A stretch of 64,000 bases of DNA from Pristiophorus japonicus (taxonomy: Eukaryota). The first letter of the stretch is position 1; each line of letters begins with the position of its first letter. The stretch is from the NCBI RefSeq assembly GCF_044704955.1, contig NC_091982.1, forward strand, positions 167,462,001-167,526,000, read 5' to 3'. The position numbers and the translations under genes are program-made. This document shows positions 1 to 64,000 of this stretch, piece by piece. The notes under the pieces are model-generated. The model searched no databases, was not told the DNA's origin, and saw only the letters and a list, made by a program, of their open reading frames with translations.

Positions 1-697
1 GAAGGTTGGCATGCAGGTACAGCAGGCGGTTAAGAAAGCAAATGGCATGTTGGCCTTCATAGCGAGGGGATTTGAGTACAAGGGCAGGGAGGTGTTGCTA
101 CAATTGTACAGGGTCTTGGTGAGGCCACACCTGGAGTATTGTGTACAGTTTTGGTCTCCTAACCTGAGGAAGGACATTCTTGCTATTGAGGGAGTGCAGC
201 GAAGGTTCACCAGACTGATTCCCGGGATGGCGGGACTGACCTATCAAGAAAGACTGGATCAACTGGGCTTGTATTCACTGGAGTTCAGAAGAATGAGAGG
301 GGACCTCATAGAAACTTTAAAATTCTGACGGGGTTAGACAGGTTAGATGCAGGAAGAATGTTCCCAATGTTGGGGAAGTCCAGAACCAGGGGACACAGTC
401 TAAGGATAAGGGGGAAGCCATTTAGGACCGAGATGAGGAGGAATTTCTTCACCCAGAGAGTGGTGAACCTGTGGAATTCTCTACCACAGAAAGTTGTTGA
501 GGCCAATTCACTAAATATATTCAAAAAGGAGTTAGATGAAGTCCTTACTACTAGGGGAATCAAGGGGTATGGTGAGAAAGCAGGAATGGGGTACTGAATT
601 TGCATGTTCAGCCATGAACTCATTGAATGGCGGTGCAGGCTAGAAGGGCCGAATGGCCTACTCCTGCACCTATTTTCTATGTTTCTATGTTTCTATG
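1..697 (+). mobile_element. CR1 LINE 3' end (RT C-terminus, 3' UTR, (TTTCTATG)n tail)
   Basis: ORFs 11-328 and 358-597 carry CR1 ORF2 motifs (LVRPHLEYCVQFWSP, RRMRGDLIET, FFTQRVVNLWNSLP), split by a 1-bp frameshift near 315; octamer-repeat tail ends at ~697. Confidence 0.95.
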
Positions 698-1230
698 ACC
701 CTTTACCTGCGGTAAGACCAACTCACTAAATGTGCTATTGACATCATTCTCAGCATCGTGCATGCTCCAGAGTGAATCCACCCGCAGCTCCAGTTCCACA
801 ACGCGGTTCGTCAGGAGCTGGAGGCGGATACACTTCCCGCACTCGTAGTCGTCAGGCGTCCCTGATTTCCGACATGGTACAGAAGGAGCATAACACGTGT
901 CCGAGCTCTCCTGCCATGACTTAACCCTTAGATTAACCTAATTGGGCAACAACAATGATAAAGGTTACTGAATGATGAAAGAAAAAGAAAAGTTACTTAC
1001 CAACCACTTACCCGCTTGGCTGTGACATCACCTTTCGATTTCTTTCTACTTCTTTTTGCCTTCTCCCTGTAGCCGCACAAGCACGCCTCAGCGACACACC
1101 TCCCGACTCTCTCCACGCACCTGGAACTCCCGAGCCTCACGGACGCGTTGGGCCTTTTTATAGGCCTCAGCGACGCACCTCCCGAGCTTCTCCACGCACC
1201 TGGACAAAGAATATGGCCTCGCCACCTGGC
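698..1230 (-). mobile_element. CR1 LINE 5' fragment (ORF1 zinc-finger N-terminus)
   Basis: Minus strand from ATG at ~918 reads MAGELGHVLCSFCTMSEIRD..., then in another frame CGKCIRLQLLTNRVVELELRVDSL, typical of the CR1 ORF1 start. Confidence 0.7.
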
Positions 1231-1259
1231 TGATGATTGCCGCCACCCTCCCCTCCGCA

Positions 1260-2842
1260 TGACACTCACACCGAAGCCGAGAAGCGATAGATCAACAGCC
1301 ACAGATCCACTCGCAATGTCGTCGAGAAAAGCATTGGAGTGCTGAAGTAGCGCTTTAGATGCCTGGACCACTCGAGAGGCGAGCTCCAATACCATCCTGA
1401 GCAGGTAGCTCAATTCGTGGTGGTGTGCTCCATGCTGCACAACTTGGCTATCAGGAGGGGACAAGAATTGCCTGAAGAGTCTGAAGTCTACCTCACCAGA
1501 GAGAAGATGAGGATAAGGAGGAGGTGGGTGCTGACATCAGCCCCGATAATCAGACTGAGGCTGAAGCCATGCCCTCGCCCCCCCACCACCCCCCCTGTAG
1601 ACCACCGAAAGGGCCCGTGGTGGCATCATAGCTGCAAGACCCTTGCGTCAGGAACTCATGAATGAGCACTTTACTTGAAAGAACATTGGTGGTATTTACA
1701 AAGCTGACAAACTGCTGGGTGTGTAGGTCATGCATCAATGGTGTGCATCACCTTGGTGACAGTTAAAGTTTAAGTTGATTCAAGTTAACTGTAATTATAC
1801 CCTTTCATGTTAAGGAATCACTAGTGTGTAACGGTGCAACTATCTGAGCCAATGCGTGAGAAGGTTATGTTAAATAAAAACAGTTAATCTGACCATTTGT
1901 CTGAAATCATAAGTTTATCTGTAAAAACCACCCCGTCCCTTGCCCCGACCCTCCCACCAAAATAGCAGCAGCAGCAACCTAAAAATATGTCCCAGACAAC
2001 ACTTACGGCCGTGCACCTCACTTTCCTTCCCCCACCCCCCACCCCCACCCCGACCCCCGCTTCTGCTCCTCACCTCTACCCCTTCCCCTTTCCCTCCTGA
2101 CTCCAAGCCGCCTGGCCGAGGAGCTCCTCAGGCATTGCTTCATTTGCAGGGGGGGGGGGGGAAGGAAGGAAGGAGAGAGGAGATGACGGCAGAACCGCTG
2201 CTTGGACAGATACAGGAGAGGACAGTTCCAAGGTGGGAACGTGCTCTGAGCCAGAGGCAAGATGTTGCTCCTGGCTCTTGTGCAGTTGGCAATGGGGTTG
2301 CGGCACCTTGGGGTGCAGTGCCGCGCTTCGGGACCACTAGGAGCCCTCTGCCACCAGTGTTCCTGGCTAACAGCTCCAGGACCTCCTCCATTCCTTCCAT
2401 GTTATGTATTATTTGTTGGACAAAAACTCAGTGCCAACTATGTGCTTGGTGCTTAGTAGGCTTTTTGTTACTGGTGAATCTCCCTCGTGCCTCCCACAAT
2501 AGCCAAATAAGCACACACCACACCCACACACACTTTCAGTCCCCCTCTGCTCCCTCTCTCTGTCTCCTCTTCTGCTCATGTAATAATGACCCCTGACCTC
2601 CTGAATTGCAGGAAACGAGCATTGCCATGCCATTGCTAAGAACGGCAACACTTTACGGCAGAAGATCAGACAGATTTAACATTAACGCCCATTTCAGATC
2701 GCTTGCGGTAATGCCCAATTTTTTAGACTAGGGGCTTTGAAAATGGGTGACAAGCCAACTATCTGAAAACCCATTTTTACCAACCATACTGGAAATAACG
2801 CCCATTATTGGGCGATCTGCACAACAGTGTAAAATCTAGCCC
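1260..2842 (+). mobile_element. PIF/Harbinger transposon remnant (transposase C-terminus and right end)
   Basis: ~1310-1450 translates TRNVVEKSIGVLK*RFRCLDHSRGELQYHPEQVAQFVVVCSMLHNLA (HARBI1-type DDE C-terminus); the end ...aaaatctagccc resembles the TIR ending at 53871. Confidence 0.85.
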
Positions 2843-3099
2843 TATATGTTAATGAGGGTCTTACCAGTCAGATAAGACGCCGAGGAATTTTAATGGCCTA
2901 CTACATGGCTCGACATCCCTGGTGAAATCTGTGGGACACCCAGTGGAGGCATTGAAAGATAAGTAAAACATTTTCTGGGCATCACAACTGGAGCTGACCT
3001 TGAGGTTACAGAGAGAAAAGGAGTTGCTGTCGAAGTGCTGCAACGGCAACTGATATGATTGCCATTCAATGGGATATGGTGTGTGTCCATGTCATGGCC

Positions 3100-6000
3100 A
3101 GGTGACTTGTTCTCTTTTTATTGTTGTAAACAACAATGGCTGCATCACAGTAGTCCACTGGGTGGAGCTATATATATTACACTTCTCCCTCCTTAATGAA
3201 GAAGTAAATATAACAAACAATCATCATACATAACTGATAAAAGCAAAATACTGAGGATGCTGGAATCTGAAATAAAAAATATTTCAGTCCGTAAGTATGA
3301 CCCTGAGCTTCCGGTCACCTGTCACTTTAATTCTCCACTCCACTCCCACTCTGATACCTCCGTCCTCAGACTCCTCCACTGTTCCAATGAAACTCAACGC
3401 AAGCTTGAGGAACAGCACCTCATCTTTCGTTTAGGCACTTTACAACCTTCAGGACACAACGAGTTCAACAATTTCAGAGCATAACCTCTGGCCATCTTTG
3501 GCTCCCTTTCCCTCATCCACCCCCCAACCTCTGCCCCCCCCCCCTCCCCATCTTATGTTTTTTCTTCTTTCTTCACTTTTTTTCTTTGTTTATAATGGCA
3601 GCTGGTCTTTACTATGCCATTCACCTTATCCAGATTAATCTTTTTCTAACTTTTGTCATTGCCATTTCAATTTGGCCCATCATCCCTTTTTTCTTTTTAA
3701 TCTCTCCTGCTTTCCACCCTATCACAGACCTTCCCTTTTGTCCTTCCTTCCGCTTTCAGTGCTTAAGAATGTGCTCTTTTCAAACATTTGGCAGTTCTGA
3801 TGAAGTTTTTCTCTCCACAGATGCAGCCTGACTTGTTGAGATTTCCATTATACATAACGTGGATGGTTATACATAATAAAGGAAACTGACTTATTTTGTC
3901 ATATTTACAGATCAAGCTTAACCACTTATGTTCTGTTTAGAAGAGGATACCTTCACTCTCGAACAGATCCTTCCAAACATGGTGTTGAATTTAAACTCAT
4001 TCTAGGCTAATCCTGAGGAAAATTTTCCTCCAAGGGATGCCCTTGATTTACATTTGAACTCTCTACAACATCAGACTGTTTGTCTGCCTGACTTGGACTC
4101 TGATTTAAATTAAGACTTTCTTTTGGACTTGTTGCAAGTACATTTGATGTAGGATATGCTACTGATACTCTACTTGTATCAAAACTATCTGATGAGTCAG
4201 AAATAATCGCATCATTCCAACTCCTTTCACATCTGTAGGTAAAATGATCAATGTGAACAAACCTAACCTGTCCATGACCAAACATCTTGACCAAATATGT
4301 GCAAGGACTACATATCTTCACATTCTTCTTGGTAACCAATTTAACCATTTATGGCGGTGGTTTTTCACTCTCCTTCTGATTTAATTTCATATTTCTCTCT
4401 TTTACTCTACCTCTACCATGATTCTCTTTCTATTTGAATTGTTTCTCTTCTATGGACTGTGCCAAGTATGGTTTTAACAAGAATCTGGTTTGTGGCTGTC
4501 ATTTGAAAAACAACTCTGCTGGTGTTCTACCAGTAGTAGTATGAGGAGTATTATGATACATAATTAGAAAATTAGCCAATTTGTGGTTCAATGACACCTG
4601 TCGTTTCTTTGAATTTTGATCCAACATCTGTTTGATGAGGGCATGTTTTATAATTTGTACTGTGCGCTCTGCTGCACCATTTGAAGCAGGGTGGTACTGG
4701 GGTTCCTTGATATGTTTCATATCATTTTTGCTCGTGAACTGCGTAAATAATTCTCAACAAAATTGTGGTCCATTATCAGAAACAATTTCTTAGAGGCCAA
4801 ATGAAGAAAATAATGTTTTACTTGTTGTTTTTCACATTGGAAACACCTCTACCCACTTCAATTGGCTACCAATCACAATGAACAATTGCTGTCCTTCTAG
4901 CTCGGCAAAATCGATACGTAATCTTTGCCACACTAGGCCATTTCCATGACTGCAATGGTAATGGCACTGATGGTGGTTTCCTGCTTACCGATTGACATGT
5001 TGCACACTGATTAAAGATGTACTTTATCTAGACCTGGCCATCATAAATTATGGTGTGCAAAACTCTTGGTCAAGCACATTCCCAGGTGCTGGTCATGAAG
5101 ATCTCCTAATAATTTGGACCTGAATTTATTTGGTATTAGCACTCTTGCACCCCACATGATACAATCTTTATTGACTGATCATTCATTCCTACGAATGAAG
5201 AATGGATGAATATCTTTGTTACCTGGTTTGGCCAGCTATTTGCGATGCAATCATACATCTTTGACATAACTGGGTCACGTTTGGTTGCTCTACCAATCTC
5301 TTCAGCTGTGACTGGCAGTTTATCAATGTATGAAAGATAGAACACTTCTTCCCTATTTGCTGTAACTTTTGATGGGGTAGGCAATCTAGACATAGCATCA
5401 GCATTACTGTGATCAGCTGATCTTCTGTAATCAATATTATATGTATATGCTGACAAAATCAAAGCCCATCTCTGCATTCGGGCTGTAGCTAAGGTTGGAA
5501 CTGTGGATTTGGATGGAGGATTGCTGTCAAGGGCTTATGGTCCATAACGATGGTAAACTTACAACCATACAAGTATTTGTGGAACTTCTTGACCCCAAAA
5601 ATTAATGCCAAAGCTTCCCTTTTGATTTGTACGTAATTACGCTTACTGGCATTGAGTGCGTGAAGCAAAAGCAATTGGTCTCTCCTCCCCACTAAGTAGT
5701 ACATGAGAGATCACTGCTCCAACTCCATACGGAGAGGCGCCACATGCTAGCTTCATCTCCTTCGATACGTCATAGTGAACTAACATGGTGCTCTCTACCA
5801 ACTGGCTTTTACACTCCTTGAATGCTGCGTCGCATTTTTCTGATCAATTCCAATGGACCTGTTTTTTCAACAGCTCATTCAGTGGATGTAACACTAGCCA
5901 AATTTGGTAGGAACTTCCCATAATAGTTCAAAAGACCCAAAAATGATCGCGGTTCAGTGATATTCTTGGGATTGGGTGCTTTTCTAATTGCTTTCAGCTT

Positions 6001-8212
6001 TCCCTTGATTGGATGTAAACCATCTTTGTCCACTCTGTGCCCTACATACTCCACTGAGTTTTGAAATAACTCACACTTGCGAGCACTCACTTGTACTCTG
6101 TGCTTCTCTAGCCTTTGGATGACTTCAGTCAATATGTTATGAATTTGCCTGTTTGTTGCTGAAATGACTGTCATCTAAATAACATACTACCCCTTCAATA
6201 CCTTGCAAAATCTGGTTCATCACCCCTTGAAATATGGCAGGGGTAGAAGACATTCCAAATGGTAACCTATTAAATTGACATAGGCCTGGATGAGTATTTA
6301 TAGTCAAGCATGCCTTGGACTCCTCATCCAGTTCAAGTTGTAAGGAGGCATTTGTAAGATCCAACTGTGAACATCTGTTAATGTTGTGAACAAATCTTCT
6401 ACATTTGGCAATGTATTGGGGGGATTACCCTCTGGAACCTGGTTTACAGTTACTTTATAATCACCACACAACCTTACCTTACCACCGGACTTGGGTAGAA
6501 CAACATGTGCAGTCCAATTACATAGATCCATCTCCGAGATAATGTTCTCAGTACAAGTCTTTTTAGTTCTTGCTCAACTTTCTCCTTGAGTGCATATAGT
6601 ATGGGACGTGGCTTACAGTAAACTGGTCTAGTGTCCTTCTGTACTCTGACACTTGCCTTGAAGCCTTGGATTGGACTGCCTGTTTCACCCAACACCTTCG
6701 GATAATTCTTGACATCATCCTTCCATGCAGATTTCGTTTCAACATGAAAAATCTCACTCCTATCTAGCTTCAGTGATCCCAATCAATTTCTTCCGAGTAA
6801 GGCAGGCTTGTCTCCTGCCATTACTGAGAGGCAAGCTCTTAAATTGATCCTTGTTATTCACTGGTACGGTGATACGACCTACCAAGGAATGCTCTCTCCT
6901 GAGTAGCCTCGCAGCTCTATCTTGGATCTCCAATTGGAAATCACACAATTTGTCGAGGTATAGAGATTCCTGAACTACGCTCATTGATACACCAGTGTCG
7001 ATTTCCATGGGTATCTTGGTTCCTGCAACATCCACGTGGATGATGATACTTTTCAAATCGCTGTTAGATACCCTCGTGCTCCTGCTGATGTGTATCTCTT
7101 CATCCTTTTGCATTTCTTCCACACTATATGTAGTCTCTACAGATTTCTACTTATAGCCTTGAAAGTTGGTTTACTGTTCAGTCGGCATGCCTTTGCAAGA
7201 TGCCCAATTTTCATGCAGAAGAAACACTGCTCAAAGTTGTCCATATATGAAAGCAATGTGTTGTCCCAGGCACCGATAGCATGACTTCAATGCACTGTTA
7301 TCATTGCCAGTGGGGCCCAACTGCCTTTGACTTTTAACCTACAGGCGATTCACCTCAATTGTGTGATGGAAATGGTAAGAAATTCTCGGGAATATTGGTC
7401 AGCCATGTCCGTTGACATCGCTCTCTGACAAGCTAAATCAAAAGTCAAGTTAGGAGTTGTCAATAACTTCTGCTCGCATGATTTTTCATTCCACAACAAA
7501 GGGATCACTCAAATGCTCGGTCCTAAAAGTTTCGGAAATGACACAATATACTCACTGATACTTTCGTCAATAAATTGATCCCATATTCTGAAACGCAATA
7601 TCCAGGTGCTCAGGAATATAGTGCTGTTCCAACTTAGCTAGAAGCTGCTTAAGTGATGTGTCCTTTGGCTTGACAAGCACAAGCACATTTTTCAGAGTTT
7701 CATACACCTCGGGTCCTGCTTCAGTTCAAAAAATATCCTGTTTTTGTTCCAACACCAGTTACGGTTTCCATCATTGGGGATTCAGTTATACTTTTCGCGG
7801 TGACAAACATTTCTAGCCACTTCACATACGTTCCGAAAGCCTCATGGTAGCGTTGAAACTCATCCAAGCACCCTATTATTCCCATAGGCACGGCCATCTG
7901 GACTCTGGCAGTTCAGTCAAGTGTGCTTGTAAATTATCTTGGATTTTTTAGCTGTTACTCAAAACAAAGAAGCTCTCAAAGTCTCTGTCAGTTGGTTGAA
8001 TCATCCACCAACAAAAATTTCAGCTAGGTTATCCAGAAATCCTATCCTTTGTCGTCAATGTGTAATATTCTGTATGACCTCACAAACACACAGGCTTTAA
8101 GATGGCTGATAACTTTAGGATCTTCTCAGGTGATCTGTTCCCTCTTTATTGTTGTAAACAGCAATGGCTGCATTACCACAGTAGTCCACTGGGTGGCGCT
8201 ATATATATTACA
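3100..8212 (-). mobile_element. Degenerate Gypsy/Ty3 LTR retrotransposon
   Basis: Fragmented gag, PR (IDTG), RT (YLDD), RNase H and integrase (PASNGAAER) in Gypsy order; 5' LTR 8061-8212 (TGTAATAT...ATATTACA) with a PBS-like site at ~8047-8059; partial 3' LTR ~3100-3181 with PPT at 3182-3194. Confidence 0.93.
3235..3849 (+). mobile_element. Penelope-like element fragment (GIY-YIG endonuclease C-terminus)
   Basis: ORF 3257-3484 PVTCHFNS...QRKLEEQHLIFRLGTLQPSG; flanked by ATACATAAC at 3226-3234 and 3850-3858. Confidence 0.85.
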
Positions 8213-8214
8213 AT

Positions 8215-9032
8215 AGTTTAAGTGAATGAATAAAACAGTGGCAGATGGATTGCAGCGCAGCTAGGTGTGAGGATCAAAACAGGATAGATCCGAGTATTTC
8301 TTAAATGTTGAAAAGCCAGGAAGAGTGGTGTTCCAAAGAGATTTAGGGGTCCATGCATACAGATAACTACAATGCACTAGTCAGGTACAAAAAATAATGT
8401 AAAAGTTTAACATAATGTTAGCTTTTATAACTAAAGGGCTAGAATATAAAGGGGATGATGTTTTGCTGCAGGTGCACAAAGCCCTGGTTAGACCAAATCT
8501 GGAGCACTGTGAACAGTTCTGGGCACTGTACTTTAGAAAGGATATATTGGCCGTGGAAAGAGTGCACTGCAGATTTGCCAGAATGTTACCAGATTTCCAA
8601 GGGTAAGATTATGAGGACCGATTACATAAACTAGGCTTGTACTCCCTGCGATATAGAAATTTAAGAGGTGATTTGACTAAGGATTTTATAAATTTTAAAG
8701 GAATTAATAGGGTAGATAGAGAGAAATGTTTACCGCTATTGGGGAATCTCGGGCAACTGGACATAACATTAAAGTCAGAAGAAACGTTAGGAAATACTTC
8801 CTCACACAAGGTGGTAGAAAAATGGAACTTACTCCCACAAAAAGCAATTGATGCTAGCTCATTTAATAATTTTGAAATATGAGATCAATAGATTTCTGTG
8901 AGACAAGGGTACGAAGGGATGTTGTGTCATTGCGGGTGGATGGAGTTAGGATACAGATCAGCTGTGATCCCATTGAATGGCAGAATAGCCTCAAAGGACT
9001 TAGCGGCCTACTCGTGTTCCTATGTTGCTATG
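8215..9032 (+). mobile_element. Old CR1 LINE 3' fragment
   Basis: Degenerate RT C-terminus (ALVRPNLEHCEQFW, NLRGDL) with CR1 3' UTR and tail. Confidence 0.9.
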
Positions 9033-9899
9033 CTTTGGGCCTTATATTGCCTCAGTGATGCATTTACCCAATAATTAGAGGAGAGGAGAACCAGCTTAAA
9101 CATGACATAGGAAGCAAGGTGTTAATATGGTTTCCTTGAAATATCACCTACAGTCATTTACAGTGGCCGATGGAAAGAGGGCAACCAATGAAAGAAAGTT
9201 ATAGTTGCCATGACATGCTCAGTGCTGAGACCCACCTCAGTGCACATTCCAAGTATGACCCACGGGAAATGGAAATTTCATACCTGAGCTTTGAGTGTGG
9301 ATAAGGCTCTTGCCACATCTAGATCAGAGGATCATACAAATATATCTAGCTGCTCAATCTGTCTATGTTCTCCTGAATTTGTTCACAGTTATCCACTTCA
9401 TCTGCAAATTTTGATATTATGCCTCCCACATCCAAGTCCATATCATGTTTAAGCTGGTTCTCCTTTCCTCTAATTAGTGGGTAAATGCATCAGAGGCCGT
9501 ATAAGGCCAAAAACATAGGAACGGGAGTAGGCAGCTACGTCCCTTGAGGCTGTTCTGTCATTCAATGAGATCATGGCTGATCTTTAAAGAGCATCGACCT
9601 CTGGGGGACATCACTGTCTGTATCTCCAGTCCAAACAAAATTCAATTAATCACTGATGGTCCTGTCTTTTAATCAACTTCTTATCATTGCTCTGTGTCAA
9701 TGTTTGCAGGGAGACCCTCACACAGTAAAATATTGCTGAATGATCAATTAAAATTTTGCTATTATTTCTGTCAATTCAGAAAATGAAAGCAATTTGAAAA
9801 AGTTTATATTAAAACTCAAAGCGCTGACCCAATGCAGAATTATTGATAACACAAGCATTTAGGGCAACTGTGATATCTCAGTTTGTAAGTACATTGCTC

Positions 9900-10150
9900 A
9901 GTGTGGAAGGTTCCAGGTTCAATCTCGGATCTGTGATGAATTAACCGACTGTAGTCGAGGAGGCCTTGGGTGCTGAACCTGGCCTCGCCAGGCAGGGCCT
10001 AGAAGAGGCTAAATCATGTGTTTGGTTCCTAGTTCAGATTATTATTCAGTACCGCCTTCAACAAAGTGTGCAAAGGTGGCCGTTGTGAGATCGATAGGAT
10101 TGGTTCAGTTGTGTTGCCTCCACAGCAGAATATTCTTTTGCAGCACACTG
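9900..10150 (+). mobile_element. Ancient tRNA-derived SINE-like relic
   Basis: B-box-like GGTTCAATCTCGG followed by degenerate SINE-like sequence; identified from recall only. Confidence 0.3.
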
Positions 10151-10669
10151 TGGATTGAATAGTTTGCCAGCTGTGGAACTGTAGTCATTCTCGAGTCAGA
10201 AGCTTGTCGAGGTTACTGAAGGGAATGATCCATAATGAGGCACATTATAGAAATTACAAATCAATTGCATTGAAAGTGATTGTACATAAAATGATGAATC
10301 AGCCCCTGTAAAGCTTAAGTAGTATTTAATATGGATTTACAACACTCTTCTTAACCAAATTAATCGTTTTGCTTTTCTGTTATATTTTCAGTGATCAATC
10401 TCAATCCTTATCAATATCAAACAACTGATACACTGGATGTTGTTATGGAATTATCTTCAACCATGGCTCATTCAGGCTACAAAACTTTGCCCTGTATTAA
10501 TTCTCTCCCTCTCCTTTTAAATTTATGGTCCCTTTAATCTTCAAATGGGGAAGGTTTCCTCTCTGCACGCATACAATAAAATTATGAACCTGTTTAGAAA
10601 CACTGAGTTTATGATCTATGTATACACAGGTGAAATCTGCCCACTTATCTGAGAATTGGGAAAACTTTA

Positions 10670-11228
10670 GGGCCCAAGTTTGGTGGACTTACCGTTGGCT
10701 GCCACAGAGCTTTCTCGGCGGTCTCCCTAGTTTCTGGGCCGTCTCCCCTCCGAGCGAGTTTGTTGTCCTCCCACCAGTAGGGAGAGAAGACCACTGGGGA
10801 GCATCCGCTGGCATGTGCCAGCGTGCAACGCCCACAAGAGTCCTCCTGCCCGCTGTGTCCGCAGTTTGATCCGGGCGATTCTCCGCTCCAGCAGGGGGAA
10901 AGACCGCCGCGTGGAGGCAGGTCTTACCTGAACGTTAAGCATGAAAACCTGCAAAGAAAGCTTAGTCCACTTTTTTTTAAATTCTTTTGCAGGGATTTAG
11001 ATGGATGGGTGTTTTTTTTAAATTGTTTTGAAATCTTTTTATTTTATCAGTTCTCCCCTTCCCTGGGCTGACTCTATCCTCAGCGGTACTTTGCCGAGGA
11101 TCGAATTTGCTGCCGGACGGAGTTTTCCACATTTTTTCATTAAACTTCCGCCCAAAGTACCATTTGAATCTTAGCGGTCCTGTGGACGGTACTTGTGCGG
11201 AACTTAGGCTTCACCAAACTCGGGGCCC
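10670..11228. mobile_element. Non-autonomous PIF/Harbinger-like MITE
   Basis: TIRs gggcccaagtttggtg / caccaaactcggggccc; TTA target-site duplication at 10667-10669 and 11229-11231. Confidence 0.85.
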
Positions 11229-12277
11229 TTAGGAACCAGCAAATTATGACCGAGACATTAATAAAAATGAAAAAATAAAATGAGAGTAAACTAGCAATAA
11301 ATATAAAACAGATTGTAAGAACTTCTACAAGTATGTAAAAATTAGGAGAGGAGCCAAAGTAAGCATTGGTTCCTTAGTGGCTGAGACAGAAGAAATTATA
11401 ATGGGGGAATAAGGAAATGGCAGAGACATTAAACAAATATTTCTTGTCTGTCTTCACAGTAGAAGACGCACAGAACATACCAAAAATAGTGGGGAACCAA
11501 AGGGCTAGAGTGAGGAACTTAAAATAATTAAGATCAGGTGAAAAAACGTACTTGAGAAACTAATGGGACTAAAAGCCGACAAATCCTCTGGACCTGATGG
11601 TCTACATCCTTGGGTTCTAAAAGAGGTGGCTGCAGAGATAGCAGATGCATTGGTTGTGATCTTTCAAAATTTCCTAGATTCTAGAATGGTCCCAGCAGAT
11701 TGGAAGGCAGCAAATGTAACCCTACTATTCAAGAAAGGAGGGAGAGAGAAAAGAAGGAACTACAGGCCCGTTAGCCTGACATCAGTTGTTGGGAAATTGT
11801 GGGAATCCATTACTAAGGAAGTGGCAACAGGACACTTAAAAAATCATATGATTAGGCAGAGTCAACATGGTTTTATGAAAGGGAAGTGGTGTTTAATTAA
11901 TTTATTGGAATTTTTTGAGGGTATAACTAGTAGAGTAGATAAAGGGGAACCAGTGGATGTAGTATATTTGGATTTCCAAATGGCATTTCATAAGATGCCA
12001 CATAAAACGTTGTTACCAAAGAGAAGGGCTCCTGGGGTTGGGGGTAATATATTAGAATGGATGGATGAAAATGGATCAGGCTATAATTAGCAGAGTGTCG
12101 CAAGAATCAGTGCTTGGGCATCAACTATTTACCATCGATATTAATGACTTAGATGAAGAGACCAAGTGTAATGTATCCAAGTTTGCTGACGATACAAAGG
12201 TAGGTGCGATTGTAAGCTGTGAGGAGGACACGAAGAACCTGCAAAGGGATATAAACAGGTTAAGTTAATGGGCAATA

Positions 12278-14747
12278 AAGAAAGACTTGAAAGACTTGCT
12301 TTTATATAGCGGCTTTCACGACCACTGGACATCTCAAAGCACTTTACAGCCAATAAAATACTTTTTGAAGTGTAGTCACTGTTGTAATGTGAGAAATACG
12401 GCAGGCAATTTGCATACAGTAGGCTCCTACAAACAGCAATGTGTTAATGACCAGATAATCTCTTTTATAAACATAGAAAATAGGTGCAGGAGTAGGCCAT
12501 TCGGCCTGCACCACCATTCAATAAGATTATGGCTGATCATTCCTGCTTTTTCTCCATACCCCATGATCCCTTTAGCCGTAAGGGCCATAACTAACTCCCT
12601 CTTGAATATATCCAATGAACTGGCATCAACAACTCGCTGCGGCAGGGAATTCCACAGGTTAACAACTCTGAGTGAAGAAGTTTCTCCTCATCTCAGTCTG
12701 AAATGGCCTACCCCTTATCCTAATACTGTGTCCCCTGGTTCTGGACTTCCCCAACATCAGGAACACTCTTCCCGCACCCAACCTGTCCAGTCCCGTCAGA
12801 ATCTTATATGTTTCTGAGATCCCCTCTCATCCTTCTAAACTCTAGTGCATAAAGGTCCAGTCGATTAAATTTCTCCTCATATGTCAGTCCAGCCATCCCG
12901 GGAATCAGTCTGGTGAACCTTCGCTGCACTCCCTCAATAGCAAGAACGTCCTTCCTCAGATTAGGAGACCTAAACTGAACACAATATTCCAGGTGAGGTC
13001 GCAAAAAGGTCCTGTACAACTGCAGTAAGACCTCCCTGCTCCGATACTCAAATCCCCTAGCTATGAAGGCCAACATACCATTTGCTGCCTTCACCACCTG
13101 CTGTACCTGCATGCCAACTTTCAATGTCTGATGAACCATGACACCCAGGTCTCATTGCACCTCCCCTTTTCCTAATCTGCCGCCATTCAGATAATATTCT
13201 GTCTTCGTGTTTTTGGCACCAAAGTGCATAACCTCATATCCACATTATACTGCATCTGCCATGCATTTGCCCACTCGCCAAACTGTCCACGTCAACCTGC
13301 AGCCTCTTAGCGTCCTCCTCACAGCTCACACCGCCACCCAGTTTAGTGTCATCTGCAAACTTCGAGATATTACACTCTATTCCTTCATCTCAATCATTAA
13401 TGTATATTGTGAAGAGCTGGGGTCCCAGCACTGAGTCCTGTGGCACCCCACTAGTCACTGCCTGCCATTCTGAAAAGGACCCATTTATCCCGACTCTCTA
13501 CTTCCTGTCTGCCAACTAGTTCTCTATCCAATTCAGTACATCACCCCCAATATCATGTGCTTTGATTTTGCACACCATCTCTTGTGTGGGACCTTGTTCA
13601 AAGCCTTTTGAAAGTCAAAATAAACCACATCCACTGGCTCTCCCTTGTCCACTCTACTAGTTACATCCTCAAAAAATTCCAGAAGATTTGTCAAGCATGA
13701 TTTCCCTTTCATAAATCCATGCTGACTTGGACTGATCCTGTCACTGCTTTCCAAATGCTCTGCTATTTCATCTTTAATAATTTATTCCAACATTTTCCCC
13801 ACCACTGATGTCAGGCCTATAATTACCTGTTTTCTCTCTCCCTCCTTTTTTAAAAAGTGGGCTTACATTACCTACCCTCCAGTCCATAGGAACTGATCCA
13901 GAGTCAATAGACTGTTGGAAAATGATCACCAATGCATCCACTATTCCTATGGCCACTTCCTTAAATACTCTGGGATGCAGACTATCAGGGCCCGAGATTT
14001 ATTGGCCTTCAATCCCATCAATTTCCCTAACACAATTTCCCGCCTAATAAGGATATCCTTCAGTTCCTCCTTCTCACTAGACCCTCGGTCCTCTAGTACT
14101 TCCGGAAGTTTATTTGTGTCTTCCTTCATGAAGACAGAACCAAAGTATTTGTTCAACTGGTCTGCCATTTCTTTGTTCCCCATTATAAATTCACCTGAAT
14201 ATGACTGCAAGGGACCTACATTTGTCTTCACTAATCTTTTTCTCTTCACATATCTATAGAAGCGCTTGCAGTCAATTTTTACGTTCCCGGCTAGCTTCCT
14301 CTCATACTTTATTTTTCCCCTCCTAATTAAACCCTTTGTCCTCCTCTGCTGAATTCTAAATTTCTCCCAGTCCTCAGGTTTGCTGCTTTTTCTGGCCAAT
14401 TTATATGCCTCTTCCTTGGATTTAACACTATCCTTAATTTCCCTTGTTAGCCATAGTTGAGCCATGTTCCCTGTTTTATTTTTACTCCAGACCGGGATGT
14501 ACAATTGTTGAAGTTCATCCATGTGATCTTTAAATGTTTGCCATTGTCTATCCACCATCAACCCCCCAAGTATCATTTGCCAGTCTATTCTAGCCAATTC
14601 ACGTTTTTAAGTTGATATAGTGATAAATATTTTCCAGGACACCGTTGATAACTCCCCTGCTATTCTTCAAAATTGTGCCATGGGATCGTTTACATCCACC
14701 TGAGAAGGCAGATGGGGCTGCGGGTTAATGTCTCGACCAAAGACGGC
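12278..14747 (-). mobile_element. DeuSINE (SacSINE1/AmnSINE1-like) split into 12278-12466 and ~14607-14747
   Basis: Reverse complement matches the full SINE at 33738-34190. Confidence 0.8.
12469..14605 (-). mobile_element. CR1 LINE 3' part inserted into the DeuSINE
   Basis: Minus-strand ORF2 fragments 13947-14597, 13533-13754 and 12804-13139; CR1 tail at ~12469. Confidence 0.92.
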
Positions 14748-15442
14748 GACAGATGGAGTATAATGTGGTGAAATGTGAGGTTATTCACTTTTTGGTAGGA
14801 AGAATAGAAAAACAGAATATTTTTTAAATGGTGAGAATCAATTAAATATTGGTGTTCAGAGAAATGTAGGTGTCCTCGTAAAGTAAACATAGTGTTAACA
14901 TACAGGTACAACAAGCAATTAGCAAGACAAATGGCATGTTGACCTTTATTGCAATGGAGTAGAAGTATAAGCATAATGTAGTGTTGCTTCAATTGTACAG
15001 AGCTTTGGTGAGACCACACCGGGAGTACTGTGCACTGTATTGTTCTCCTTATCTGAGGAAGGATATATTGCCTGAGAGGCTGTGCATCAAAGATTCACTA
15101 GATTGATTCCTGGGATTAGAAGGTTGTCCTATGAGGAAAGATTGAGTAGATTGGGACTATACTCTCTGGAATTTAGAAGAATGAGAGGTGATCTCATTGA
15201 AACATATAAGATACTGAGGGGCATTGATGGGGTAGATGCTGAGAGCTTGTTTTCACTGGCTAGAGAACCAAGAACTAGGATAACAATTTCAGGAGAAGGG
15301 ATTGGTCATTTAAGACTGAGAATTTTTTTTCACTCAGAGGATTGTGTGTCTTTGGAATTCTCTTGTCCAAAGATGTTGAATCGTTGAGTATATTCAAGAC
15401 TGAGAGAGATAAATTTTTGAACTCCAAAAAAATAAAGATTTG

Positions 15443-16033
15443 GGGGCCGATTATCAGCTGCCCACCACCTGCTGCCACTGACTGCCGCCGAAATTCCTCC
15501 TCCAGATCCACCCACTGCCACTTTGGAGGTGGCCTGGAGTGGGTGGGCGGGGAGAGCGGCCGGGAACCACCTGCTGACATCAGCGGACGGCCAAGTGGTG
15601 CAACTGACCTCCCGCCCACCGAGCTCCCAAATTCCTGTGGGTGGGAGTCAGCTGCAGAACGGGGGTGGACCATAGGCTGGTCTGTCCCCTACGGTAAGTC
15701 TGAAGAACCTGAAGTAAAGGTAAGTGAACCTTTAAAAGAAAATTTAAACGGCAACTTACCTGCATGGGGTCCCCTGAAGGTCTTCGGATAGTTTTTGTAT
15801 TTTTTTATTTGTGATTTTTATCTTCAGTTTTTCGAACCTCCGTGGGCCCGACTCCATCCTCGGCGGTACTTGGGCAGCAAGCACCTCCTGGGAATACGAC
15901 CTCCCGCCCAGATTCGCGACGTACGTCTTCCATTTGCTGCCCGCCAACCTTCGAGGGACCTTCTTCATGAATATTGCGCCCAAAGTACCGTCCGGTACCT
16001 TGGCGGCCATTGGCCTGGCTGAAAATCGGCCCT
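15443..16033. mobile_element. Non-autonomous PIF/Harbinger-like MITE
   Basis: TIRs ggggccgattatcagc / gctgaaaatcggccct; TTG TSD at 15440-15442 and 16034-16036; inserted in a DeuSINE tail. Confidence 0.8.
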
Positions 16034-16305
16034 TTGGATTTATATAGTGTCTTGCCCGACCACCGGATGTCTCATAGTCCTTTACAACCAATGAAGTACT
16101 TTTGGAGTGCAGTCACTGTTGTAATGTAAGAAACATGGCAGACAATTTGTGCACAAGCAAGCTGCCACAAACAGCAATGTGAAAATGACCAAATAATCTG
16201 TTTTTTTGATTCAGGGATTATTATTGGCCAGGTCACCGGGGATAACTCCACTATACTTCTTTTACATCCACTTGAGGTAGCAGACGGGGCCTCGTTTTAA
16301 CTTAT
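16034..16305 (-). mobile_element. DeuSINE fragment
   Basis: Matches the reverse complement of ~33900-34190; paralogous copy at 47215-47515. Confidence 0.8.
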
Positions 16306-17796
16306 TCCATTGTCTTGTTCAATGGCAATCTCGAGTGGGCCGAATGGCTGACTTCTGTTACTACTACTTCTTATTTTCTGATGATTAGTGGAAGTTTCAA
16401 CATTGGTCAAATCCAAGGCATGAGATTTTCAGCTGGATAACTTGGGCCTTCACTCTTCTTATTTCTCTGTCTGTCTCTCCAGTTTAATCTTTTTCCTTCT
16501 CTTTCTCATACATTTTTCCTGTATGTCTCTTCTCCCTTTATTGTTAACCTGACTGTGGGATTTGCAAGTCTCTCCATAACGTTCTCTTTCTTCCTCTCAC
16601 TCTCCAACAAGAGAAATGCTTGGGAGTTACCATTATGGTCCACAGAGGCACGAGGGTGCAGGACTACAATCTCATGCTGAGACTCCTGCCGAGTGTGGGA
16701 GAGGTGTTGGAACGGAAAAGATCAGCATGATACAACTTTCCCCTATTGTACAGTAGAGAGCCCAGCAGGCCCTGCTGAACACATTTTGTGACTCAACTAG
16801 TGTTGTGGCAGGAAGCCGGTGACTGTTAGCGTGTATAAAATATCCACGGCATCATTTGACACCTACAGGAATCAATCCAGCCTCAAGCTCATAACCTCAG
16901 CCCACGCTCTCAACAAAGTTTCTTTCCCCGCTTTGCACCCAGCTTTGTGTTTGCTCACTTTTTCGCACAGTCAATTAACTCTCTTTATGGTTGTTAGGAA
17001 CTGTGACATACTGGGTGGGATTTCTGCAGGAGCAGGGTGTGTGTGAAGGGGGGCGGGGGGGGAATAGGTGGGATGGTGTTCTCCTCCTTTTTCATTTACT
17101 TTCTCTCATTCCCTTTTCCTCTATTTCCCTTTATCTCCATTACCCGCCGGTATCTTCAGCAGAAGGTTAGCAGAAACGCTGGAGAAATGGCATCACTGGC
17201 CATTGATGCTGTTTGTCTGTGTTCTCACCGATGGCTCACTAACGTTATGGCAAGTGATCGGGAAATTTCCCACCCTAATGTATTTAAACACAATACAATG
17301 TTTATCATCATCTTTACATATAACATAGTATAATTGAGATCTCAATTATCAATGAATTTCAATTTTTTTTTTCTGTAATCATTTTTGCCGGCTTTCTCAA
17401 CTATGGGGCCAACTTTTTTTCATACGATATACGTTTTCAGTAGTGGGATGCTGGGAAACGTCAGAAGTAGGAAGCTTGACTGATTTTGCTTTTTACTTCC
17501 TAGTCTGAGGCCGATGTCAGTACCCAACTGCCCCCACAAGCGTGTACATCTAATCCAGATTAGGAAAAATAATTCTTGAAAATAAACTTTTCAGTACTTG
17601 AGATAAAAAGAAATTGCAGCTCTTGCACATCCTCCGCCACTGTTCACCTTTTCACTGAAGTTTGATGAGGCGTTCACCCATTATCGCACTTTCTGCCTCA
17701 CACCAATTTATTTTTGTTCAGTTCTATTAGTTTGTTTTACATTCCAGCTGATAAAGGGATGATCCTTAAAACATTGTCATCTCTCTCTATTGGTAC

Positions 17797-18355
17797 TGTG
17801 GCTTTGTAAATGTAGATTCTTTTCTCTCAATCTGGTTCAGTAAAATTACTGAGTCGAATACCTCTTGTGCTTTGAACAAAGCAGTCTTTATTTTACCGGC
17901 CGGCAAGACCTATCAGACAGAAGATATACTCTCTCGATAGAGCGTACACACTCCCTACGGATAAGTGAAGTTCCATCGTAAAGCAACAACAGTTATACAG
18001 TTTTGAAAATAGATAACAAAATACAATTAGATTGACATTCTAACTCAGCCACTCATTAGTCAATCTATATGAGATGTTTTTACGAAAGCTCAAGCATTGC
18101 CTCTGAATGTTTCAATTTAGTGGTGTGACTACCAGCTGAGACCTTGCAATTCTGCAGATTTATCCATATATTCATTTCATGTTACAATTTATGTTATTGG
18201 CAGGATTAGTAACTTGAAATCTTGAGAAAGACTGTTCACTGTGCTGATGTTGCACTATTTGCAATCTGACATTCTCCCAGCTATTCTGCCATGGCTTTAT
18301 ACATCCAGTTTACTTTACTGTTCTTAATTCCATATATTCCGTTCAGATATCCACA
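17797..18355 (-). mobile_element. Solo-LTR-like insertion specific to unit A
   Basis: ~560 bp absent from the paralogous site (~34610); ends TGTGG...CCACA; minus-strand AATAAA near 17890; no clean TSD. Confidence 0.55.
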
Positions 18356-20546
18356 GCTTTACCAACATTGAATTAGTATCTGCAAAATGTAAGTAAACAG
18401 CTGCTAATTCTTATATTATCCATTGCCTTGAAAGTCTTGTCTAATCCACAAATCTAATCTGAACCACTTTCGGAGCACATCTAAACATTCCTCTCTTGTT
18501 CCCTTGTAGCTCCAAACACTGGGGATGGTGTCTGGATATGAGTTTGCCAGGCCAGAGAAAGTTGGACTTTCCACTGGGATTCTCCGACAAGAAATTACCT
18601 CAGCCTCTGGAGAAACAGCACCAACAACTAAGAACGCTATTTATTTGAGCTTTGGGGGGGGGGGGGGGGGGGGTTTCCTCGATCACGATCTGTGGTTACA
18701 GGAAATTGGGAGAACACCATTGAAATTTCGGGTACAAGTAACTCTGCATTAACCAGGGACTGGCCTTGGGACCGCTCCGGTCTACATAACTTCGTACCGC
18801 ATCACATGATCCATGCAACAACTGAACCGACAGCAAACACACGGTTTGAATTGGTTGCTCAGGAAAGTCTCAGTGGCTTATGTTTTAAAAGATGACGGCA
18901 TTATTACCCCCGTTAGTGTGAATGATGATACTGTCATCACAGAGCCTTGTTGTAGTAATACTGTAGAAACCACTTTGCAGTTTGTGCTGGTTAGAAAACA
19001 TGAGTAAATGGGAGGACTCACAGGAAATGCCCTTTTGTGACACTGTGTGGTGAAGTGACAGTACATGAGACTGAACTGTAGGTTTTTAACCAGAAGATAA
19101 TTTCTGTGCATCAAGTGACTGCCAGGGTTGAATAAAAATAACAATTGAAAGATAATTACATTTTTAATTATGAGGATGTTATTAGTACAATAAAGCACAA
19201 AATTACAACTTGTTTATTGTCTTTGGACATATTAATTATACTATTGGACTCTTTTTAGTTATATTCAATCACAGCTTAAGATTGTGACAAAAAATACTCC
19301 ACAAACCCAACTGTGAACAGAACAAATCAATTTATGAAGCAATTATCATGTGTTTGGACCAATTAGTATTTATATTTAAACGGGATAATTACAAGGCTGA
19401 TTTTTTTCACCTCATCACAGCTGCACTTTACACCAGTGAGCCCAAGGACTACAGGTGTAAAGGATCCCACAATTCCTTGCTTTGAGCCAGGGAAACAAAG
19501 GCAGCAGATTGGAGAATTCTGGCATTGTTACCTGGCAAGATGTTTCAGTATTGTCGCTGCCTCAAATCTCCTCAACTTCCAGCAGTCAGTGCTGTTCCTT
19601 CAGCCATGCTGATAGACAGTGCCAAATCTAGGAGAAGAAGTTTCGGAGTAAAAGTTCCTTCTCCCTGTCCACTCCCCTGTTGCTCCACCCTCCAAGGAGA
19701 TTTCCAAACAGATGAGAGCAAGCAGCCAGTTTGCCTTCCACTTAATTACATTTAATTTAAGTTTCCATTCAACAGAATTGTTTTATCACATGGAATCCCG
19801 ACACAATGGGTTGACTGAGAAAAATAATGGAACATGAGGTGCAAGTGTTACAAACCAGGCTGGTAATAGGGTATTAAAATTCTTTGGGGTATTTATGTAT
19901 ATATCGTTTAAGATTAAATGGAGCCATAAAAATTTAGGAAGTGAGTGGATTCCCAGCTTGGGTTACAGCAAAGGTTAAATATAGAACACAAAGTCAATCC
20001 ATTCTAGAAATTATAAATATATATATTTTAAAAACCTGAAACAGATGCAGGCAAATTACAAACAGAATAAATAATAGCATATGTCACCCTTTAAACCATA
20101 GTCCCTGGTGTGAGTGACATTAGTAAATACAGTTGGAAAAAAGTACCGTTGAAGATTAATTAAAAAAATCTGCGGCCATTTCTATGTGCTTCACAGTGCA
20201 AAGACTCAGTGAGTTACTGTGCATCATGTCATGAAAATAATCAGCATTGTTCTCTTCAATCAATTTAAAAGGCCACGGCCTTCATTCAATCTGTCTCCAA
20301 AATATATTAACAAAAATTAGTTTTCCCACCTGACAGTGAAGACAATTTAAATGCAAGATGTAGTAAAGGATCATTGTTTTGTTGACATATATCTATGGGC
20401 TAATATAGCTATAATTCCATGTTTTACATAGGACAGCTATAGTATGTTATATGGAAGTAAGTTACAATGTAATACATTTTACAAAATAGCACTTTGTAAA
20501 TACATGTCATTCATCATCAATCAGTAATTTAAACGGTTATCTCCTT

Positions 20547-20579
20547 TTTATTTTCGTTCACAAATTTAGTTTTTTTATT
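20547..20579 (-). terminator. Candidate polyadenylation signals of chemokine copy 1
   Basis: Two AATAAA on the minus strand (20547-20552, 20574-20579), ~570-600 nt after the stop codon; both conserved in copy 2. Confidence 0.5.
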
Positions 20580-21148
20580 AAATAAAAAAAAGGTTTGTCC
20601 TGCATCAGAAAGGCAAGAGGTTATTTTTAATAATTTAAAAAAAAATGTTTTGGCTGCGATACCCACCCCGGGAGTGACCTGGGAACACTTACTGTGTAGG
20701 CCCACACAGGCTGATGTCCCCAATTTCTGACACTGCAGATAGAGTCATGTCCCAGAACAGGTCATTGTCTTCAGGAGACTAGGTGAGAAAATTGTGTGGG
20801 GGAGCGGGAAAGATTCGAGTCTTGATCTGGTTCTCTCAGTGAGAAAGTACCAGTTGATCCTTGTCCATACAGATGCTGACGCACCCTATCAATATTTGTA
20901 GTATTAATAAAACCAAGTGAGTAAATCAGTGATGTGTAGAAGCAGCACCGACACTAAAGAACTAATTTGACTGATGGCGGTACAAAAACATTTAAATTGT
21001 ATGTTTGCACCTTCCTTGCATTTGTGAATGTTCTGATTACCAGGAAACTTGTAGGAAAGCAGACAAAAGAAAAATGATTTTTGAAAGCTTTCTTTGCTGT
21101 GTAGACAGTTGTGGTTTCCTCATTGGTCACAAACAATCCACATCATCT

Positions 21149-21245
21149 TCATCCCCTCTGCTTTTTTTGGGAAAGCTTTTCCACAAGTTTCTTCACTCGT
21201 TCATCCTTCGGATTGGAGCAAATCCATCTATCCTTCAGTCTGAAT
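21149..21245 (-). CDS. CC chemokine copy 1, exon 3
   Basis: Acceptor ttccttttcag; encodes (V)FRLKDRWICSNPKDERVKKLVEKLSQKKQRG*, including the 4th Cys; phase 2 matches exon 2. Confidence 0.95.
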
Positions 21246-21352
21246 CTGAAAAGGAACAGACTAGATTTATTTACAGGGATAACTATATATGAAACAGGCT
21301 GCCAATAAAAAGGTATTTAATGCCAGAGACGGATAGTGTTCTGAGTACTTAC

Positions 21353-21473
21353 ACCACCGCTTTAATCCTGCAGCGACCATCATTTTCCTGTATTTTATAA
21401 TCCTTGATTTTTTTGAAGTTAGGGACCGACTTTGAGTATTTCAGGCAGCAGCTCTTCGGTTGTCCAGTCGGAG
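21353..21473 (-). CDS. CC chemokine copy 1, exon 2
   Basis: Acceptor tttgctttccag, donor gtaagt; encodes (A)PTGQPKSCCLKYSKSVPNFKKIKDYKIQENDGRCRIKAV(V), with the CC motif and 3rd Cys. Confidence 0.95.
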
Positions 21474-24081
21474 CTGGAAAGCAAAAATAAAAGGCTTGTG
21501 ATTCACTGCTTTAAGGAAAGAAAGGGAAAATCCTGGAGTAAATAAATTAAGGTCAGACTGATGAGATGAACTTTTTTTTGTCCGCTGGCTGCAAGGGTCC
21601 TTTGTAAAAAACCAAATCCCAGTGAGCACAAGCCCGCAGCACAAAATTGCCCTCCTTCCGTGCTAAACTGACAATCTCACAGACCGCAGGAGGGCTGGTG
21701 TGGCACAGCAACATATCACATTGCTGCATTAGGGCGTATTCTTCTGAGGTTGAGGCACATTGCTGGAGTAGATTATAGGGAGGTTTAATTGTGCCTTACC
21801 TGACTGCTTGATACTGACATGGGGTCTCTGAAATGGTGTAATTTTCCAGTGCTAAATTTCCCTTACATTGACACAAATATTTTTAAAAAGCAGTTGTTAC
21901 TTTAATGAGCACTTGTGTAGATACCTAGGCTGCCTTGTCTTGTACTAAAAGCAGAATTTAAAAGAGGAAATATACACTGAACATCCTTATAATTTATCTG
22001 CAGTGTCTTCTGAACCAATAAAGATGTAAGACTTAATATACTGAGCATTAAACAGTAGGTTATTGACATCTTGTTGGCCAAAGTACGACCCATAATTAAA
22101 ACATCGCAACTGGGATTGTGCTCAGCTATAAAGAACGACCTTTAAAGTGGTTGTATGACAGGGGACGGTAGAAAAGTGGTTATGTTACTGGACCAGTAAT
22201 CCAGAGGCCTGGACAAATAATTCAGAGACGTGAGTTCAAGTCCCACCATGGCAGCTGGGGAATTTATATTCCGTTAATTAGATAAATCTGAAATAAAAAG
22301 CTAATATCAGTAATGGTGACGATGAAATTATCGGATTGTCATAAAAACCCATCTGGTTCACTAATGTCTTTTTAGGGAATGAAATCTACCATCCTTGCCT
22401 GGTCTGGCCTACATGTGACAGCAATGTGGTTGTCTTTTAACTGCACAGTGAAGTGGCCACTCAGTTGTTAAAAAAAAGGCTACAAAAATTCAATAAAACC
22501 GGACAGACCACCCAGCATCGACCTTGGAAATAACTACAGACACGACAACTGCCCATCCATTCAGTCGAACCTGCAAAGTCCTCCTCACAAATATCTGGGG
22601 AGTTGTGCCAAAGTTAAGGGAGCTGTCCCACAGACTAGTCAAGCAACAGCTTGACATAGTCATACTCACAGAATCATATACTTTTCAGCGAATATCCCAA
22701 AATCTTCCATCACTATCCCTGGGTATGTCCTGTCTCACCAGCGGGACAGAACCACCAGGGGTGGCAGCACAGTGGTATGCAGTCAGGAGGGAGTGGCCCT
22801 GGTAATCCTCAACATTGACTCCGGACCTCATGAAGTTTCAGGTCAAGCATGGGCAAGGAAACTTCCTGCTGATTACCACCCACCACCCTCCCTCAGCTGA
22901 TGAATCAGTACTCCTCCATGTTGAACACCACTTGGAAGAAGCACTGAGAGTAGCAAGGGCAAAGAATGTACTCTGGGTGGGGGAATTCAATGTCCATCAC
23001 CAAAAGTGGCTCGTTAACACCACTACTGACCGAGCTGGCCGAGCCCTGAAAGACATATCTGCCTGACTGGGCCTGCGACAGGTGGTGAGAAAAGCAATAC
23101 AAGGGAAAAACCTACTTGACCTCGTGCTCACCAATTTCCATGTCGCTGATGCATCTGTCCATGACAGCAGGGGTAGCAGTGACCACTGCACAGTAATTGT
23201 GGAGACGAAATCCTGTCTTCACACGGAGGACACTCTCCATTGTGTTGTGTGACAATATCACCATGCTAAATGGGATAGATTCAGAGCAGATCTAGCAGCT
23301 CAAAACTGGGCATCCATGAGGCGCTGTGGGCCATCAGCAGCAGCGGAATTGTATTCCACCACAATCTGTAACCTCATGGCCCGGCATATCTCTCACTCTG
23401 CCATTATCATCAAGCCAGTGGACCAACCCTGGTTCAATGAGAATATGCCAGGAGCAGCACCAGGCATAGCTAAAAAGGAAATGTCAATTTGGGAAAGCTG
23501 CAACACAGGACTAAAAAGCAGAAGCAACATGTTATGAACGGTGCTAAGCGATCCCACAATCAACAGATCAGATCAAAGCTCATGTCCTGCCACATCCAGT
23601 CCTGAATGGTGATGGACAATTAAATAACCAACGGAAGAAGGAGGCTCTGTGAATATCCCCATCCTCAATGATGACGGAGCCCAGCATGTGAGTGCAAAAG
23701 ACAAGGGCGAAACGATTGCAGCCATCTTCAGCCAGAAGTGCCATGTGGGTGATCCATATCGGCCTCCTCCTGAGGTTCTCACCATCACAGAAGCCAGTCT
23801 TTGACAAAAGAGCTGAATTCCAGAGGTGTGGAACGAGTGACTGCTCTTGACATCAAGGCACCATTTGACCAAGTGTTTCATAAATGAGCCCAAATAAAAT
23901 TAAAGTCAATGGGAATCAGGGGAAAACTTTCCACTGGCTGGAGTCATACCTAGCAAAAATTAAGATGGTTGTGTTGGTTGTAGGTCAATCATCACAGCCC
24001 CAGGACATCAATGCAGGAGTTCTTCAGGGCAGTGTCCTAGGCTCAATAATCTTCAGCTGCTTCATCAATGATCTTCCCTCT

Positions 24082-24333
24082 TGTAAAGTCCTGTCCCCTC
24101 AGTACAGATTCACACGAGGCATGTAGTGAAGTCAAGGTCACTCTGGACCTGCACCTTTATTTCACAGCTCTGGAATGCTGCACTTGCCTGAGACCTCTGC
24201 TTATATACCTCTCTCTTGCAAGTGCACCCCTGGTGGTAAGGTATGCTGGTGGTTACAGGTCATATCTTATTACAGTCATGTATAGCATGTTAGGATACAG
24301 TTATATATATATAATAATGTAAGATACATGACA
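24082..24333. mobile_element. Solo LTR
   Basis: TG...CA, 252 bp, perfect 5-bp TSD CCTCT (24077-24081 and 24334-24338), interrupting the LINE RT. Confidence 0.88.
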
Positions 24334-24635
24334 CCTCTATCATAAGATCATAAGTGAGTATGTTCGCTGGTGACTGCAGCACCAGGCATAGCTAAAAAGG
24401 AAGTACGAATTTGGAAAGCTGCAACACAGGACTACATGCATCTAAAAGGTAGAAGAAGCAAGCTATGAACAGAGCTAAGTGATCCCACAATCAACGGATC
24501 AGATCAAAGCTCAGTTCCATTCGCAACTCCTCAGATAATGAAACAGTCCATGCCCACATGCAGTAAGATCGGGACGACATTCAGGCTTGGGCTGATAAAT
24601 GGCAAGTAACATTCACGCCACACAAGTGCCAGGCA

Positions 24636-25835
24636 TCGGTTAAGAAGCTGTCTATCTGTGTCTTAAATTTATTCAATGTCCCGGCTTTCACAGCTCTCCG
24701 AGGCAGCGAATTACATAGATTTACAACTCTATGAGAGAAGAAATTCCTCCTCATCTCAGTTTTAAATAGGCGGCCCATATTCTAAGATTATGCCCTATAG
24801 TTCCAGTCTCCCGTATTAGTGGAAACACCCTCTCTGCATCCACCTTGTCAAGCCCCCTCATAATCTTATACATTTCGATAAGATCACCTCTCATGCTTCT
24901 GAATTCCAATGAGTAGAGGCCCAACCTCCTCAAACTTTCCTCATAAGTCAACCCCCTCATCTCCGGAATCAATCTAGTGAAACTTCTCTGCACTGCCACC
25001 AAAGCAAATATATCCTTTCGTAAATATGGAAACCAAAACTGGACACAGTATTCCAGGTGTGGCCTCACCAATACCCTATATAACTGTAGCAAAACTTCCC
25101 TGCTTTTATACTCCATCCCCTTTGCAATAAAGGCCAAGATTCCATTCACCTTCCTGATCACTTGCTGTACCTGCATGCTAAACTTTTGTGTTTCATGCAC
25201 AAGTACACCAAGGTCCCGCTAAACTGCAGCACTTTGCAATTTTTCTCCATTTAAATAATAACTTGCACTTTGATTTTTTCTGTCAAAGTGCATGACCTCA
25301 TACTTTCTAACATTATACTCCATTTTTGCCCACTCATTTAGGCTGTCTATGTCCTTTTGCAGATTTTTTGTGTCCTACTCACACATTGCATTTCCTCCCA
25401 GCTTTCATCCCGACTCTATTTTCTGTTCGTTAGCCAATCCTCTATCCATGCTAATATATTACCCCAACCCTGTCTTTTATCTTGTGCACTAACCTTTTTT
25501 GTGGCACCTTGTCAAATGCCTTCTGGAAATCCAAATACACCACATTCACTGGTTCCCCTTCATCCACCCTGTTTGTTACATCCTCAAAGAATTCCAGCAC
25601 ATTTGTCAAACATGACTTCCCTTTCATAAATCTATGCTGACTCTGCCTGACCAAATTATGCTTTTCCAAATGTCCTGCTACTGCTTCTTTAATAATGGAC
25701 TCCAACATTTTCCCAACCACAGATTAGGCTAACTGGTCTCTCTAGTTTCCTGCTTTTTGTCTGCCTCATTTTTTTAAATAGCGGCATTACATTTGCAATT
25801 TTCCAATCTGCTGGGACCCCCCCAGAATCCAGGAA
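24636..25835 (-). mobile_element. CR1 LINE fragment in intron 1 of copy 1
   Basis: Minus ORFs 25451-25720, 24751-25200 and 24581-24778 with CR1 RT motifs. Confidence 0.9.
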
Positions 25836-27081
25836 ATGCACTGCTGCAACTTGCCAAAGCTTCTTCGGCAATACCTCCCAAAAACACGACCTCTACCAAC
25901 TAGAAGAAGGGTAGCAGGCACAGGGGAGCACCATCACCTACAACTTCCCGTCCAAGTCACACACTATCCTGACTTGGAAATATATTGCTGTTCTTTCATT
26001 GTCAATGGGTCAAATCCCTGGAACTCCCTCCCTAGCAGCACCGTCAGAGTACGCTCACCACACGGACTGCAGCAGTTGAAGTCGCCGGCTCACCACCACA
26101 TTCTCAAGGGTAATTAGGGATGGGCAATGAATGCCGGCATTGCCAGTGACACCCACATCCCAGGAACTAATTTTTAAAATGACGGAGGTACAAGATGAGC
26201 ACTGATCCCGAAACTGTGCTGTTGATTCTATCTGTCATCGTAAGACAACAATTGCACATGTAGATAAGCACATTAGAACATCTGAAGTTTTAGTGTTGGT
26301 TCAGATTGGCACATGTTCCTTCAATAGCATCTTGCACTGGTCATTGGTGATCCCTTATGACAGCACTTGCTAAAGATTGCAATAGTCCTTGCTGGTATGA
26401 GTAAAGACCAGTACTGAACACAAAGTGTACTGGAACCACACAGACCAGTACCAGGCTAATGATAAATTAATTAGTCTATAGATAACAAAGGTGCAGTAAA
26501 TCTCCAGCACTATTCCGGTAGATAACTCTATGTTAATGTGGTTGTGGTTTTTTTTGGTTTAGAATCAGTTTGTTTCGAAATACACAGTTAGGTGTTGGAA
26601 CCTTGCTAACCATCTCCAGCCATCAATTTTATTTATATCATAATTGCTTTTCGAATAACATGAACCTGAATTGTGCTGTACGCACTTCTATAATAAATGC
26701 TTTATCCCCTTCAGCTAGTTTTTTCCCATGATTTAGTAATTGTTCAATTGAAGAAACTCAATTGAAAAAATGAAACTGCAGATGAACATGAAGGACTGGA
26801 ATATATTCTGTAACTTTTTGGATAAAATGTATCTTGCTAGTTTGCATAAAAACGATTGAAGTTTGCTTATATGTTCAGTACAGTCCTGTTAATGACATTG
26901 TTACACATACTGAAATTCGGGAACCAAAAACTTCAAACCCCATTCAGAGACGGGCAATCTGACAGGATTCTGTAGAATCTACGAGTTGTTACTCTTAAAA
27001 TTTGCTTAAGTTACGAGGTTTCTTAAAAGCAGACAGTAATCAGAACTAAGCAATAAAGAGGTACGGTGGGATTTCACTCAC

Positions 27082-27142
27082 CTGCTAACACAACCAAAGT
27101 GAAGACACTGAGGCCAATCAGTACTACAAGAAATTGTTTCAT
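27082..27142 (-). CDS. CC chemokine copy 1, exon 1 (signal peptide)
   Basis: MKQFLVVLIGLSVFTLVVLA plus G, then donor gtgagt; phase 1 matches exon 2; full protein is 92 aa. Confidence 0.92.
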
Positions 27143-27204
27143 TTTCTCGAAAAAGGTTTCCTCACTGGTGGAACTGATCTGAAAATCTAAACTTTCTTTG
27201 AATC

Positions 27205-27400
27205 GCAGCTTGTATATATCCTCTCAGATGGTCAGCTTCCTTTCTAAATTCCGTGGGTTTACTGTGCCCATGTGGAAAATCTGATAATGTAATCTGATAA
27301 GGTTAGTATACCCTGCCTGTTCATATTTAGCTGTTTCCTTTACATTTCTATTTGCATGAACCAACTATTCACGGAAGGCAGAGGCTTGGAGGCCAATGAC
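27205..27400 (-). promoter_or_regulatory. Proximal promoter of chemokine copy 1
   Basis: TATA-like at ~27212-27219, two TGATAA (~27282, ~27295), octamer ATTTGCAT 27350-27357, GAS TTCACGGAA 27368-27376, CCAAT 27393-27397. Motif matches only. Confidence 0.55.
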
Positions 27401-28619
27401 TGAGCAGCATTTATTTCTCACAAACTTCAGGTTGTTTTAGTTTTGATTGATGGCCAAGTCTCTTTTAACGTGTTCAGAAAAGTTATTTCTACCTGGTTAG
27501 TTTGGTTTCTTAATTTTCTGCAGCTTACCTTCTCAGTATATCTCATTAGCATATCTCTGCTCCTTATCTAAACCACACAACTGCCTGCAAAGAGCAACAG
27601 AGAACAAATTGATAACGCTCCCATACTCAGTGTAAAAGTATGACTATCAGGTTAGAAAATATATTTAGTTCTTTGTAACAAGGTCAACTGAGGTGCAGAA
27701 GTTAGATGCCCACATTGACGGACTTTCATGTCATGCAGTGGAACCTCGTTTATCCTGTAGAACCTATAAGGTTGCAGATAATTGAGGCTCTAGCTGACCC
27801 AACCTTGCCTGGCCTAAAGCTGCATCCAAGGTGGGTAAAAGATTTTCCTGACACAAACCTAAGTTGAAGCCCAAAGCAAAAATAAAAGACTGGATATGGG
27901 TCCCCAAACCAACATGATTCATAGTTGCTGCCCAATATAGTAGAAGTTGCAGCAAAGTGCAGGAAAAAGACCCAAAGTTATAGGCAAGAATTTAACAATC
28001 CCAACTTGATGCTGCAAATCCCACTCATTTGGTGAGCAGACAATAAAGAATACAGATAATGAGATCTTTTTTTCTGTTTCTCTTTCTTTTTTCTTTCTTT
28101 CTACCTTTATTTCTGCCTTTCTTTCTAACATTCCACATTCTAACCATTCTATTGGTAAAGAATGCTCACATGAATTCCCTATTAGATTCATTAGTGACTA
28201 TCATATTTATTCTCCAGAACTGTTAATTCATATTTTAATTTGAAGAACAATATGATTAAAAGTAGTCAATTGATTGGACTAAGGAAGGAAGGATTGGATT
28301 ATACAGGATACCTTCTCTATAATTGTGTAGAGAGCTGTACACATGGAGTGTTGCAAAGTACAGGGGCTTTAAAAGATTGTTTGTTTAATGTGTTCTCTAT
28401 TGTAAAGGGAATCATGGGCAGTGTGGTAGATGAGGGCCTTCTGCTATGGAACTAGGAGCGTTGCTTTTTGAACACTGCATCCATTGGCAATATGGGCTGA
28501 CCATGTGCCATAATGCGAGGTCAGCTCCTTTATACAATATCGCCGTGCTCCTGGCATACAGCGCATGAAGCATAAGGGTAGGTATTGGTTTCTGGAGGTT
28601 TTGAGGCTCCAGTTTCAAT

Positions 28620-29825
28620 GGTGAGAATTTTAACGTTGAAGAGATCATGGATTTCGGTGCAGTTGCGCTGTTAAGTTCACCGAAAATGTCAGCGTGTCTT
28701 GAAGTCAGCACCAATCCTGCCGACTTCCGGGATTAACACAGGCACGTTCAAACTGGTTACGTGTAACCCTCTGAAGAAAAGTGGTATACCACTTTAAATA
28801 TGCAAATTGTTCCAGTTTCCTGTTATTTCAAACTCCTTAAATCATGGCGAGAACACAAAGCAAATTCACGGGGCTCATTAAAATTCAGGTAAATACTGCA
28901 ATCAATACTCAGTGCTTACAGCTACTTTTTTACCTACCACTAGGAAAGGGATTGGTCACAGTACTTGTGAAGAGAGGTTAGTTTCTACATGTTAGTCACT
29001 TGAGACTCAGGTCAGGATGTGTGGTGCCGTGGCTGCCTTAGATTGGACATTGGAGGAGGATGACGATGAGCATCAGGAGGAGCAGCAGCCTGCTGTTGAG
29101 AGAACTGCAGGTGTTGGATAGAGAGGGGAGCAGCGTCGGGGTGGAACTGGCAGGAGGCACTACCCATGTAACTGTGTACAGCCAGAGGCTGAGCTCCCTT
29201 GGCCTGTGGGAAGAGCAGTGCCTCCGAAGGCCGAGGTTGTCGTGTCAGGTGGTGGCAAAATCCTGCAGGCTCCTAGAAGAAGACCTGCTAACTGCTGGAC
29301 CTGGTGTCCACACATTATCAGTGGTTGGCAAGGTCGGGAGGTAGTGCAGAAGGTCACGGAGGTTGGGAAGAAGAGTGCCGGAGTCTGGGCGAAGATCGGG
29401 TGGGGCCCGTGGAGAAGGACATGGGGAGGAGGTCGCATCGCAGAGAGAGTTGGTGTTCGATCAGCGGGGAGGTTAACAGGGTAGATTGGGAGACGGGAGG
29501 GAAGCACTCCTGCTCCTGGACGACAAGCAGTGCTGGAAAGGCACTTACCTGTTCCATCTAGTAATTCTCCGCTGTCTTCAGCTGTCCCAGAGGTCTGGGA
29601 AACCCGGCAAGCCAGTGTGAAAGTTGGAACAGCGATACAATCTAAAGCACGCTGTCTCATTATAATATTTTAATGAGGGATCCGTCTCCTGAAAGTGGAT
29701 TGGTCGCCCGCCCCACGCATCTCCGTCAAAAGCAGATGTCGGCAGGTTGGGTTCCAATTTGAAATTGTTTGAATCAGAGCTTCCCACCTGACTCAAACTG
29801 GGGGGTTTGGTTAAAATTATTCCCT
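28620..29825 (+). mobile_element. Degenerate Harbinger-derived element
   Basis: EEQCLRRPRLSCQVVAKSCRLLEEDLL...TLSVVGKV resembles the Harbinger transposase N-terminus; imperfect TIRs ggtgagaattttaac / gttaaaattattccc. Confidence 0.65.
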
Positions 29826-29949
29826 GCATCACTCAGTTCAGCAGTTGATTTAGACTCAAGGGAGGATTTTAACTCCCGCCACTTAGCAGTAATAAGGTAG
29901 AACATGTTAAAATGTTGAGGCTCTTTTACCTAGTCCTATACTGGCCCAT

Positions 29950-31148
29950 TAGGGGATGGTAGCATAATGATAAAGTTATTGGACCAATAATCCAGAGGGT
30001 TGCACAAATGATCCAGAGACGTGAGTTCATAAACCCATCATGGGAGCTGGGAATTTAAATTCAGTTAATTAAATAAATCTAGAATTAAAAGGTAATATCA
30101 GTAATGATGACCATGAAACTACCAGATTGTTGAAAAAAAACCCCATCTGGTTCACTAATATCCTTAGAGAAGGAAATCTGCTGTCCTTACCTGGTCTGGT
30201 CTATATGTGACTTCAGACCCACATCAATCTTAAATGGCCAAGCAAGCCGTTGAATTGCAACAAAAAGTGACAGAAAACAATAAGACCGGACGGACTTTGG
30301 CACCGGCTTTGGACATGATAACGGAGCACCAAGCCTAGTTGACCCTGAAAAGTCCTCCTCATCAACATCTGGGGAGGTGCCAAAATTGGGATAGCTGTCC
30401 CACAGACTAGTCAGGCAACAGCCTGACACTTTCACATTCATAGAATCATACCTTTCAGTAAATGTCCCAAACTCCTCCATTACCATCCCTGGTTATGTAC
30501 TGTCCCACTAGCAGGACAGTGGGAGGGAGTGGGCCTGAGACTCCTCAACATTGACACCAGACCACATAAAGTCTCATGGCTTCAGGTCAAGCACTGGCAA
30601 GGAAACCATCTGCTGATTACCACATAACGCCTTCCCTCAGTAAATGAATCAGTACTCCTCCATGTTGAATACTACTTGGAAGAAGCACTGAGAGTAGCAA
30701 GGGCACAGAATGTACTCTGGGTGGGGGACTTCATTGTCCATCACCAAGAGTGGCTCGGTAGCACCACTACTGACTGAGCTGGCCGAGTCCTGAAGGACAC
30801 AGCAGCCAGATTATTGCTGTGGCAGATGGTGAGAGAACCAACACGAGGGAAAAGCCTACTCGAACTCGTCCTCACCAATCTACTTGTCGTAGATGCATCT
30901 GTCCATGACAGTATTGGAGCAGCGACTACTGCACAGTTCTTGTGGAGACAAAATCTAGTCTTCATCTGGGGAGGTGCCAAAATTGGGAGAGCTGTCCCAC
31001 AGACTAGTCAGGCAACAGCCTGACATTTTCACACTCACAGAATCATACCTTTCAGTAAATGTCCCAAACTCTTCCATTACTAGAGGACACCCTCTATCGG
31101 GTTGTGTGGCAGTACTGCCGTGCTAAATGAGATAGATTCAGAACACAA
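29950..31148 (+). mobile_element. 5' part of tRNA-headed LINE (APE domain)
   Basis: Homologous to 22160-23290; fused directly to the CR1 that starts unit B. Confidence 0.85.
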
Positions 31149-32620
31149 GGAAAACTTTAGAACCCAGCAAAGGTTGACCAAAACATTGATAAAAAGGAGA
31201 AAATAGAATATGAAACCAAACCAGCAATAAATGTAGAAACAGATTGTAAGAGCTTCTACAAGTATGTAAAAATGAGGAGAATAACTAAAAGTAAGCATTG
31301 GTCCTTTTGTGGCTGAGCCAGGAGAAATTATAATGGGGAGTAAGGAAATGGCAGAGACATTAAACAAAAATGTTGTGACACAAAAAACAAACAAAAATAG
31401 TGGGGAACCAAAGGGCAAATGAGAGTGAGGAACATAAAGTAATTAAGATCAGAAGTAAAAAGGTACTTGAGAAACTAATGGGACTAAAAGTCGACAAATC
31501 CCCTGTACATGATGGCCTGCATCTTAAGATTCTAAACGAGGTTGCTGCAGAGATAATGGATGCATTGGTTGTGATCTTTCAAAATGTCCTAGATTCTAGG
31601 CACCAGCAGATTGGAAGGTAGCAAATATAACTGCGCTATTCAAGAAAGGAGGGAGAGTGAAAACAGAAGACTACAGGTGAGGTAGCCTGACATCAGTTGT
31701 CGGAAAAATGCTGAAATCCATTATTATGGAAGTAGTAACATGGCAGAGTCAACATGGTTTTATGCAAGGAAAATTGTGTTTAATGTATTTATTAGAGTTT
31801 TTTTGAAGATAAAACTAGCAGAGTAAAAGATAAAGGGGAACCAGTGGATGTAGTATATTTGGATTTCCAAATGGCATTTCATAAGATGCCACATAAAAGG
31901 TCATTATGTAAGATAAGGGCTCATGGGGCTGGGGGTAATATATTAGCAAGGATGGAGGAAAACGGTTCATTTTCAGGTTGGCAGGCTGTAACTAGTATGG
32001 TGCTGCAAGGATCAGTGCTTGGGCATCAGCTATTTACAATCTATATTAATGACTTAGATGAAGGGACCAAGTGTAATGTATCCAATCTTGCTGATGATAC
32101 AAAGCTAGGTGGGATTGTAGGTTGTGGAGGACACAAAGAGCCTGTAAAGTGATACAGACAGGTTAAGTGAATGGGCAATAAGGTGACAGATGGAGTATAA
32201 TGTGGGGAAATGTGAGGTTATTCACTTTGGTCGGAAGAATAGATGAACAAAATATTTTTTAAATGGTGAGAAACTATTAAATGTTGGTGTTCAGAGAGAT
32301 TTAGGTGTCCTCGTAAAGGAAACACAAAGGTTCACGAGATTGATTCCTGGGATTAGAGGGTTGTCCTATGAGGAGAGATTGAGTAGACTGGGACTATACT
32401 CTGTGGAGTTTAGAAGAATGAGAGGTGATCTCATTGAAACATACAAGATGCCGAGGGGCATTGATAGGGTAGATGCTGAGAGGTTGTTTTCACTGGTGAG
32501 AGAATCTAGAACTAGGGGAACAATCTCAGAAGAAGGGATTGACCATTTAAGACTGAGAAATGTCTTCACTCAGAGGATTGTGAATCTTTCAAATTCTCTA
32601 TCCCAAATAGTTGTGAATGC
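31149..32620 (+). mobile_element. CR1 LINE ORF2 remnant (paralog of 11232-15428, without the nested inserts)
   Basis: ORFs 31400-31621, 31844-32152 and 32340-32657; shares variant motifs with copy A (FQMAFHKMPHK, GHQLFTI). Confidence 0.9.
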
Positions 32621-33737
32621 TGAAATGTTTTTCTTTCTCATTCATTTCCCTATATGACTGTTCTCCTTTTATTGTGGGATTTGCAAGTGTCTCCATTACA
32701 TTCTCTTTCTTCCTCTCACTCTCCAACAAGAGAAATGCTTGGGAGTTACCATTACGGTCCACAGATGCACGAGGGTGCAGGACTACAATCTCATGCTGAG
32801 ACTCCTGCCGAGTGTGGGAGAGGTGTTGGATCGGAAAAGGTCAGCATGATACAACTTTCCCCTATTGTACAGTAGACAGCACATCAGGCCCTGCTGAACA
32901 CGTTTTGTGACTCAACTGATGTTGTGGCAGGAAGCTCCATGGAATCATTTGACACCTACAGGAATCAATCCAGCCTCAAGCTCACAACCTCAGCCCACAC
33001 TCTCCACAAAGCTTCTTTCCCCACTTTGCACCCAGTTTTGTTTGTGTTTGCTCACTTTTTCACCCTCGTATTGCAGAGTCAATCGACTCTATTTATGGTT
33101 GTTGGGAAACTACTGTGACTGAATGGGGTGGAATTCCTGTGGATAGAGGTAGGAGTTGTCCTTTTTCATTTTCTTCTCCCATTCTCCTTTCCTGTATGTC
33201 TCTTTCCCTCTTCATTACCCGCCAGTATCTTCAGCGGAGGGTTAGTAGAAACCCTGGAGAAATGGCATCACTGGAAAGACTAAATAAACCTGTGCATGAA
33301 ATGGAGCAGATCAGCTTCTTCGTGCATCTGGGTGCAAACGTTGGTGAAATCACAAATTTAGGAATTTTTAGAATGCTACATAATTAACTGCAAAATGTTC
33401 AGTGATGTCTGCTCTTCCCCATCACTTACTGAAGAAAGAAGTTATCTTTACATGTGTCTCTCACCATGAGAAGTGTTGGATGAAATCCAAGAAACATAGA
33501 AGTTTTCAGCACAGAAGGAGGTCATTCAGTTATTGCATCTGTGCCAGCTCTTTTCTTGTAAAATCTAAAACTAAACTCACTGCCCCACTATCTCTTCATA
33601 GCCCTATATCCGAGTCTGCATCAAATTTCCTCAACAATACAATGGTTTCACTGGGGGAAGGGAGCTGCACTCGCAGTGACTGCGGGTCTGTGTTAGGCTG
33701 AAGCATTGTCGCCCCAATTCTATGAACTGTGCAAACT

Positions 33738-34190
33738 GGGAGAGCAGCTGTGGCTCAGTGTGTTGCACTCTCGCCTCTGGATCAGAAGGTTGTGTGGTCA
33801 CAGTCCCAATCCAGAGACTTGAGCCCAAATCTACAGGCTGTCATTCCAGTGCAGTATTGAGGGAATGCTGCACTGTCAGAGGTGCCGTCTTTCAGATGAG
33901 ACGTTAAACCGAGGACCCATCTGCCTTCTCAGATGATCCCATGGCACTATTTCGAAGAAGAGCAGGAGAGTTATCCCCAGTGTCCTGGCAAATATTTATC
34001 CCTCAATCAACATAACAAAAAAAGTTTATCTGGTAATTAGCACATAGTTGTTTGTGGGAGTTGCTGTGTGCAAATTGGCTGCCACGTTTCCCACATTACA
34101 ACAGTGACTACACTCCAAAAGTACTTCATTGATTGTAAAGTGCCTTGAGACATCCAGTGGTCATGAAAACGGCCATATAAACAAAGTTTA
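33738..34190 (+). mobile_element. Near full-length DeuSINE (tRNA head + Deu domain)
   Basis: A-box-like gtggctcagtg; Deu-domain-like cactgtcagaggtgccgtctttcagatgagacgttaaaccgagg; 3' end ...ggccatataaacaaag. Confidence 0.85.
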
Positions 34191-36818
34191 TACTTGAACA
34201 ATGTTTTTACATTGGGTACTGTCTGGAAATAATTTGCATACTGATGATTGAAGAATTGTGACAAATCCTGTGCTATTTCCTCTCCGACTTTCAACAGCCA
34301 TGGGTATGTGCCATAAGGCCCAACGACTTTTGCAGCTTGAGATGTGCTATTTTTTCAGCAACCCATTGAAAATACATTCTGGTATTTGAAAATAAAATTT
34401 TCAACACTTGAAATAAAAAGAATAAATTGCAGCTCTTACACATCCTCCACCACTGTTCACTTTTTCAAAGAAGGGTGATAGAGCATTCACCCATTAACTA
34501 TATTCCTGCCTGACACCAATTTATTTTTTTCCCATTCTATTAGTTTGCTTTACATTCCAGCTGATAAAGATATGATCCTTAAAACGTTATGTTATCTCTC
34601 TCTCTATTGGCCACACCAACATTGAATTAGTATCAACTAACTGTAAGTAAATTGCTGCTAATTCTCATATTATCCATTGCTTTGAAAGTCTTAGCTAATC
34701 CACAAATCTAATCTGAACCACTTTCGGTGCTCATCAAAACATTCCTCTTTTGTTCCCTTGTAGCGCTAAGCACTTGTATTGGTGTCTGGGTATGAGTTTG
34801 CCAGGCCAAAGAAAGCTGGACTTTCCACTGGAAATCACCTCAGCCTCTGGAGAAACAGCATTACCGGCTAAGAACGCTATTTATTTGAGTTGTGGGGGGT
34901 TTCCCCGATCACTAGCCATGGTTACAAGAAAGTGGGACAACATCTTGGAAATTTCAGGTACAAGTAACTCTGCATTAACCAGGGACTGGCCTTGGGACCT
35001 CTCTGGTCTACATAACTTCGACCGCAGCACATGATCCATCCACCAATTGAACTGGCAGCAAACACAGGCGGTTTGAATTGGTTGCTCAGGAAAGTCTTAG
35101 TGGCTTACGTTTTAAAAGCTGATGGCATTACTACCCCCGTTAGTGTGTTTGATGATACTTTCGTCACAGAGCCTTGTTGTAGTAATACTGTAGAAACCAC
35201 GTTGCAGCTTGTGCTGGTTAGAAAACACGAGTAAATGGGAGGACTCAGAGGAAATGCCCTTTTGTGACATTGTAGTGACGTGTCAGTGCATGAGACTGAA
35301 CTGTAGGTTTTTAACCAGCAGATAATTTCTGTGTATAAACAGTGACTGCCAGTGTTGAAGAGAAGTAACAGAACTGAAAGATAATCGAAAGATAATCATC
35401 TCCCTAAGTATGAGGATGTTATTAGTACAATAAAGCACTAAATTACAACTTGTTTATCATCTTTGGAAATATTAACTGTACCAGTGGATTATGTTTAGTT
35501 GTATTCAATTACAGCTTAAGTTTGTGACAAAAAATACTTCACTAACCCAGTTATAAACAGAACAAAATCAATTTATGTAGCAAATATCATGTGTTTGGAC
35601 CAAATAGTATTTATATTTAAATTGGATGAGATTTACATGAGGACAAGGCTGATTTTTTGTACCTCTTCACAGCTGCACTTTACACCAGTGAGCCCGAGAA
35701 CTACAGGTGTAAAGGGTCCCACAATTCTGTGCTTTGAGCCAAGGAAACAAAGGCAGCAGATTGGAGAATTCTGGCATTGTTACCTGGCAAGATGTTTCAG
35801 TATTGTCACTGCCTCAAATCTCCTCAACTTCCAGCAGTCAGTGATGTTCCTTCAGCCATGCTGATAGACGGTGCCAAATCTGGGATAAGAAGTTTCGGAG
35901 TAAATGTTCCCTCCCCCTGTCCCCTCCCCTGTCGCTCCACCCTCCAAGGAGATTTCCAAACAGATGAGAGCAAGCAGCCAGTTTGCCTTCCACTTAATTA
36001 CATTTAATTTAAGTTTCCATTCAACACAATTGTTTTATTATCACATGGAATCCTGACACAACGGGTCGACTGAGAAAAATAATGGAACATGAGGTGCAAG
36101 TGTTACAAATCAGGCTGGTAATTGGGTATTAAAATTCTTTGGGGTATTTATTTACATATCTTTTAAGATTAAATGGAGCCATAAAAATTTAGGCAGTGAT
36201 TGGATTCCCAGCTTGGGTTATAGCAAAGGCTAATAATAGAAAACAAAGACAATCTGTTCAACAAATTATAAATATATATATATACACACTTTAGAAACTT
36301 GATTAAACAGGCGCAGGCAAATGAAAAACAGAATAAATAACAGAACAGGTCACCCTTTAAACATAGTCCCTGGTTTGGGGGACATTAGAAAATACAGCGA
36401 AAAAATAGCTTTGAATAATCATTTTAAAATTCGGCGGCCATTTCTATGTGCTTCACAGTGCAATGACTCCATGAGTTACTGTGCATCATGTCATGAACAT
36501 AATCAGCATTGTTCTCTTCAATCAATTTTAAAGGGCCACAGACTTCATTCAATCTGTTTCCAAAATATGTCAACAAACAAAAATGGTTTCCCCTGCCTGT
36601 CAGTGAAGACACTTTAAATGTAAGAAGATGTAGTAAAGGATCATTGTTTTATTGACGTATGTCTATGGGCTAATATAGCTATAATTCTATGTTTTACATA
36701 GGACAGCTATAGGATGTTATATGGAAGTAAGTTACAATGTAACACATTTAACAAAATAGCACTTTGTAAATGCATATGTCATTCACCATCAATCAGTAAT
36801 TTAAACGGCTATCTCCTT

Positions 36819-36851
36819 TTTATTTTCATTTTCAAATTTAGTTTTTTTATT
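36819..36851 (-). terminator. Candidate polyadenylation signals of chemokine copy 2
   Basis: AATAAA on the minus strand at 36819-36824 and 36846-36851, at positions equivalent to copy 1. Confidence 0.5.
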
Positions 36852-37419
36852 AAGGTTTGTCCTGCATCAGAAAGGCAGGAGTTTTTCTTTGTTACAAAAA
36901 TAAAATGTGATGTTTTGGCTGCGATACCCACCCCTGAGTGGCCTGGGAACACTTACTGTGTAGGCTCACACAGACTAAGATCCCCAATTTCTGACACTGC
37001 AGATAGAGTCATGCCCCAGCACAGGTCATTGTCTTCAGGAGACTAGGTGAGAAAATTGCGTGGGGGAGTGGGAAAGATTCGACCCTATGGTCTGGTTCTC
37101 TCAGTGAGAAAGTACCAATTGTTCCTTGTCTATACAGAGGCTGACACACCCTATCGATATTTGTAGCATTAATAAAACCAAATGAGTAAATCAGTGACGT
37201 GTAGAAGCAGCACCGACAGTAAAGAACAGCATCAAATTTGACTGATGGCGGTTCAAAAAATTGAAATTGTATGTTTGCACCTTCCTTGCATTTGTGAATT
37301 TTTTGATGACCAGGAAACTTGTAGGAAAGCAGACATTAAAAAAAAAGATTTTTGAAAGCTTTCTTTGCTGTGCAGACAGTTGTGGTTTCTTCATTGGTCG
37401 CAAACAATCCACATCATCT

Positions 37420-37516
37420 TCATCCCCTCTGCTCCTTTTGGGAAAGCTTTTCCACAAGTTTCTTCACTCGTTCATCCTCTGGATTAGAGCAAATCCACCT
37501 GTCCTTCAGTCTGAAT
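37420..37516 (-). CDS. CC chemokine copy 2, exon 3
   Basis: Acceptor ttccttttcag; encodes (V)FRLKDRWICSNPEDERVKKLVEKLSQKEQRG*. Confidence 0.95.
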
Positions 37517-37619
37517 CTGAAAAGGAACAGGTTAGATTTATTGATAGGAATAACTACAGGTGCCTTATAAGGGTATTTAATGCCAGGCTCCAGAGATGGA
37601 CAATGTTCTGAGTACTTAC

Positions 37620-37740
37620 ACCACCGCTTCAATCCTGCAGCTGCCATCATTTTCCTGTATTTTATAATCCTTGATTTTTTTGAAGTTAGGGACCGACTTT
37701 GAGTAATTCAAGCAACAGCTCTTCTGTTGACCAGTAGGAG
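37620..37740 (-). CDS. CC chemokine copy 2, exon 2
   Basis: ag/gtaagt boundaries; encodes (A)PTGQQKSCCLNYSKSVPNFKKIKDYKIQENDGSCRIEAV(V). Confidence 0.95.
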
Positions 37741-38424
37741 CTGGAAAGCAAAAATAAAAGGCTTGTGATTCACTGCTTTAAGGAAAGAAAGTGAAAATCC
37801 TGCAGTAAATAAATTTAAGACCAGACTGATGCAATTAACATGTTTTAGTCCGCTGTCTGTAAGGGTCCTTTGTGAAAAACCAAATCCCAGTGAGCACGAG
37901 CCCACAGCACAAAATTGCCCTCCTTCAGTGCTAAACTGACAATCTCACAGACCGCAGGAGGGCTGGTGTGGCACAGCAACATATCACATTGCTGCAGTAG
38001 GAGGCTGAGGCACATTGCTGGAGTAGATTAGAGGGAGGTTTAATTGTGCCTTACCTGACTGCTTGATACTGGCATTGGGTGCCTGAAATCTGAAATAGTA
38101 TAATTTTCCAGTGCTAAATTTCCCTTACATTAATTGACACACAATTATTTTTAAAAATCTATTACTTTAATGAGCACTTGTGTAGATACCTAGGCTGCCT
38201 TGTTCTGTACTAAAAGCAGAATTTAAAAAGGAAATGTACATTGAACATCCTTATAATCTATCTGGTGATTCTTCTAAACCAATAAAGATATAAGACTTAA
38301 TAGACTGAGCATCAAAAAATGTATTATTGATATCTTGTTGACCAAAGTGCTGACCATTAATTAAAACATCCCAACTTGTATTGTGCTCAGCTTTAAATAA
38401 CAGCTTTTAACATTAATGTATGAC

Positions 38425-40660
38425 AGGGGATGGTAGGAAAGTGGTTATGTTACTGGACCAGTAATCCAGAGGCCTGGACAAATAATCCAGAGACACGAGT
38501 TCAAATCCCACCATGGCAGCTGGGGAATTTAAATTCAGTTAATTAGATCAATCTGAAATAAAAAGCTAATATCAATAATGTTGGCTATGGAACTATCGGA
38601 TTGGCATAAATTCCCATCAGGTTCATTAATATCCTTTTAAGAATGAAATCTGCCATCCTTACCTGATCTGACCTACATGTGACAGCAATGTGGTTGTCTT
38701 TATACTGCACACTGAAATGGCCACTCAGTTGTAAATAAATGCTACAAAAATCAGTAAAACCAGATGGATCATCCAGCATCGACCTTGGAACTAACGACAG
38801 ACACAACAATGGCCCACCCATTCAGTCGATCCTGCAAAGTCCTCCTCACAAATATCTGGGGAGTTGTGCCAAATTTGGGAGAGCTGTCCCACAGACTAGT
38901 TAAGCAACAGCTTGACATAGTCATACTCATAGAATCATAATTTTCAGCTAATGACCTTAACTCCTCCATCACTATCCCACCAGCAGGACAGACCTACCAG
39001 CGGTTGTGGCACTGTGCTATACAGTCGGGAGGGAGTGACCCTGGGAGTCCTCAATATTGACTCAGGACCCCATGAAGTTTCATGGCTTCAGGTCAAGCAT
39101 GGGCAAGGAAACTTCCTGCTGATTACCACCAACCACTCTCCCTCAGTTGATGAAGCAGTACTCCATGTTGAACACCACTTGGAAGAAGCACTGAGTATAG
39201 CAAAGGCACAGAATGTGCTCTGGGTGGGGGAATTCAATGTCCATCACCAAGAGTGGTTCGTTAACACCACTACTGACTGAGCCCTGAAGGACATATCTGC
39301 CAGACAGGGCCTGCGACAGGTGGTGAGAAAACCAACACAAAGGAAAAACCTACTTACCTCGTGCTCACCAATGTCCATGTCGCTGATGCATCTGTCCATG
39401 ACAGCATGGCTAGCAGTGACCACTGGACAGTCATTGTGGAGACAAAATCCTGTCTTTACACGGATGACACTCTCCATTGTGTTGTGTGACAATACCACCA
39501 TGCTAAATGGGATAGATTCAGAACAGATCTAACAGCTCAAAACTGGGCATCCATGAGGCACTGTGGGCCATCAGCAGCAGTAGAATTGTATTCCACAACA
39601 ATCTGTAACCTCATGGCCCGGCAAATCCCTCACTCTACCATTATCATCAAGCCAGTGAACCAACCCTGGTTCAAAGAGAATATGCCAGGAGCAGCACCAG
39701 GCATAGCTAAAAATGAGGTGCCAATTTGGGGAAGCTGCAAGACAGGACTACATCATATAAAAAGCAGGAGTAGCATGCTATAAACAGAGCTAAACAATCC
39801 CACAATCAAATCAAAGCTCTGAAATCCTACCACATCCAATCGTGAATGGTGGTGGACAATTAAATAACGGAAGGAGGAGATTCTAATACTATCGCCATCT
39901 TCAATGGTGACGGAGCCCAGCACGTGATTGAAAAAGACAAGGCCGACGTGATTGCAACCATCTTCAGCCAGAAATTCCATGTGCATGATCCATATCGGCC
40001 TCCTCCTGAGGTCTCCACCATCACTGCAGCCAGTCTTGAGACATTGACTATCGCCAACAAGCAAAAGTCTAATCAACGGCATTACCATTACCAAATCCCC
40101 CACCATCAACATCCTGGGGGGGTCACCATTGATCAGAAACTTAACTGGACCAACCACATAAATACTGTGGCAACAAGAGCAAGTCGGAGGCGTGTTCCAA
40201 CAACACTCAAGAAGCTCAACACCATCCAGGACAAAGCAGCCCACTTGATTGGCAACCCATCCAACACCTTACAACACACTTTCTCCACCACCAGTGCACC
40301 GTGGCTGCAGTGTGTACAACATGCACTGCTGCAACTCGCCAAAGCTTCTTCGGCAGCACCTCCCAAACCTACGACCTCTACCACCAAGGACAAGGACAGC
40401 AGGTGCATGGGAACACCATGCCTACAGGTTGCCCTCTAAGTCACACACCATCCCGACTTGAAAATATATTGCCATTCCTTCATCGTTGATGGGTCAAATT
40501 CTTGGAACTCCCTCCCTAACAGCACTGTTGGAGTACGCTCACCACACGGACTGCAGTGGTTCAAGAAGCCAGCTCACCACGACCTTCTCAAGGGCAATTG
40601 GGGATGGGTGATAAATGCTGGCATTGCCAGTGACACCCACATCCCAAGAATGAATTTTAA
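38425..40660 (+). mobile_element. tRNA-headed LINE in intron 1 of copy 2 (paralog of 22160-26170)
   Basis: Same insertion site and both ends shared with the copy in unit A; different internal deletions. Confidence 0.85.
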
Positions 40661-41497
40661 AAATGACGGAGGTACAGGATGAGCACTGATCCCGACACCA
40701 TGCTGTTGATTCTATCTGTCATCGTAAGACAACAATTGCATATGTAGATAAACACATTAGAACATCTGAAGTTTTAGTGTTGGTTATGGTTGGCACATGT
40801 TCCATCAGTAGCGTCTTGCACTGGTCATTGGTGATCCCTCATGACAGCACTTGCTAAAGATTGCAATAATCCTTTCTGGTATGAGTAAAGACCAGTACTG
40901 GAACCACACAGACCAGTACCAGGCCGTCGATAAATTAATTAGTCTATAGGGAACGAAGGTGCAGTAAACCTCCAGTTCTATTCCAGTAGATAATTATGTT
41001 AATGTGGTTGTGGGTTTTGTTGGTTTAGAATCAGTGTGCTTCGAAATACACAACCTTGCTAACCATCTCCAGCCACCAATTTTATTTATATCATAATTGC
41101 TCTTCCAATAACATGAAATTGATTTGTGCTGTACACACTTTTATAATAAATACTTTATCCCCTTCAGCTAGTTTTTTTCCCCATGGTTTAGGTAATTGTT
41201 CAATCGAAAGAAATGAAACCGCTGAGGAACATAAAGGATTGGAATATATTCTGTAACTTTTGGATAATATATGTCTTGCTAGTTCGCAAAAAAACTATTG
41301 AAGTTTGCTCGTATGTTCAATACAGTCCTGTAAATGACATTGTTACACGTACTGAAATCCACTCAGACAGAAAATCTGATAGATTCTACAGAATCTAAGA
41401 GTTGTTAGTCTTAAAATTTGCTTAAGTTACAAGGTTTCTTAAAATCAGACAGTAAACTGAAATAAGCAATAAAGAGATACAATGGGATCTCACTCAC

Positions 41498-41558
41498 CTG
41501 CTAACACAACCAAAGTGAAGACACTGAGGCCAATCAGTACTACAAGAAATTGCTTCAT
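41498..41558 (-). CDS. CC chemokine copy 2, exon 1 (signal peptide)
   Basis: MKQFLVVLIGLSVFTLVVLA plus G, then donor gtgagt; one synonymous difference from copy 1. Confidence 0.92.
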
Positions 41559-41619
41559 TTTCTCGAAAAAGATTTCCTCGCTGGTGGGACTGATCCAAAA
41601 ATCTAAACTTTCTCTGAAT

Positions 41620-41840
41620 CGCAGCTTGTATATATATATCCTCTCAGATGGTCAGCTTCCTCTCTAAATTCCGTGAAGGGCGGTGGTGATGGGGAGGTGG
41701 GTTTACTGTGCCCATGTGGAAAATCTGATAAGGTAACCATATTAGTACACCCTGCCTGCTCATATTTAGCTGTTTCCTTTACATTTCTGTTTGCATGAAC
41801 CAACTATTCACGGAAGGCAGAGGCTTGGTGGCCAATGACT
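41620..41840 (-). promoter_or_regulatory. Proximal promoter of chemokine copy 2
   Basis: TATA repeat ~41628-41639, GAS TTCCGTGAA 41669-41677 next to GGGCGG, one TGATAA, GAS TTCACGGAA 41807-41815, CCAAT 41832-41836. Motif matches only. Confidence 0.55.
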
Positions 41841-43014
41841 GAACAGCATTTATTTCTCACAAACTTCAGGTTGTTTTAGTTTTGATTGATGGCCAAATCT
41901 CTTTTAACGTATTCAGAAAAGTTGTTTCTTCCCGCTTGGTTTGATTTCTTAATTTTCTGCAGCTTATCTTCTCAGTATATCTCATTAGCATATCTCTGCT
42001 CCTTATCTAAACCACACAACTGCCTGCAAAGAGCTACAGAGAACAAATTGACAACGCTTCCATACTCAGTGTAAAAGTATGAGCATCAGGTTAGAAAATA
42101 TATTTAGTTCTTGTAGCAAGGTCAACTGAGGTGTAGAAGTTAGATGTCCACATTGACGGACTTTCATGTCATGCAGTGGAACCTCGTTTATCCTGTAGAA
42201 CCTATAAGGTTGCAGATAATTGAGGCTCCAGCTGACCCAACCTTGCCTGGCCTAAAGCTGCATCCAAGGTGGGTAAAAGATTTGTCCCGACACAAACCTA
42301 AGTTGAAGCCCAATGCAAAAATAAAAGACTAGACCTGGGTCCCTAAACCAACATGATTCATTGTTTCTGCCCAAAGTGGGTAGAAATTGCAGCAAAATGC
42401 AGGAAAAAGACCCAAAGTTATAGCCAAGAATTTAACAATCCCAACTTGATGCTGCAAATTCCACTCAGTGAGCAGACAATAAAGACTATAGATAATGATA
42501 TCTTTTTCTTTCATTCATTCGTCCTTTCTTTCTAACATTCCACATTCTAACCATTATATGGGTAAAGAATTTCCACATGAATTCTCTATTAGATTCATTA
42601 GTAACTATCTTATATTTATTCTCCAGAACTGTTTATTTCAAATTAAAATATAAATTCAATATGATTAAAAGTATTCAATTGATTGGACTAAGGAAGGATG
42701 GATACCTTCTCTAATTGTGTAGAGAGCTGTACACATGGAGTGTTGCAAAGTACAGGGGCTTTAAAAGATTGTTTTTTGTATACATTCTCTATTGTAAAGG
42801 GAACCATGGGCAGTGTGGTAGATAATGAGGGCCTTATGCTATGGAACTAGCTGTGTTGCTTTTTGAACACTGCATCCATTGGCAATATGAGCTGACCATG
42901 TGCCATAATGAGAGGTCAGTTCCTTTATACAATATCGCCGTGCTCCTGGTATACAGCGCATGAAGCATAGGGGTAGGTATTAGTTTCTGGAGGTTTTGAA
43001 GTTCCAGTTTCAAT

Positions 43015-44304
43015 GGCGAGAGTTTTAACATTGAAGAGATCATGGGTTTTGGTGCAGTTGGGGTGTTTATTTCACCGAAAAAATCAACGTGTCCTGAAGC
43101 CGGCTCCAATCCTGCCGACTTCCGGGATTAACACAGGCACGTTCAACTGGTTACGTAACCCACTCAGGGGAGATGGGATACCAATTTATATATTCAAATT
43201 GCTCCAGTTTCCTGTTATTTTAAACTCCTTAGAAATTTAATGGCACATCCACGGGTTTCCCGGGCTTTCTAAAATTCGCCATTGCATCCCTGGCGAGAAC
43301 ACATAGCAAATTCACGGGGCTCATTAAAATTCAGGTAAATACTGCACTCAATACTCAGTGCTTACAGTCACTATCTTACCTACCCTTAGGAAAGGGGTTG
43401 GTCACTGTACTTGTGGAGAGAGGTTAGTTTCTACATGTTGGACACTTGAGACTCAGGTCAGGATGTGTGGTGCTGTGGCTGCCTTAGATTGGACATTGGA
43501 GGAGGATGACGATGAGCATCAGGAGGAGCAGCAGCCTGCTGTTGAGAGAGCTGCAGGTGTTGGGCAGAGAGGGGAGCAGCGCAGGGGTGGAACTTGCAGG
43601 AGGGACTACCCTTGTAACTGTGTACAGCCAGAGGCTGAGCTCCCTTGACCTGTGGGAAGAGCAGTGCCTCCGAAGGCCGAGGTTATCATGTCAGGTGGTA
43701 GCAAAAACCTGCAGCCTCCTAGAAGAAGACCTGCTCACTGACGGACCTGGTGTCCACACATTACCAGTGGTTGGCAAGGTCGGAGGGCAGTGGAGTAGGT
43801 CACGGAGGTTGGGAAGATGATTTCTGGAGTCTGCGGCGAAGATTGGGTGGGGCCCGTGGAGAAGGACATGGGGAGGAGGTCGCGGGCTGTGGAGGACATC
43901 GGGAAGGCACTGCATCGCAGAGAGGGTTGGTGTTCAATTAGCGGGGAGGTTAACAGGGTAGATTGGGAGACCAGAGGGAATCAACTGCTCCTCCTGGACA
44001 ACAAGCAGTGCTGGAAAGGCACTTTGCTGTTCCATCTAGTAGTTCTCCAGTCTCTTCAGCTGTAGGGTTTCCAGAGGCCCGGGAAACCTGGCCGGTATGA
44101 AAGCTGGAACAGCAATAAAATCTGAGTCACGCAGTCTAATTAAAATATTTCAATGAGGGAGCCTGAAAGTGGATTGGTCGCCCACCCCATGCCCCATCTC
44201 TGTCAAAACTAGGTGTAGGCAGTTTCAGTTCCAATTTGAAATTGTTTGAATTGAGCTTCCAACCCGACTCAAACCTGCCCACTTCAGGGGTTAAAATTAT
44301 TCCC
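43015..44304 (+). mobile_element. Degenerate Harbinger-derived element (paralog of 28620-29825)
   Basis: ORF 43506-43820 EEQCLRRPRLSCQVVAKTCSLLEEDLL...TLPVVGKV; same termini as the unit A copy. Confidence 0.65.
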
Positions 44305-44589
44305 TGCATCACTCAGTTTAGCAGTTGGTGTAGAGACTTAAGGGAGGATTTTAACTCCCTCCGCTTAGCAGTAATAAACCGCTACAAAAACAATATGAAG
44401 TGATTATCTGCACGAATATTGTCGTGTCCTTCTGTGCATGTGTGGTCGGACCCATACCTTTCTGCGCATGGGCACTGGTGCCGAAGTCAGGCCGCGCGCA
44501 TTTTCAGTACCCCCACAGTGCAGAGCACCATGGAGCCATGCTTTGTCCAGCTCCGTGGATCAAGGCCCCGGAGTAGCTTGGATCGAAAG

Positions 44590-44740
44590 GGGAGAGACGG
44601 GGGAGGTCGGAGGGAGAGAAAGCGAAGAGGGAAAATTGGAGGGAAAGAAAGAGACGGTGGAGAGAGAGAGAGAGCGAGACGGGAAATGGGGGAGAGAGGG
44701 GATTGGAGGGAGAGAGAGAGAGATAGAGAGAAAAGAAAGA
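44590..44740. repeat. GA-rich low-complexity tract
   Basis: Purine-rich (GA)n runs, followed by a short DeuSINE tail at ~44740-44825. Confidence 0.8.
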
Positions 44741-45189
44741 CTTGGATTTATATAGTGCCTTTCACCACCACCAGACATCTCAAGGTACTTTACAGGTAAT
44801 TAAGTACTTTTGGAGTGTATTCACTGAGAGAGGGGAGAGAGAGTGGGACATGGATATAGAGAGAGAAAGCAGGAGAGCGTGAGGGGTGAGTGGGGTCAGG
44901 AACTTGTGTGGTGGTGGGAGATCATGAACTTGTGCTGCGGGGGGCAAAGAAGGTCAGGAACCATGCGATGAGGGATGAGGACAGGAACTTCTTTCGGGGA
45001 TGATTGAAGGTCTTAACCTATGAGAGTCAGCCCTGTCTGTTCCAAGTGAACTCTGTTATGTCTGGAGTCGGCAGTCAGAATGGCGCTTACATGTTGCAAA
45101 GAGAAACTGCAGGGTGTGTTTTATCCTCCAGAGGGACCAATCAGCAATCAGGACGAACCAGAGATTTAGGTTTTACAAATAAACATGTC

Positions 45190-45662
45190 CAAAACAATAA
45201 GAATAAAACCAGACGGACTTCGGCACCGGCTTCGGACACGACAAAGGAACACCCAGCCCAGTCAACCCTGAAACGTCCTCCTCACTAACATCTGGGGACT
45301 TGTGCCAAAATTCAGAGAGCTGTCACACAGACTTCTCTAGCAACAGCCTGACAATCATACTCACAAAATCATACCTTAAAGCCAAAGTCCCAAACTTGTC
45401 CATCACCCACAAGCAGGACAGACCCACCCAAGGTGGTGGCACAGTGCTATACAGTCGGGAGGGAATGGCCCTGGGAGTCCTCAACATTGGATCTGGACTC
45501 CATGAAGTCTTATGGCTTCAGATCAAGCATGGGCAAACCTCCTGCTGATTATCACACACCAGCTTCCCTCAGTTAATGAATCAGTACTCTTCCATGTTGA
45601 ACGCCACTTGGAAGAAGCACTGATAGTAACGAGGGCACAGAATGTACTCTGGGTGGAGACTT
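45190..45662 (+). mobile_element. Fragment of tRNA-headed LINE (paralog of ~30275-30733)
   Basis: Colinear APE-region sequence; joins CR1 through a shared GACTT at 45658-45662. Confidence 0.8.
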
Positions 45663-45859
45663 AGATGAAGGGACCGAGTGTAATGTATCCAAGTTTGCTG
45701 AGGATACAAAGCTAGGTGGGATTGTAAACTGTGAGGAGGACACAAAGAGCCTGCAAGGGGATATAGATAGGTTAAGGTAATGGGCAGTAAAGAAAGTCTT
45801 GAAATTCTTGCATTTATATAGCGCCTTTCATGACCACCGGATGTCTCAAAGTGGGGAAA

Positions 45860-46160
45860 GAAAAGGTGAGATAGGAGAGAAGCGGCGGGGCGAGGAGAGA
45901 GAGAGAGAGCTGAGCTGCAAGCTGCTGAGCCTCGAGTCCCCTGCTGAGTGGCGGCAACGGCAGGGGGAGAGCAGTGGCGGCGGGCGGGCGGCCGGGGGAG
46001 AGAGAGAGAGAGAGAGCCGGGTGGGGGGGCGCGGGAGAGGAAAGAGAGAGATAGCCTGGGTGGGGGGGCAGGAATGGAAGAAAAAGAGAGAGAGAGCCTA
46101 GGGGAGGGAGAGAGAGGGAGACATGGGATGGGAGAGGGGGAGAGAGAGAGAGAGACATGG
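45860..46160. repeat. GA/G-rich low-complexity tract
   Basis: (GA)n and G runs; source of the spurious Arg/Glu/Gly and Ser/Leu/Pro ORFs. Confidence 0.8.
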
Positions 46161-47214
46161 AAGGGCGGGGATGGATCGGAGGGTAGAGAGGTTCTTCCAA
46201 CCCCCTTTACATCCACATGATTTCTTGGAAAGCTCGGTGCGTGTGCTACAAGGGACATCGTTGGAGTGGATGAGATCCAGAAGTCACGCCACTATTCACT
46301 TCATACCCAATAAACCTGTTAACAATCTGCACACAATGCCCCATCTATGGTGGGGGCGGGGTGGGGTGAGGGGAGGAGGTAAGGGCATCTGCGCTGGGGA
46401 AAGGGACTTTGGCTGGAACTTGGCTTTTGGGGAGATCTACCCTCTGTGGCTTCTGAAGTCAAAATGGATCGAATTACAAATTGGAAATTCACTCAGAACT
46501 TGGGCTGGGTGGTTCCAGTTACACATTCCAGAGGAATTTCAGGGTGTAGCTTATCCTCCAATCAGCAATAGGTCAAATGATATTGGAGAGCCAGAGACAA
46601 GGCAACCATTTTGGCAGTACAAATAGATGCATCCAATAGAAAAACAGAATATTTTTAAAATGGTGAGAAACTATTAAATGTTGGTGTTCAAAGAGATTGA
46701 GGTGTCCTCGTACAGGAAACACAGAACGTTAGCATGCTGTTACAGCAAGCAATTCGGAAGACAAATGGCATGTTGGTCTTCATTGCAATGGGGTTGGAGT
46801 ATAAGCATAATGTAGTCTTGCTACAAGTGTACAGAGCTTTGGTGAGAACACAGCACAGTTTTGTTCTCCTTATAGGCTGTGCATCGAGGATTCACGAGCT
46901 TGATTCCTGGGATTACACGGTTGTCTTAAGAGGAGAGATTGACTAGATTGGGCCTATACTCTTGGAGTTTAGCAGAATGAGAGGTGATCTCATTGAAACA
47001 TATAAGATGCTGAGGGGCATTGATAGGGTAGATGCTGAGAGGTTGTTTTCACTGGCTAGAGAATCAATAACTAGGGGAACAGTCTCACGGGAAGGGATTG
47101 GTCATTTAAGACTGAGAAATGTCTTCACTCAGAGGATTGTGCATTTTTGGAATTCTCTACCCCAATCGTTGAGTATATTCAAGGCTCAGGTAGATAGATT
47201 TTTGGACTCAAAGA

Positions 47215-47515
47215 CAGAGAGACAGAGAGACGGATTTATATAGCGCCTTTCACAACCACAAAGCACTTTACAGCCAATGAAGTATTTTTGGAGTGCCATC
47301 ACTGTTATAATGTAGGAAACACAGCAGCCAATTTGCGCACAAGCAAGCTGCCACAAACAACAACATGATAATGACCAAATAATCTGTTTTTTTGATTGAG
47401 GGATTATTATTGGCCAGGACACCGAGGATAACTCCCCTGCTCTTGTTTGAAATAGTGCCATGGGATATTTTACGTATACTTGAGAGAGAAGACGGGGCCT
47501 CGATTTAAGGTTCCA
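47215..47515 (-). mobile_element. DeuSINE fragment (paralog of 16034-16305)
   Basis: Same position within the CR1 3' end as in unit A, without the MITE. Confidence 0.8.
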
Positions 47516-49091
47516 TCTCATTACTCTTATGAATCAAGGGATATGTGATCGGGCGGAAAAGCGGAGTTGAGGTCGAAGATAGGCCATGATCTTATTGAAT
47601 ATCAGGCTCGTTTCTTGTGTTCTTATTTTCTTATGATGAGCAGAAATTCCATCATTGGACAAATCCAAGGCATGAGATTTTCAGCTGGATAATTTGGGCC
47701 AAAATAAAGCTGAAAGTAGAGTTGGAGAGTGTCATTCCTATACTCTCTTGCCTTATTTCTCTGTCTGTCTCACTTTTTAATCTTTTCCCTTGGCTTTCTC
47801 GTATTCATTTTTCCTCCATGTGTCTTTCTCCCTAATTGTTAACCGGACTGTGGAATTTGCAAGTGTCTCCATAACGTTCTCTTTCTTCCTCTCACTCTCC
47901 AACAAGAGAAATGCTTGGGAGTTACCATTACGGTCCACAGATGCACGAGGGTGCAGGACTACAATCTCATGCTGAGACTCCTGCCGATTGTGGGAGAGGT
48001 GTTGGATCGGAAAAGATCAGCATGATTCAACTTTCCCCTATTGTACAGCAAAGAGCACATCAGGCCCTACTGAACACGTTTTGTGACTCAATTAGTGTTG
48101 TGGCAGGAAGCCGGCCACTGTTAGCGTGAATAAAAGCTCCACAGCATCATTTGACACCTACAGGAATCAATCCAGCCTCAAGCTCGCAACCTCAGCCCAC
48201 ACTCTCAACAAAGCTTTTTCCCCGCTTTGCACCCAGCTTTGTTTGTGTTTGCTCACTTTTTCACCCTCGTTTTGCAGAGTCAATCAACTCCATTTATGGT
48301 TGTTAGGAAACTACTGTGACAGACTGGGGTGGAATTCCTGTGGGGGGTGGGGGAGTTGGTCGGGCATTCTCCTTTTTCATTTTCTTTCTCCCATTCCCTT
48401 TTCCTGTATGTCTTTCCCTCCTCATTGCCCACCAGTATCTTCAGCGGAAGATTAGCAGAAACCCTGGAGAAATGGCATCATTGGCCATTGATGCTGTTTG
48501 TCTGTGTTCCCACCGATGTCCCACGTGATCGGGAGAATTCCCCCCAAAATCGCAGCCAAATGTGTTTAAAATTTTAAACGCAATACAATGTTTATTATTC
48601 TTACATGTAACATAGTATAATTGAGATCTCAATTATCAATGAATTTCACATTTTTTCGATTAACGAACTTTTTCAATTTTCTCTAATAATTTGCCGATTT
48701 TCTCAACTATGAGGCCAACTTTTCTTCATATGATACACTTTTTCAGTAGTGGGCTGCTGAGAAATGTCAGAAGTTGGAACCTTGACTGATTTTGTTTATG
48801 ACTTCCTAGTCTGAGGCCAATGTCAGTACCCAACTGCCCCCACAAGTGTGTACGTCTAATCCAGATTAAGAAAAATAAATTCTGGTATTTGAAAACAAAC
48901 TTTTCAATACTTGAAATAAAAAGAAGAAATTGCAACTCTTACACATCCTCCACCACTGTTCACCTTTTCACTGAAGTTTGATGAGGCGTTCATCCATTAT
49001 CGCACTTCCTGCCTCACACCAATTTATTTTAGTTTAGTTCTATTAGTTTGCTTTGCATTCCAGCTGATAAAGGGATGATCCTTAAAACATC

Positions 49092-49610
49092 GGGCTGGAT
49101 TTTCAGCAAATTTGCACTCCGGGTTTCGCCCTGGAGCGGCAAGAATGGAGCGGCATGGTCTTCTGCGTCCCGTCATGATCCTCCAGTCCTGTTTTGCGGC
49201 GGCACTTAGAAGCACCGCCGGGAAGAACTGCGCCGGGAGTGCAACGGCTCTCGTGACACCGGCAGGAGTTTTGACTCGTTCCAGACCCATATGCCCCGAA
49301 ACGCACCCCGCGATGACCGCCAGGGAAAACACAGCGGTCCAGTCCTGCCGGCGGCGGTGAGGTAGATAACCTGCAAAAAAGGTAAGTCCCAGTATTTATT
49401 ATTTCATTTTTTTGGAGTAATATGTGTTGTGGGAATGTTTGTGGGATTTTGTGTTTTTTTCCCCCTCCCAAGGCCTCTCTCAGCCCCGCACTTTAGTTGG
49501 CAAGATTCCCATTTTTGCGCCGCGAAAGTTGTACAATATCTCCCTTTGCGCTGCGCCCCAGATGCCAGGTGGCAAAAATTTCTCCACACAGCGCAGACGT
49601 TACTCACAAG
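49092..49610. mobile_element. Left part of a GC-rich Harbinger-like non-autonomous element
   Basis: Begins gggctggattttc (TIR-like); internal segment aacctgcaaa...gtaagtcc resembles the MITE at 10670-11228; right TIR not found. Confidence 0.55.
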
Positions 49611-50524
49611 AACATAATAGGAGCAGGAGTAAGCCATTTAGCCCCTCGAGCCTGCTCCACCCTTTAATAAGATCATGGCTGATCTGATCATGGGCTCAGC
49701 TCCACTTCCCTGCCCGCTCTCCATAACCCTCATTGCTCAAAAAAAACTGTCTAACTCCACCTTAAACATATTCAATGACCCAGCCTCCACAGCTCTCTGA
49801 GGCAGACAATTCCACAGATTTACAACCCTCAGAAGAAATTCCTCCTCATCAGTTTTAAATGGCCGGGCTCCTTATTCTGAGACCATGTCCCCTCGTTTTA
49901 GTTTCCCCTGTGTGGAAACATCCTCTCTGCATCCACTTTGTTGAGCTCCCTCATTATCTTATATAAGATCATCTCTCATTGTTCTGAACTCCAATGAGTA
50001 TAAGCCCATCCTATCTTCGTAAGTCAACCCCCTCATCTCCAGAATCAACTTAGTGAACTTTATCTGAACAGCCTCCAATGCAAGTATATCCTTCCTGAAC
50101 TACTGACACCAAGGACTAGACTTTGCATTGGTGTCCAGATTGTCCAAAAATGGGCAATATTTCCGGCGTTAGTGATTATATATTTTTTCGTCATCGCCGG
50201 AATATCGCCCGCTAGTTTCCATTTTTTAATTTGGGTGTTAGTCGTAGCGATGTTAAATTGGGCATAGCGATTTATTCCATCGTGCAAGGCCGGTTTCCAC
50301 AGCAACAGTCTTTTCCCATGTTTCAGGAGGTCAGGGGTCATCTGCACATGCGCAGAAAAGAGTGAGAGAGAAGGAAAGAGAATGAGAGAGGAGGAAGCTT
50401 GGAGAGTATTGTTGGTGTGTTAGTGGTATTGGTATTATTGCAAATTTTATTTGAAAAATGGAGAATTTAGAATTATTTGAGGTGGTAAATCTGAGTGAAG
50501 GAGGAAGTGGCCGAAGTGGGCGAG

Positions 50525-52949
50525 ATGGGTGGACAAAGGCGCGCAAAGCGCTTCAGCGAAGAGGCCAATGCTGCCCTGGTCTCTGAGGTGGAGAATCGAT
50601 GGGCCCAATTGACCCAGGGTGGTCATGGGAAACCACCCCCCAGGGTGAACCAGAGGATCTGGTCCGACATCGTGGAGGTCGTGTCGTTAACCATGCAAGA
50701 AGTGAAAGAGCCGAACCAGTGCCGCAAGTGATGGAACGATCTCGTTGGTTCCGGCAGTGCAGTGATAATAATAATAAAGATGATGTAAGTTTTATGTCTA
50801 TAGTGTACTTATGAATGACTCCACAAGGCAATATGTTGTACTTGAACTGTAGTGATCTTGGTCCTTTATTCCAAACTCCAGAGTGCTTTGCAAGCATGGT
50901 GTGTAGCCTTTTATACAGGGCCCTGCCACCAGGACAGGAAACCCCCCCGGTTCCAACCAGTTGCACACTCTAATGGTGCCAGCATGTACGTACACGGTGT
51001 GAACCTTATTGATAGTACATCAGGTAAACATCTTATACATTCTCAGTGACTAAACCGAGTGCATTCATAGTCAGCGTATACAACAATTAGAACTTAAGAA
51101 ATAGGAACAGGAGTAGGCCATATGGCCCTTCGAGCCTGCTCGGCCATTTAATAAGATCATGGCTGATCTGATCATGGACTCAGCTCCACTTCCCGCCCGC
51201 TCCCCATATATCCTTATCGTTTAAGAAACTGTCTATTTCTGTCTTAATGTCCCAGCTTCCACAGCTCTCTAGCAGCGAATTCCACAGATTTACAACCCTC
51301 CGAGAGAAGAAATTTCTCCTCATCTCTTAAATGGGCGGCCCCTTATTCTAAGATCATGCCCTCTAGTTCTAGTCTACCCCATCAGTGGAAATATCCTCTC
51401 TGCATCCACCTTGTCAAGCCCCCTCATAATCTTATACATTTTGATAAGATCACCTCTCATTCTTTTGAACACCAATGAATAGAGGCCCAACCTACTCAAC
51501 CTTTCCTCATAAGTCAATTACCTCATTCTCGGAATCAACCTAGTGAACCTACTCTGAACTGCCTCCAAAGCAAGTATATCCTTTTGTAAATATGGAAAGC
51601 AAAACTGCATTCAGTATTCCAGGTGTGGCCTCACCAATACCCTGTACAACTGTAGCAAGACTTCCCTGCTTTTATACTCCATCCCCTTTGCAATAAAGGC
51701 CAAGATACAATTGGCCTTCCTGATCACTTGCTGGACCTGCATATTAACCTTTTGTGTTTCATGCACAAGTACCCCCTCCCCCCCCCCCCCCCCCCAGTAT
51801 ATCTGTAATAGCACCTAGGCAATGATCTTTTGACATGTTCTTGTCACCTTTGCAGAAGAAGCTTTCGAAGAATTGCGCTGAGCAGAGGCGCACTGGTGGT
51901 GGACCAGGAGATATAAACCCGCTGACCGACATGGAAGAGTGGGCGATGGCCTTGGTGGGGGTCCACAACCAGTCAGCCACCCGTTGTGGTGCAGTGCCCG
52001 TTCTTGTGCCACGTGAGTACTGTATAAACCATTGGTGATTGAAAGTAATTTAATGCCATTTTCATATAATATATGATTGATGTAATGTTATGTAATGATA
52101 TGTAATTAATGATGGGATCATGAAATATCATTGTAATGCAATGCAGATTCTGTACTATCATGATGTTAATTATATGTGATGTCTCTCAGTATATTTATAG
52201 CAGTAGTGTTGCTCCTCATGCATATGCCTGCATAGCGTAAGCATTCTCATGTGACCCTAGCATCCCCTTCTCTTCTACAAACCTCATTTGTGTTCTCTAG
52301 GTCACCAGACCTTACGGGCTTTCCAGGTTCCCCAGGCTCATCAGTCTTTGCAGGATCCCCAGGTTCCCATGGTCGTGGTCACATCTGTTTTCTCCGGAGG
52401 TGAGGAGGCAAGAGCTTCTCCTGTACTTCTGCAGGTCCTCCTATCCATCGAGGATAGCGAGGAAGTGGAGGAGGAGCCTGCAGCTCTCTCGACATGTGTT
52501 CCTGCGGCCATGTCCTCTTCCACCGAAAAGGTAGCGGGGCCAAGCTCCTTACACCAGGGCACCCCAAGTAGTTCCATGCCTGCACCGACCCCTCGAAGGT
52601 TGGTTCAGCGAGGTCGGTCTGCTCAAGACCGGCAGATTTGAGTGTGGACATGGTGAATCTGTCCAGGATGAGCGTCAACATAGATCGAGAGCTCCTCCAG
52701 GCAATAGGCGGGTTAACTGGCCACATTGCCGCTCTAACAACAATCGTCTCGCAGGAGATGTCGCGGATGGGAGCGGTGATGGAGAAGATAGCCGAGTCCA
52801 TGGATGCCAGAGGGCAGGCAGTGGTCCTGGAATATGGCACTGCACCCCAAGGTGCGTACCGCCATTGCCACCGACACATGCGGGTCAGGAGGAAGTTCTC
52901 GCTTCTGATTCAGAGGACGTTTCCCTGGATGTCCCCAGCTGAGGTCTGA
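50525..52949 (+). pseudogene. Harbinger Myb/SANT-like DNA-binding protein, three exons, disrupted
   Basis: Exon 1 RAKRFSEEANAALVSEV...RIWSDIVEVV...QCRK*WNDL; exon 2 ~51855-52012 KKLSKNCAEQRRTGGGP...LTDMEE (ag/gtgagt); exon 3 from ~52301. Confidence 0.8.
51089..51771 (-). mobile_element. CR1 3' fragment in intron 1 of the Harbinger Myb gene
   Basis: CR1 3' UTR and RT end (QVQQVIRKANCILAFIAKG...RPHLEY). Confidence 0.9.
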
Positions 52950-53290
52950 AAGGAGCCCGATGCATAGAAAGAAAGTGCTGCAGTAACCTTGACCTCAATG
53001 GGCAATGCGATCCTGATGATGCTGTTAGGCTGCAGATCCCCCTTAATGAGCTGGCATATCTCACTGATGACCTCCTTTCAGAAGCGCAGCCTCCTAAGGC
53101 ATATGTTTTCGGACAAGTTCAGATAAGACCGCTTATCCCTGCAAATGCGTCGGGTGTAAGGTCTCCTCCTCCTCAGCAGTTTGCCACCTCTTTGATTGGG
53201 CACATAATGCTCTTCAATATACCTTCTCCCATCTCTATTCTGCAACATGTGAGTAGTTATCAATTCTGGCTGAGAAATTACAGGCCACAT
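52945..53290 (-). pseudogene. Harbinger transposase N-terminal fragment
   Basis: YLNLSENICLRRLRF*KEVISEICQLIKGDLQP...ALPIEVKVTAALSFYASGSFQ; the DDE core is deleted. Confidence 0.85.
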
Positions 53291-56200
53291 TACTATTACT
53301 AAATGCCCTATTTATATGTGTTCTGAATTATTAAATTATCCTCTAAAAACTCAATAAAAAATGCAAATTCTCCACAATATGATTAGATAGTTGTCAAGAG
53401 ATTTTAAATTACCTTAAACGCACACACGAATTACTTCAAAACGCCCATGAACTTGAAACAGCCTTTTATGAAAAGTCCTCTGAATTACAAAATGACTCCC
53501 ATACCATTGGGTTAATGTCAGGTGAGTGCAGCTTTTTTGAGCGTTTTTTTGGGCAAGTGATCCTTTGGGCACTATATGGGAGAGATGCTGAAAGTAACGC
53601 TCGGCGATATTCTGGCTGGTTTTGGATGTTAGTTTCCATTACAGTCTTCTGGGCGGTGCACGATTGCTGATGACATTTTTTTTTAAATGGGTGGGCGGTT
53701 CAGCTAATTCTCAGTGTTAACTTTATGCCAAAATTTATGCCGGTGATAAATGGGCGATAATTGGGCATTAATTTCCATTTTTATTGAAATATGGGCTTTA
53801 GACTAAATCTTAGCTGTTAAATGGGCGGTAACTGGGCAGTAGCGGGGCGAACCCGATGGAAAGTCTAGCCCCAAAACTGTAAGTAGTACTTCAGGTGTGG
53901 CCTCACCAACACCATGCACAATTATAGCAGGACTTCTCTGCTTTTATAATCCATCCCCCTTGCAACAAAGGCCAACAGTCCATTTGCCTTCCTGATTACT
54001 TGTTGTACCTGCATACTAACTAACTTTGTGCACAAGGAGCCCCAGGTCCCTCTGTACTGAAGCACTTTGCAATTTTTCTCAATTTAAATGATAATTTGCT
54101 TTTCTATTTTTTCTGCCAAAGTGGATAACCTCACATTTTCCCATGCTATACTCTATCTGCCAATTTTTTGCCCACTCACTTAGTCTATCTATATCCCTTT
54201 GCATATTTCTTGTGACCTCCTCACAATTTACTCTCCCACCCATCTTTGTATCATCAGCAAACTTGGCGACATTACACTCGGTCCCTTCATTCAAGTCATT
54301 AATATAGATTGTAAATAGTTGAGGACCCAGCACCGATCCCTGCGGCACCCCACTAATTACTGTTTGCCATCCGGAAAATGACCCATTTATCCTGACTCTC
54401 TGTTTTCTATTAGTTAGCTAATCCTCCAGCCATGCTAATATATTACCCCCAACCCAGTGAACTTTTATCTTGTGTGTGGCACCTTATCAAATGCCTTCTG
54501 GAAATCCAAATACACCACATCCATTGGCTCCCCCTTATCCACCCTGCTCATTACATCTTCAAAGAACTCCAGCAAATTTATGAAACATGAATTCCCTTTA
54601 ATAAAACTATGTTGACTCTGCTTGATTGAATTATGCTTTTCCAAATGTCCTGCTTCTGCTTCCTTAATAATGGACTCCAGCATTTTCCCAACGACAGATG
54701 TTAAAATCGCCCATGATTATTGCCGTTCCTTTTTTACAAGCCTCCATTATTTCTTGATTTATACTCCATCCAACTGTGTAGCTACTGTTAGGGGGCCTTT
54801 CGACTATGCCCACCAGCGACTTTTTCCCCTTAGTGTTCCTCATCACCGCCCAAACTGATTCAACATCTTGATCTTCTGAGCCAATATGTTTCTCACTAAC
54901 ACACTGATCTCATCCTTTAACAACAGAACTACCCCACCTCCTTTTCCTGTCCCTGTCTGTCTGTCTGTCTTTCCGAATGGTCAAATACACCTGAATATTT
55001 AGTTCCCAGTTTTAGTTCACCTTGCAACCACATCTCGGTAATGGCTATCAGATCATACCCATTTCTATCTATTTGTGCTGTTAGCTCATCTATTTTGTTA
55101 CGAATGCTGCGTGCATTCAGATAAAAAGCTTTTAAATTTGTTTTTTTAGCATTTTTTCCTGCTTTGACCCCACTTTCATGTTTGTAAAGCCTGTCTCTTC
55201 CGGTCATGCTCTGGTTTTCATTTTCCCCAGTGCTACCCTGTTTATTGCCTTCTCCTTTGACTTTTTAAATTTCCACTCACCTCAACCCTCCCCCCCACTA
55301 ATTAGTTTAAAACCCTCTCTACAGCCCTAGTTATTCGGTTCACCAGGACCCTAGTCCCAGCATGGTCCAAGTGGAGCCCGTCCCAACAGAACAGCTCCCT
55401 CTTACCCCAGTACTGGTGCCAGTGTCCCACGAACCAAAACCCATTTCTCCCACACCAGTCTTTGAGCCACGTGCTTTACTCTCTGATCTTATTTATCCTA
55501 TGCAAATTTGCTTGTGGCTCAGGTAGTAATCCAGAAATTATTATCTTTGTGGTTCTGCTTTTTAATTTGGACCATAGCTGCTCATAATCCCTCAGCAGAA
55601 CCTCTTTGTTTGTCCAGCTATGTCGTTGGTACCCACGTGGACCACGGCAACTGGATCTTCCCCCTCCCACACCAAGTTCCTCTCTAGCCCGTGGCTGCAG
55701 AGAACTGTATCTATCCCACTAATGAAACTGTCCCCTACCACTACAATGTTTCTTTTAACTCCCCCCACTTGAATGGCCCCCTGTACCACGGTGCTGTGGT
55801 CAGTTTGCTCATTCTCCCTGCAGTCCCTGCTCTCGGCCACACAGGAAGCAAGAGCCTCGAACCTGTTGGACAAGAGCAAGGGCCGCGGCTCCTCCATCAC
55901 TACATCCCGAGTCCCTTCCTCACTTGTAGTTACACTCTCCTGTCCCTGACCACGGATCAAATTTGAATTAATTAATCTAATTGGTGTGACTAGCTCCTGG
56001 ATCGCGGCATCCAGGTAACTCTTCCCCCTCCCTGATGTGTCGCAGTGTCTGCAGCTCGGACTCCAGCTCATCAACACAGATCCGAAGTTCCTCGAGCTAC
56101 AGATGTGGTCGCTGTCGACCTCAATGGAGTCCATCAGCTCCCACCTGCAACAGCAGAAACACACCACCTGCCCTGCCATCTCTAATGTATTCAATTAGTT

Positions 56201-56534
56201 AAGATTTGAAGATTTGAACGTTTAGTTTATAATCCCAGCTCTTAATTTAAACCAATGCCCAAGAAAAGAGAGAAAAACTGACCAAACAAACCAACCCAGC
56301 AGTTAGTGAAATATCACTTACCTATTTTTACTTTTTGAATTGATTTTAATCTTCGCCCTCTTCACTGAATTCCCATTCTTTCCAAAATCCCGAATAAACC
56401 ACTCTGTTTAACGCCATCCCACTTAAGACCTTTGTACAGATCACTCTGTGCTCTGAAAAACTGTTGGCTTTTATACCCTTCGGATCAACACTCAATTTAC
56501 AAGTGTTGGCTTAGCCACCTTTTGTCTGTGTTGT

Positions 56535-56723
56535 TGATGCCAGTTCATTGGATATATGCAAGAGGGAGTTAGATATGGCCCTTACAGCTAAAGGGACCAA
56601 GGGGTATGGAGAGAAAGCAGGAAAGAGGTACTAAGGTGAATGATCAGCCATGATCTTATTGAATGGTGGTGCAGGCTCGAAAAGCCGAATGGCCTACTCC
56701 TGCACTTATTTTCTATGATTCTA
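56535..56723 (+). mobile_element. Short CR1 3' tail
   Basis: CR1 3' UTR ending ttctatgattcta; the tail continues after 58697. Confidence 0.8.
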
Positions 56724-58697
56724 TGGCCGCAAGTTTCCACACGTGGTGAAAAAGGCGCACCTCAGAGCTGGGCGCCTGTTTTTTGCGCCGAAAACGGCGC
56801 CGGAAAAAAAGTGCGGTATTCTCGAGCTCCTTGGAGCTCGATGTCTGCTTGGCGCGGCGCACAGGGGGCGGAGCCTACCACTCGCGCCGATTTTGTAAGT
56901 AGGAGGGAGCGGGTACAATTGAAATGAGGCTTCTTGGTGCCGGCAACCCTATGCGTGCGCGTTGGAGCGTTCGCGCACGCGCAGTCTGAAGTAAACATTG
57001 GCACTCGGCCATTTTTAAAAGTGCTGCAGAAAAAGTGAAGATTTGTTTCTTGGACCCCTGCAAAGGCTTGTATTTTAATTTTCTTGATATTTCTGTGTGT
57101 GAGGGAGTGCTTTTAGCAGCACTGCTGAATAAATCACCTGCTGAAATCAGTGAGTTCAGCTTTTCACTGCTAAACTTGCAGAACCGGTGCCTGCAAATTA
57201 AGGACTGTGTGTTTGGAGAAATAAGAGTGCCAATTCAACTTTGCAATGGATCAAACCATTGCATAATATGTGGTGTTGACAATGCAGCACCCATTCTGCA
57301 AATTTAAATATAAAACTGTCTATGTGGCTGCCTCTCCCTGTCCAAATGGCCTCAGTCCCCCTCACAGCTCAAAGGCTGCTGCTGTATCTTTGGCTGCCGG
57401 CCAGCCACTGACGCCGCCCCTAAAGCGTGGCCGAATGGCCTCAACATAGAAACATAGAAACATAGAAAATAGGTGCAGGAGCAGGCCATTCAGCCCTTCT
57501 AGCCTGCACCGCCATTCAATGAGTTCATGGCTGAACATGAAACTTCAGTACCCCCTTCCTGCTTTCTCGCCATAACCCTTGATCCCCCGAGTAGTAAGGA
57601 CTTCATCTAACTCCCTTTTGAATATATTTAGTGAATTGGCCTCAACTACTTTCTGTGGTAGAGAATTCCACAGGTTCACCACTCTCTGGGTGAAGAAGTT
57701 TCTCCTCATCTCGGTCCTAAATGGCTTACCCCTTATCCTCAGACTGTGACCCCTGGTTCTGGACTTCCCCAACATTGGGAACATTCTTTCTGCATCTAAC
57801 CTGTCTAAACCCGTCAGAATTTTAAACGTTTCTATGAGGTCCCCTCTCATTCTTCTGAACTCCAGTGAATACAAGCCCAGTTGATCCAATCTTTCTTGAG
57901 AACCTTAATGAGCTGCGTGTGTCCTGTGTTCATTCTTCGGCTCCCAGCCAGCTACTAACGCCGCTGCAATCCCATGGCCGAATGGCCTCAAGTCCGTCCG
58001 GGTGCTGCATCTTCGCGGGGAATGAAGGCCTGCCTCAAGCACCGCAGCTCAGCTCGAAGGCTGCTTGCTGCCTGCCGCTGCCGTCGAGACAAGACACTGA
58101 CGCCACACCGCTGCCTGTCTCCAACATGAAAGGCCTGCCTCAAGCACTGCAGCTCAGCTCGAAGGCTGCTTGCTGCCGTTGCCGTCGAGACACTGACGCC
58201 ACACCGCTGCCTGAAAGGCCTGCCTGAAGCACTTTCACACAGGTAGGAACATGGTTTATTTAATCTTTTCTTTGCTTATAAATTTTTATTCAGGTTGGAT
58301 TTATTTGTATAATATTTGTATAAGTATAACTAAGGATTGATTGTAGAATTTAATGACTTCCCTTCCCCTCCCTCCCCCCCCCACCTCGTTCCCGACGCCT
58401 AATTTGTAACCTGCGCCTGACTTTTTAAAGTGTAGACAAGGTTTCTTCAAGCGTACAAAAATCTTCACTTGCTCCAAGTTAGTTTGGAGTACGTTTTCAC
58501 CGTGGAAACTTTCAAATCAGGCGTCAGTGGCCAGACACGCCCCCTTTTGAAAAAAAAATTCTGTTCCAAAGTGAAACTGTTCTACCTGACTAGAACTGCA
58601 GAAAACTAAATGTGGAGAATTCCGATTTCTAAGATACTCCGTTCTATACCAGTTGCTCCTAAAAATCAGGAGCAAATCATGTGGAAACTTGGGGCCT
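56724..58697. mobile_element. Non-autonomous TIR element (Harbinger-like) with internal tandem repeats
   Basis: Termini tggccgcaagtttccacacg / catgtggaaacttggggcct; ~100-bp direct repeats at ~58023-58115 and ~58127-58215. Confidence 0.75.
57444..57900 (-). mobile_element. Young CR1 3' fragment
   Basis: ORF 57545-57889 is nearly identical to the CR1 at 240-697; (TTTCTATG)n tail. Confidence 0.95.
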
Positions 58698-58799
58698 GTG
58701 ATTCTATTTTAGACAAACAATTTCAGCTGACTGATAGTTAACTGCCACTGGCAGGCAACTTCTGTTACCTACAGTTTTAAAGTTCTAGGTTTAATATTC

Positions 58800-59629
58800 T
58801 AGGAGTATAATATTGGAAAGTGTGAGGTCATGCACTTTGGCAGAAAAAAATCAAAGAGCAAGTTATTATTTAAATGGAGAAAGATTGCAAAGTGCTGTAG
58901 TACAGCGGGACCTGGGGGTACTTGTGCATGAAACACAAAAGGTTAGTATGTAGGTACAGCAAGTGATCAGGAAGGCCAATGGTATCTTGGTCTTTATTGC
59001 AAAGGGGATGGAGTATAAAAGCAGGGAAGTCTTGCTACAGTTATACAGGGTATTGGTGAGGCCACATCTGGAATACTGCGTGCAGTTTTGCTTTCCATAT
59101 TTACGAAAGGGTATACTTACTTTGGAGGCAGTTCAGAGAAAGTTCAATAGGTTGATTCCGGAGATGAGGGGTCTGACTTATGACGAGAGGTTGAGTAGTT
59201 TGGGCCTCTACTCATTGGCGTTCAAAAGAATGAGAGGTGATCTTATCGAAACGTATAAGATTATGAGGGAGCTTAACAAGGTGGATGCAGAGAGGATGTT
59301 TCCTCTGATAGGGGAGATTAGAACTAGAGGGCATAATCTTAGAATAAGGGGTCACCCAATTAAAACTGAGATGAGGAGAAATTTCTTCTCTCAGAGGGTC
59401 GTGGATCTGTGGAATTTGCTGCCTCAGAGAGCTGTGGAAGCTGAGACATTGAATAAATTTAAGACAGAAATAGACAGTTTCTTAAACAATAAGGGAATAA
59501 GGGGTTATGGAGAGCGGGCAGGGAAGTGGAGCTGAGTCCATGATCCGATCAGCCATGATCATTTTAAATGGCGGAGCAGGCTCGAGGGGCCATATGGCCT
59601 ACTCCTGCTCCTATTTCTTATGTCCTTAT
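58800..59629 (+). mobile_element. CR1 3' fragment
   Basis: ORF 58963-59535 encodes the CR1 RT C-terminus; followed by 3' UTR and tail. Confidence 0.95.
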
Positions 59630-62600
59630 TGATGCGTTCATAATAAAGGATGAAACTGAGTACTGTGTACAATGAGCAAGTGTGACCTTAGCTCCTTTAA
59701 TAAGACTCTAGAGTGCAGGTACCTCGTGGGTGGCCCAGTGCTCCCAAGGGATGCTGGGATCCCTTGGGACTCCAGAGGTAGGCCCTCTGATGGTGGTGTG
59801 ATACAGGTTGCAAGGGGTTAAATACATAACATCACTCCCTCATAAAGTTAATAGTACACTTATTTACAAGGTGAGACGATCTGGTGCTTTTCGCTCCCTT
59901 GTCGATCGTCTTGGTACAAATGTGGGTGTGGGTGAGTTGGTTAGTTCTTCACTGGGCTGCTGGGCAGCCGGCCTTGCTGGGCTGCTGGGGATGTTGTGTT
60001 TGGCTTCATGGTCAACCATGGTTGCCACTTGTGTGTGTTGTGGAGGGTCAAAGTTGGTGGTGTCTTCTTCGGGTTGTTCGTAGCTGTTGATGAACCGCAA
60101 TTTGATTTGGTCCAAATGTTTTCTGCACATTAGTCCATTGGCTAATTTGACCTGAAACACCCTACTCCCCTCTTTGGCTATGACCGTGCCAGTGAGCCAT
60201 TTGGGACCGTGTCCATAATTGAGTACAAACACAGGATCATTGACCTCAATATCGTGTGACAAATTTGCATGATCATGGCACATGCTTTGTTGATGCTGCC
60301 TGCCCTCCACATGATCATGGAAATCAGGGTGGACAAGAGAGAGCCTTGTTTTGAGCGCCCTTTTCATGAGCAGTTTGGCTGGGGGATCCCCGGTGAGTGA
60401 GTGGGGTCTGGTGCGGTAGCTGAGCAGCACTCGGGACAGTCGGGTCTGCAGGGAGCCTTCCGACACGCGTTTCAAGCTTTGCTTGATGGTCTGAACTGCC
60501 CATTCTGCCTGGCCGTTGGATGCGGGCTTGAACGGGGCAGATGTGACGTGCTTGATCCCATTGCGGGTCATGAATTCCTTGAAGTCAGCACTGGTGAAAC
60601 ATGGCCCATTGTCGCTGACTAGGACATCAGGCAGGTCGTGCGTGGCAGACATGGCTCGTAGGCTTTCAGTGGTGGCTGTGGACGTGCTTACAGACATTAT
60701 CGCACATTCAATCCATTTTGAGTAAGCACCCACGACAACCAAGAGTCTTTTGCCTAGAAATGGGCCCGCATAGTCCATGTGGATCCTCGACCACGGTTTG
60801 GAGGGCCACGACCACAAACTTAGCGATGCCTCTCTGGGTGCAATGCTCAGCTGAGAGCAAGTATTGCACTGGCGCACGCATGACTCTAAATCTGAGTCGA
60901 TGCCGGGCCACCACACATGGGATCTGGCTATGGCTTTCATCATTACAATGCCTGGGTGGGTGCTGTGCAGTTCACAGATGAACGTATCTCTGCCTTTCTT
61001 GGGCAAGACCACGCGACCCCACAACAGACAATCCGCCTGCAGGGACATTTCATCTTTGCGCCGCTGGAACGGCTTAATTACCTCCTGCATCTCGGCTGGG
61101 AGGTTGGACCAGCTCCCATGGAGGACACAGCTTTTTACCAAGGGCAGTAAAGGATCCTGGCTGGTCCAGGTCCTAATCTGGTGGGCCGTAATGGGTGACT
61201 TTTCATTTTCGAATGCATCCATTACCATGAGCAAGTCCGCAGGCTGTGCCATTTCCACTCCGGTAGTGGGCAATGGTAGCCAACTGAGAGCATCAGTGCA
61301 GTTCTCTGTGCCCGGTCTGTGGTGGATTACATAGTTGTATGCCGACAGTGTGAGCGCCCATCTTTGGATGCGGGCAGAGGCATTGGTGTTAATCCCTTTG
61401 CTCGCAGAGAACAGCGATATGAGCGGCTTGTGGTCAGTTTCAAGCTCAAACTTGAGGCCAAACAAGTCCTGGTGCTTTTTTTTTACCCCGTAAACGCACG
61501 CCAGAGCCTCTTTTTCAATCATGCTGTCGGCCCTTTCAGCCTTGGACAAACTCCTGGACGCATAAGCGACCGGTTGCAAAATCCCCGATTCGTTAGCCTG
61601 TTGTAACACACACCCGACCCCGTATGACGACGTAGCGCAAGCTAGCACTAATCGTTTACAAGGATTATACAGGACAAGCAGTTTTTTTGAACACAACAGA
61701 TTTCTGGCTTTCTCAAAGGCAGCCTCTTGTGAATTCCCCCATACCCAGTCATCCCCCTTGCGCAGTAGCACATGAAGGGGTTCTAGCAGGGTGCTTAACC
61801 CAGGTAGGAAATTACCAAAATAATTAAAGAGTCCCAGGAACGACCGCAACTCCGTCACGTTCTGTAGTCTTGGTGCGTTCTTGATGGCCTCTGTCTTGGC
61901 GTTGGTGGGCCTGATGCTGTCTGTTGCGATTCTTCTTCCCAAGAATTCGACCTCTGGTGCCAGGAAAATATACTTCGAGCGTTTCAACCTGAGTCCCACG
62001 CGATCCAACCGACTAAGAACCTCTTCCAGATTCTTCAAGTGTTCAATGGTGTCCCGACCTGTAACCAGTATGTCGTCCTGGAAAACCACGGTGCGAGGAA
62101 CCGACTTTAGCAGGCTCTCCATGTTCCGTTGGAAGATTGCCACGGCTGACCGAATCCCGAACAAGCATCTGTTATAGATCAACAGACCTTTGTGCGTGTT
62201 GATGCAGATGAGGCCTTTTGAAAACTCCTCCAGCTCCTGCATCATGTAGGCCGAGGTCAGGTCCAACTTGGTGAACGTCTTCCCTCCAGCCAGGGTCGCA
62301 AATAGGTCGTCTGCCTTGGGTAGCGGGTGCTGCTCCTGCAGTGAGGAGCGGTTAATCATTACTTTATAGTCCCCACAAATTCTGGCCATGCCGTCACCTT
62401 TGAGAACTAGGACAATTGGACTGGCCCACTTGTTGAATTCCACAGGCGCGATGATGCCTTCTCACTACGGCCTGTCCAGCTCAATTTCCATTTTCTCACA
62501 CATCATATATGGTACCGCCTGTGCCTTGTGGTGGATGGGTCGCGTACTGGGAACCAAATGGATCTGCACTTTCGCCCCCGAGCAGCTTCCAATGCCTGGC

Positions 62601-64000
62601 TCGAACAACGATGGAAATCTGCTCAGAACCTGGGCACATGAGGCATCATTGACAGACGAAAGCGCTCGGATGTCGTCCCAGTTTCAGCGGATTTTTCCCA
62701 GCCAGCTTCTGCCAAACAGTGTGGGGCCATCCCCTGGCACGATCCACAGCGGGACTTCGTGTACTGCTCCATTGTAGGAGACTTTGACTTCTGCACTGCC
62801 AATTACAGGGAATAGTTCCTTGGTGTAAGTCCTTAGTTTGGTGTGAATGGGGCTGAGCTTGGGCCTGTGTGCCTTGTTGCACCACAGCCTCTTGAAGGCC
62901 TTTTTACTCATTATGGACTGATTCGCACCCCTGTCCAGTTCCAGAGATACAGGAATTCCATTCAGTTCATCTTTCAACATCGTTGGTGGATATTTCGTGG
63001 TGAATGTGTGTACCCCGTACACTTCTGCCTCATTGGTACGAGTTTCCAATTCAGCCTGATCCACAGTGGATCGATCTTCCTCTGCAGCGTGGTGGTTTGC
63101 AGGGTTTGCAGCTCGCCTGAACATTCGCTGGAGGTGTCCCATTGTTCTGCAGCCGTTGCATGCATAGTGCTTGAAGCGGCATTCATGGTCACCTCCACAA
63201 TGCCAACAAGGTGTTAAATGCCTCGCATTAACGATTGATGGTGGATCTGGGTCATCTGAGGTCGTTCAGCAGCAGCCGGCGTGTATGTTCTGCCACGTAT
63301 ATTCCTGCTCAAAACTTTTGGCACAGTACTGGATGAAACGTCTTTACTCTGCGAAATCTGATTGGTGGACATAAATGCCTGGGCTATCGTTATGGCTTTG
63401 CTTAGATTCGGAATTTCAACACCTCAACAGTTTGCGAAGGATTACCTCATGGCCAAGGCCCAGTACAAAAAAGTCTCCAAGCATTTGTTCTAGGAGTCCC
63501 TCAAATTCGCAAAGTCCTGTGAGGCGCCTTAGTTTGGCGACATAGCTCGCTACTTCCTGGCCCTCCGACCGTTGACACATGTAAAACCGATATCTCGCCA
63601 TCAAATCGCTTTCCTTAGGATTTAGGTGCTCCCAGACCAGTGTACACAATTCTTCATTGGATTTAGCTGTTGGTTTTACCGGAGCTAGAAGATTCTTCAT
63701 GAGGCCATAGGTTGTTGCCCCACAGACGGTAAGGAGGATCGCCCTTCGTTTTGCAGTGTTCTCGTCCCCTTCCAGCTCGTTGGCCACAAAGTATTGGTCG
63801 AGTCTCTCCACGAAGGCCTCCCAATCAGCCCCTTCTGAGAACTTCTCAGGATGCCAACTGTTTTTTGCATTTTCGTGCGGTTGTTCGTTACCTCGACGCC
63901 AATTGATGCGTTCATAATAAAGGATGAAACTAAGTACTGTGAACAATGAGCATGTGTGACCTTAGCTCCTTTAATAAGAGTCCAGAGTGCAGGTCGATCA
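59630..64000 (-). mobile_element. Gypsy/Ty3 LTR retrotransposon, near complete
   Basis: 3' LTR 59630-59834 (TGATG...CATCA) with adjacent PPT; 5' LTR from 63904 with PBS-like TGGCGTCGAGG; gag 63416-63946; PR 62684-63142. Confidence 0.95.
59864..62443 (-). CDS. Gypsy pol ORF (RT, RNase H, integrase), 859 aa
   Basis: RT (KLDL...FQDD), RNase H (EKEALA, TDHKPL), integrase HHCC and D,D,E motifs (MDY, SDNG, QAE). Confidence 0.9.
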   Translation of the reverse strand: MEFNKWASPIVLVLKGDGMARICGDYKVMINRSSLQEQHPLPKADDLFATLAGGKTFTKLDLTSAYMMQELEEFSKGLICINTHKGLLIYNRCLFGIRSAVAIFQRNMESLLKSVPRTVVFQDDILVTGRDTIEHLKNLEEVLSRLDRVGLRLKRSKYIFLAPEVEFLGRRIATDSIRPTNAKTEAIKNAPRLQNVTELRSFLGLFNYFGNFLPGLSTLLEPLHVLLRKGDDWVWGNSQEAAFEKARNLLCSKKLLVLYNPCKRLVLACATSSYGVGCVLQQANESGILQPVAYASRSLSKAERADSMIEKEALACVYGVKKKHQDLFGLKFELETDHKPLISLFSASKGINTNASARIQRWALTLSAYNYVIHHRPGTENCTDALSWLPLPTTGVEMAQPADLLMVMDAFENEKSPITAHQIRTWTSQDPLLPLVKSCVLHGSWSNLPAEMQEVIKPFQRRKDEMSLQADCLLWGRVVLPKKGRDTFICELHSTHPGIVMMKAIARSHVWWPGIDSDLESCVRQCNTCSQLSIAPREASLSLWSWPSKPWSRIHMDYAGPFLGKRLLVVVGAYSKWIECAIMSVSTSTATTESLRAMSATHDLPDVLVSDNGPCFTSADFKEFMTRNGIKHVTSAPFKPASNGQAEWAVQTIKQSLKRVSEGSLQTRLSRVLLSYRTRPHSLTGDPPAKLLMKRALKTRLSLVHPDFHDHVEGRQHQQSMCHDHANLSHDIEVNDPVFVLNYGHGPKWLTGTVIAKEGSRVFQVKLANGLMCRKHLDQIKLRFINSYEQPEEDTTNFDPPQHTQVATMVDHEAKHNIPSSPARPAAQQPSEELTNSPTPTFVPRRSTRERKAPDRLTL

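What the first reader, a model, noticed from the sequence alone, without database searches (positions are those of the whole stretch)
21149..41558. Hidden pair of intact three-exon CC chemokine paralogs
Seen: two 92-aa minus-strand genes with canonical splice sites, compatible phases (1 and 2), a 20-aa hydrophobic leader, adjacent CC plus two further Cys, a TATA-like box and polyA signals. By hand count the CDSs differ by 11 synonymous and 6 non-synonymous changes, with no stops or indels. Established: this exon layout is standard for CC chemokines. Inference: both genes are under purifying selection; the Y-x-x-Q-xxx-G-x-C-x-I-x-A-V-V-F segment suggests the CCL19/20/21/25-like group, possibly a lineage-specific chondrichthyan expansion.
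Basis: partly seen in the sequence, partly recalled or inferred. Interest (0 to 1): 0.8.

Follow-up and report, generated by a model that had tools for sequence, protein, structure and literature searches.

The report
Shark CC chemokine tandem gene array
These are two real, intact genes for immune-cell-attracting chemokines in a shark, part of a larger run of copies, and they sit at the chromosomal spot where frogs keep the unusual shape-shifting chemokine XCL1, so they may be living four-cysteine relatives of its forerunner.

Summary
They are true paralogs, not haplotypes.

They are not hidden and not just a pair. Gene B equals a UniRef entry ('eotaxin-like', Pristiophorus japonicus). Both are 2 of 7 intact tandem copies, plus broken ones, of a CC lineage found across sharks, rays and chimaera. 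Array-wide constraint is weak (dN/dS 0.67), with no sign of positive selection.

They are not CCL19/20/21/25 proper: they lack the Asp before CC, and the genome has separate candidates for those genes.

The new point is synteny. The order is EphA4-like gene, this array, a broken CC gene, five CCL20-like genes, PPP2R3A. That matches the frog order Eph-like, XCL2/XCL1, CCL34, CCL20b/a, PPP2R3A, and the teleost CCL32 slot. The best PDB match by sequence and fold is the reconstructed XCL1 ancestor.

The tree cannot resolve the sister group. No frog XCL sequence, expression data or receptor test was available. Verdict: ordinary chemokine genes with a testable lead on the origin of XCL1 and the unknown ligand of shark XCR1 (about 30%).

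The parts
27082..27142 (-). Gene A exon 1, coding part (signal peptide, 20 codons + 1 nt)
21353..21473 (-). Gene A exon 2 (N-terminus, CC motif, N-loop, third Cys)
   Evidence: Pfam IL8, E 9.7e-08
21149..21245 (-). Gene A exon 3, coding part (fourth Cys, C-terminal helix, stop)
27213..27218 (-). Gene A TATA-like box
   Evidence: consensus match only
20574..20579 (-). Gene A polyA signal AATAAA (a second at 20547-20552)
   Evidence: consensus match only
41498..41558 (-). Gene B exon 1, coding part (signal peptide)
37620..37740 (-). Gene B exon 2
   Evidence: Pfam IL8, E 2.6e-08
37420..37516 (-). Gene B exon 3, coding part; spliced product equals UniRef100_UPI00398F378A
41629..41638 (-). Gene B TATA-like box
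   Evidence: consensus match only
36846..36851 (-). Gene B polyA signal AATAAA (a second at 36819-36824)
   Evidence: consensus match only
18361..29895 (.). Duplicated unit around gene A: 18361-23801 and 25836-29895 match the gene B unit at 86.8% and 84.9%; 23802-25835 has no counterpart in the B unit and partly matches dispersed repeats of the window
   Evidence: self-BLAST
34615..44377 (.). Duplicated unit around gene B (34615-40037 and 40321-44377)
   Evidence: self-BLAST

Best explanation
A and B are functional genes for secreted CC chemokines. They are 2 of 7 intact copies (plus at least 2 broken ones) of a tandem birth-and-death array that expanded recently in this shark lineage from a CC chemokine lineage shared by sharks, rays and chimaera. 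That lineage occupies the Eph-proximal end of the ancient PPP2R3A - CCL20 - CCL34 - (CCL32/XCL) - EphA4-like cluster. SHOWN: gene anatomy, predicted fold, selection, array, family range, gene order. INFERRED from established chemokine biology: a leader of about 20 residues is removed; disulfides C29-C55 and C30-C70 lock a three-strand-plus-helix fold; the basic surface (pI 9.3-10.1) binds glycosaminoglycans to form a gradient; the core docks the N-terminus of a chemokine GPCR and the 8-residue N-terminus activates it, drawing leukocytes. The mature chain would begin X-Pro in 23 of 24 family members, a DPP4/CD26 trimming site (recalled), suggesting tuning by N-terminal clipping. My best single guess for the receptor is an XCR1-type receptor (about 0.3-0.35), not CCR6/7/9.
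For: Exact open CDSs and splice signals. Pfam IL8. AlphaFold model: leader helix 5-18, strands 43-49, 59-64, 68-71, helix 76-91, pLDDT about 90 over the domain; Foldseek matches chemokines at rmsd 1.0-1.8 A for the CCL20/CCL17/7JH1 rows. 4 of 7 array models equal UniRef proteins. dN/dS below 1 for A/B; signal peptide 0.09. 17 non-array relatives from chimaera, sharks and rays, one clade with the array at 95/90 (84). Neighbours: EphA4-like exon at C6:166.96 Mb and PPP2R3A-type exon at 169.23 Mb; five CCL20-like genes at 168.31-168.50 Mb; one further, frame-broken CC gene at 168.13 Mb. The same order is given for frog and zebrafish in PMC3568907 supplement 6, and the cluster and its PPP2R3A flank in PMC8811506.
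Against: No RNA evidence was obtained, so expression and splicing of gene A rest on sequence alone. Mature-domain dN/dS over the array is 0.72, so some copies may be drifting; two copies have lengthened C-termini (106 aa) and one has lost the TATATA match. The tree leaves the sister group open. About 357 kb between the array and the middle gene, about 190 kb towards the Eph gene and about 700 kb towards PPP2R3A were covered only by the genome-wide Pfam and protein searches, which missed the middle gene. Signal cleavage and disulfides were not computed directly.
Confidence: 0.85

Rival explanations
1. The family is the shark co-ortholog of the gene that became frog XCL1/2 (and teleost CCL32): a living two-disulfide, non-fold-switching relative of the XCL1 precursor and the missing ligand of shark XCR1. 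This is a sharper version of the best explanation.
For: Same slot as frog XCL1/2 and zebrafish CCL32/XCL32. The reconstructed XCL1 ancestor 7JH1 is the top PDB hit for exon 2 (E 3e-06, next 0.012), for gene B (46.5 against 32.7 bits), for the family profile (62.5 against 49.3), for the chimaera member (47.2 against 31.7) and by fold. In 3 of 3 control exons from other CC genes of this genome it ranked only 5th, 10th and 9th. Elephant shark has 3 XCR1 genes and no XCL gene, and PMC3568907 says a CC chemokine is the likely fish XCR1 ligand.
Against: Reconstructed ancestors are consensus-like and attract orphan sequences; whether shark sequences of this family were in that reconstruction is unknown, since the paper was not held. 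No native XCL1 appears among the 60 PDB matches at E<=0.01 (32) or the best 60 of 95. The fold margin over CCL20 is negligible (E 2.9e-05 against 7.1e-05). CCL28 is second with the profile. Frog and human XCL fall on separate branches in PMC8811506, so the frog slot may not lead to amniote XCL1. Grass carp CCL32a does not pick the array first in the genome (E 4.9, second of 4 weak matches). Tandem clusters can refill a slot independently.
Confidence: 0.3
2. The family is a chondrichthyan-only offshoot of local CCL20/CCL34-type duplication with no one-to-one bony-vertebrate ortholog; its place next to the Eph gene reflects only where duplicates accumulate.
For: All 21 hits of the family profile search are chondrichthyan. 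Database names are inconsistent (eotaxin-, CCL17-, CCL20-, CCL28-, CCL8-, CCL16-, CCL2-like). AU does not reject family + CCL20-like (p=0.39). The Atlas structure neighbour is a 'CCL20-like' cluster.
Against: The word-based search is insensitive to distant relatives, so the lack of bony hits is weak. The family lacks the Asp before CC in 23 of 24 members, unlike all 5 neighbouring CCL20-like genes. Gene order is conserved with frog over five positions.
Confidence: 0.45
3. The genes are orthologs of CCL19, CCL21, CCL25 or CCL20 proper, or of CCL27/28, and act through CCR7, CCR9, CCR6 or CCR10.
For: CCL21 is the best natural PDB hit of exon 2. CCL20, CCL21, CCL28 and CCL19 rank high for the full protein. 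CCL28 shares the Q-x-x-D-G-x-C loop and the short beta2-beta3 spacing. Carp 'CCL25-like' repeats score. AU does not reject family + CCL19-like (p=0.24).
Against: The genome has better candidates elsewhere: CCL19/21-like on C1 (82), a CCL25-like candidate on C18 (label by recalled pattern), CCL20-like at C6:168.3-168.5 Mb (81). No Asp before CC in 0 of 7 copies and an 8-residue N-terminus, whereas CCL20 needs D5 and a short N-terminus for CCR6 (PMC7295996). The short spacing is absent in the chimaera and one sawfish member, so it is probably derived. I did not locate the CCL27/28 genes of this genome.
Confidence: 0.15
4. A and B are two haplotypes of one gene placed in tandem by the assembler, or non-expressed recent duplicates.
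For: No read-depth or RNA test could be run.
Against: Non-coding DNA of A and B differs at 133 of 1538 aligned sites (8.6%), the duplicated blocks are 85-87% identical and intron 1 differs by 1.85 kb. By contrast, 3 of 3 duplicate-contig pairs in this assembly are 99.6-99.8% identical. Non-synonymous change (6 of 218 sites) is below the non-coding rate (p=0.001).
Confidence: 0.03

Closest known systems
UniRef100_UPI00398F378A 'eotaxin-like' (Pristiophorus japonicus) and its relatives P0006-P0008, P0014, P0018, P0019, P0025-P0038
   Same: Gene B is this protein letter for letter; three other array copies equal P0006-P0008; relatives share leader, X-Pro start, Cys spacing and the Q-x-x-x-x-x-C-x-x-x-A-V segment.
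   Different: Gene A and two other intact copies were not among the hits. The automatic names disagree with each other and carry no orthology.
Xenopus xcl1/xcl2 in the ppp2r3a - ccl20a/b - ccl34 - xcl cluster (PMC8811506; PMC3568907 supplement 6)
   Same: Same flanking genes and same relative slot next to the EphA4-like gene.
   Different: Shark genes keep all four cysteines.
Reconstructed XCL1 ancestor (PDB 7JH1)
   Same: Top hit by sequence and by fold (43% identity over 63 columns, rmsd 1.6 A); adjacent CC preceded by a basic-Ser motif; single canonical fold.
   Different: A computed ancestor, not a gene. The shark proteins have one more residue in the 30s loop and most have one fewer between beta2 and beta3.
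Teleost CCL32 group (CCL32/XCL32/CXCL32)
   Same: Eph-proximal position in the same cluster and a tendency to tandem expansion.
   Different: No supported clade with the family (84, 112); carp members are long, multi-domain proteins.
CCL20 (and CCL19/21/25)
   Same: Same fold, same exon phases, same cluster as the CCL20-like genes.
   Different: No Asp before CC, longer N-terminus, separate orthologue candidates in the same genome.

Membership tests
CC chemokines | IL8/chemokine domain above the curated cut-off | tested here: met
   exon 2 at 32.5 and 34.4 bits against 21.3; P0005 carries PF00048
CC chemokines | Adjacent CC plus two further Cys | tested here: met
   C29, C30, C55, C70 in 7 of 7 copies
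CC chemokines | Three coding exons, introns in phases 1 and 2 | tested here: met
   that this layout is the family norm is recalled
CC chemokines | Three-strand sheet plus C-terminal helix | tested here: met
   predicted model
CC chemokines | Cleaved signal peptide | tested here: inconclusive
   hydrophobic leader, modelled as a low-confidence helix (52), dN/dS 0.09 (78); no signal-peptide predictor was run
CC chemokines | Expression and GPCR-mediated chemotaxis | not testable with these tools
   needs RNA reads and bench assays
CCL20 proper | Asp directly before CC and a five-residue N-terminus (CCR6 contact) | tested here: not met
   0 of 7 copies and 1 of 17 relatives have the Asp; N-terminus of 8 residues; requirement from PMC7295996 passages
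CCL20 proper | Lies in the PPP2R3A-flanked CCL20 cluster of non-amniotes | tested here: met
   but five better CCL20-like genes lie in the same cluster (79, 81)
CCL19/21/25 | Asp before CC, and being the best match to these genes in the genome | tested here: not met
   C1:10.19/10.24 and C18:33.66 genes carry the Asp; the C1:10.24 exon hits CCL21/19 first
XC chemokines (XCL1/2) | Loss of the first and third Cys (one disulfide) | tested here: not met
   all four Cys present
XC chemokines (XCL1/2) | Amniote locus beside DPT/TBX19 | tested here: not met
   dermatopontin-family hits on C11, C15, C32 and TIPRL on C11, none on C6; no IL8 match on C11 among 69; TBX19 not searched
XC chemokines (XCL1/2) | Frog locus between CCL34/CCL20/PPP2R3A and the EphA4-like gene | tested here: met
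XC chemokines (XCL1/2) | Clade with frog or amniote XCL; signalling through XCR1 | not testable with these tools
   no XCL sequence was returned as a usable protein; no receptor assay
Teleost CCL32 group | Clade with CCL32 sequences | tested here: inconclusive
   not recovered, not rejected (AU p=0.41)

The most novel reading that the evidence does not exclude
This chondrichthyan family is the surviving two-disulfide ortholog of the gene that gave rise to XCL1/lymphotactin, still sitting in the ancestral cluster, and it is the unknown ligand of shark XCR1. It would give a natural, living pre-fold-switching state to set beside reconstructed ancestors, and push an XCR1-based killer-lymphocyte to dendritic-cell signal back to the root of jawed vertebrates.
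Probability: 0.3. Interest if true: 0.7.

Novelty: new member of a known kind. Interest (0 to 1): 0.36.

Why it matters
As genes, they are ordinary: tandem chemokine expansions are common and gene B is already in the databases. The value lies in placement. Shark CC chemokines of this lineage carry contradictory automatic names, and fish XCR1 has no known ligand (PMC3568907). The conserved gene order offers a concrete, cheap test: add these proteins to a tree of the cluster's genes and assay them on shark XCR1 paralogs. If positive, it would date the XCL1-XCR1 axis to the first jawed vertebrates and supply natural four-cysteine relatives for studying how XCL1 became a fold-switching protein. 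It also indicates that the non-amniote CCL20 cluster is at least as old as the shark/bony split.

Tried and rejected
RNA evidence: no RNA holder was listed for window 20500-21600, so no reads were laid; this is no evidence either way.

Amniote XCL1 locus: rejected; DPT-family and TIPRL hits are not on C6.

Amniote CCL20 site: SLC19-family genes lie at C6:256-262 Mb with a weak, below-cut-off SPHKAP-type hit at 262.4 Mb (37, 38), about 90 Mb away, and no IL8 match there among 69 (68).

Positive selection across the 7 copies: pairwise mature dN often exceeds nearby non-coding distance, but M1a against M2a gave p=0.84 (whole) and 1.0 (mature) in my own codon-model script; rejected. Mosaic non-coding distances suggest gene conversion, which clouds such tests.

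Sister group: three AU tests (CCL20-like, CCL19-like, CCL32) all unrejected. That tree used 34 rows after dropping 4 array copies and 12 other rows from the 49 and adding the middle gene.

ORF listing of 100 kb on each side of the array showed no host gene (49). 20 ORFs and fragments were scanned by Pfam: only retroelement domains, a weak Ig match, the IL8 match of the middle gene and one noise-level hit. Only 12 of 141 unique ORFs from 168.11-168.31 Mb were among them.

The ESM Atlas gave only generic IL8 clusters for gene B and nothing usable for the middle gene (107).

No chemokine-receptor complex was predicted: no receptor sequence was at hand and such pairs tend to pass by likeness to solved structures.

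The primary XCL1-ancestor paper was not held. Earlier scan findings: none.
Full report
1. Observation. Both genes are as described. Gene A (27142-27082, 21473-21353, 21245-21149) and gene B (41558-41498, 37740-37620, 37516-37420) give 92-aa products with GT-AG introns in phases 1 and 2, and differ by 11 synonymous and 6 non-synonymous changes. Exon 2 passes the Pfam IL8 cut-off in both, and exon 3 covers the rest of the profile below cut-off. AlphaFold on a 7-sequence alignment gives the chemokine fold with pLDDT about 90 over the domain; all listed Foldseek matches are chemokines.

2. Not hidden, not a pair. The best database hit, UniRef100_UPI00398F378A ('eotaxin-like', Pristiophorus japonicus), equals gene B letter for letter. 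Searching the own genome with exon 2 gave 9 matches: 7 in an array on C6 at 167.37-167.65 Mb, one orphan exon 2 on C3, and one CCL20-like gene. Searching with exon 1 gave 10 matches: the 7 genes, an exon 1 at 167.31 Mb without its donor site, and an exon 1 at 167.54 Mb whose upstream region is split in two. All 7 complete copies have open frames (91-106 aa) and four Cys; 4 of 7 equal UniRef proteins; 6 lie on the minus strand and 1 on the plus strand. Gene A and two others were not among the hits.

3. Paralogs, not haplotypes. The duplicated blocks are 84.9-86.8% identical and intron 1 differs by 1.85 kb. Aligned non-coding sites differ at 133 of 1538. Three of three duplicate-contig pairs in the assembly are 99.6-99.8% identical. 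Read depth was not tested.

4. Selection. For A/B, NG86 gives 0.13 and a codon model 0.19, below 1 at p=0.002. This is the lowest of 21 pairs. Over all 7 copies dN/dS is 0.67; it is 0.72 for the mature chain and 0.09 for the leader, and a class with dN/dS above 1 is not supported (p=0.84, my own implementation). Variable sites: 1 of 20 in the leader, 5 of 8 in the N-terminus, 6 of 12 in the N-loop, 13 of 20 in the helix. This fits a birth-and-death array with partly relaxed constraint.

5. Family. A profile search returned 21 proteins of 1111 candidates, all chondrichthyan, with contradictory names; an exhaustive search with exon 2 added a whale shark fragment and weaker bony-fish CC proteins. 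The 7 copies and 17 relatives form one clade at 95/90 in a 49-row tree and 93/91 in a 34-row tree. The 7 copies group together at 80/85 against other species, which points to a recent expansion. The sister group is unresolved, and AU tests reject none of CCL20-like, CCL19-like or CCL32 (p=0.39, 0.24, 0.41).

6. Not CCL19/20/21/25 proper. The genome holds two CCL19/21-like genes on C1, one CCL25-like candidate on C18 and five CCL20-like genes on C6. One exon of each kind was tested against PDB: the C6 exon hits CCL20 first, the C1 exon CCL21/19, the C18 exon CCL21 weakly; the CCL25 label is from a recalled pattern. All 8 carry Asp before CC; 0 of 7 copies and 1 of 17 relatives do. In CCL20 that Asp and a short N-terminus are needed for CCR6 (PMC7295996, passages).

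7. Synteny. An Eph ligand-binding exon lies at C6:166.96 Mb, best matching EphA4; a second EphA4-type exon at 217.2 Mb shows it is one of two. A PP2A B'' exon at 169.23 Mb matches the alpha subunit better than beta (51.6 against 42.6 bits). Between the array and the CCL20-like genes, exon-level profiles found one more CC gene at 168.13 Mb that the genome-wide Pfam search had missed; its exon 2 has a frame break and its exon 3 matches IL8 at E 0.001. I call it CCL34-like by position and recalled pattern only; the tree does not place it. The order is EphA4-like, array, middle gene, CCL20-like x5, PPP2R3A, over about 2.3 Mb. Supplement 6 of PMC3568907 (parts 2 and 3 read as machine-extracted text) gives for X. 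tropicalis PPP2R3A 0.1, CCL20a 0.2, CCL20b 0.3, CCL34 0.3, XCL1 0.4, XCL2 0.4, ENSXETG00000018943 0.4 Mb. The last appears beside zebrafish EK1 in the extracted layout, so its Eph identity is my reading of that layout. For zebrafish it gives CCL20/CCL34, then XCL32/CCL32, then EPHA4B or EK1. PMC8811506 (passages) confirms the frog cluster and PPP2R3A flank, and reports that frog ccl34 groups with frog xcl and that frog and human XCL branch apart.

8. The XCL lead. The reconstructed XCL1 ancestor (7JH1) is the top PDB hit in 4 of 4 sequence searches with family members and first by fold, narrowly. It ranked 5th, 10th and 9th for three control exons; two of those controls have true human orthologs in PDB, so the control is lenient. 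Native XCL1 is absent from the lists shown. Elephant shark is listed with 3 XCR1 genes and no XCL, and the ligand of fish XCR1 is called unknown and possibly CC-type. Early XCL1 ancestors had a single chemokine fold (PMC11751857, passages). Position plus resemblance make the family a fair candidate, at about 0.3. They do not prove orthology.

9. How it works (inferred). Secretion through the leader, two disulfides, glycosaminoglycan binding by a basic surface (A: 21 Lys+Arg against 7 Asp+Glu, pI 10.1; B: 16 against 10, pI 9.3), then two-site engagement of a chemokine GPCR and leukocyte chemotaxis. Four of the 6 A/B replacements lower the charge of B by removing Lys, one removes Arg, and K32N creates an N-x-S site, so the two may differ in matrix retention. 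X-Pro at the predicted mature start in 23 of 24 members suggests DPP4 trimming (recalled). The 3' regions hold 2-5 ATTTA motifs per 700 nt, compatible with an unstable transcript but not tested against chance.

10. Literature and novelty. Ten searches listed no paper that places a shark chemokine in this slot; the library lacks most subscription journals, so this does not show it is unpublished. Seen: PMC3568907 (passages; supplement 12 whole, supplement 6 parts 2-3, term searches of the others; its .doc supplement could not be read), PMC2416438 (passages, supplement term search), PMC10792014, PMC11751857, PMC4690017, PMC7295996, PMC10854834, PMC10450919 and bioRxiv 10.64898/2026.08.16.745091 (passages), PMC8811506 (passages, supplement term search). 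Dishman et al. 2021 was not seen, and its supplement bears on whether the 7JH1 match is circular.

11. Verdict. Real, ordinary CC chemokine genes, a new member set of a known kind, with one worthwhile and directly testable evolutionary lead. Interest 0.36.

Noticed in passing
L142:6666-6786 and L143:442-520 (G000:C6, about 168.127 and 168.130 Mb, + strand): A further CC chemokine gene between the array and the CCL20-like genes, missed by the genome-wide Pfam search. Exon 2 has a frame break (pseudogene or assembly error). It occupies the CCL34 position of the frog cluster.
   Followed up: partly
L029-L033 (G000:C6:168.31-168.50 Mb): Five CCL20-like genes with Asp before CC, forming one clade at 100/98. 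No chemokine match was seen at the SLC19A3-type site on the same contig where amniotes keep CCL20.
   Followed up: partly
L008/L034 (G000:C3:243.388 Mb): An orphan copy of exon 2 and most of intron 2 of the array gene on another contig, without splice acceptor or exon 3, next to a GA-rich repeat.
   Followed up: partly
L020, L021, L022, L023 (G000:C6:167.29-167.31 and 167.54 Mb): Broken array copies: an exon 1 without its donor site, a partial exon 3 with a stop about 20 kb away, and an exon 1 with intact donor whose upstream region is split by about 4.5 kb; no exon 2 found for them.
   Followed up: partly
L024 and L025 (array copies at 167.37 and 167.42 Mb): Two copies run past the usual stop to 106 aa. 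One extension is Met/Lys-rich and ends with an extra Cys; several ray relatives also end in a Met-rich tail.
   Followed up: no
L062 (G000:C6:167241500-167251499): LTR retroelement or endogenous retrovirus-like stretch with RT, RNase H and integrase domains, plus long downstream ORFs, one with a weak Ig-domain match.
   Followed up: partly
window 59864-63265, minus strand: LTR retroelement pol region: an 865-aa open frame with RT, RNase H and integrase domains and an upstream protease-like frame.
   Followed up: partly
G000:C2:241.14-241.41 Mb and C2:315.15-315.99 Mb: Two further tandem arrays of CXC-type chemokine genes, one with near-identical copies about 30 kb apart.
   Followed up: no
L124 / L117-L118 (G000:C20:97.78 Mb and C2354): A divergent CC chemokine on a long branch with no clear relatives in the trees, duplicated on a small contig at 99.8% identity.
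   Followed up: no
L150:4766-9134 and L155:3446-5797: Stretches of 2-4 kb open in several frames with no Pfam match for the one ORF tested, probably tandem repeats.
   Followed up: no

Follow-up and report, generated by a model that had tools for sequence, protein, structure and literature searches.

Two neighbouring chemokine genes of Pristiophorus japonicus, here called copy 1 and copy 2, encode proteins that differ at six residues, five of which are basic in copy 1 and not in copy 2. The question raised by the locus is whether this one-sided pattern reflects a division of function between duplicates or the play of chance in a Lys-rich protein. An earlier note, made from the letters of the window (the whole stretch of 64,000 nucleotides analysed here), had favoured the former, proposing that the pair may have split into a matrix-bound or antimicrobial form and a more diffusible form.

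Gene structures and coding differences

Each gene consists of three exons on the minus strand with canonical GT-AG splice sites. In copy 1, the coding part of exon 1 (27082..27142) specifies the same leader peptide as in copy 2, with one synonymous difference; exon 2 (21353..21473) bears Pro6, Lys12, Arg34 and Lys38, and the coding part of exon 3 (21149..21245), which ends in TGA, bears Lys54 and Lys69. The first coding segment of copy 2 (41498..41558) runs from the ATG through a hydrophobic leader to a phase-1 donor. Exon 2 (37620..37740) carries the CC motif, the N-loop, the first strand, the 30s loop and the third cysteine, and encodes all of Gln6, Asn12, Ser34 and Glu38; the coding part of exon 3 (37420..37516), again closed by TGA, carries the fourth cysteine and the C-terminal helix with Glu54 and Glu69. 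Both open frames span 92 codons and begin with an identical hydrophobic leader of 20 residues, and the mature numbering used throughout assumes, rather than predicts, cleavage after residue 20.

Between the two coding sequences there are 17 differences in 279 nucleotides, 11 synonymous and six replacements. From copy 1 to copy 2, the latter are P6Q, K12N, R34S, K38E, K54E and K69E, at window positions 37725, 37706, 37642, 37630, 37479 and 37434 of copy 2, respectively. Mature copy 1 has 21 Lys/Arg and 7 Asp/Glu residues (net charge +14, pI 10.1), and mature copy 2 has 16 and 10 (net charge +6, pI 9.3). The list of six differences, five removing a basic residue, that the earlier note had given is thus exact on verified coordinates, and all its residue counts and net charges hold on recount.

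The genes lie within duplicated units at 18361..29895 (copy 1; blocks 18361-23801 and 25836-29895) and 34615..44377 (copy 2; blocks 34615-40037 and 40321-44377), the corresponding blocks being 86.8% and 84.9% identical. Intron 1 is 5608 nt long in copy 1 and 3757 nt in copy 2, and these unlike lengths, together with 9% non-coding divergence, rule out an allelic or false duplication. Pattern matching located candidate TATA-like boxes on the minus strand at 27213..27218, 76 nt upstream of the ATG of copy 1, and at 41633..41638, 80 nt upstream of that of copy 2; the first AATAAA past each stop codon, likewise a candidate signal on the minus strand, is at 20574..20579 for copy 1 and at 36846..36851 for copy 2, where another follows 27 nt further on. 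Compared with copy 1, the region upstream of copy 2 (41633-41720) has a longer TA run at the TATA-like box and an inserted C-rich stretch of 24 nt, which may point to regulatory divergence. A scan for kappa-B-like and ISRE-like motifs gave no match in the 600 nt upstream of either copy.

The window also holds, at 59864-62461 on the minus strand, an open frame of 865 codons whose reverse transcriptase, RNase H and integrase domains follow the Ty3/gypsy order. A 93-nt direct repeat (59628-59720 and 63902-63994) lies around this frame, and the two together are likely to represent an LTR retrotransposon.

Identity and relatives of the proteins

The spliced copy 2 product agrees letter for letter with a UniRef model, P0001, labelled eotaxin-like and assigned to P. 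japonicus. P0001 scores 59.1 bits against the Pfam IL8 family (PF00048), for which the curated cut-off is 21.3 bits, and exon 2 alone scores 35.9 bits for copy 2 and 32.3 bits for copy 1. The four cysteines, Cys9, Cys10, Cys35 and Cys50, of which the first two are adjacent, are present in both copies. A model of copy 2 built from eight sequences shows a sheet of three strands and, after it, a C-terminal helix, with a mean pLDDT of 78.5 and 88-95 in the core. Every match listed by Foldseek for the copy 2 model is a chemokine. CCL20 occupies ranks 2, 3 and 5-8 with an rmsd of 1.2-1.5 Å and 31-34% identity; when sequences are compared, it is outscored by the best solved matches, CCL17 and a reconstructed ancestor of XCL1. 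We conclude from the Pfam scores, the cysteines, and the predicted fold and structural matches of copy 2 that both copies are CC chemokines.

Going by the names of 10 representatives looked up among the 150 listed, related proteins occur in rays as well as in horn, bamboo, epaulette, smooth-hound, whale and elephant sharks. The proteins of horn, bamboo and epaulette sharks are 62-66% identical to copy 2, and that of the elephant shark is 47% identical. Their automatic labels (eotaxin-like, CCL17-like, CCL25-like) disagree among species (P0001-P0008, P0012-P0015, P0017, P0018) and do not establish orthology to the mammalian genes. Four or five CCL20-like genes (L051-L055, G000:C6:168315395-168495239) lie on the same contig some 0.7-0.85 Mb beyond the genes studied here; the one that was checked matches CCL20 best, and it is these neighbours, not copies 1 and 2 and their array, that are the better matches to CCL20. 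We assign the array to a CC chemokine lineage of cartilaginous fishes that has CCL20-like genes as linked neighbours, rather than to CCL20 itself. Tandem sets of chemokine genes specific to one lineage are described as common in PMC3568907.

A seven-gene array

A genome search, combined with 444 kb of surrounding sequence, revealed that the two genes are not an isolated pair, as the earlier note had treated them. About 280 kb hold seven genes that each retain the three exons and an open frame, with fragments besides (G000:C6:167291069-167648577, comprising L013-L043 and the window; gene B is inverted), and the four cysteines are retained in all seven. In genomic order, with charges counted over the first 72 mature residues, these are A (+7), B (+6), C (+11), copy 1 (+14), copy 2 (+6), F (+15) and G (+11). 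Complete genes beside lone pieces make this a birth-and-death pattern: an exon 1 lacking the usual donor is found at 167311227 and a further exon 1 at 167539467, an incomplete exon 3 interrupted by an in-frame stop codon at 167291600 and another exon 3 at 167604107. An isolated exon 2 with part of intron 2 and no splice acceptor context lies on another contig (L050, G000:C3:243388111-243388299). Genes A (G000:C6:167371805-167371939) and B (167420045-167420180) have lost the usual stop and extend to 106 residues with unrelated tails, that of A contributing two acidic residues which bring its net charge to +5. UniRef models are present for copy 2, A, C and F, and none surfaced for copy 1, B and G; an annotated model is no proof of expression, and the missing one casts doubt, if anything, on copy 1 rather than on copy 2.

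Copy 1, copy 2 and A, which lies outside the window, form a young trio within the array. Over 7963 non-coding sites the distances are 0.078 for A and copy 2, 0.090 for A and copy 1 and 0.092 for copies 1 and 2, and outgroup-polarised sites join A with copy 2 in 75 cases, A with copy 1 in 50 and copies 1 and 2 in 38. The coding sequence groups copies 1 and 2 (58% bootstrap), the 5' flank groups A with copy 1 (57%), and the intron (62%) and 3' sequence (75%) group A with copy 2. The trio is probably mosaic. Copies 1 and 2 are thus two of seven genes and not clearly sisters, the flanks of copy 2 being nearer to those of A, and as the trees conflict by region, some of the differences between copies may come from gene conversion.

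Direction of the charge change

The changes were polarised column by column using the relatives P0005-P0008 and the other array genes. All four relatives have Arg34, Lys38 and Glu69, and three of the four have Arg at positions 6 and 12; position 54 is Asn or Asp in all four, so that Glu54 of copy 2 is not exotic. Among the other five array genes, Arg6 is found in four, Lys12 in five, and Lys38 and Lys54 in four each, and across the whole array Ser34 and Glu69 each occur in four of seven. On this basis, the copy 2 path comprises R6Q, K12N, R34S (common with A), K38E and K54E, with a total of -7, and the copy 1 path R6P and E69K, with a total of +1; E69K is also found in F and G. The common state of the copies is inferred to have been about +13. 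Eleven single-domain cartilaginous-fish relatives have net charges of +8 to +15, the count excluding six multi-domain hits and one partial protein from one set of 14 viewed, and every one of the 11 lies above copy 2 and A. From the polarisation and this range we take copy 1 to be the ordinary form and copy 2 the derived one. Polarising by outgroups therefore sustains the loss of five basic residues from copy 2 and shows that the switch is lopsided, not symmetric (-7 versus +1).

A parallel is provided by A. All four residues unique to copy 2 lower the charge (R6Q, K12N, K38E, K54E; sum -6), as do four of the five unique to A (K27E, N31D, R36S, K38N; sum -5), so that each has gone down by 5-6 units through different substitutions, Lys38 having been lost separately, to Glu in copy 2 and to Asn in A. 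For B, C, F and G together, eight of 35 unique residues lower the charge and eight raise it, and B, although also at +6, has no directional excess in its unique residues.

Is the bias expected by chance?

Given six differences, a charge gap of at least 8 arose in 0.01-0.08% of mutation-spectrum simulations using flank rates (100,000 draws per setting), in 0.16% of family resamplings and in 0.07-0.13% of trials under site profiles, and at least five changes of the same sign with none opposite had P values of 0.004-0.027. That five of six changes should touch charge at all is ordinary here (family rate 0.59, P = 0.22). The directional bias survives these null models, so the objection that it is expected in such a Lys-rich protein does not hold at face value (P 0.0001-0.0016 for a gap of at least 8).

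These figures have to be read in the light of the way in which the example was found, the pair having been chosen after the pattern was noticed, and the grouping of A with copy 2 made likewise after the fact. Applied to the five charge changes, a simple sign test yields P = 0.0625, which is the minimum over the 21 pairs; four pairs fall below 0.1. Corrected for 21 pairs, the pairwise P values become 0.03-0.22, and 0.13-0.71 when five properties are also allowed for; moreover, of the charge-changing mutations in a basic protein, 64-73% lower the charge. A test free of the choice of pair was made by permuting 45 single-copy-unique residues among the seven copies. Charge was heterogeneous (P = 0.011), the other four properties gave P values of 0.26-0.70, and the family-wise value was 0.05. 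Copy 2 alone gave P = 0.002. With copy 2 removed, A alone gave P = 0.008 against the other copies, or about 0.05 allowing for six copies, and charge heterogeneity as a whole was not significant (P = 0.16). Overall, the charge signal looks real but is borderline after correction for the search over pairs and properties, in a survey that moreover takes in very many windows.

Selection, mutation and conversion

The reading frame of copy 2 is intact and constrained, dN/dS between copies 1 and 2 being 0.14, the lowest of 21 pairs. Changes in A and copy 2 were scored relative to whichever base is most frequent in the trio, a yardstick that mis-polarises a few sites (Pro5 of A and one synonymous base of copy 2 are probably ancestral). 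Eight charge-lowering, no charge-raising, two neutral and 10 synonymous changes were seen, where the flank rates predict 3.1, 1.8, 6.5 and 4.7, respectively. Charge-lowering changes thus exceed the flank rate (P = 0.014) and other replacements are suppressed (2 versus 8.4 expected, P = 0.01); lowering against all other replacements gives P = 0.0007, and lowering against raising P = 0.025. The rate of charge lowering is not raised relative to synonymous changes (P = 0.43), because these are also numerous (10 versus 4.7, mostly in copy 2). What emerges is a filter through which charge loss passes, and positive selection is not supported; the loss would be compatible with relaxed as well as with positive selection.

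A mutational bias toward Lys-to-Glu changes was considered and rejected: in the flanks, A>G and T>C are about equally frequent, and each of the three branches has more GC-to-AT than AT-to-GC changes. The coding changes of copy 2 fall in two clusters of five, each within about 25 nt (37706-37730 and 37479-37501), with a synonymous excess of eight seen versus 2.4 expected; when non-coding sequence was cut into 144 overlapping stretches of 216 nt, five of them had two such clusters. A search for a conversion donor for the first cluster, using a 27-nt pattern with at most one mismatch, matched only the cluster itself, and neither Asn12 nor Glu38 occurs in any of the translated loci among 10 candidate matches. 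At codons 53-54 (Pro-Glu), copy 2 (37479-37480) shares a two-base state with a lone exon 3 (G000:C6:167604015-167604107), which would reflect either parallel change or a short conversion.

Elsewhere in the array, C (G000:C6:167443614-167446229) and G (167646594-167648500) give a dN/dS of 1.9, and 3.0 for the mature part, values that rest on only five and three synonymous differences, and C has a rewritten 40s-50s region. To judge from these alignments, the C-G pair would be a better candidate for positive selection than copies 1 and 2.

Location of the changed sites

In the copy 2 model, strands span mature residues 23-29, 39-44 and 48-51 and the helix residues 56-71. The changed sites are placed at the N-terminus (6), in the N-loop (12), in the 30s loop (34), before strand 2 (38), before the helix (54) and at the helix end (69). 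BBXB-type basic motifs are present in both copies at residues 21-24 (KKIK) and 57-60 (RVKK); an extra one, KKQR (68-71), is found in copy 1, as in G, with a like motif in F. The 40s loop is identical in the two copies, and helix residues 56-68 carry +3 in both. In PMC5620614, glycosaminoglycan sites of chemokines are assigned to the 40s loop, the 50s loop and a patch at about residues 18-24, and they overlap receptor sites. Judged by alignment and secondary structure, sites 54 and 69 would border glycosaminoglycan-type regions in the model, and four of the six changed sites would fall in regions that meet receptors in other chemokines.

Weighing the explanations

Our preferred reading, to which we give a probability of roughly 0.45, is that copy 2 and A would be more soluble forms with weaker glycosaminoglycan binding and that copy 1 keeps the basic form. 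Its main competitor is chance together with the choice of example: in a Lys-rich, fast-evolving array with weak surface constraint, charge would drift and conversion would shuffle shared states. We consider this doubtful, although much that is reported above is in keeping with it, namely the sign test at 0.0625 and the corrected values of 0.13-0.71, the tendency of charge-changing mutations in a basic protein to lower charge, a charge loss no greater than the synonymous changes allow, the lack of significant heterogeneity without copy 2, the recurrence within the array of the variants at two of the five charge sites, and the packing of 10 copy 2 coding changes into two short stretches. Against it stand the pair-free test (0.011, or 0.05 over five properties) and the result for A alone (0.008), flanks without mutational bias, the suppression of other replacements in A and copy 2, and the failure of the 27-nt pattern to find a donor for the first cluster.

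Less likely again is that receptor binding or signalling, not glycosaminoglycan binding, was retuned, the lower charge being a by-product; we regard this as unlikely. In the model, sites 6, 12, 34 and 38 of copy 2 and sites 31, 34, 36 and 38 of A fall at the N-terminus, where the N-loop begins, or in the 30s loop up to the beginning of strand 2, and Lys38 was lost separately in the two. There are precedents: the 30s loop is reported to drive activation of CCR9 by CCL25 (PMC12361432) and to set the poses of CCL19 versus CCL21 on CCR7 (PMC13142946), and glycosaminoglycan and receptor epitopes overlap (PMC5620614). Contact changes need not lower charge, yet all eight unique charge changes in A and copy 2 do so, and K27E and K54E fall outside the receptor-contact region. 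Specialisation of copy 1 as a directly antimicrobial chemokine, with loss of that role by copy 2, is highly improbable. Copy 1 has a charge of +14 and the extra basic motif at the helix end, and several chemokines carry antimicrobial activity in the C-terminal helix (PMC3531597); its charge is nevertheless within the range of its relatives, its sole gain, E69K, is common to F and G, and copy 2 remains basic. Antimicrobial chemokines bind phosphatidylglycerol and cardiolipin and kill bacteria, and it is lipid binding that decides, the isoelectric point being an unreliable predictor, according to PMC12143392; charge or isoelectric point is called unreliable also in PMC3531597. The antimicrobial half of the earlier proposal, which was drawn from charge, is accordingly unsupported.

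For the other half, a split between matrix-bound and diffusible forms, the bias that survives the null models, the parallel in A and a mammalian precedent (PMC5620614) speak in favour; copy 2 is still basic, and it keeps two of the three basic motifs of copy 1. Reduced matrix binding of copy 2 and A might have come about as follows. Once duplication had produced the trio, copy 2 and A would have been free to lose surface basic residues, or even mildly pressed to do so, while selection kept purging other amino acid changes in both. Copy 2 would have shed five surface basic residues with its cysteines and core in place, and having lost them, it is likely to be less glycosaminoglycan-bound. Its lower charge would weaken retention on heparan sulphate and broaden the gradient; copy 1 would retain a tethered role, aided by the extra basic motif at its helix end. 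A bolder extension, that the array repeatedly yields low-charge copies under selection and offers graded ligands from tethered to diffusible over +6 to +15, is speculative and rather improbable in our view. If true, it would amount to a natural experiment on the evolution of gradient shape in the oldest jawed-vertebrate lineage. Near-identical copies spanning this range could in any case serve as a test set for the roles of net charge and of specific patches in heparan-sulphate retention, and the array could also test whether such tuning predates bony vertebrates. If the pattern is due to chance, what is left is an ordinary tandem chemokine expansion.

Comparison with known systems

A literature search, with most subscription journals outside its scope, returned no paper on this array and none for the genus name combined with chemokine. 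The closest counterpart is human CXCL4 and CXCL4L1, which, like copies 1 and 2, are recent neighbouring duplicates a few residues apart. According to PMC5620614 and PMC3394994, only three residues separate CXCL4L1 from CXCL4, and CXCL4L1 is soluble in essence; the three-residue difference is confirmed in PMC8775478. A difference in glycosaminoglycan retention is proposed in both pairs, and copies 1 and 2 resemble a glycosaminoglycan-divergent pair in that six of 92 residues differ and five basic residues are lost on the copy 2 path. The resemblance has its limits, since CXCL4 and CXCL4L1 are of the CXC class, their three changes lie in the C-terminal helix and the effect has been measured, whereas in copies 1 and 2 the replacements are scattered through the domain, with five of the six outside the helix. 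The GRO chemokines CXCL1, CXCL2 and CXCL3 resemble the array as a whole: PMC5627130 describes them as tandem duplicates that evolve in concert, are under purifying selection overall and vary in surface charge, the charge modulation affecting glycosaminoglycan-binding surfaces. Positively selected sites are reported there for the GRO genes, whereas in copies 1 and 2 positive selection is unsupported. Divergence in matrix binding among chemokine duplicates is thus already known in mammals, and the shark array would add a case.
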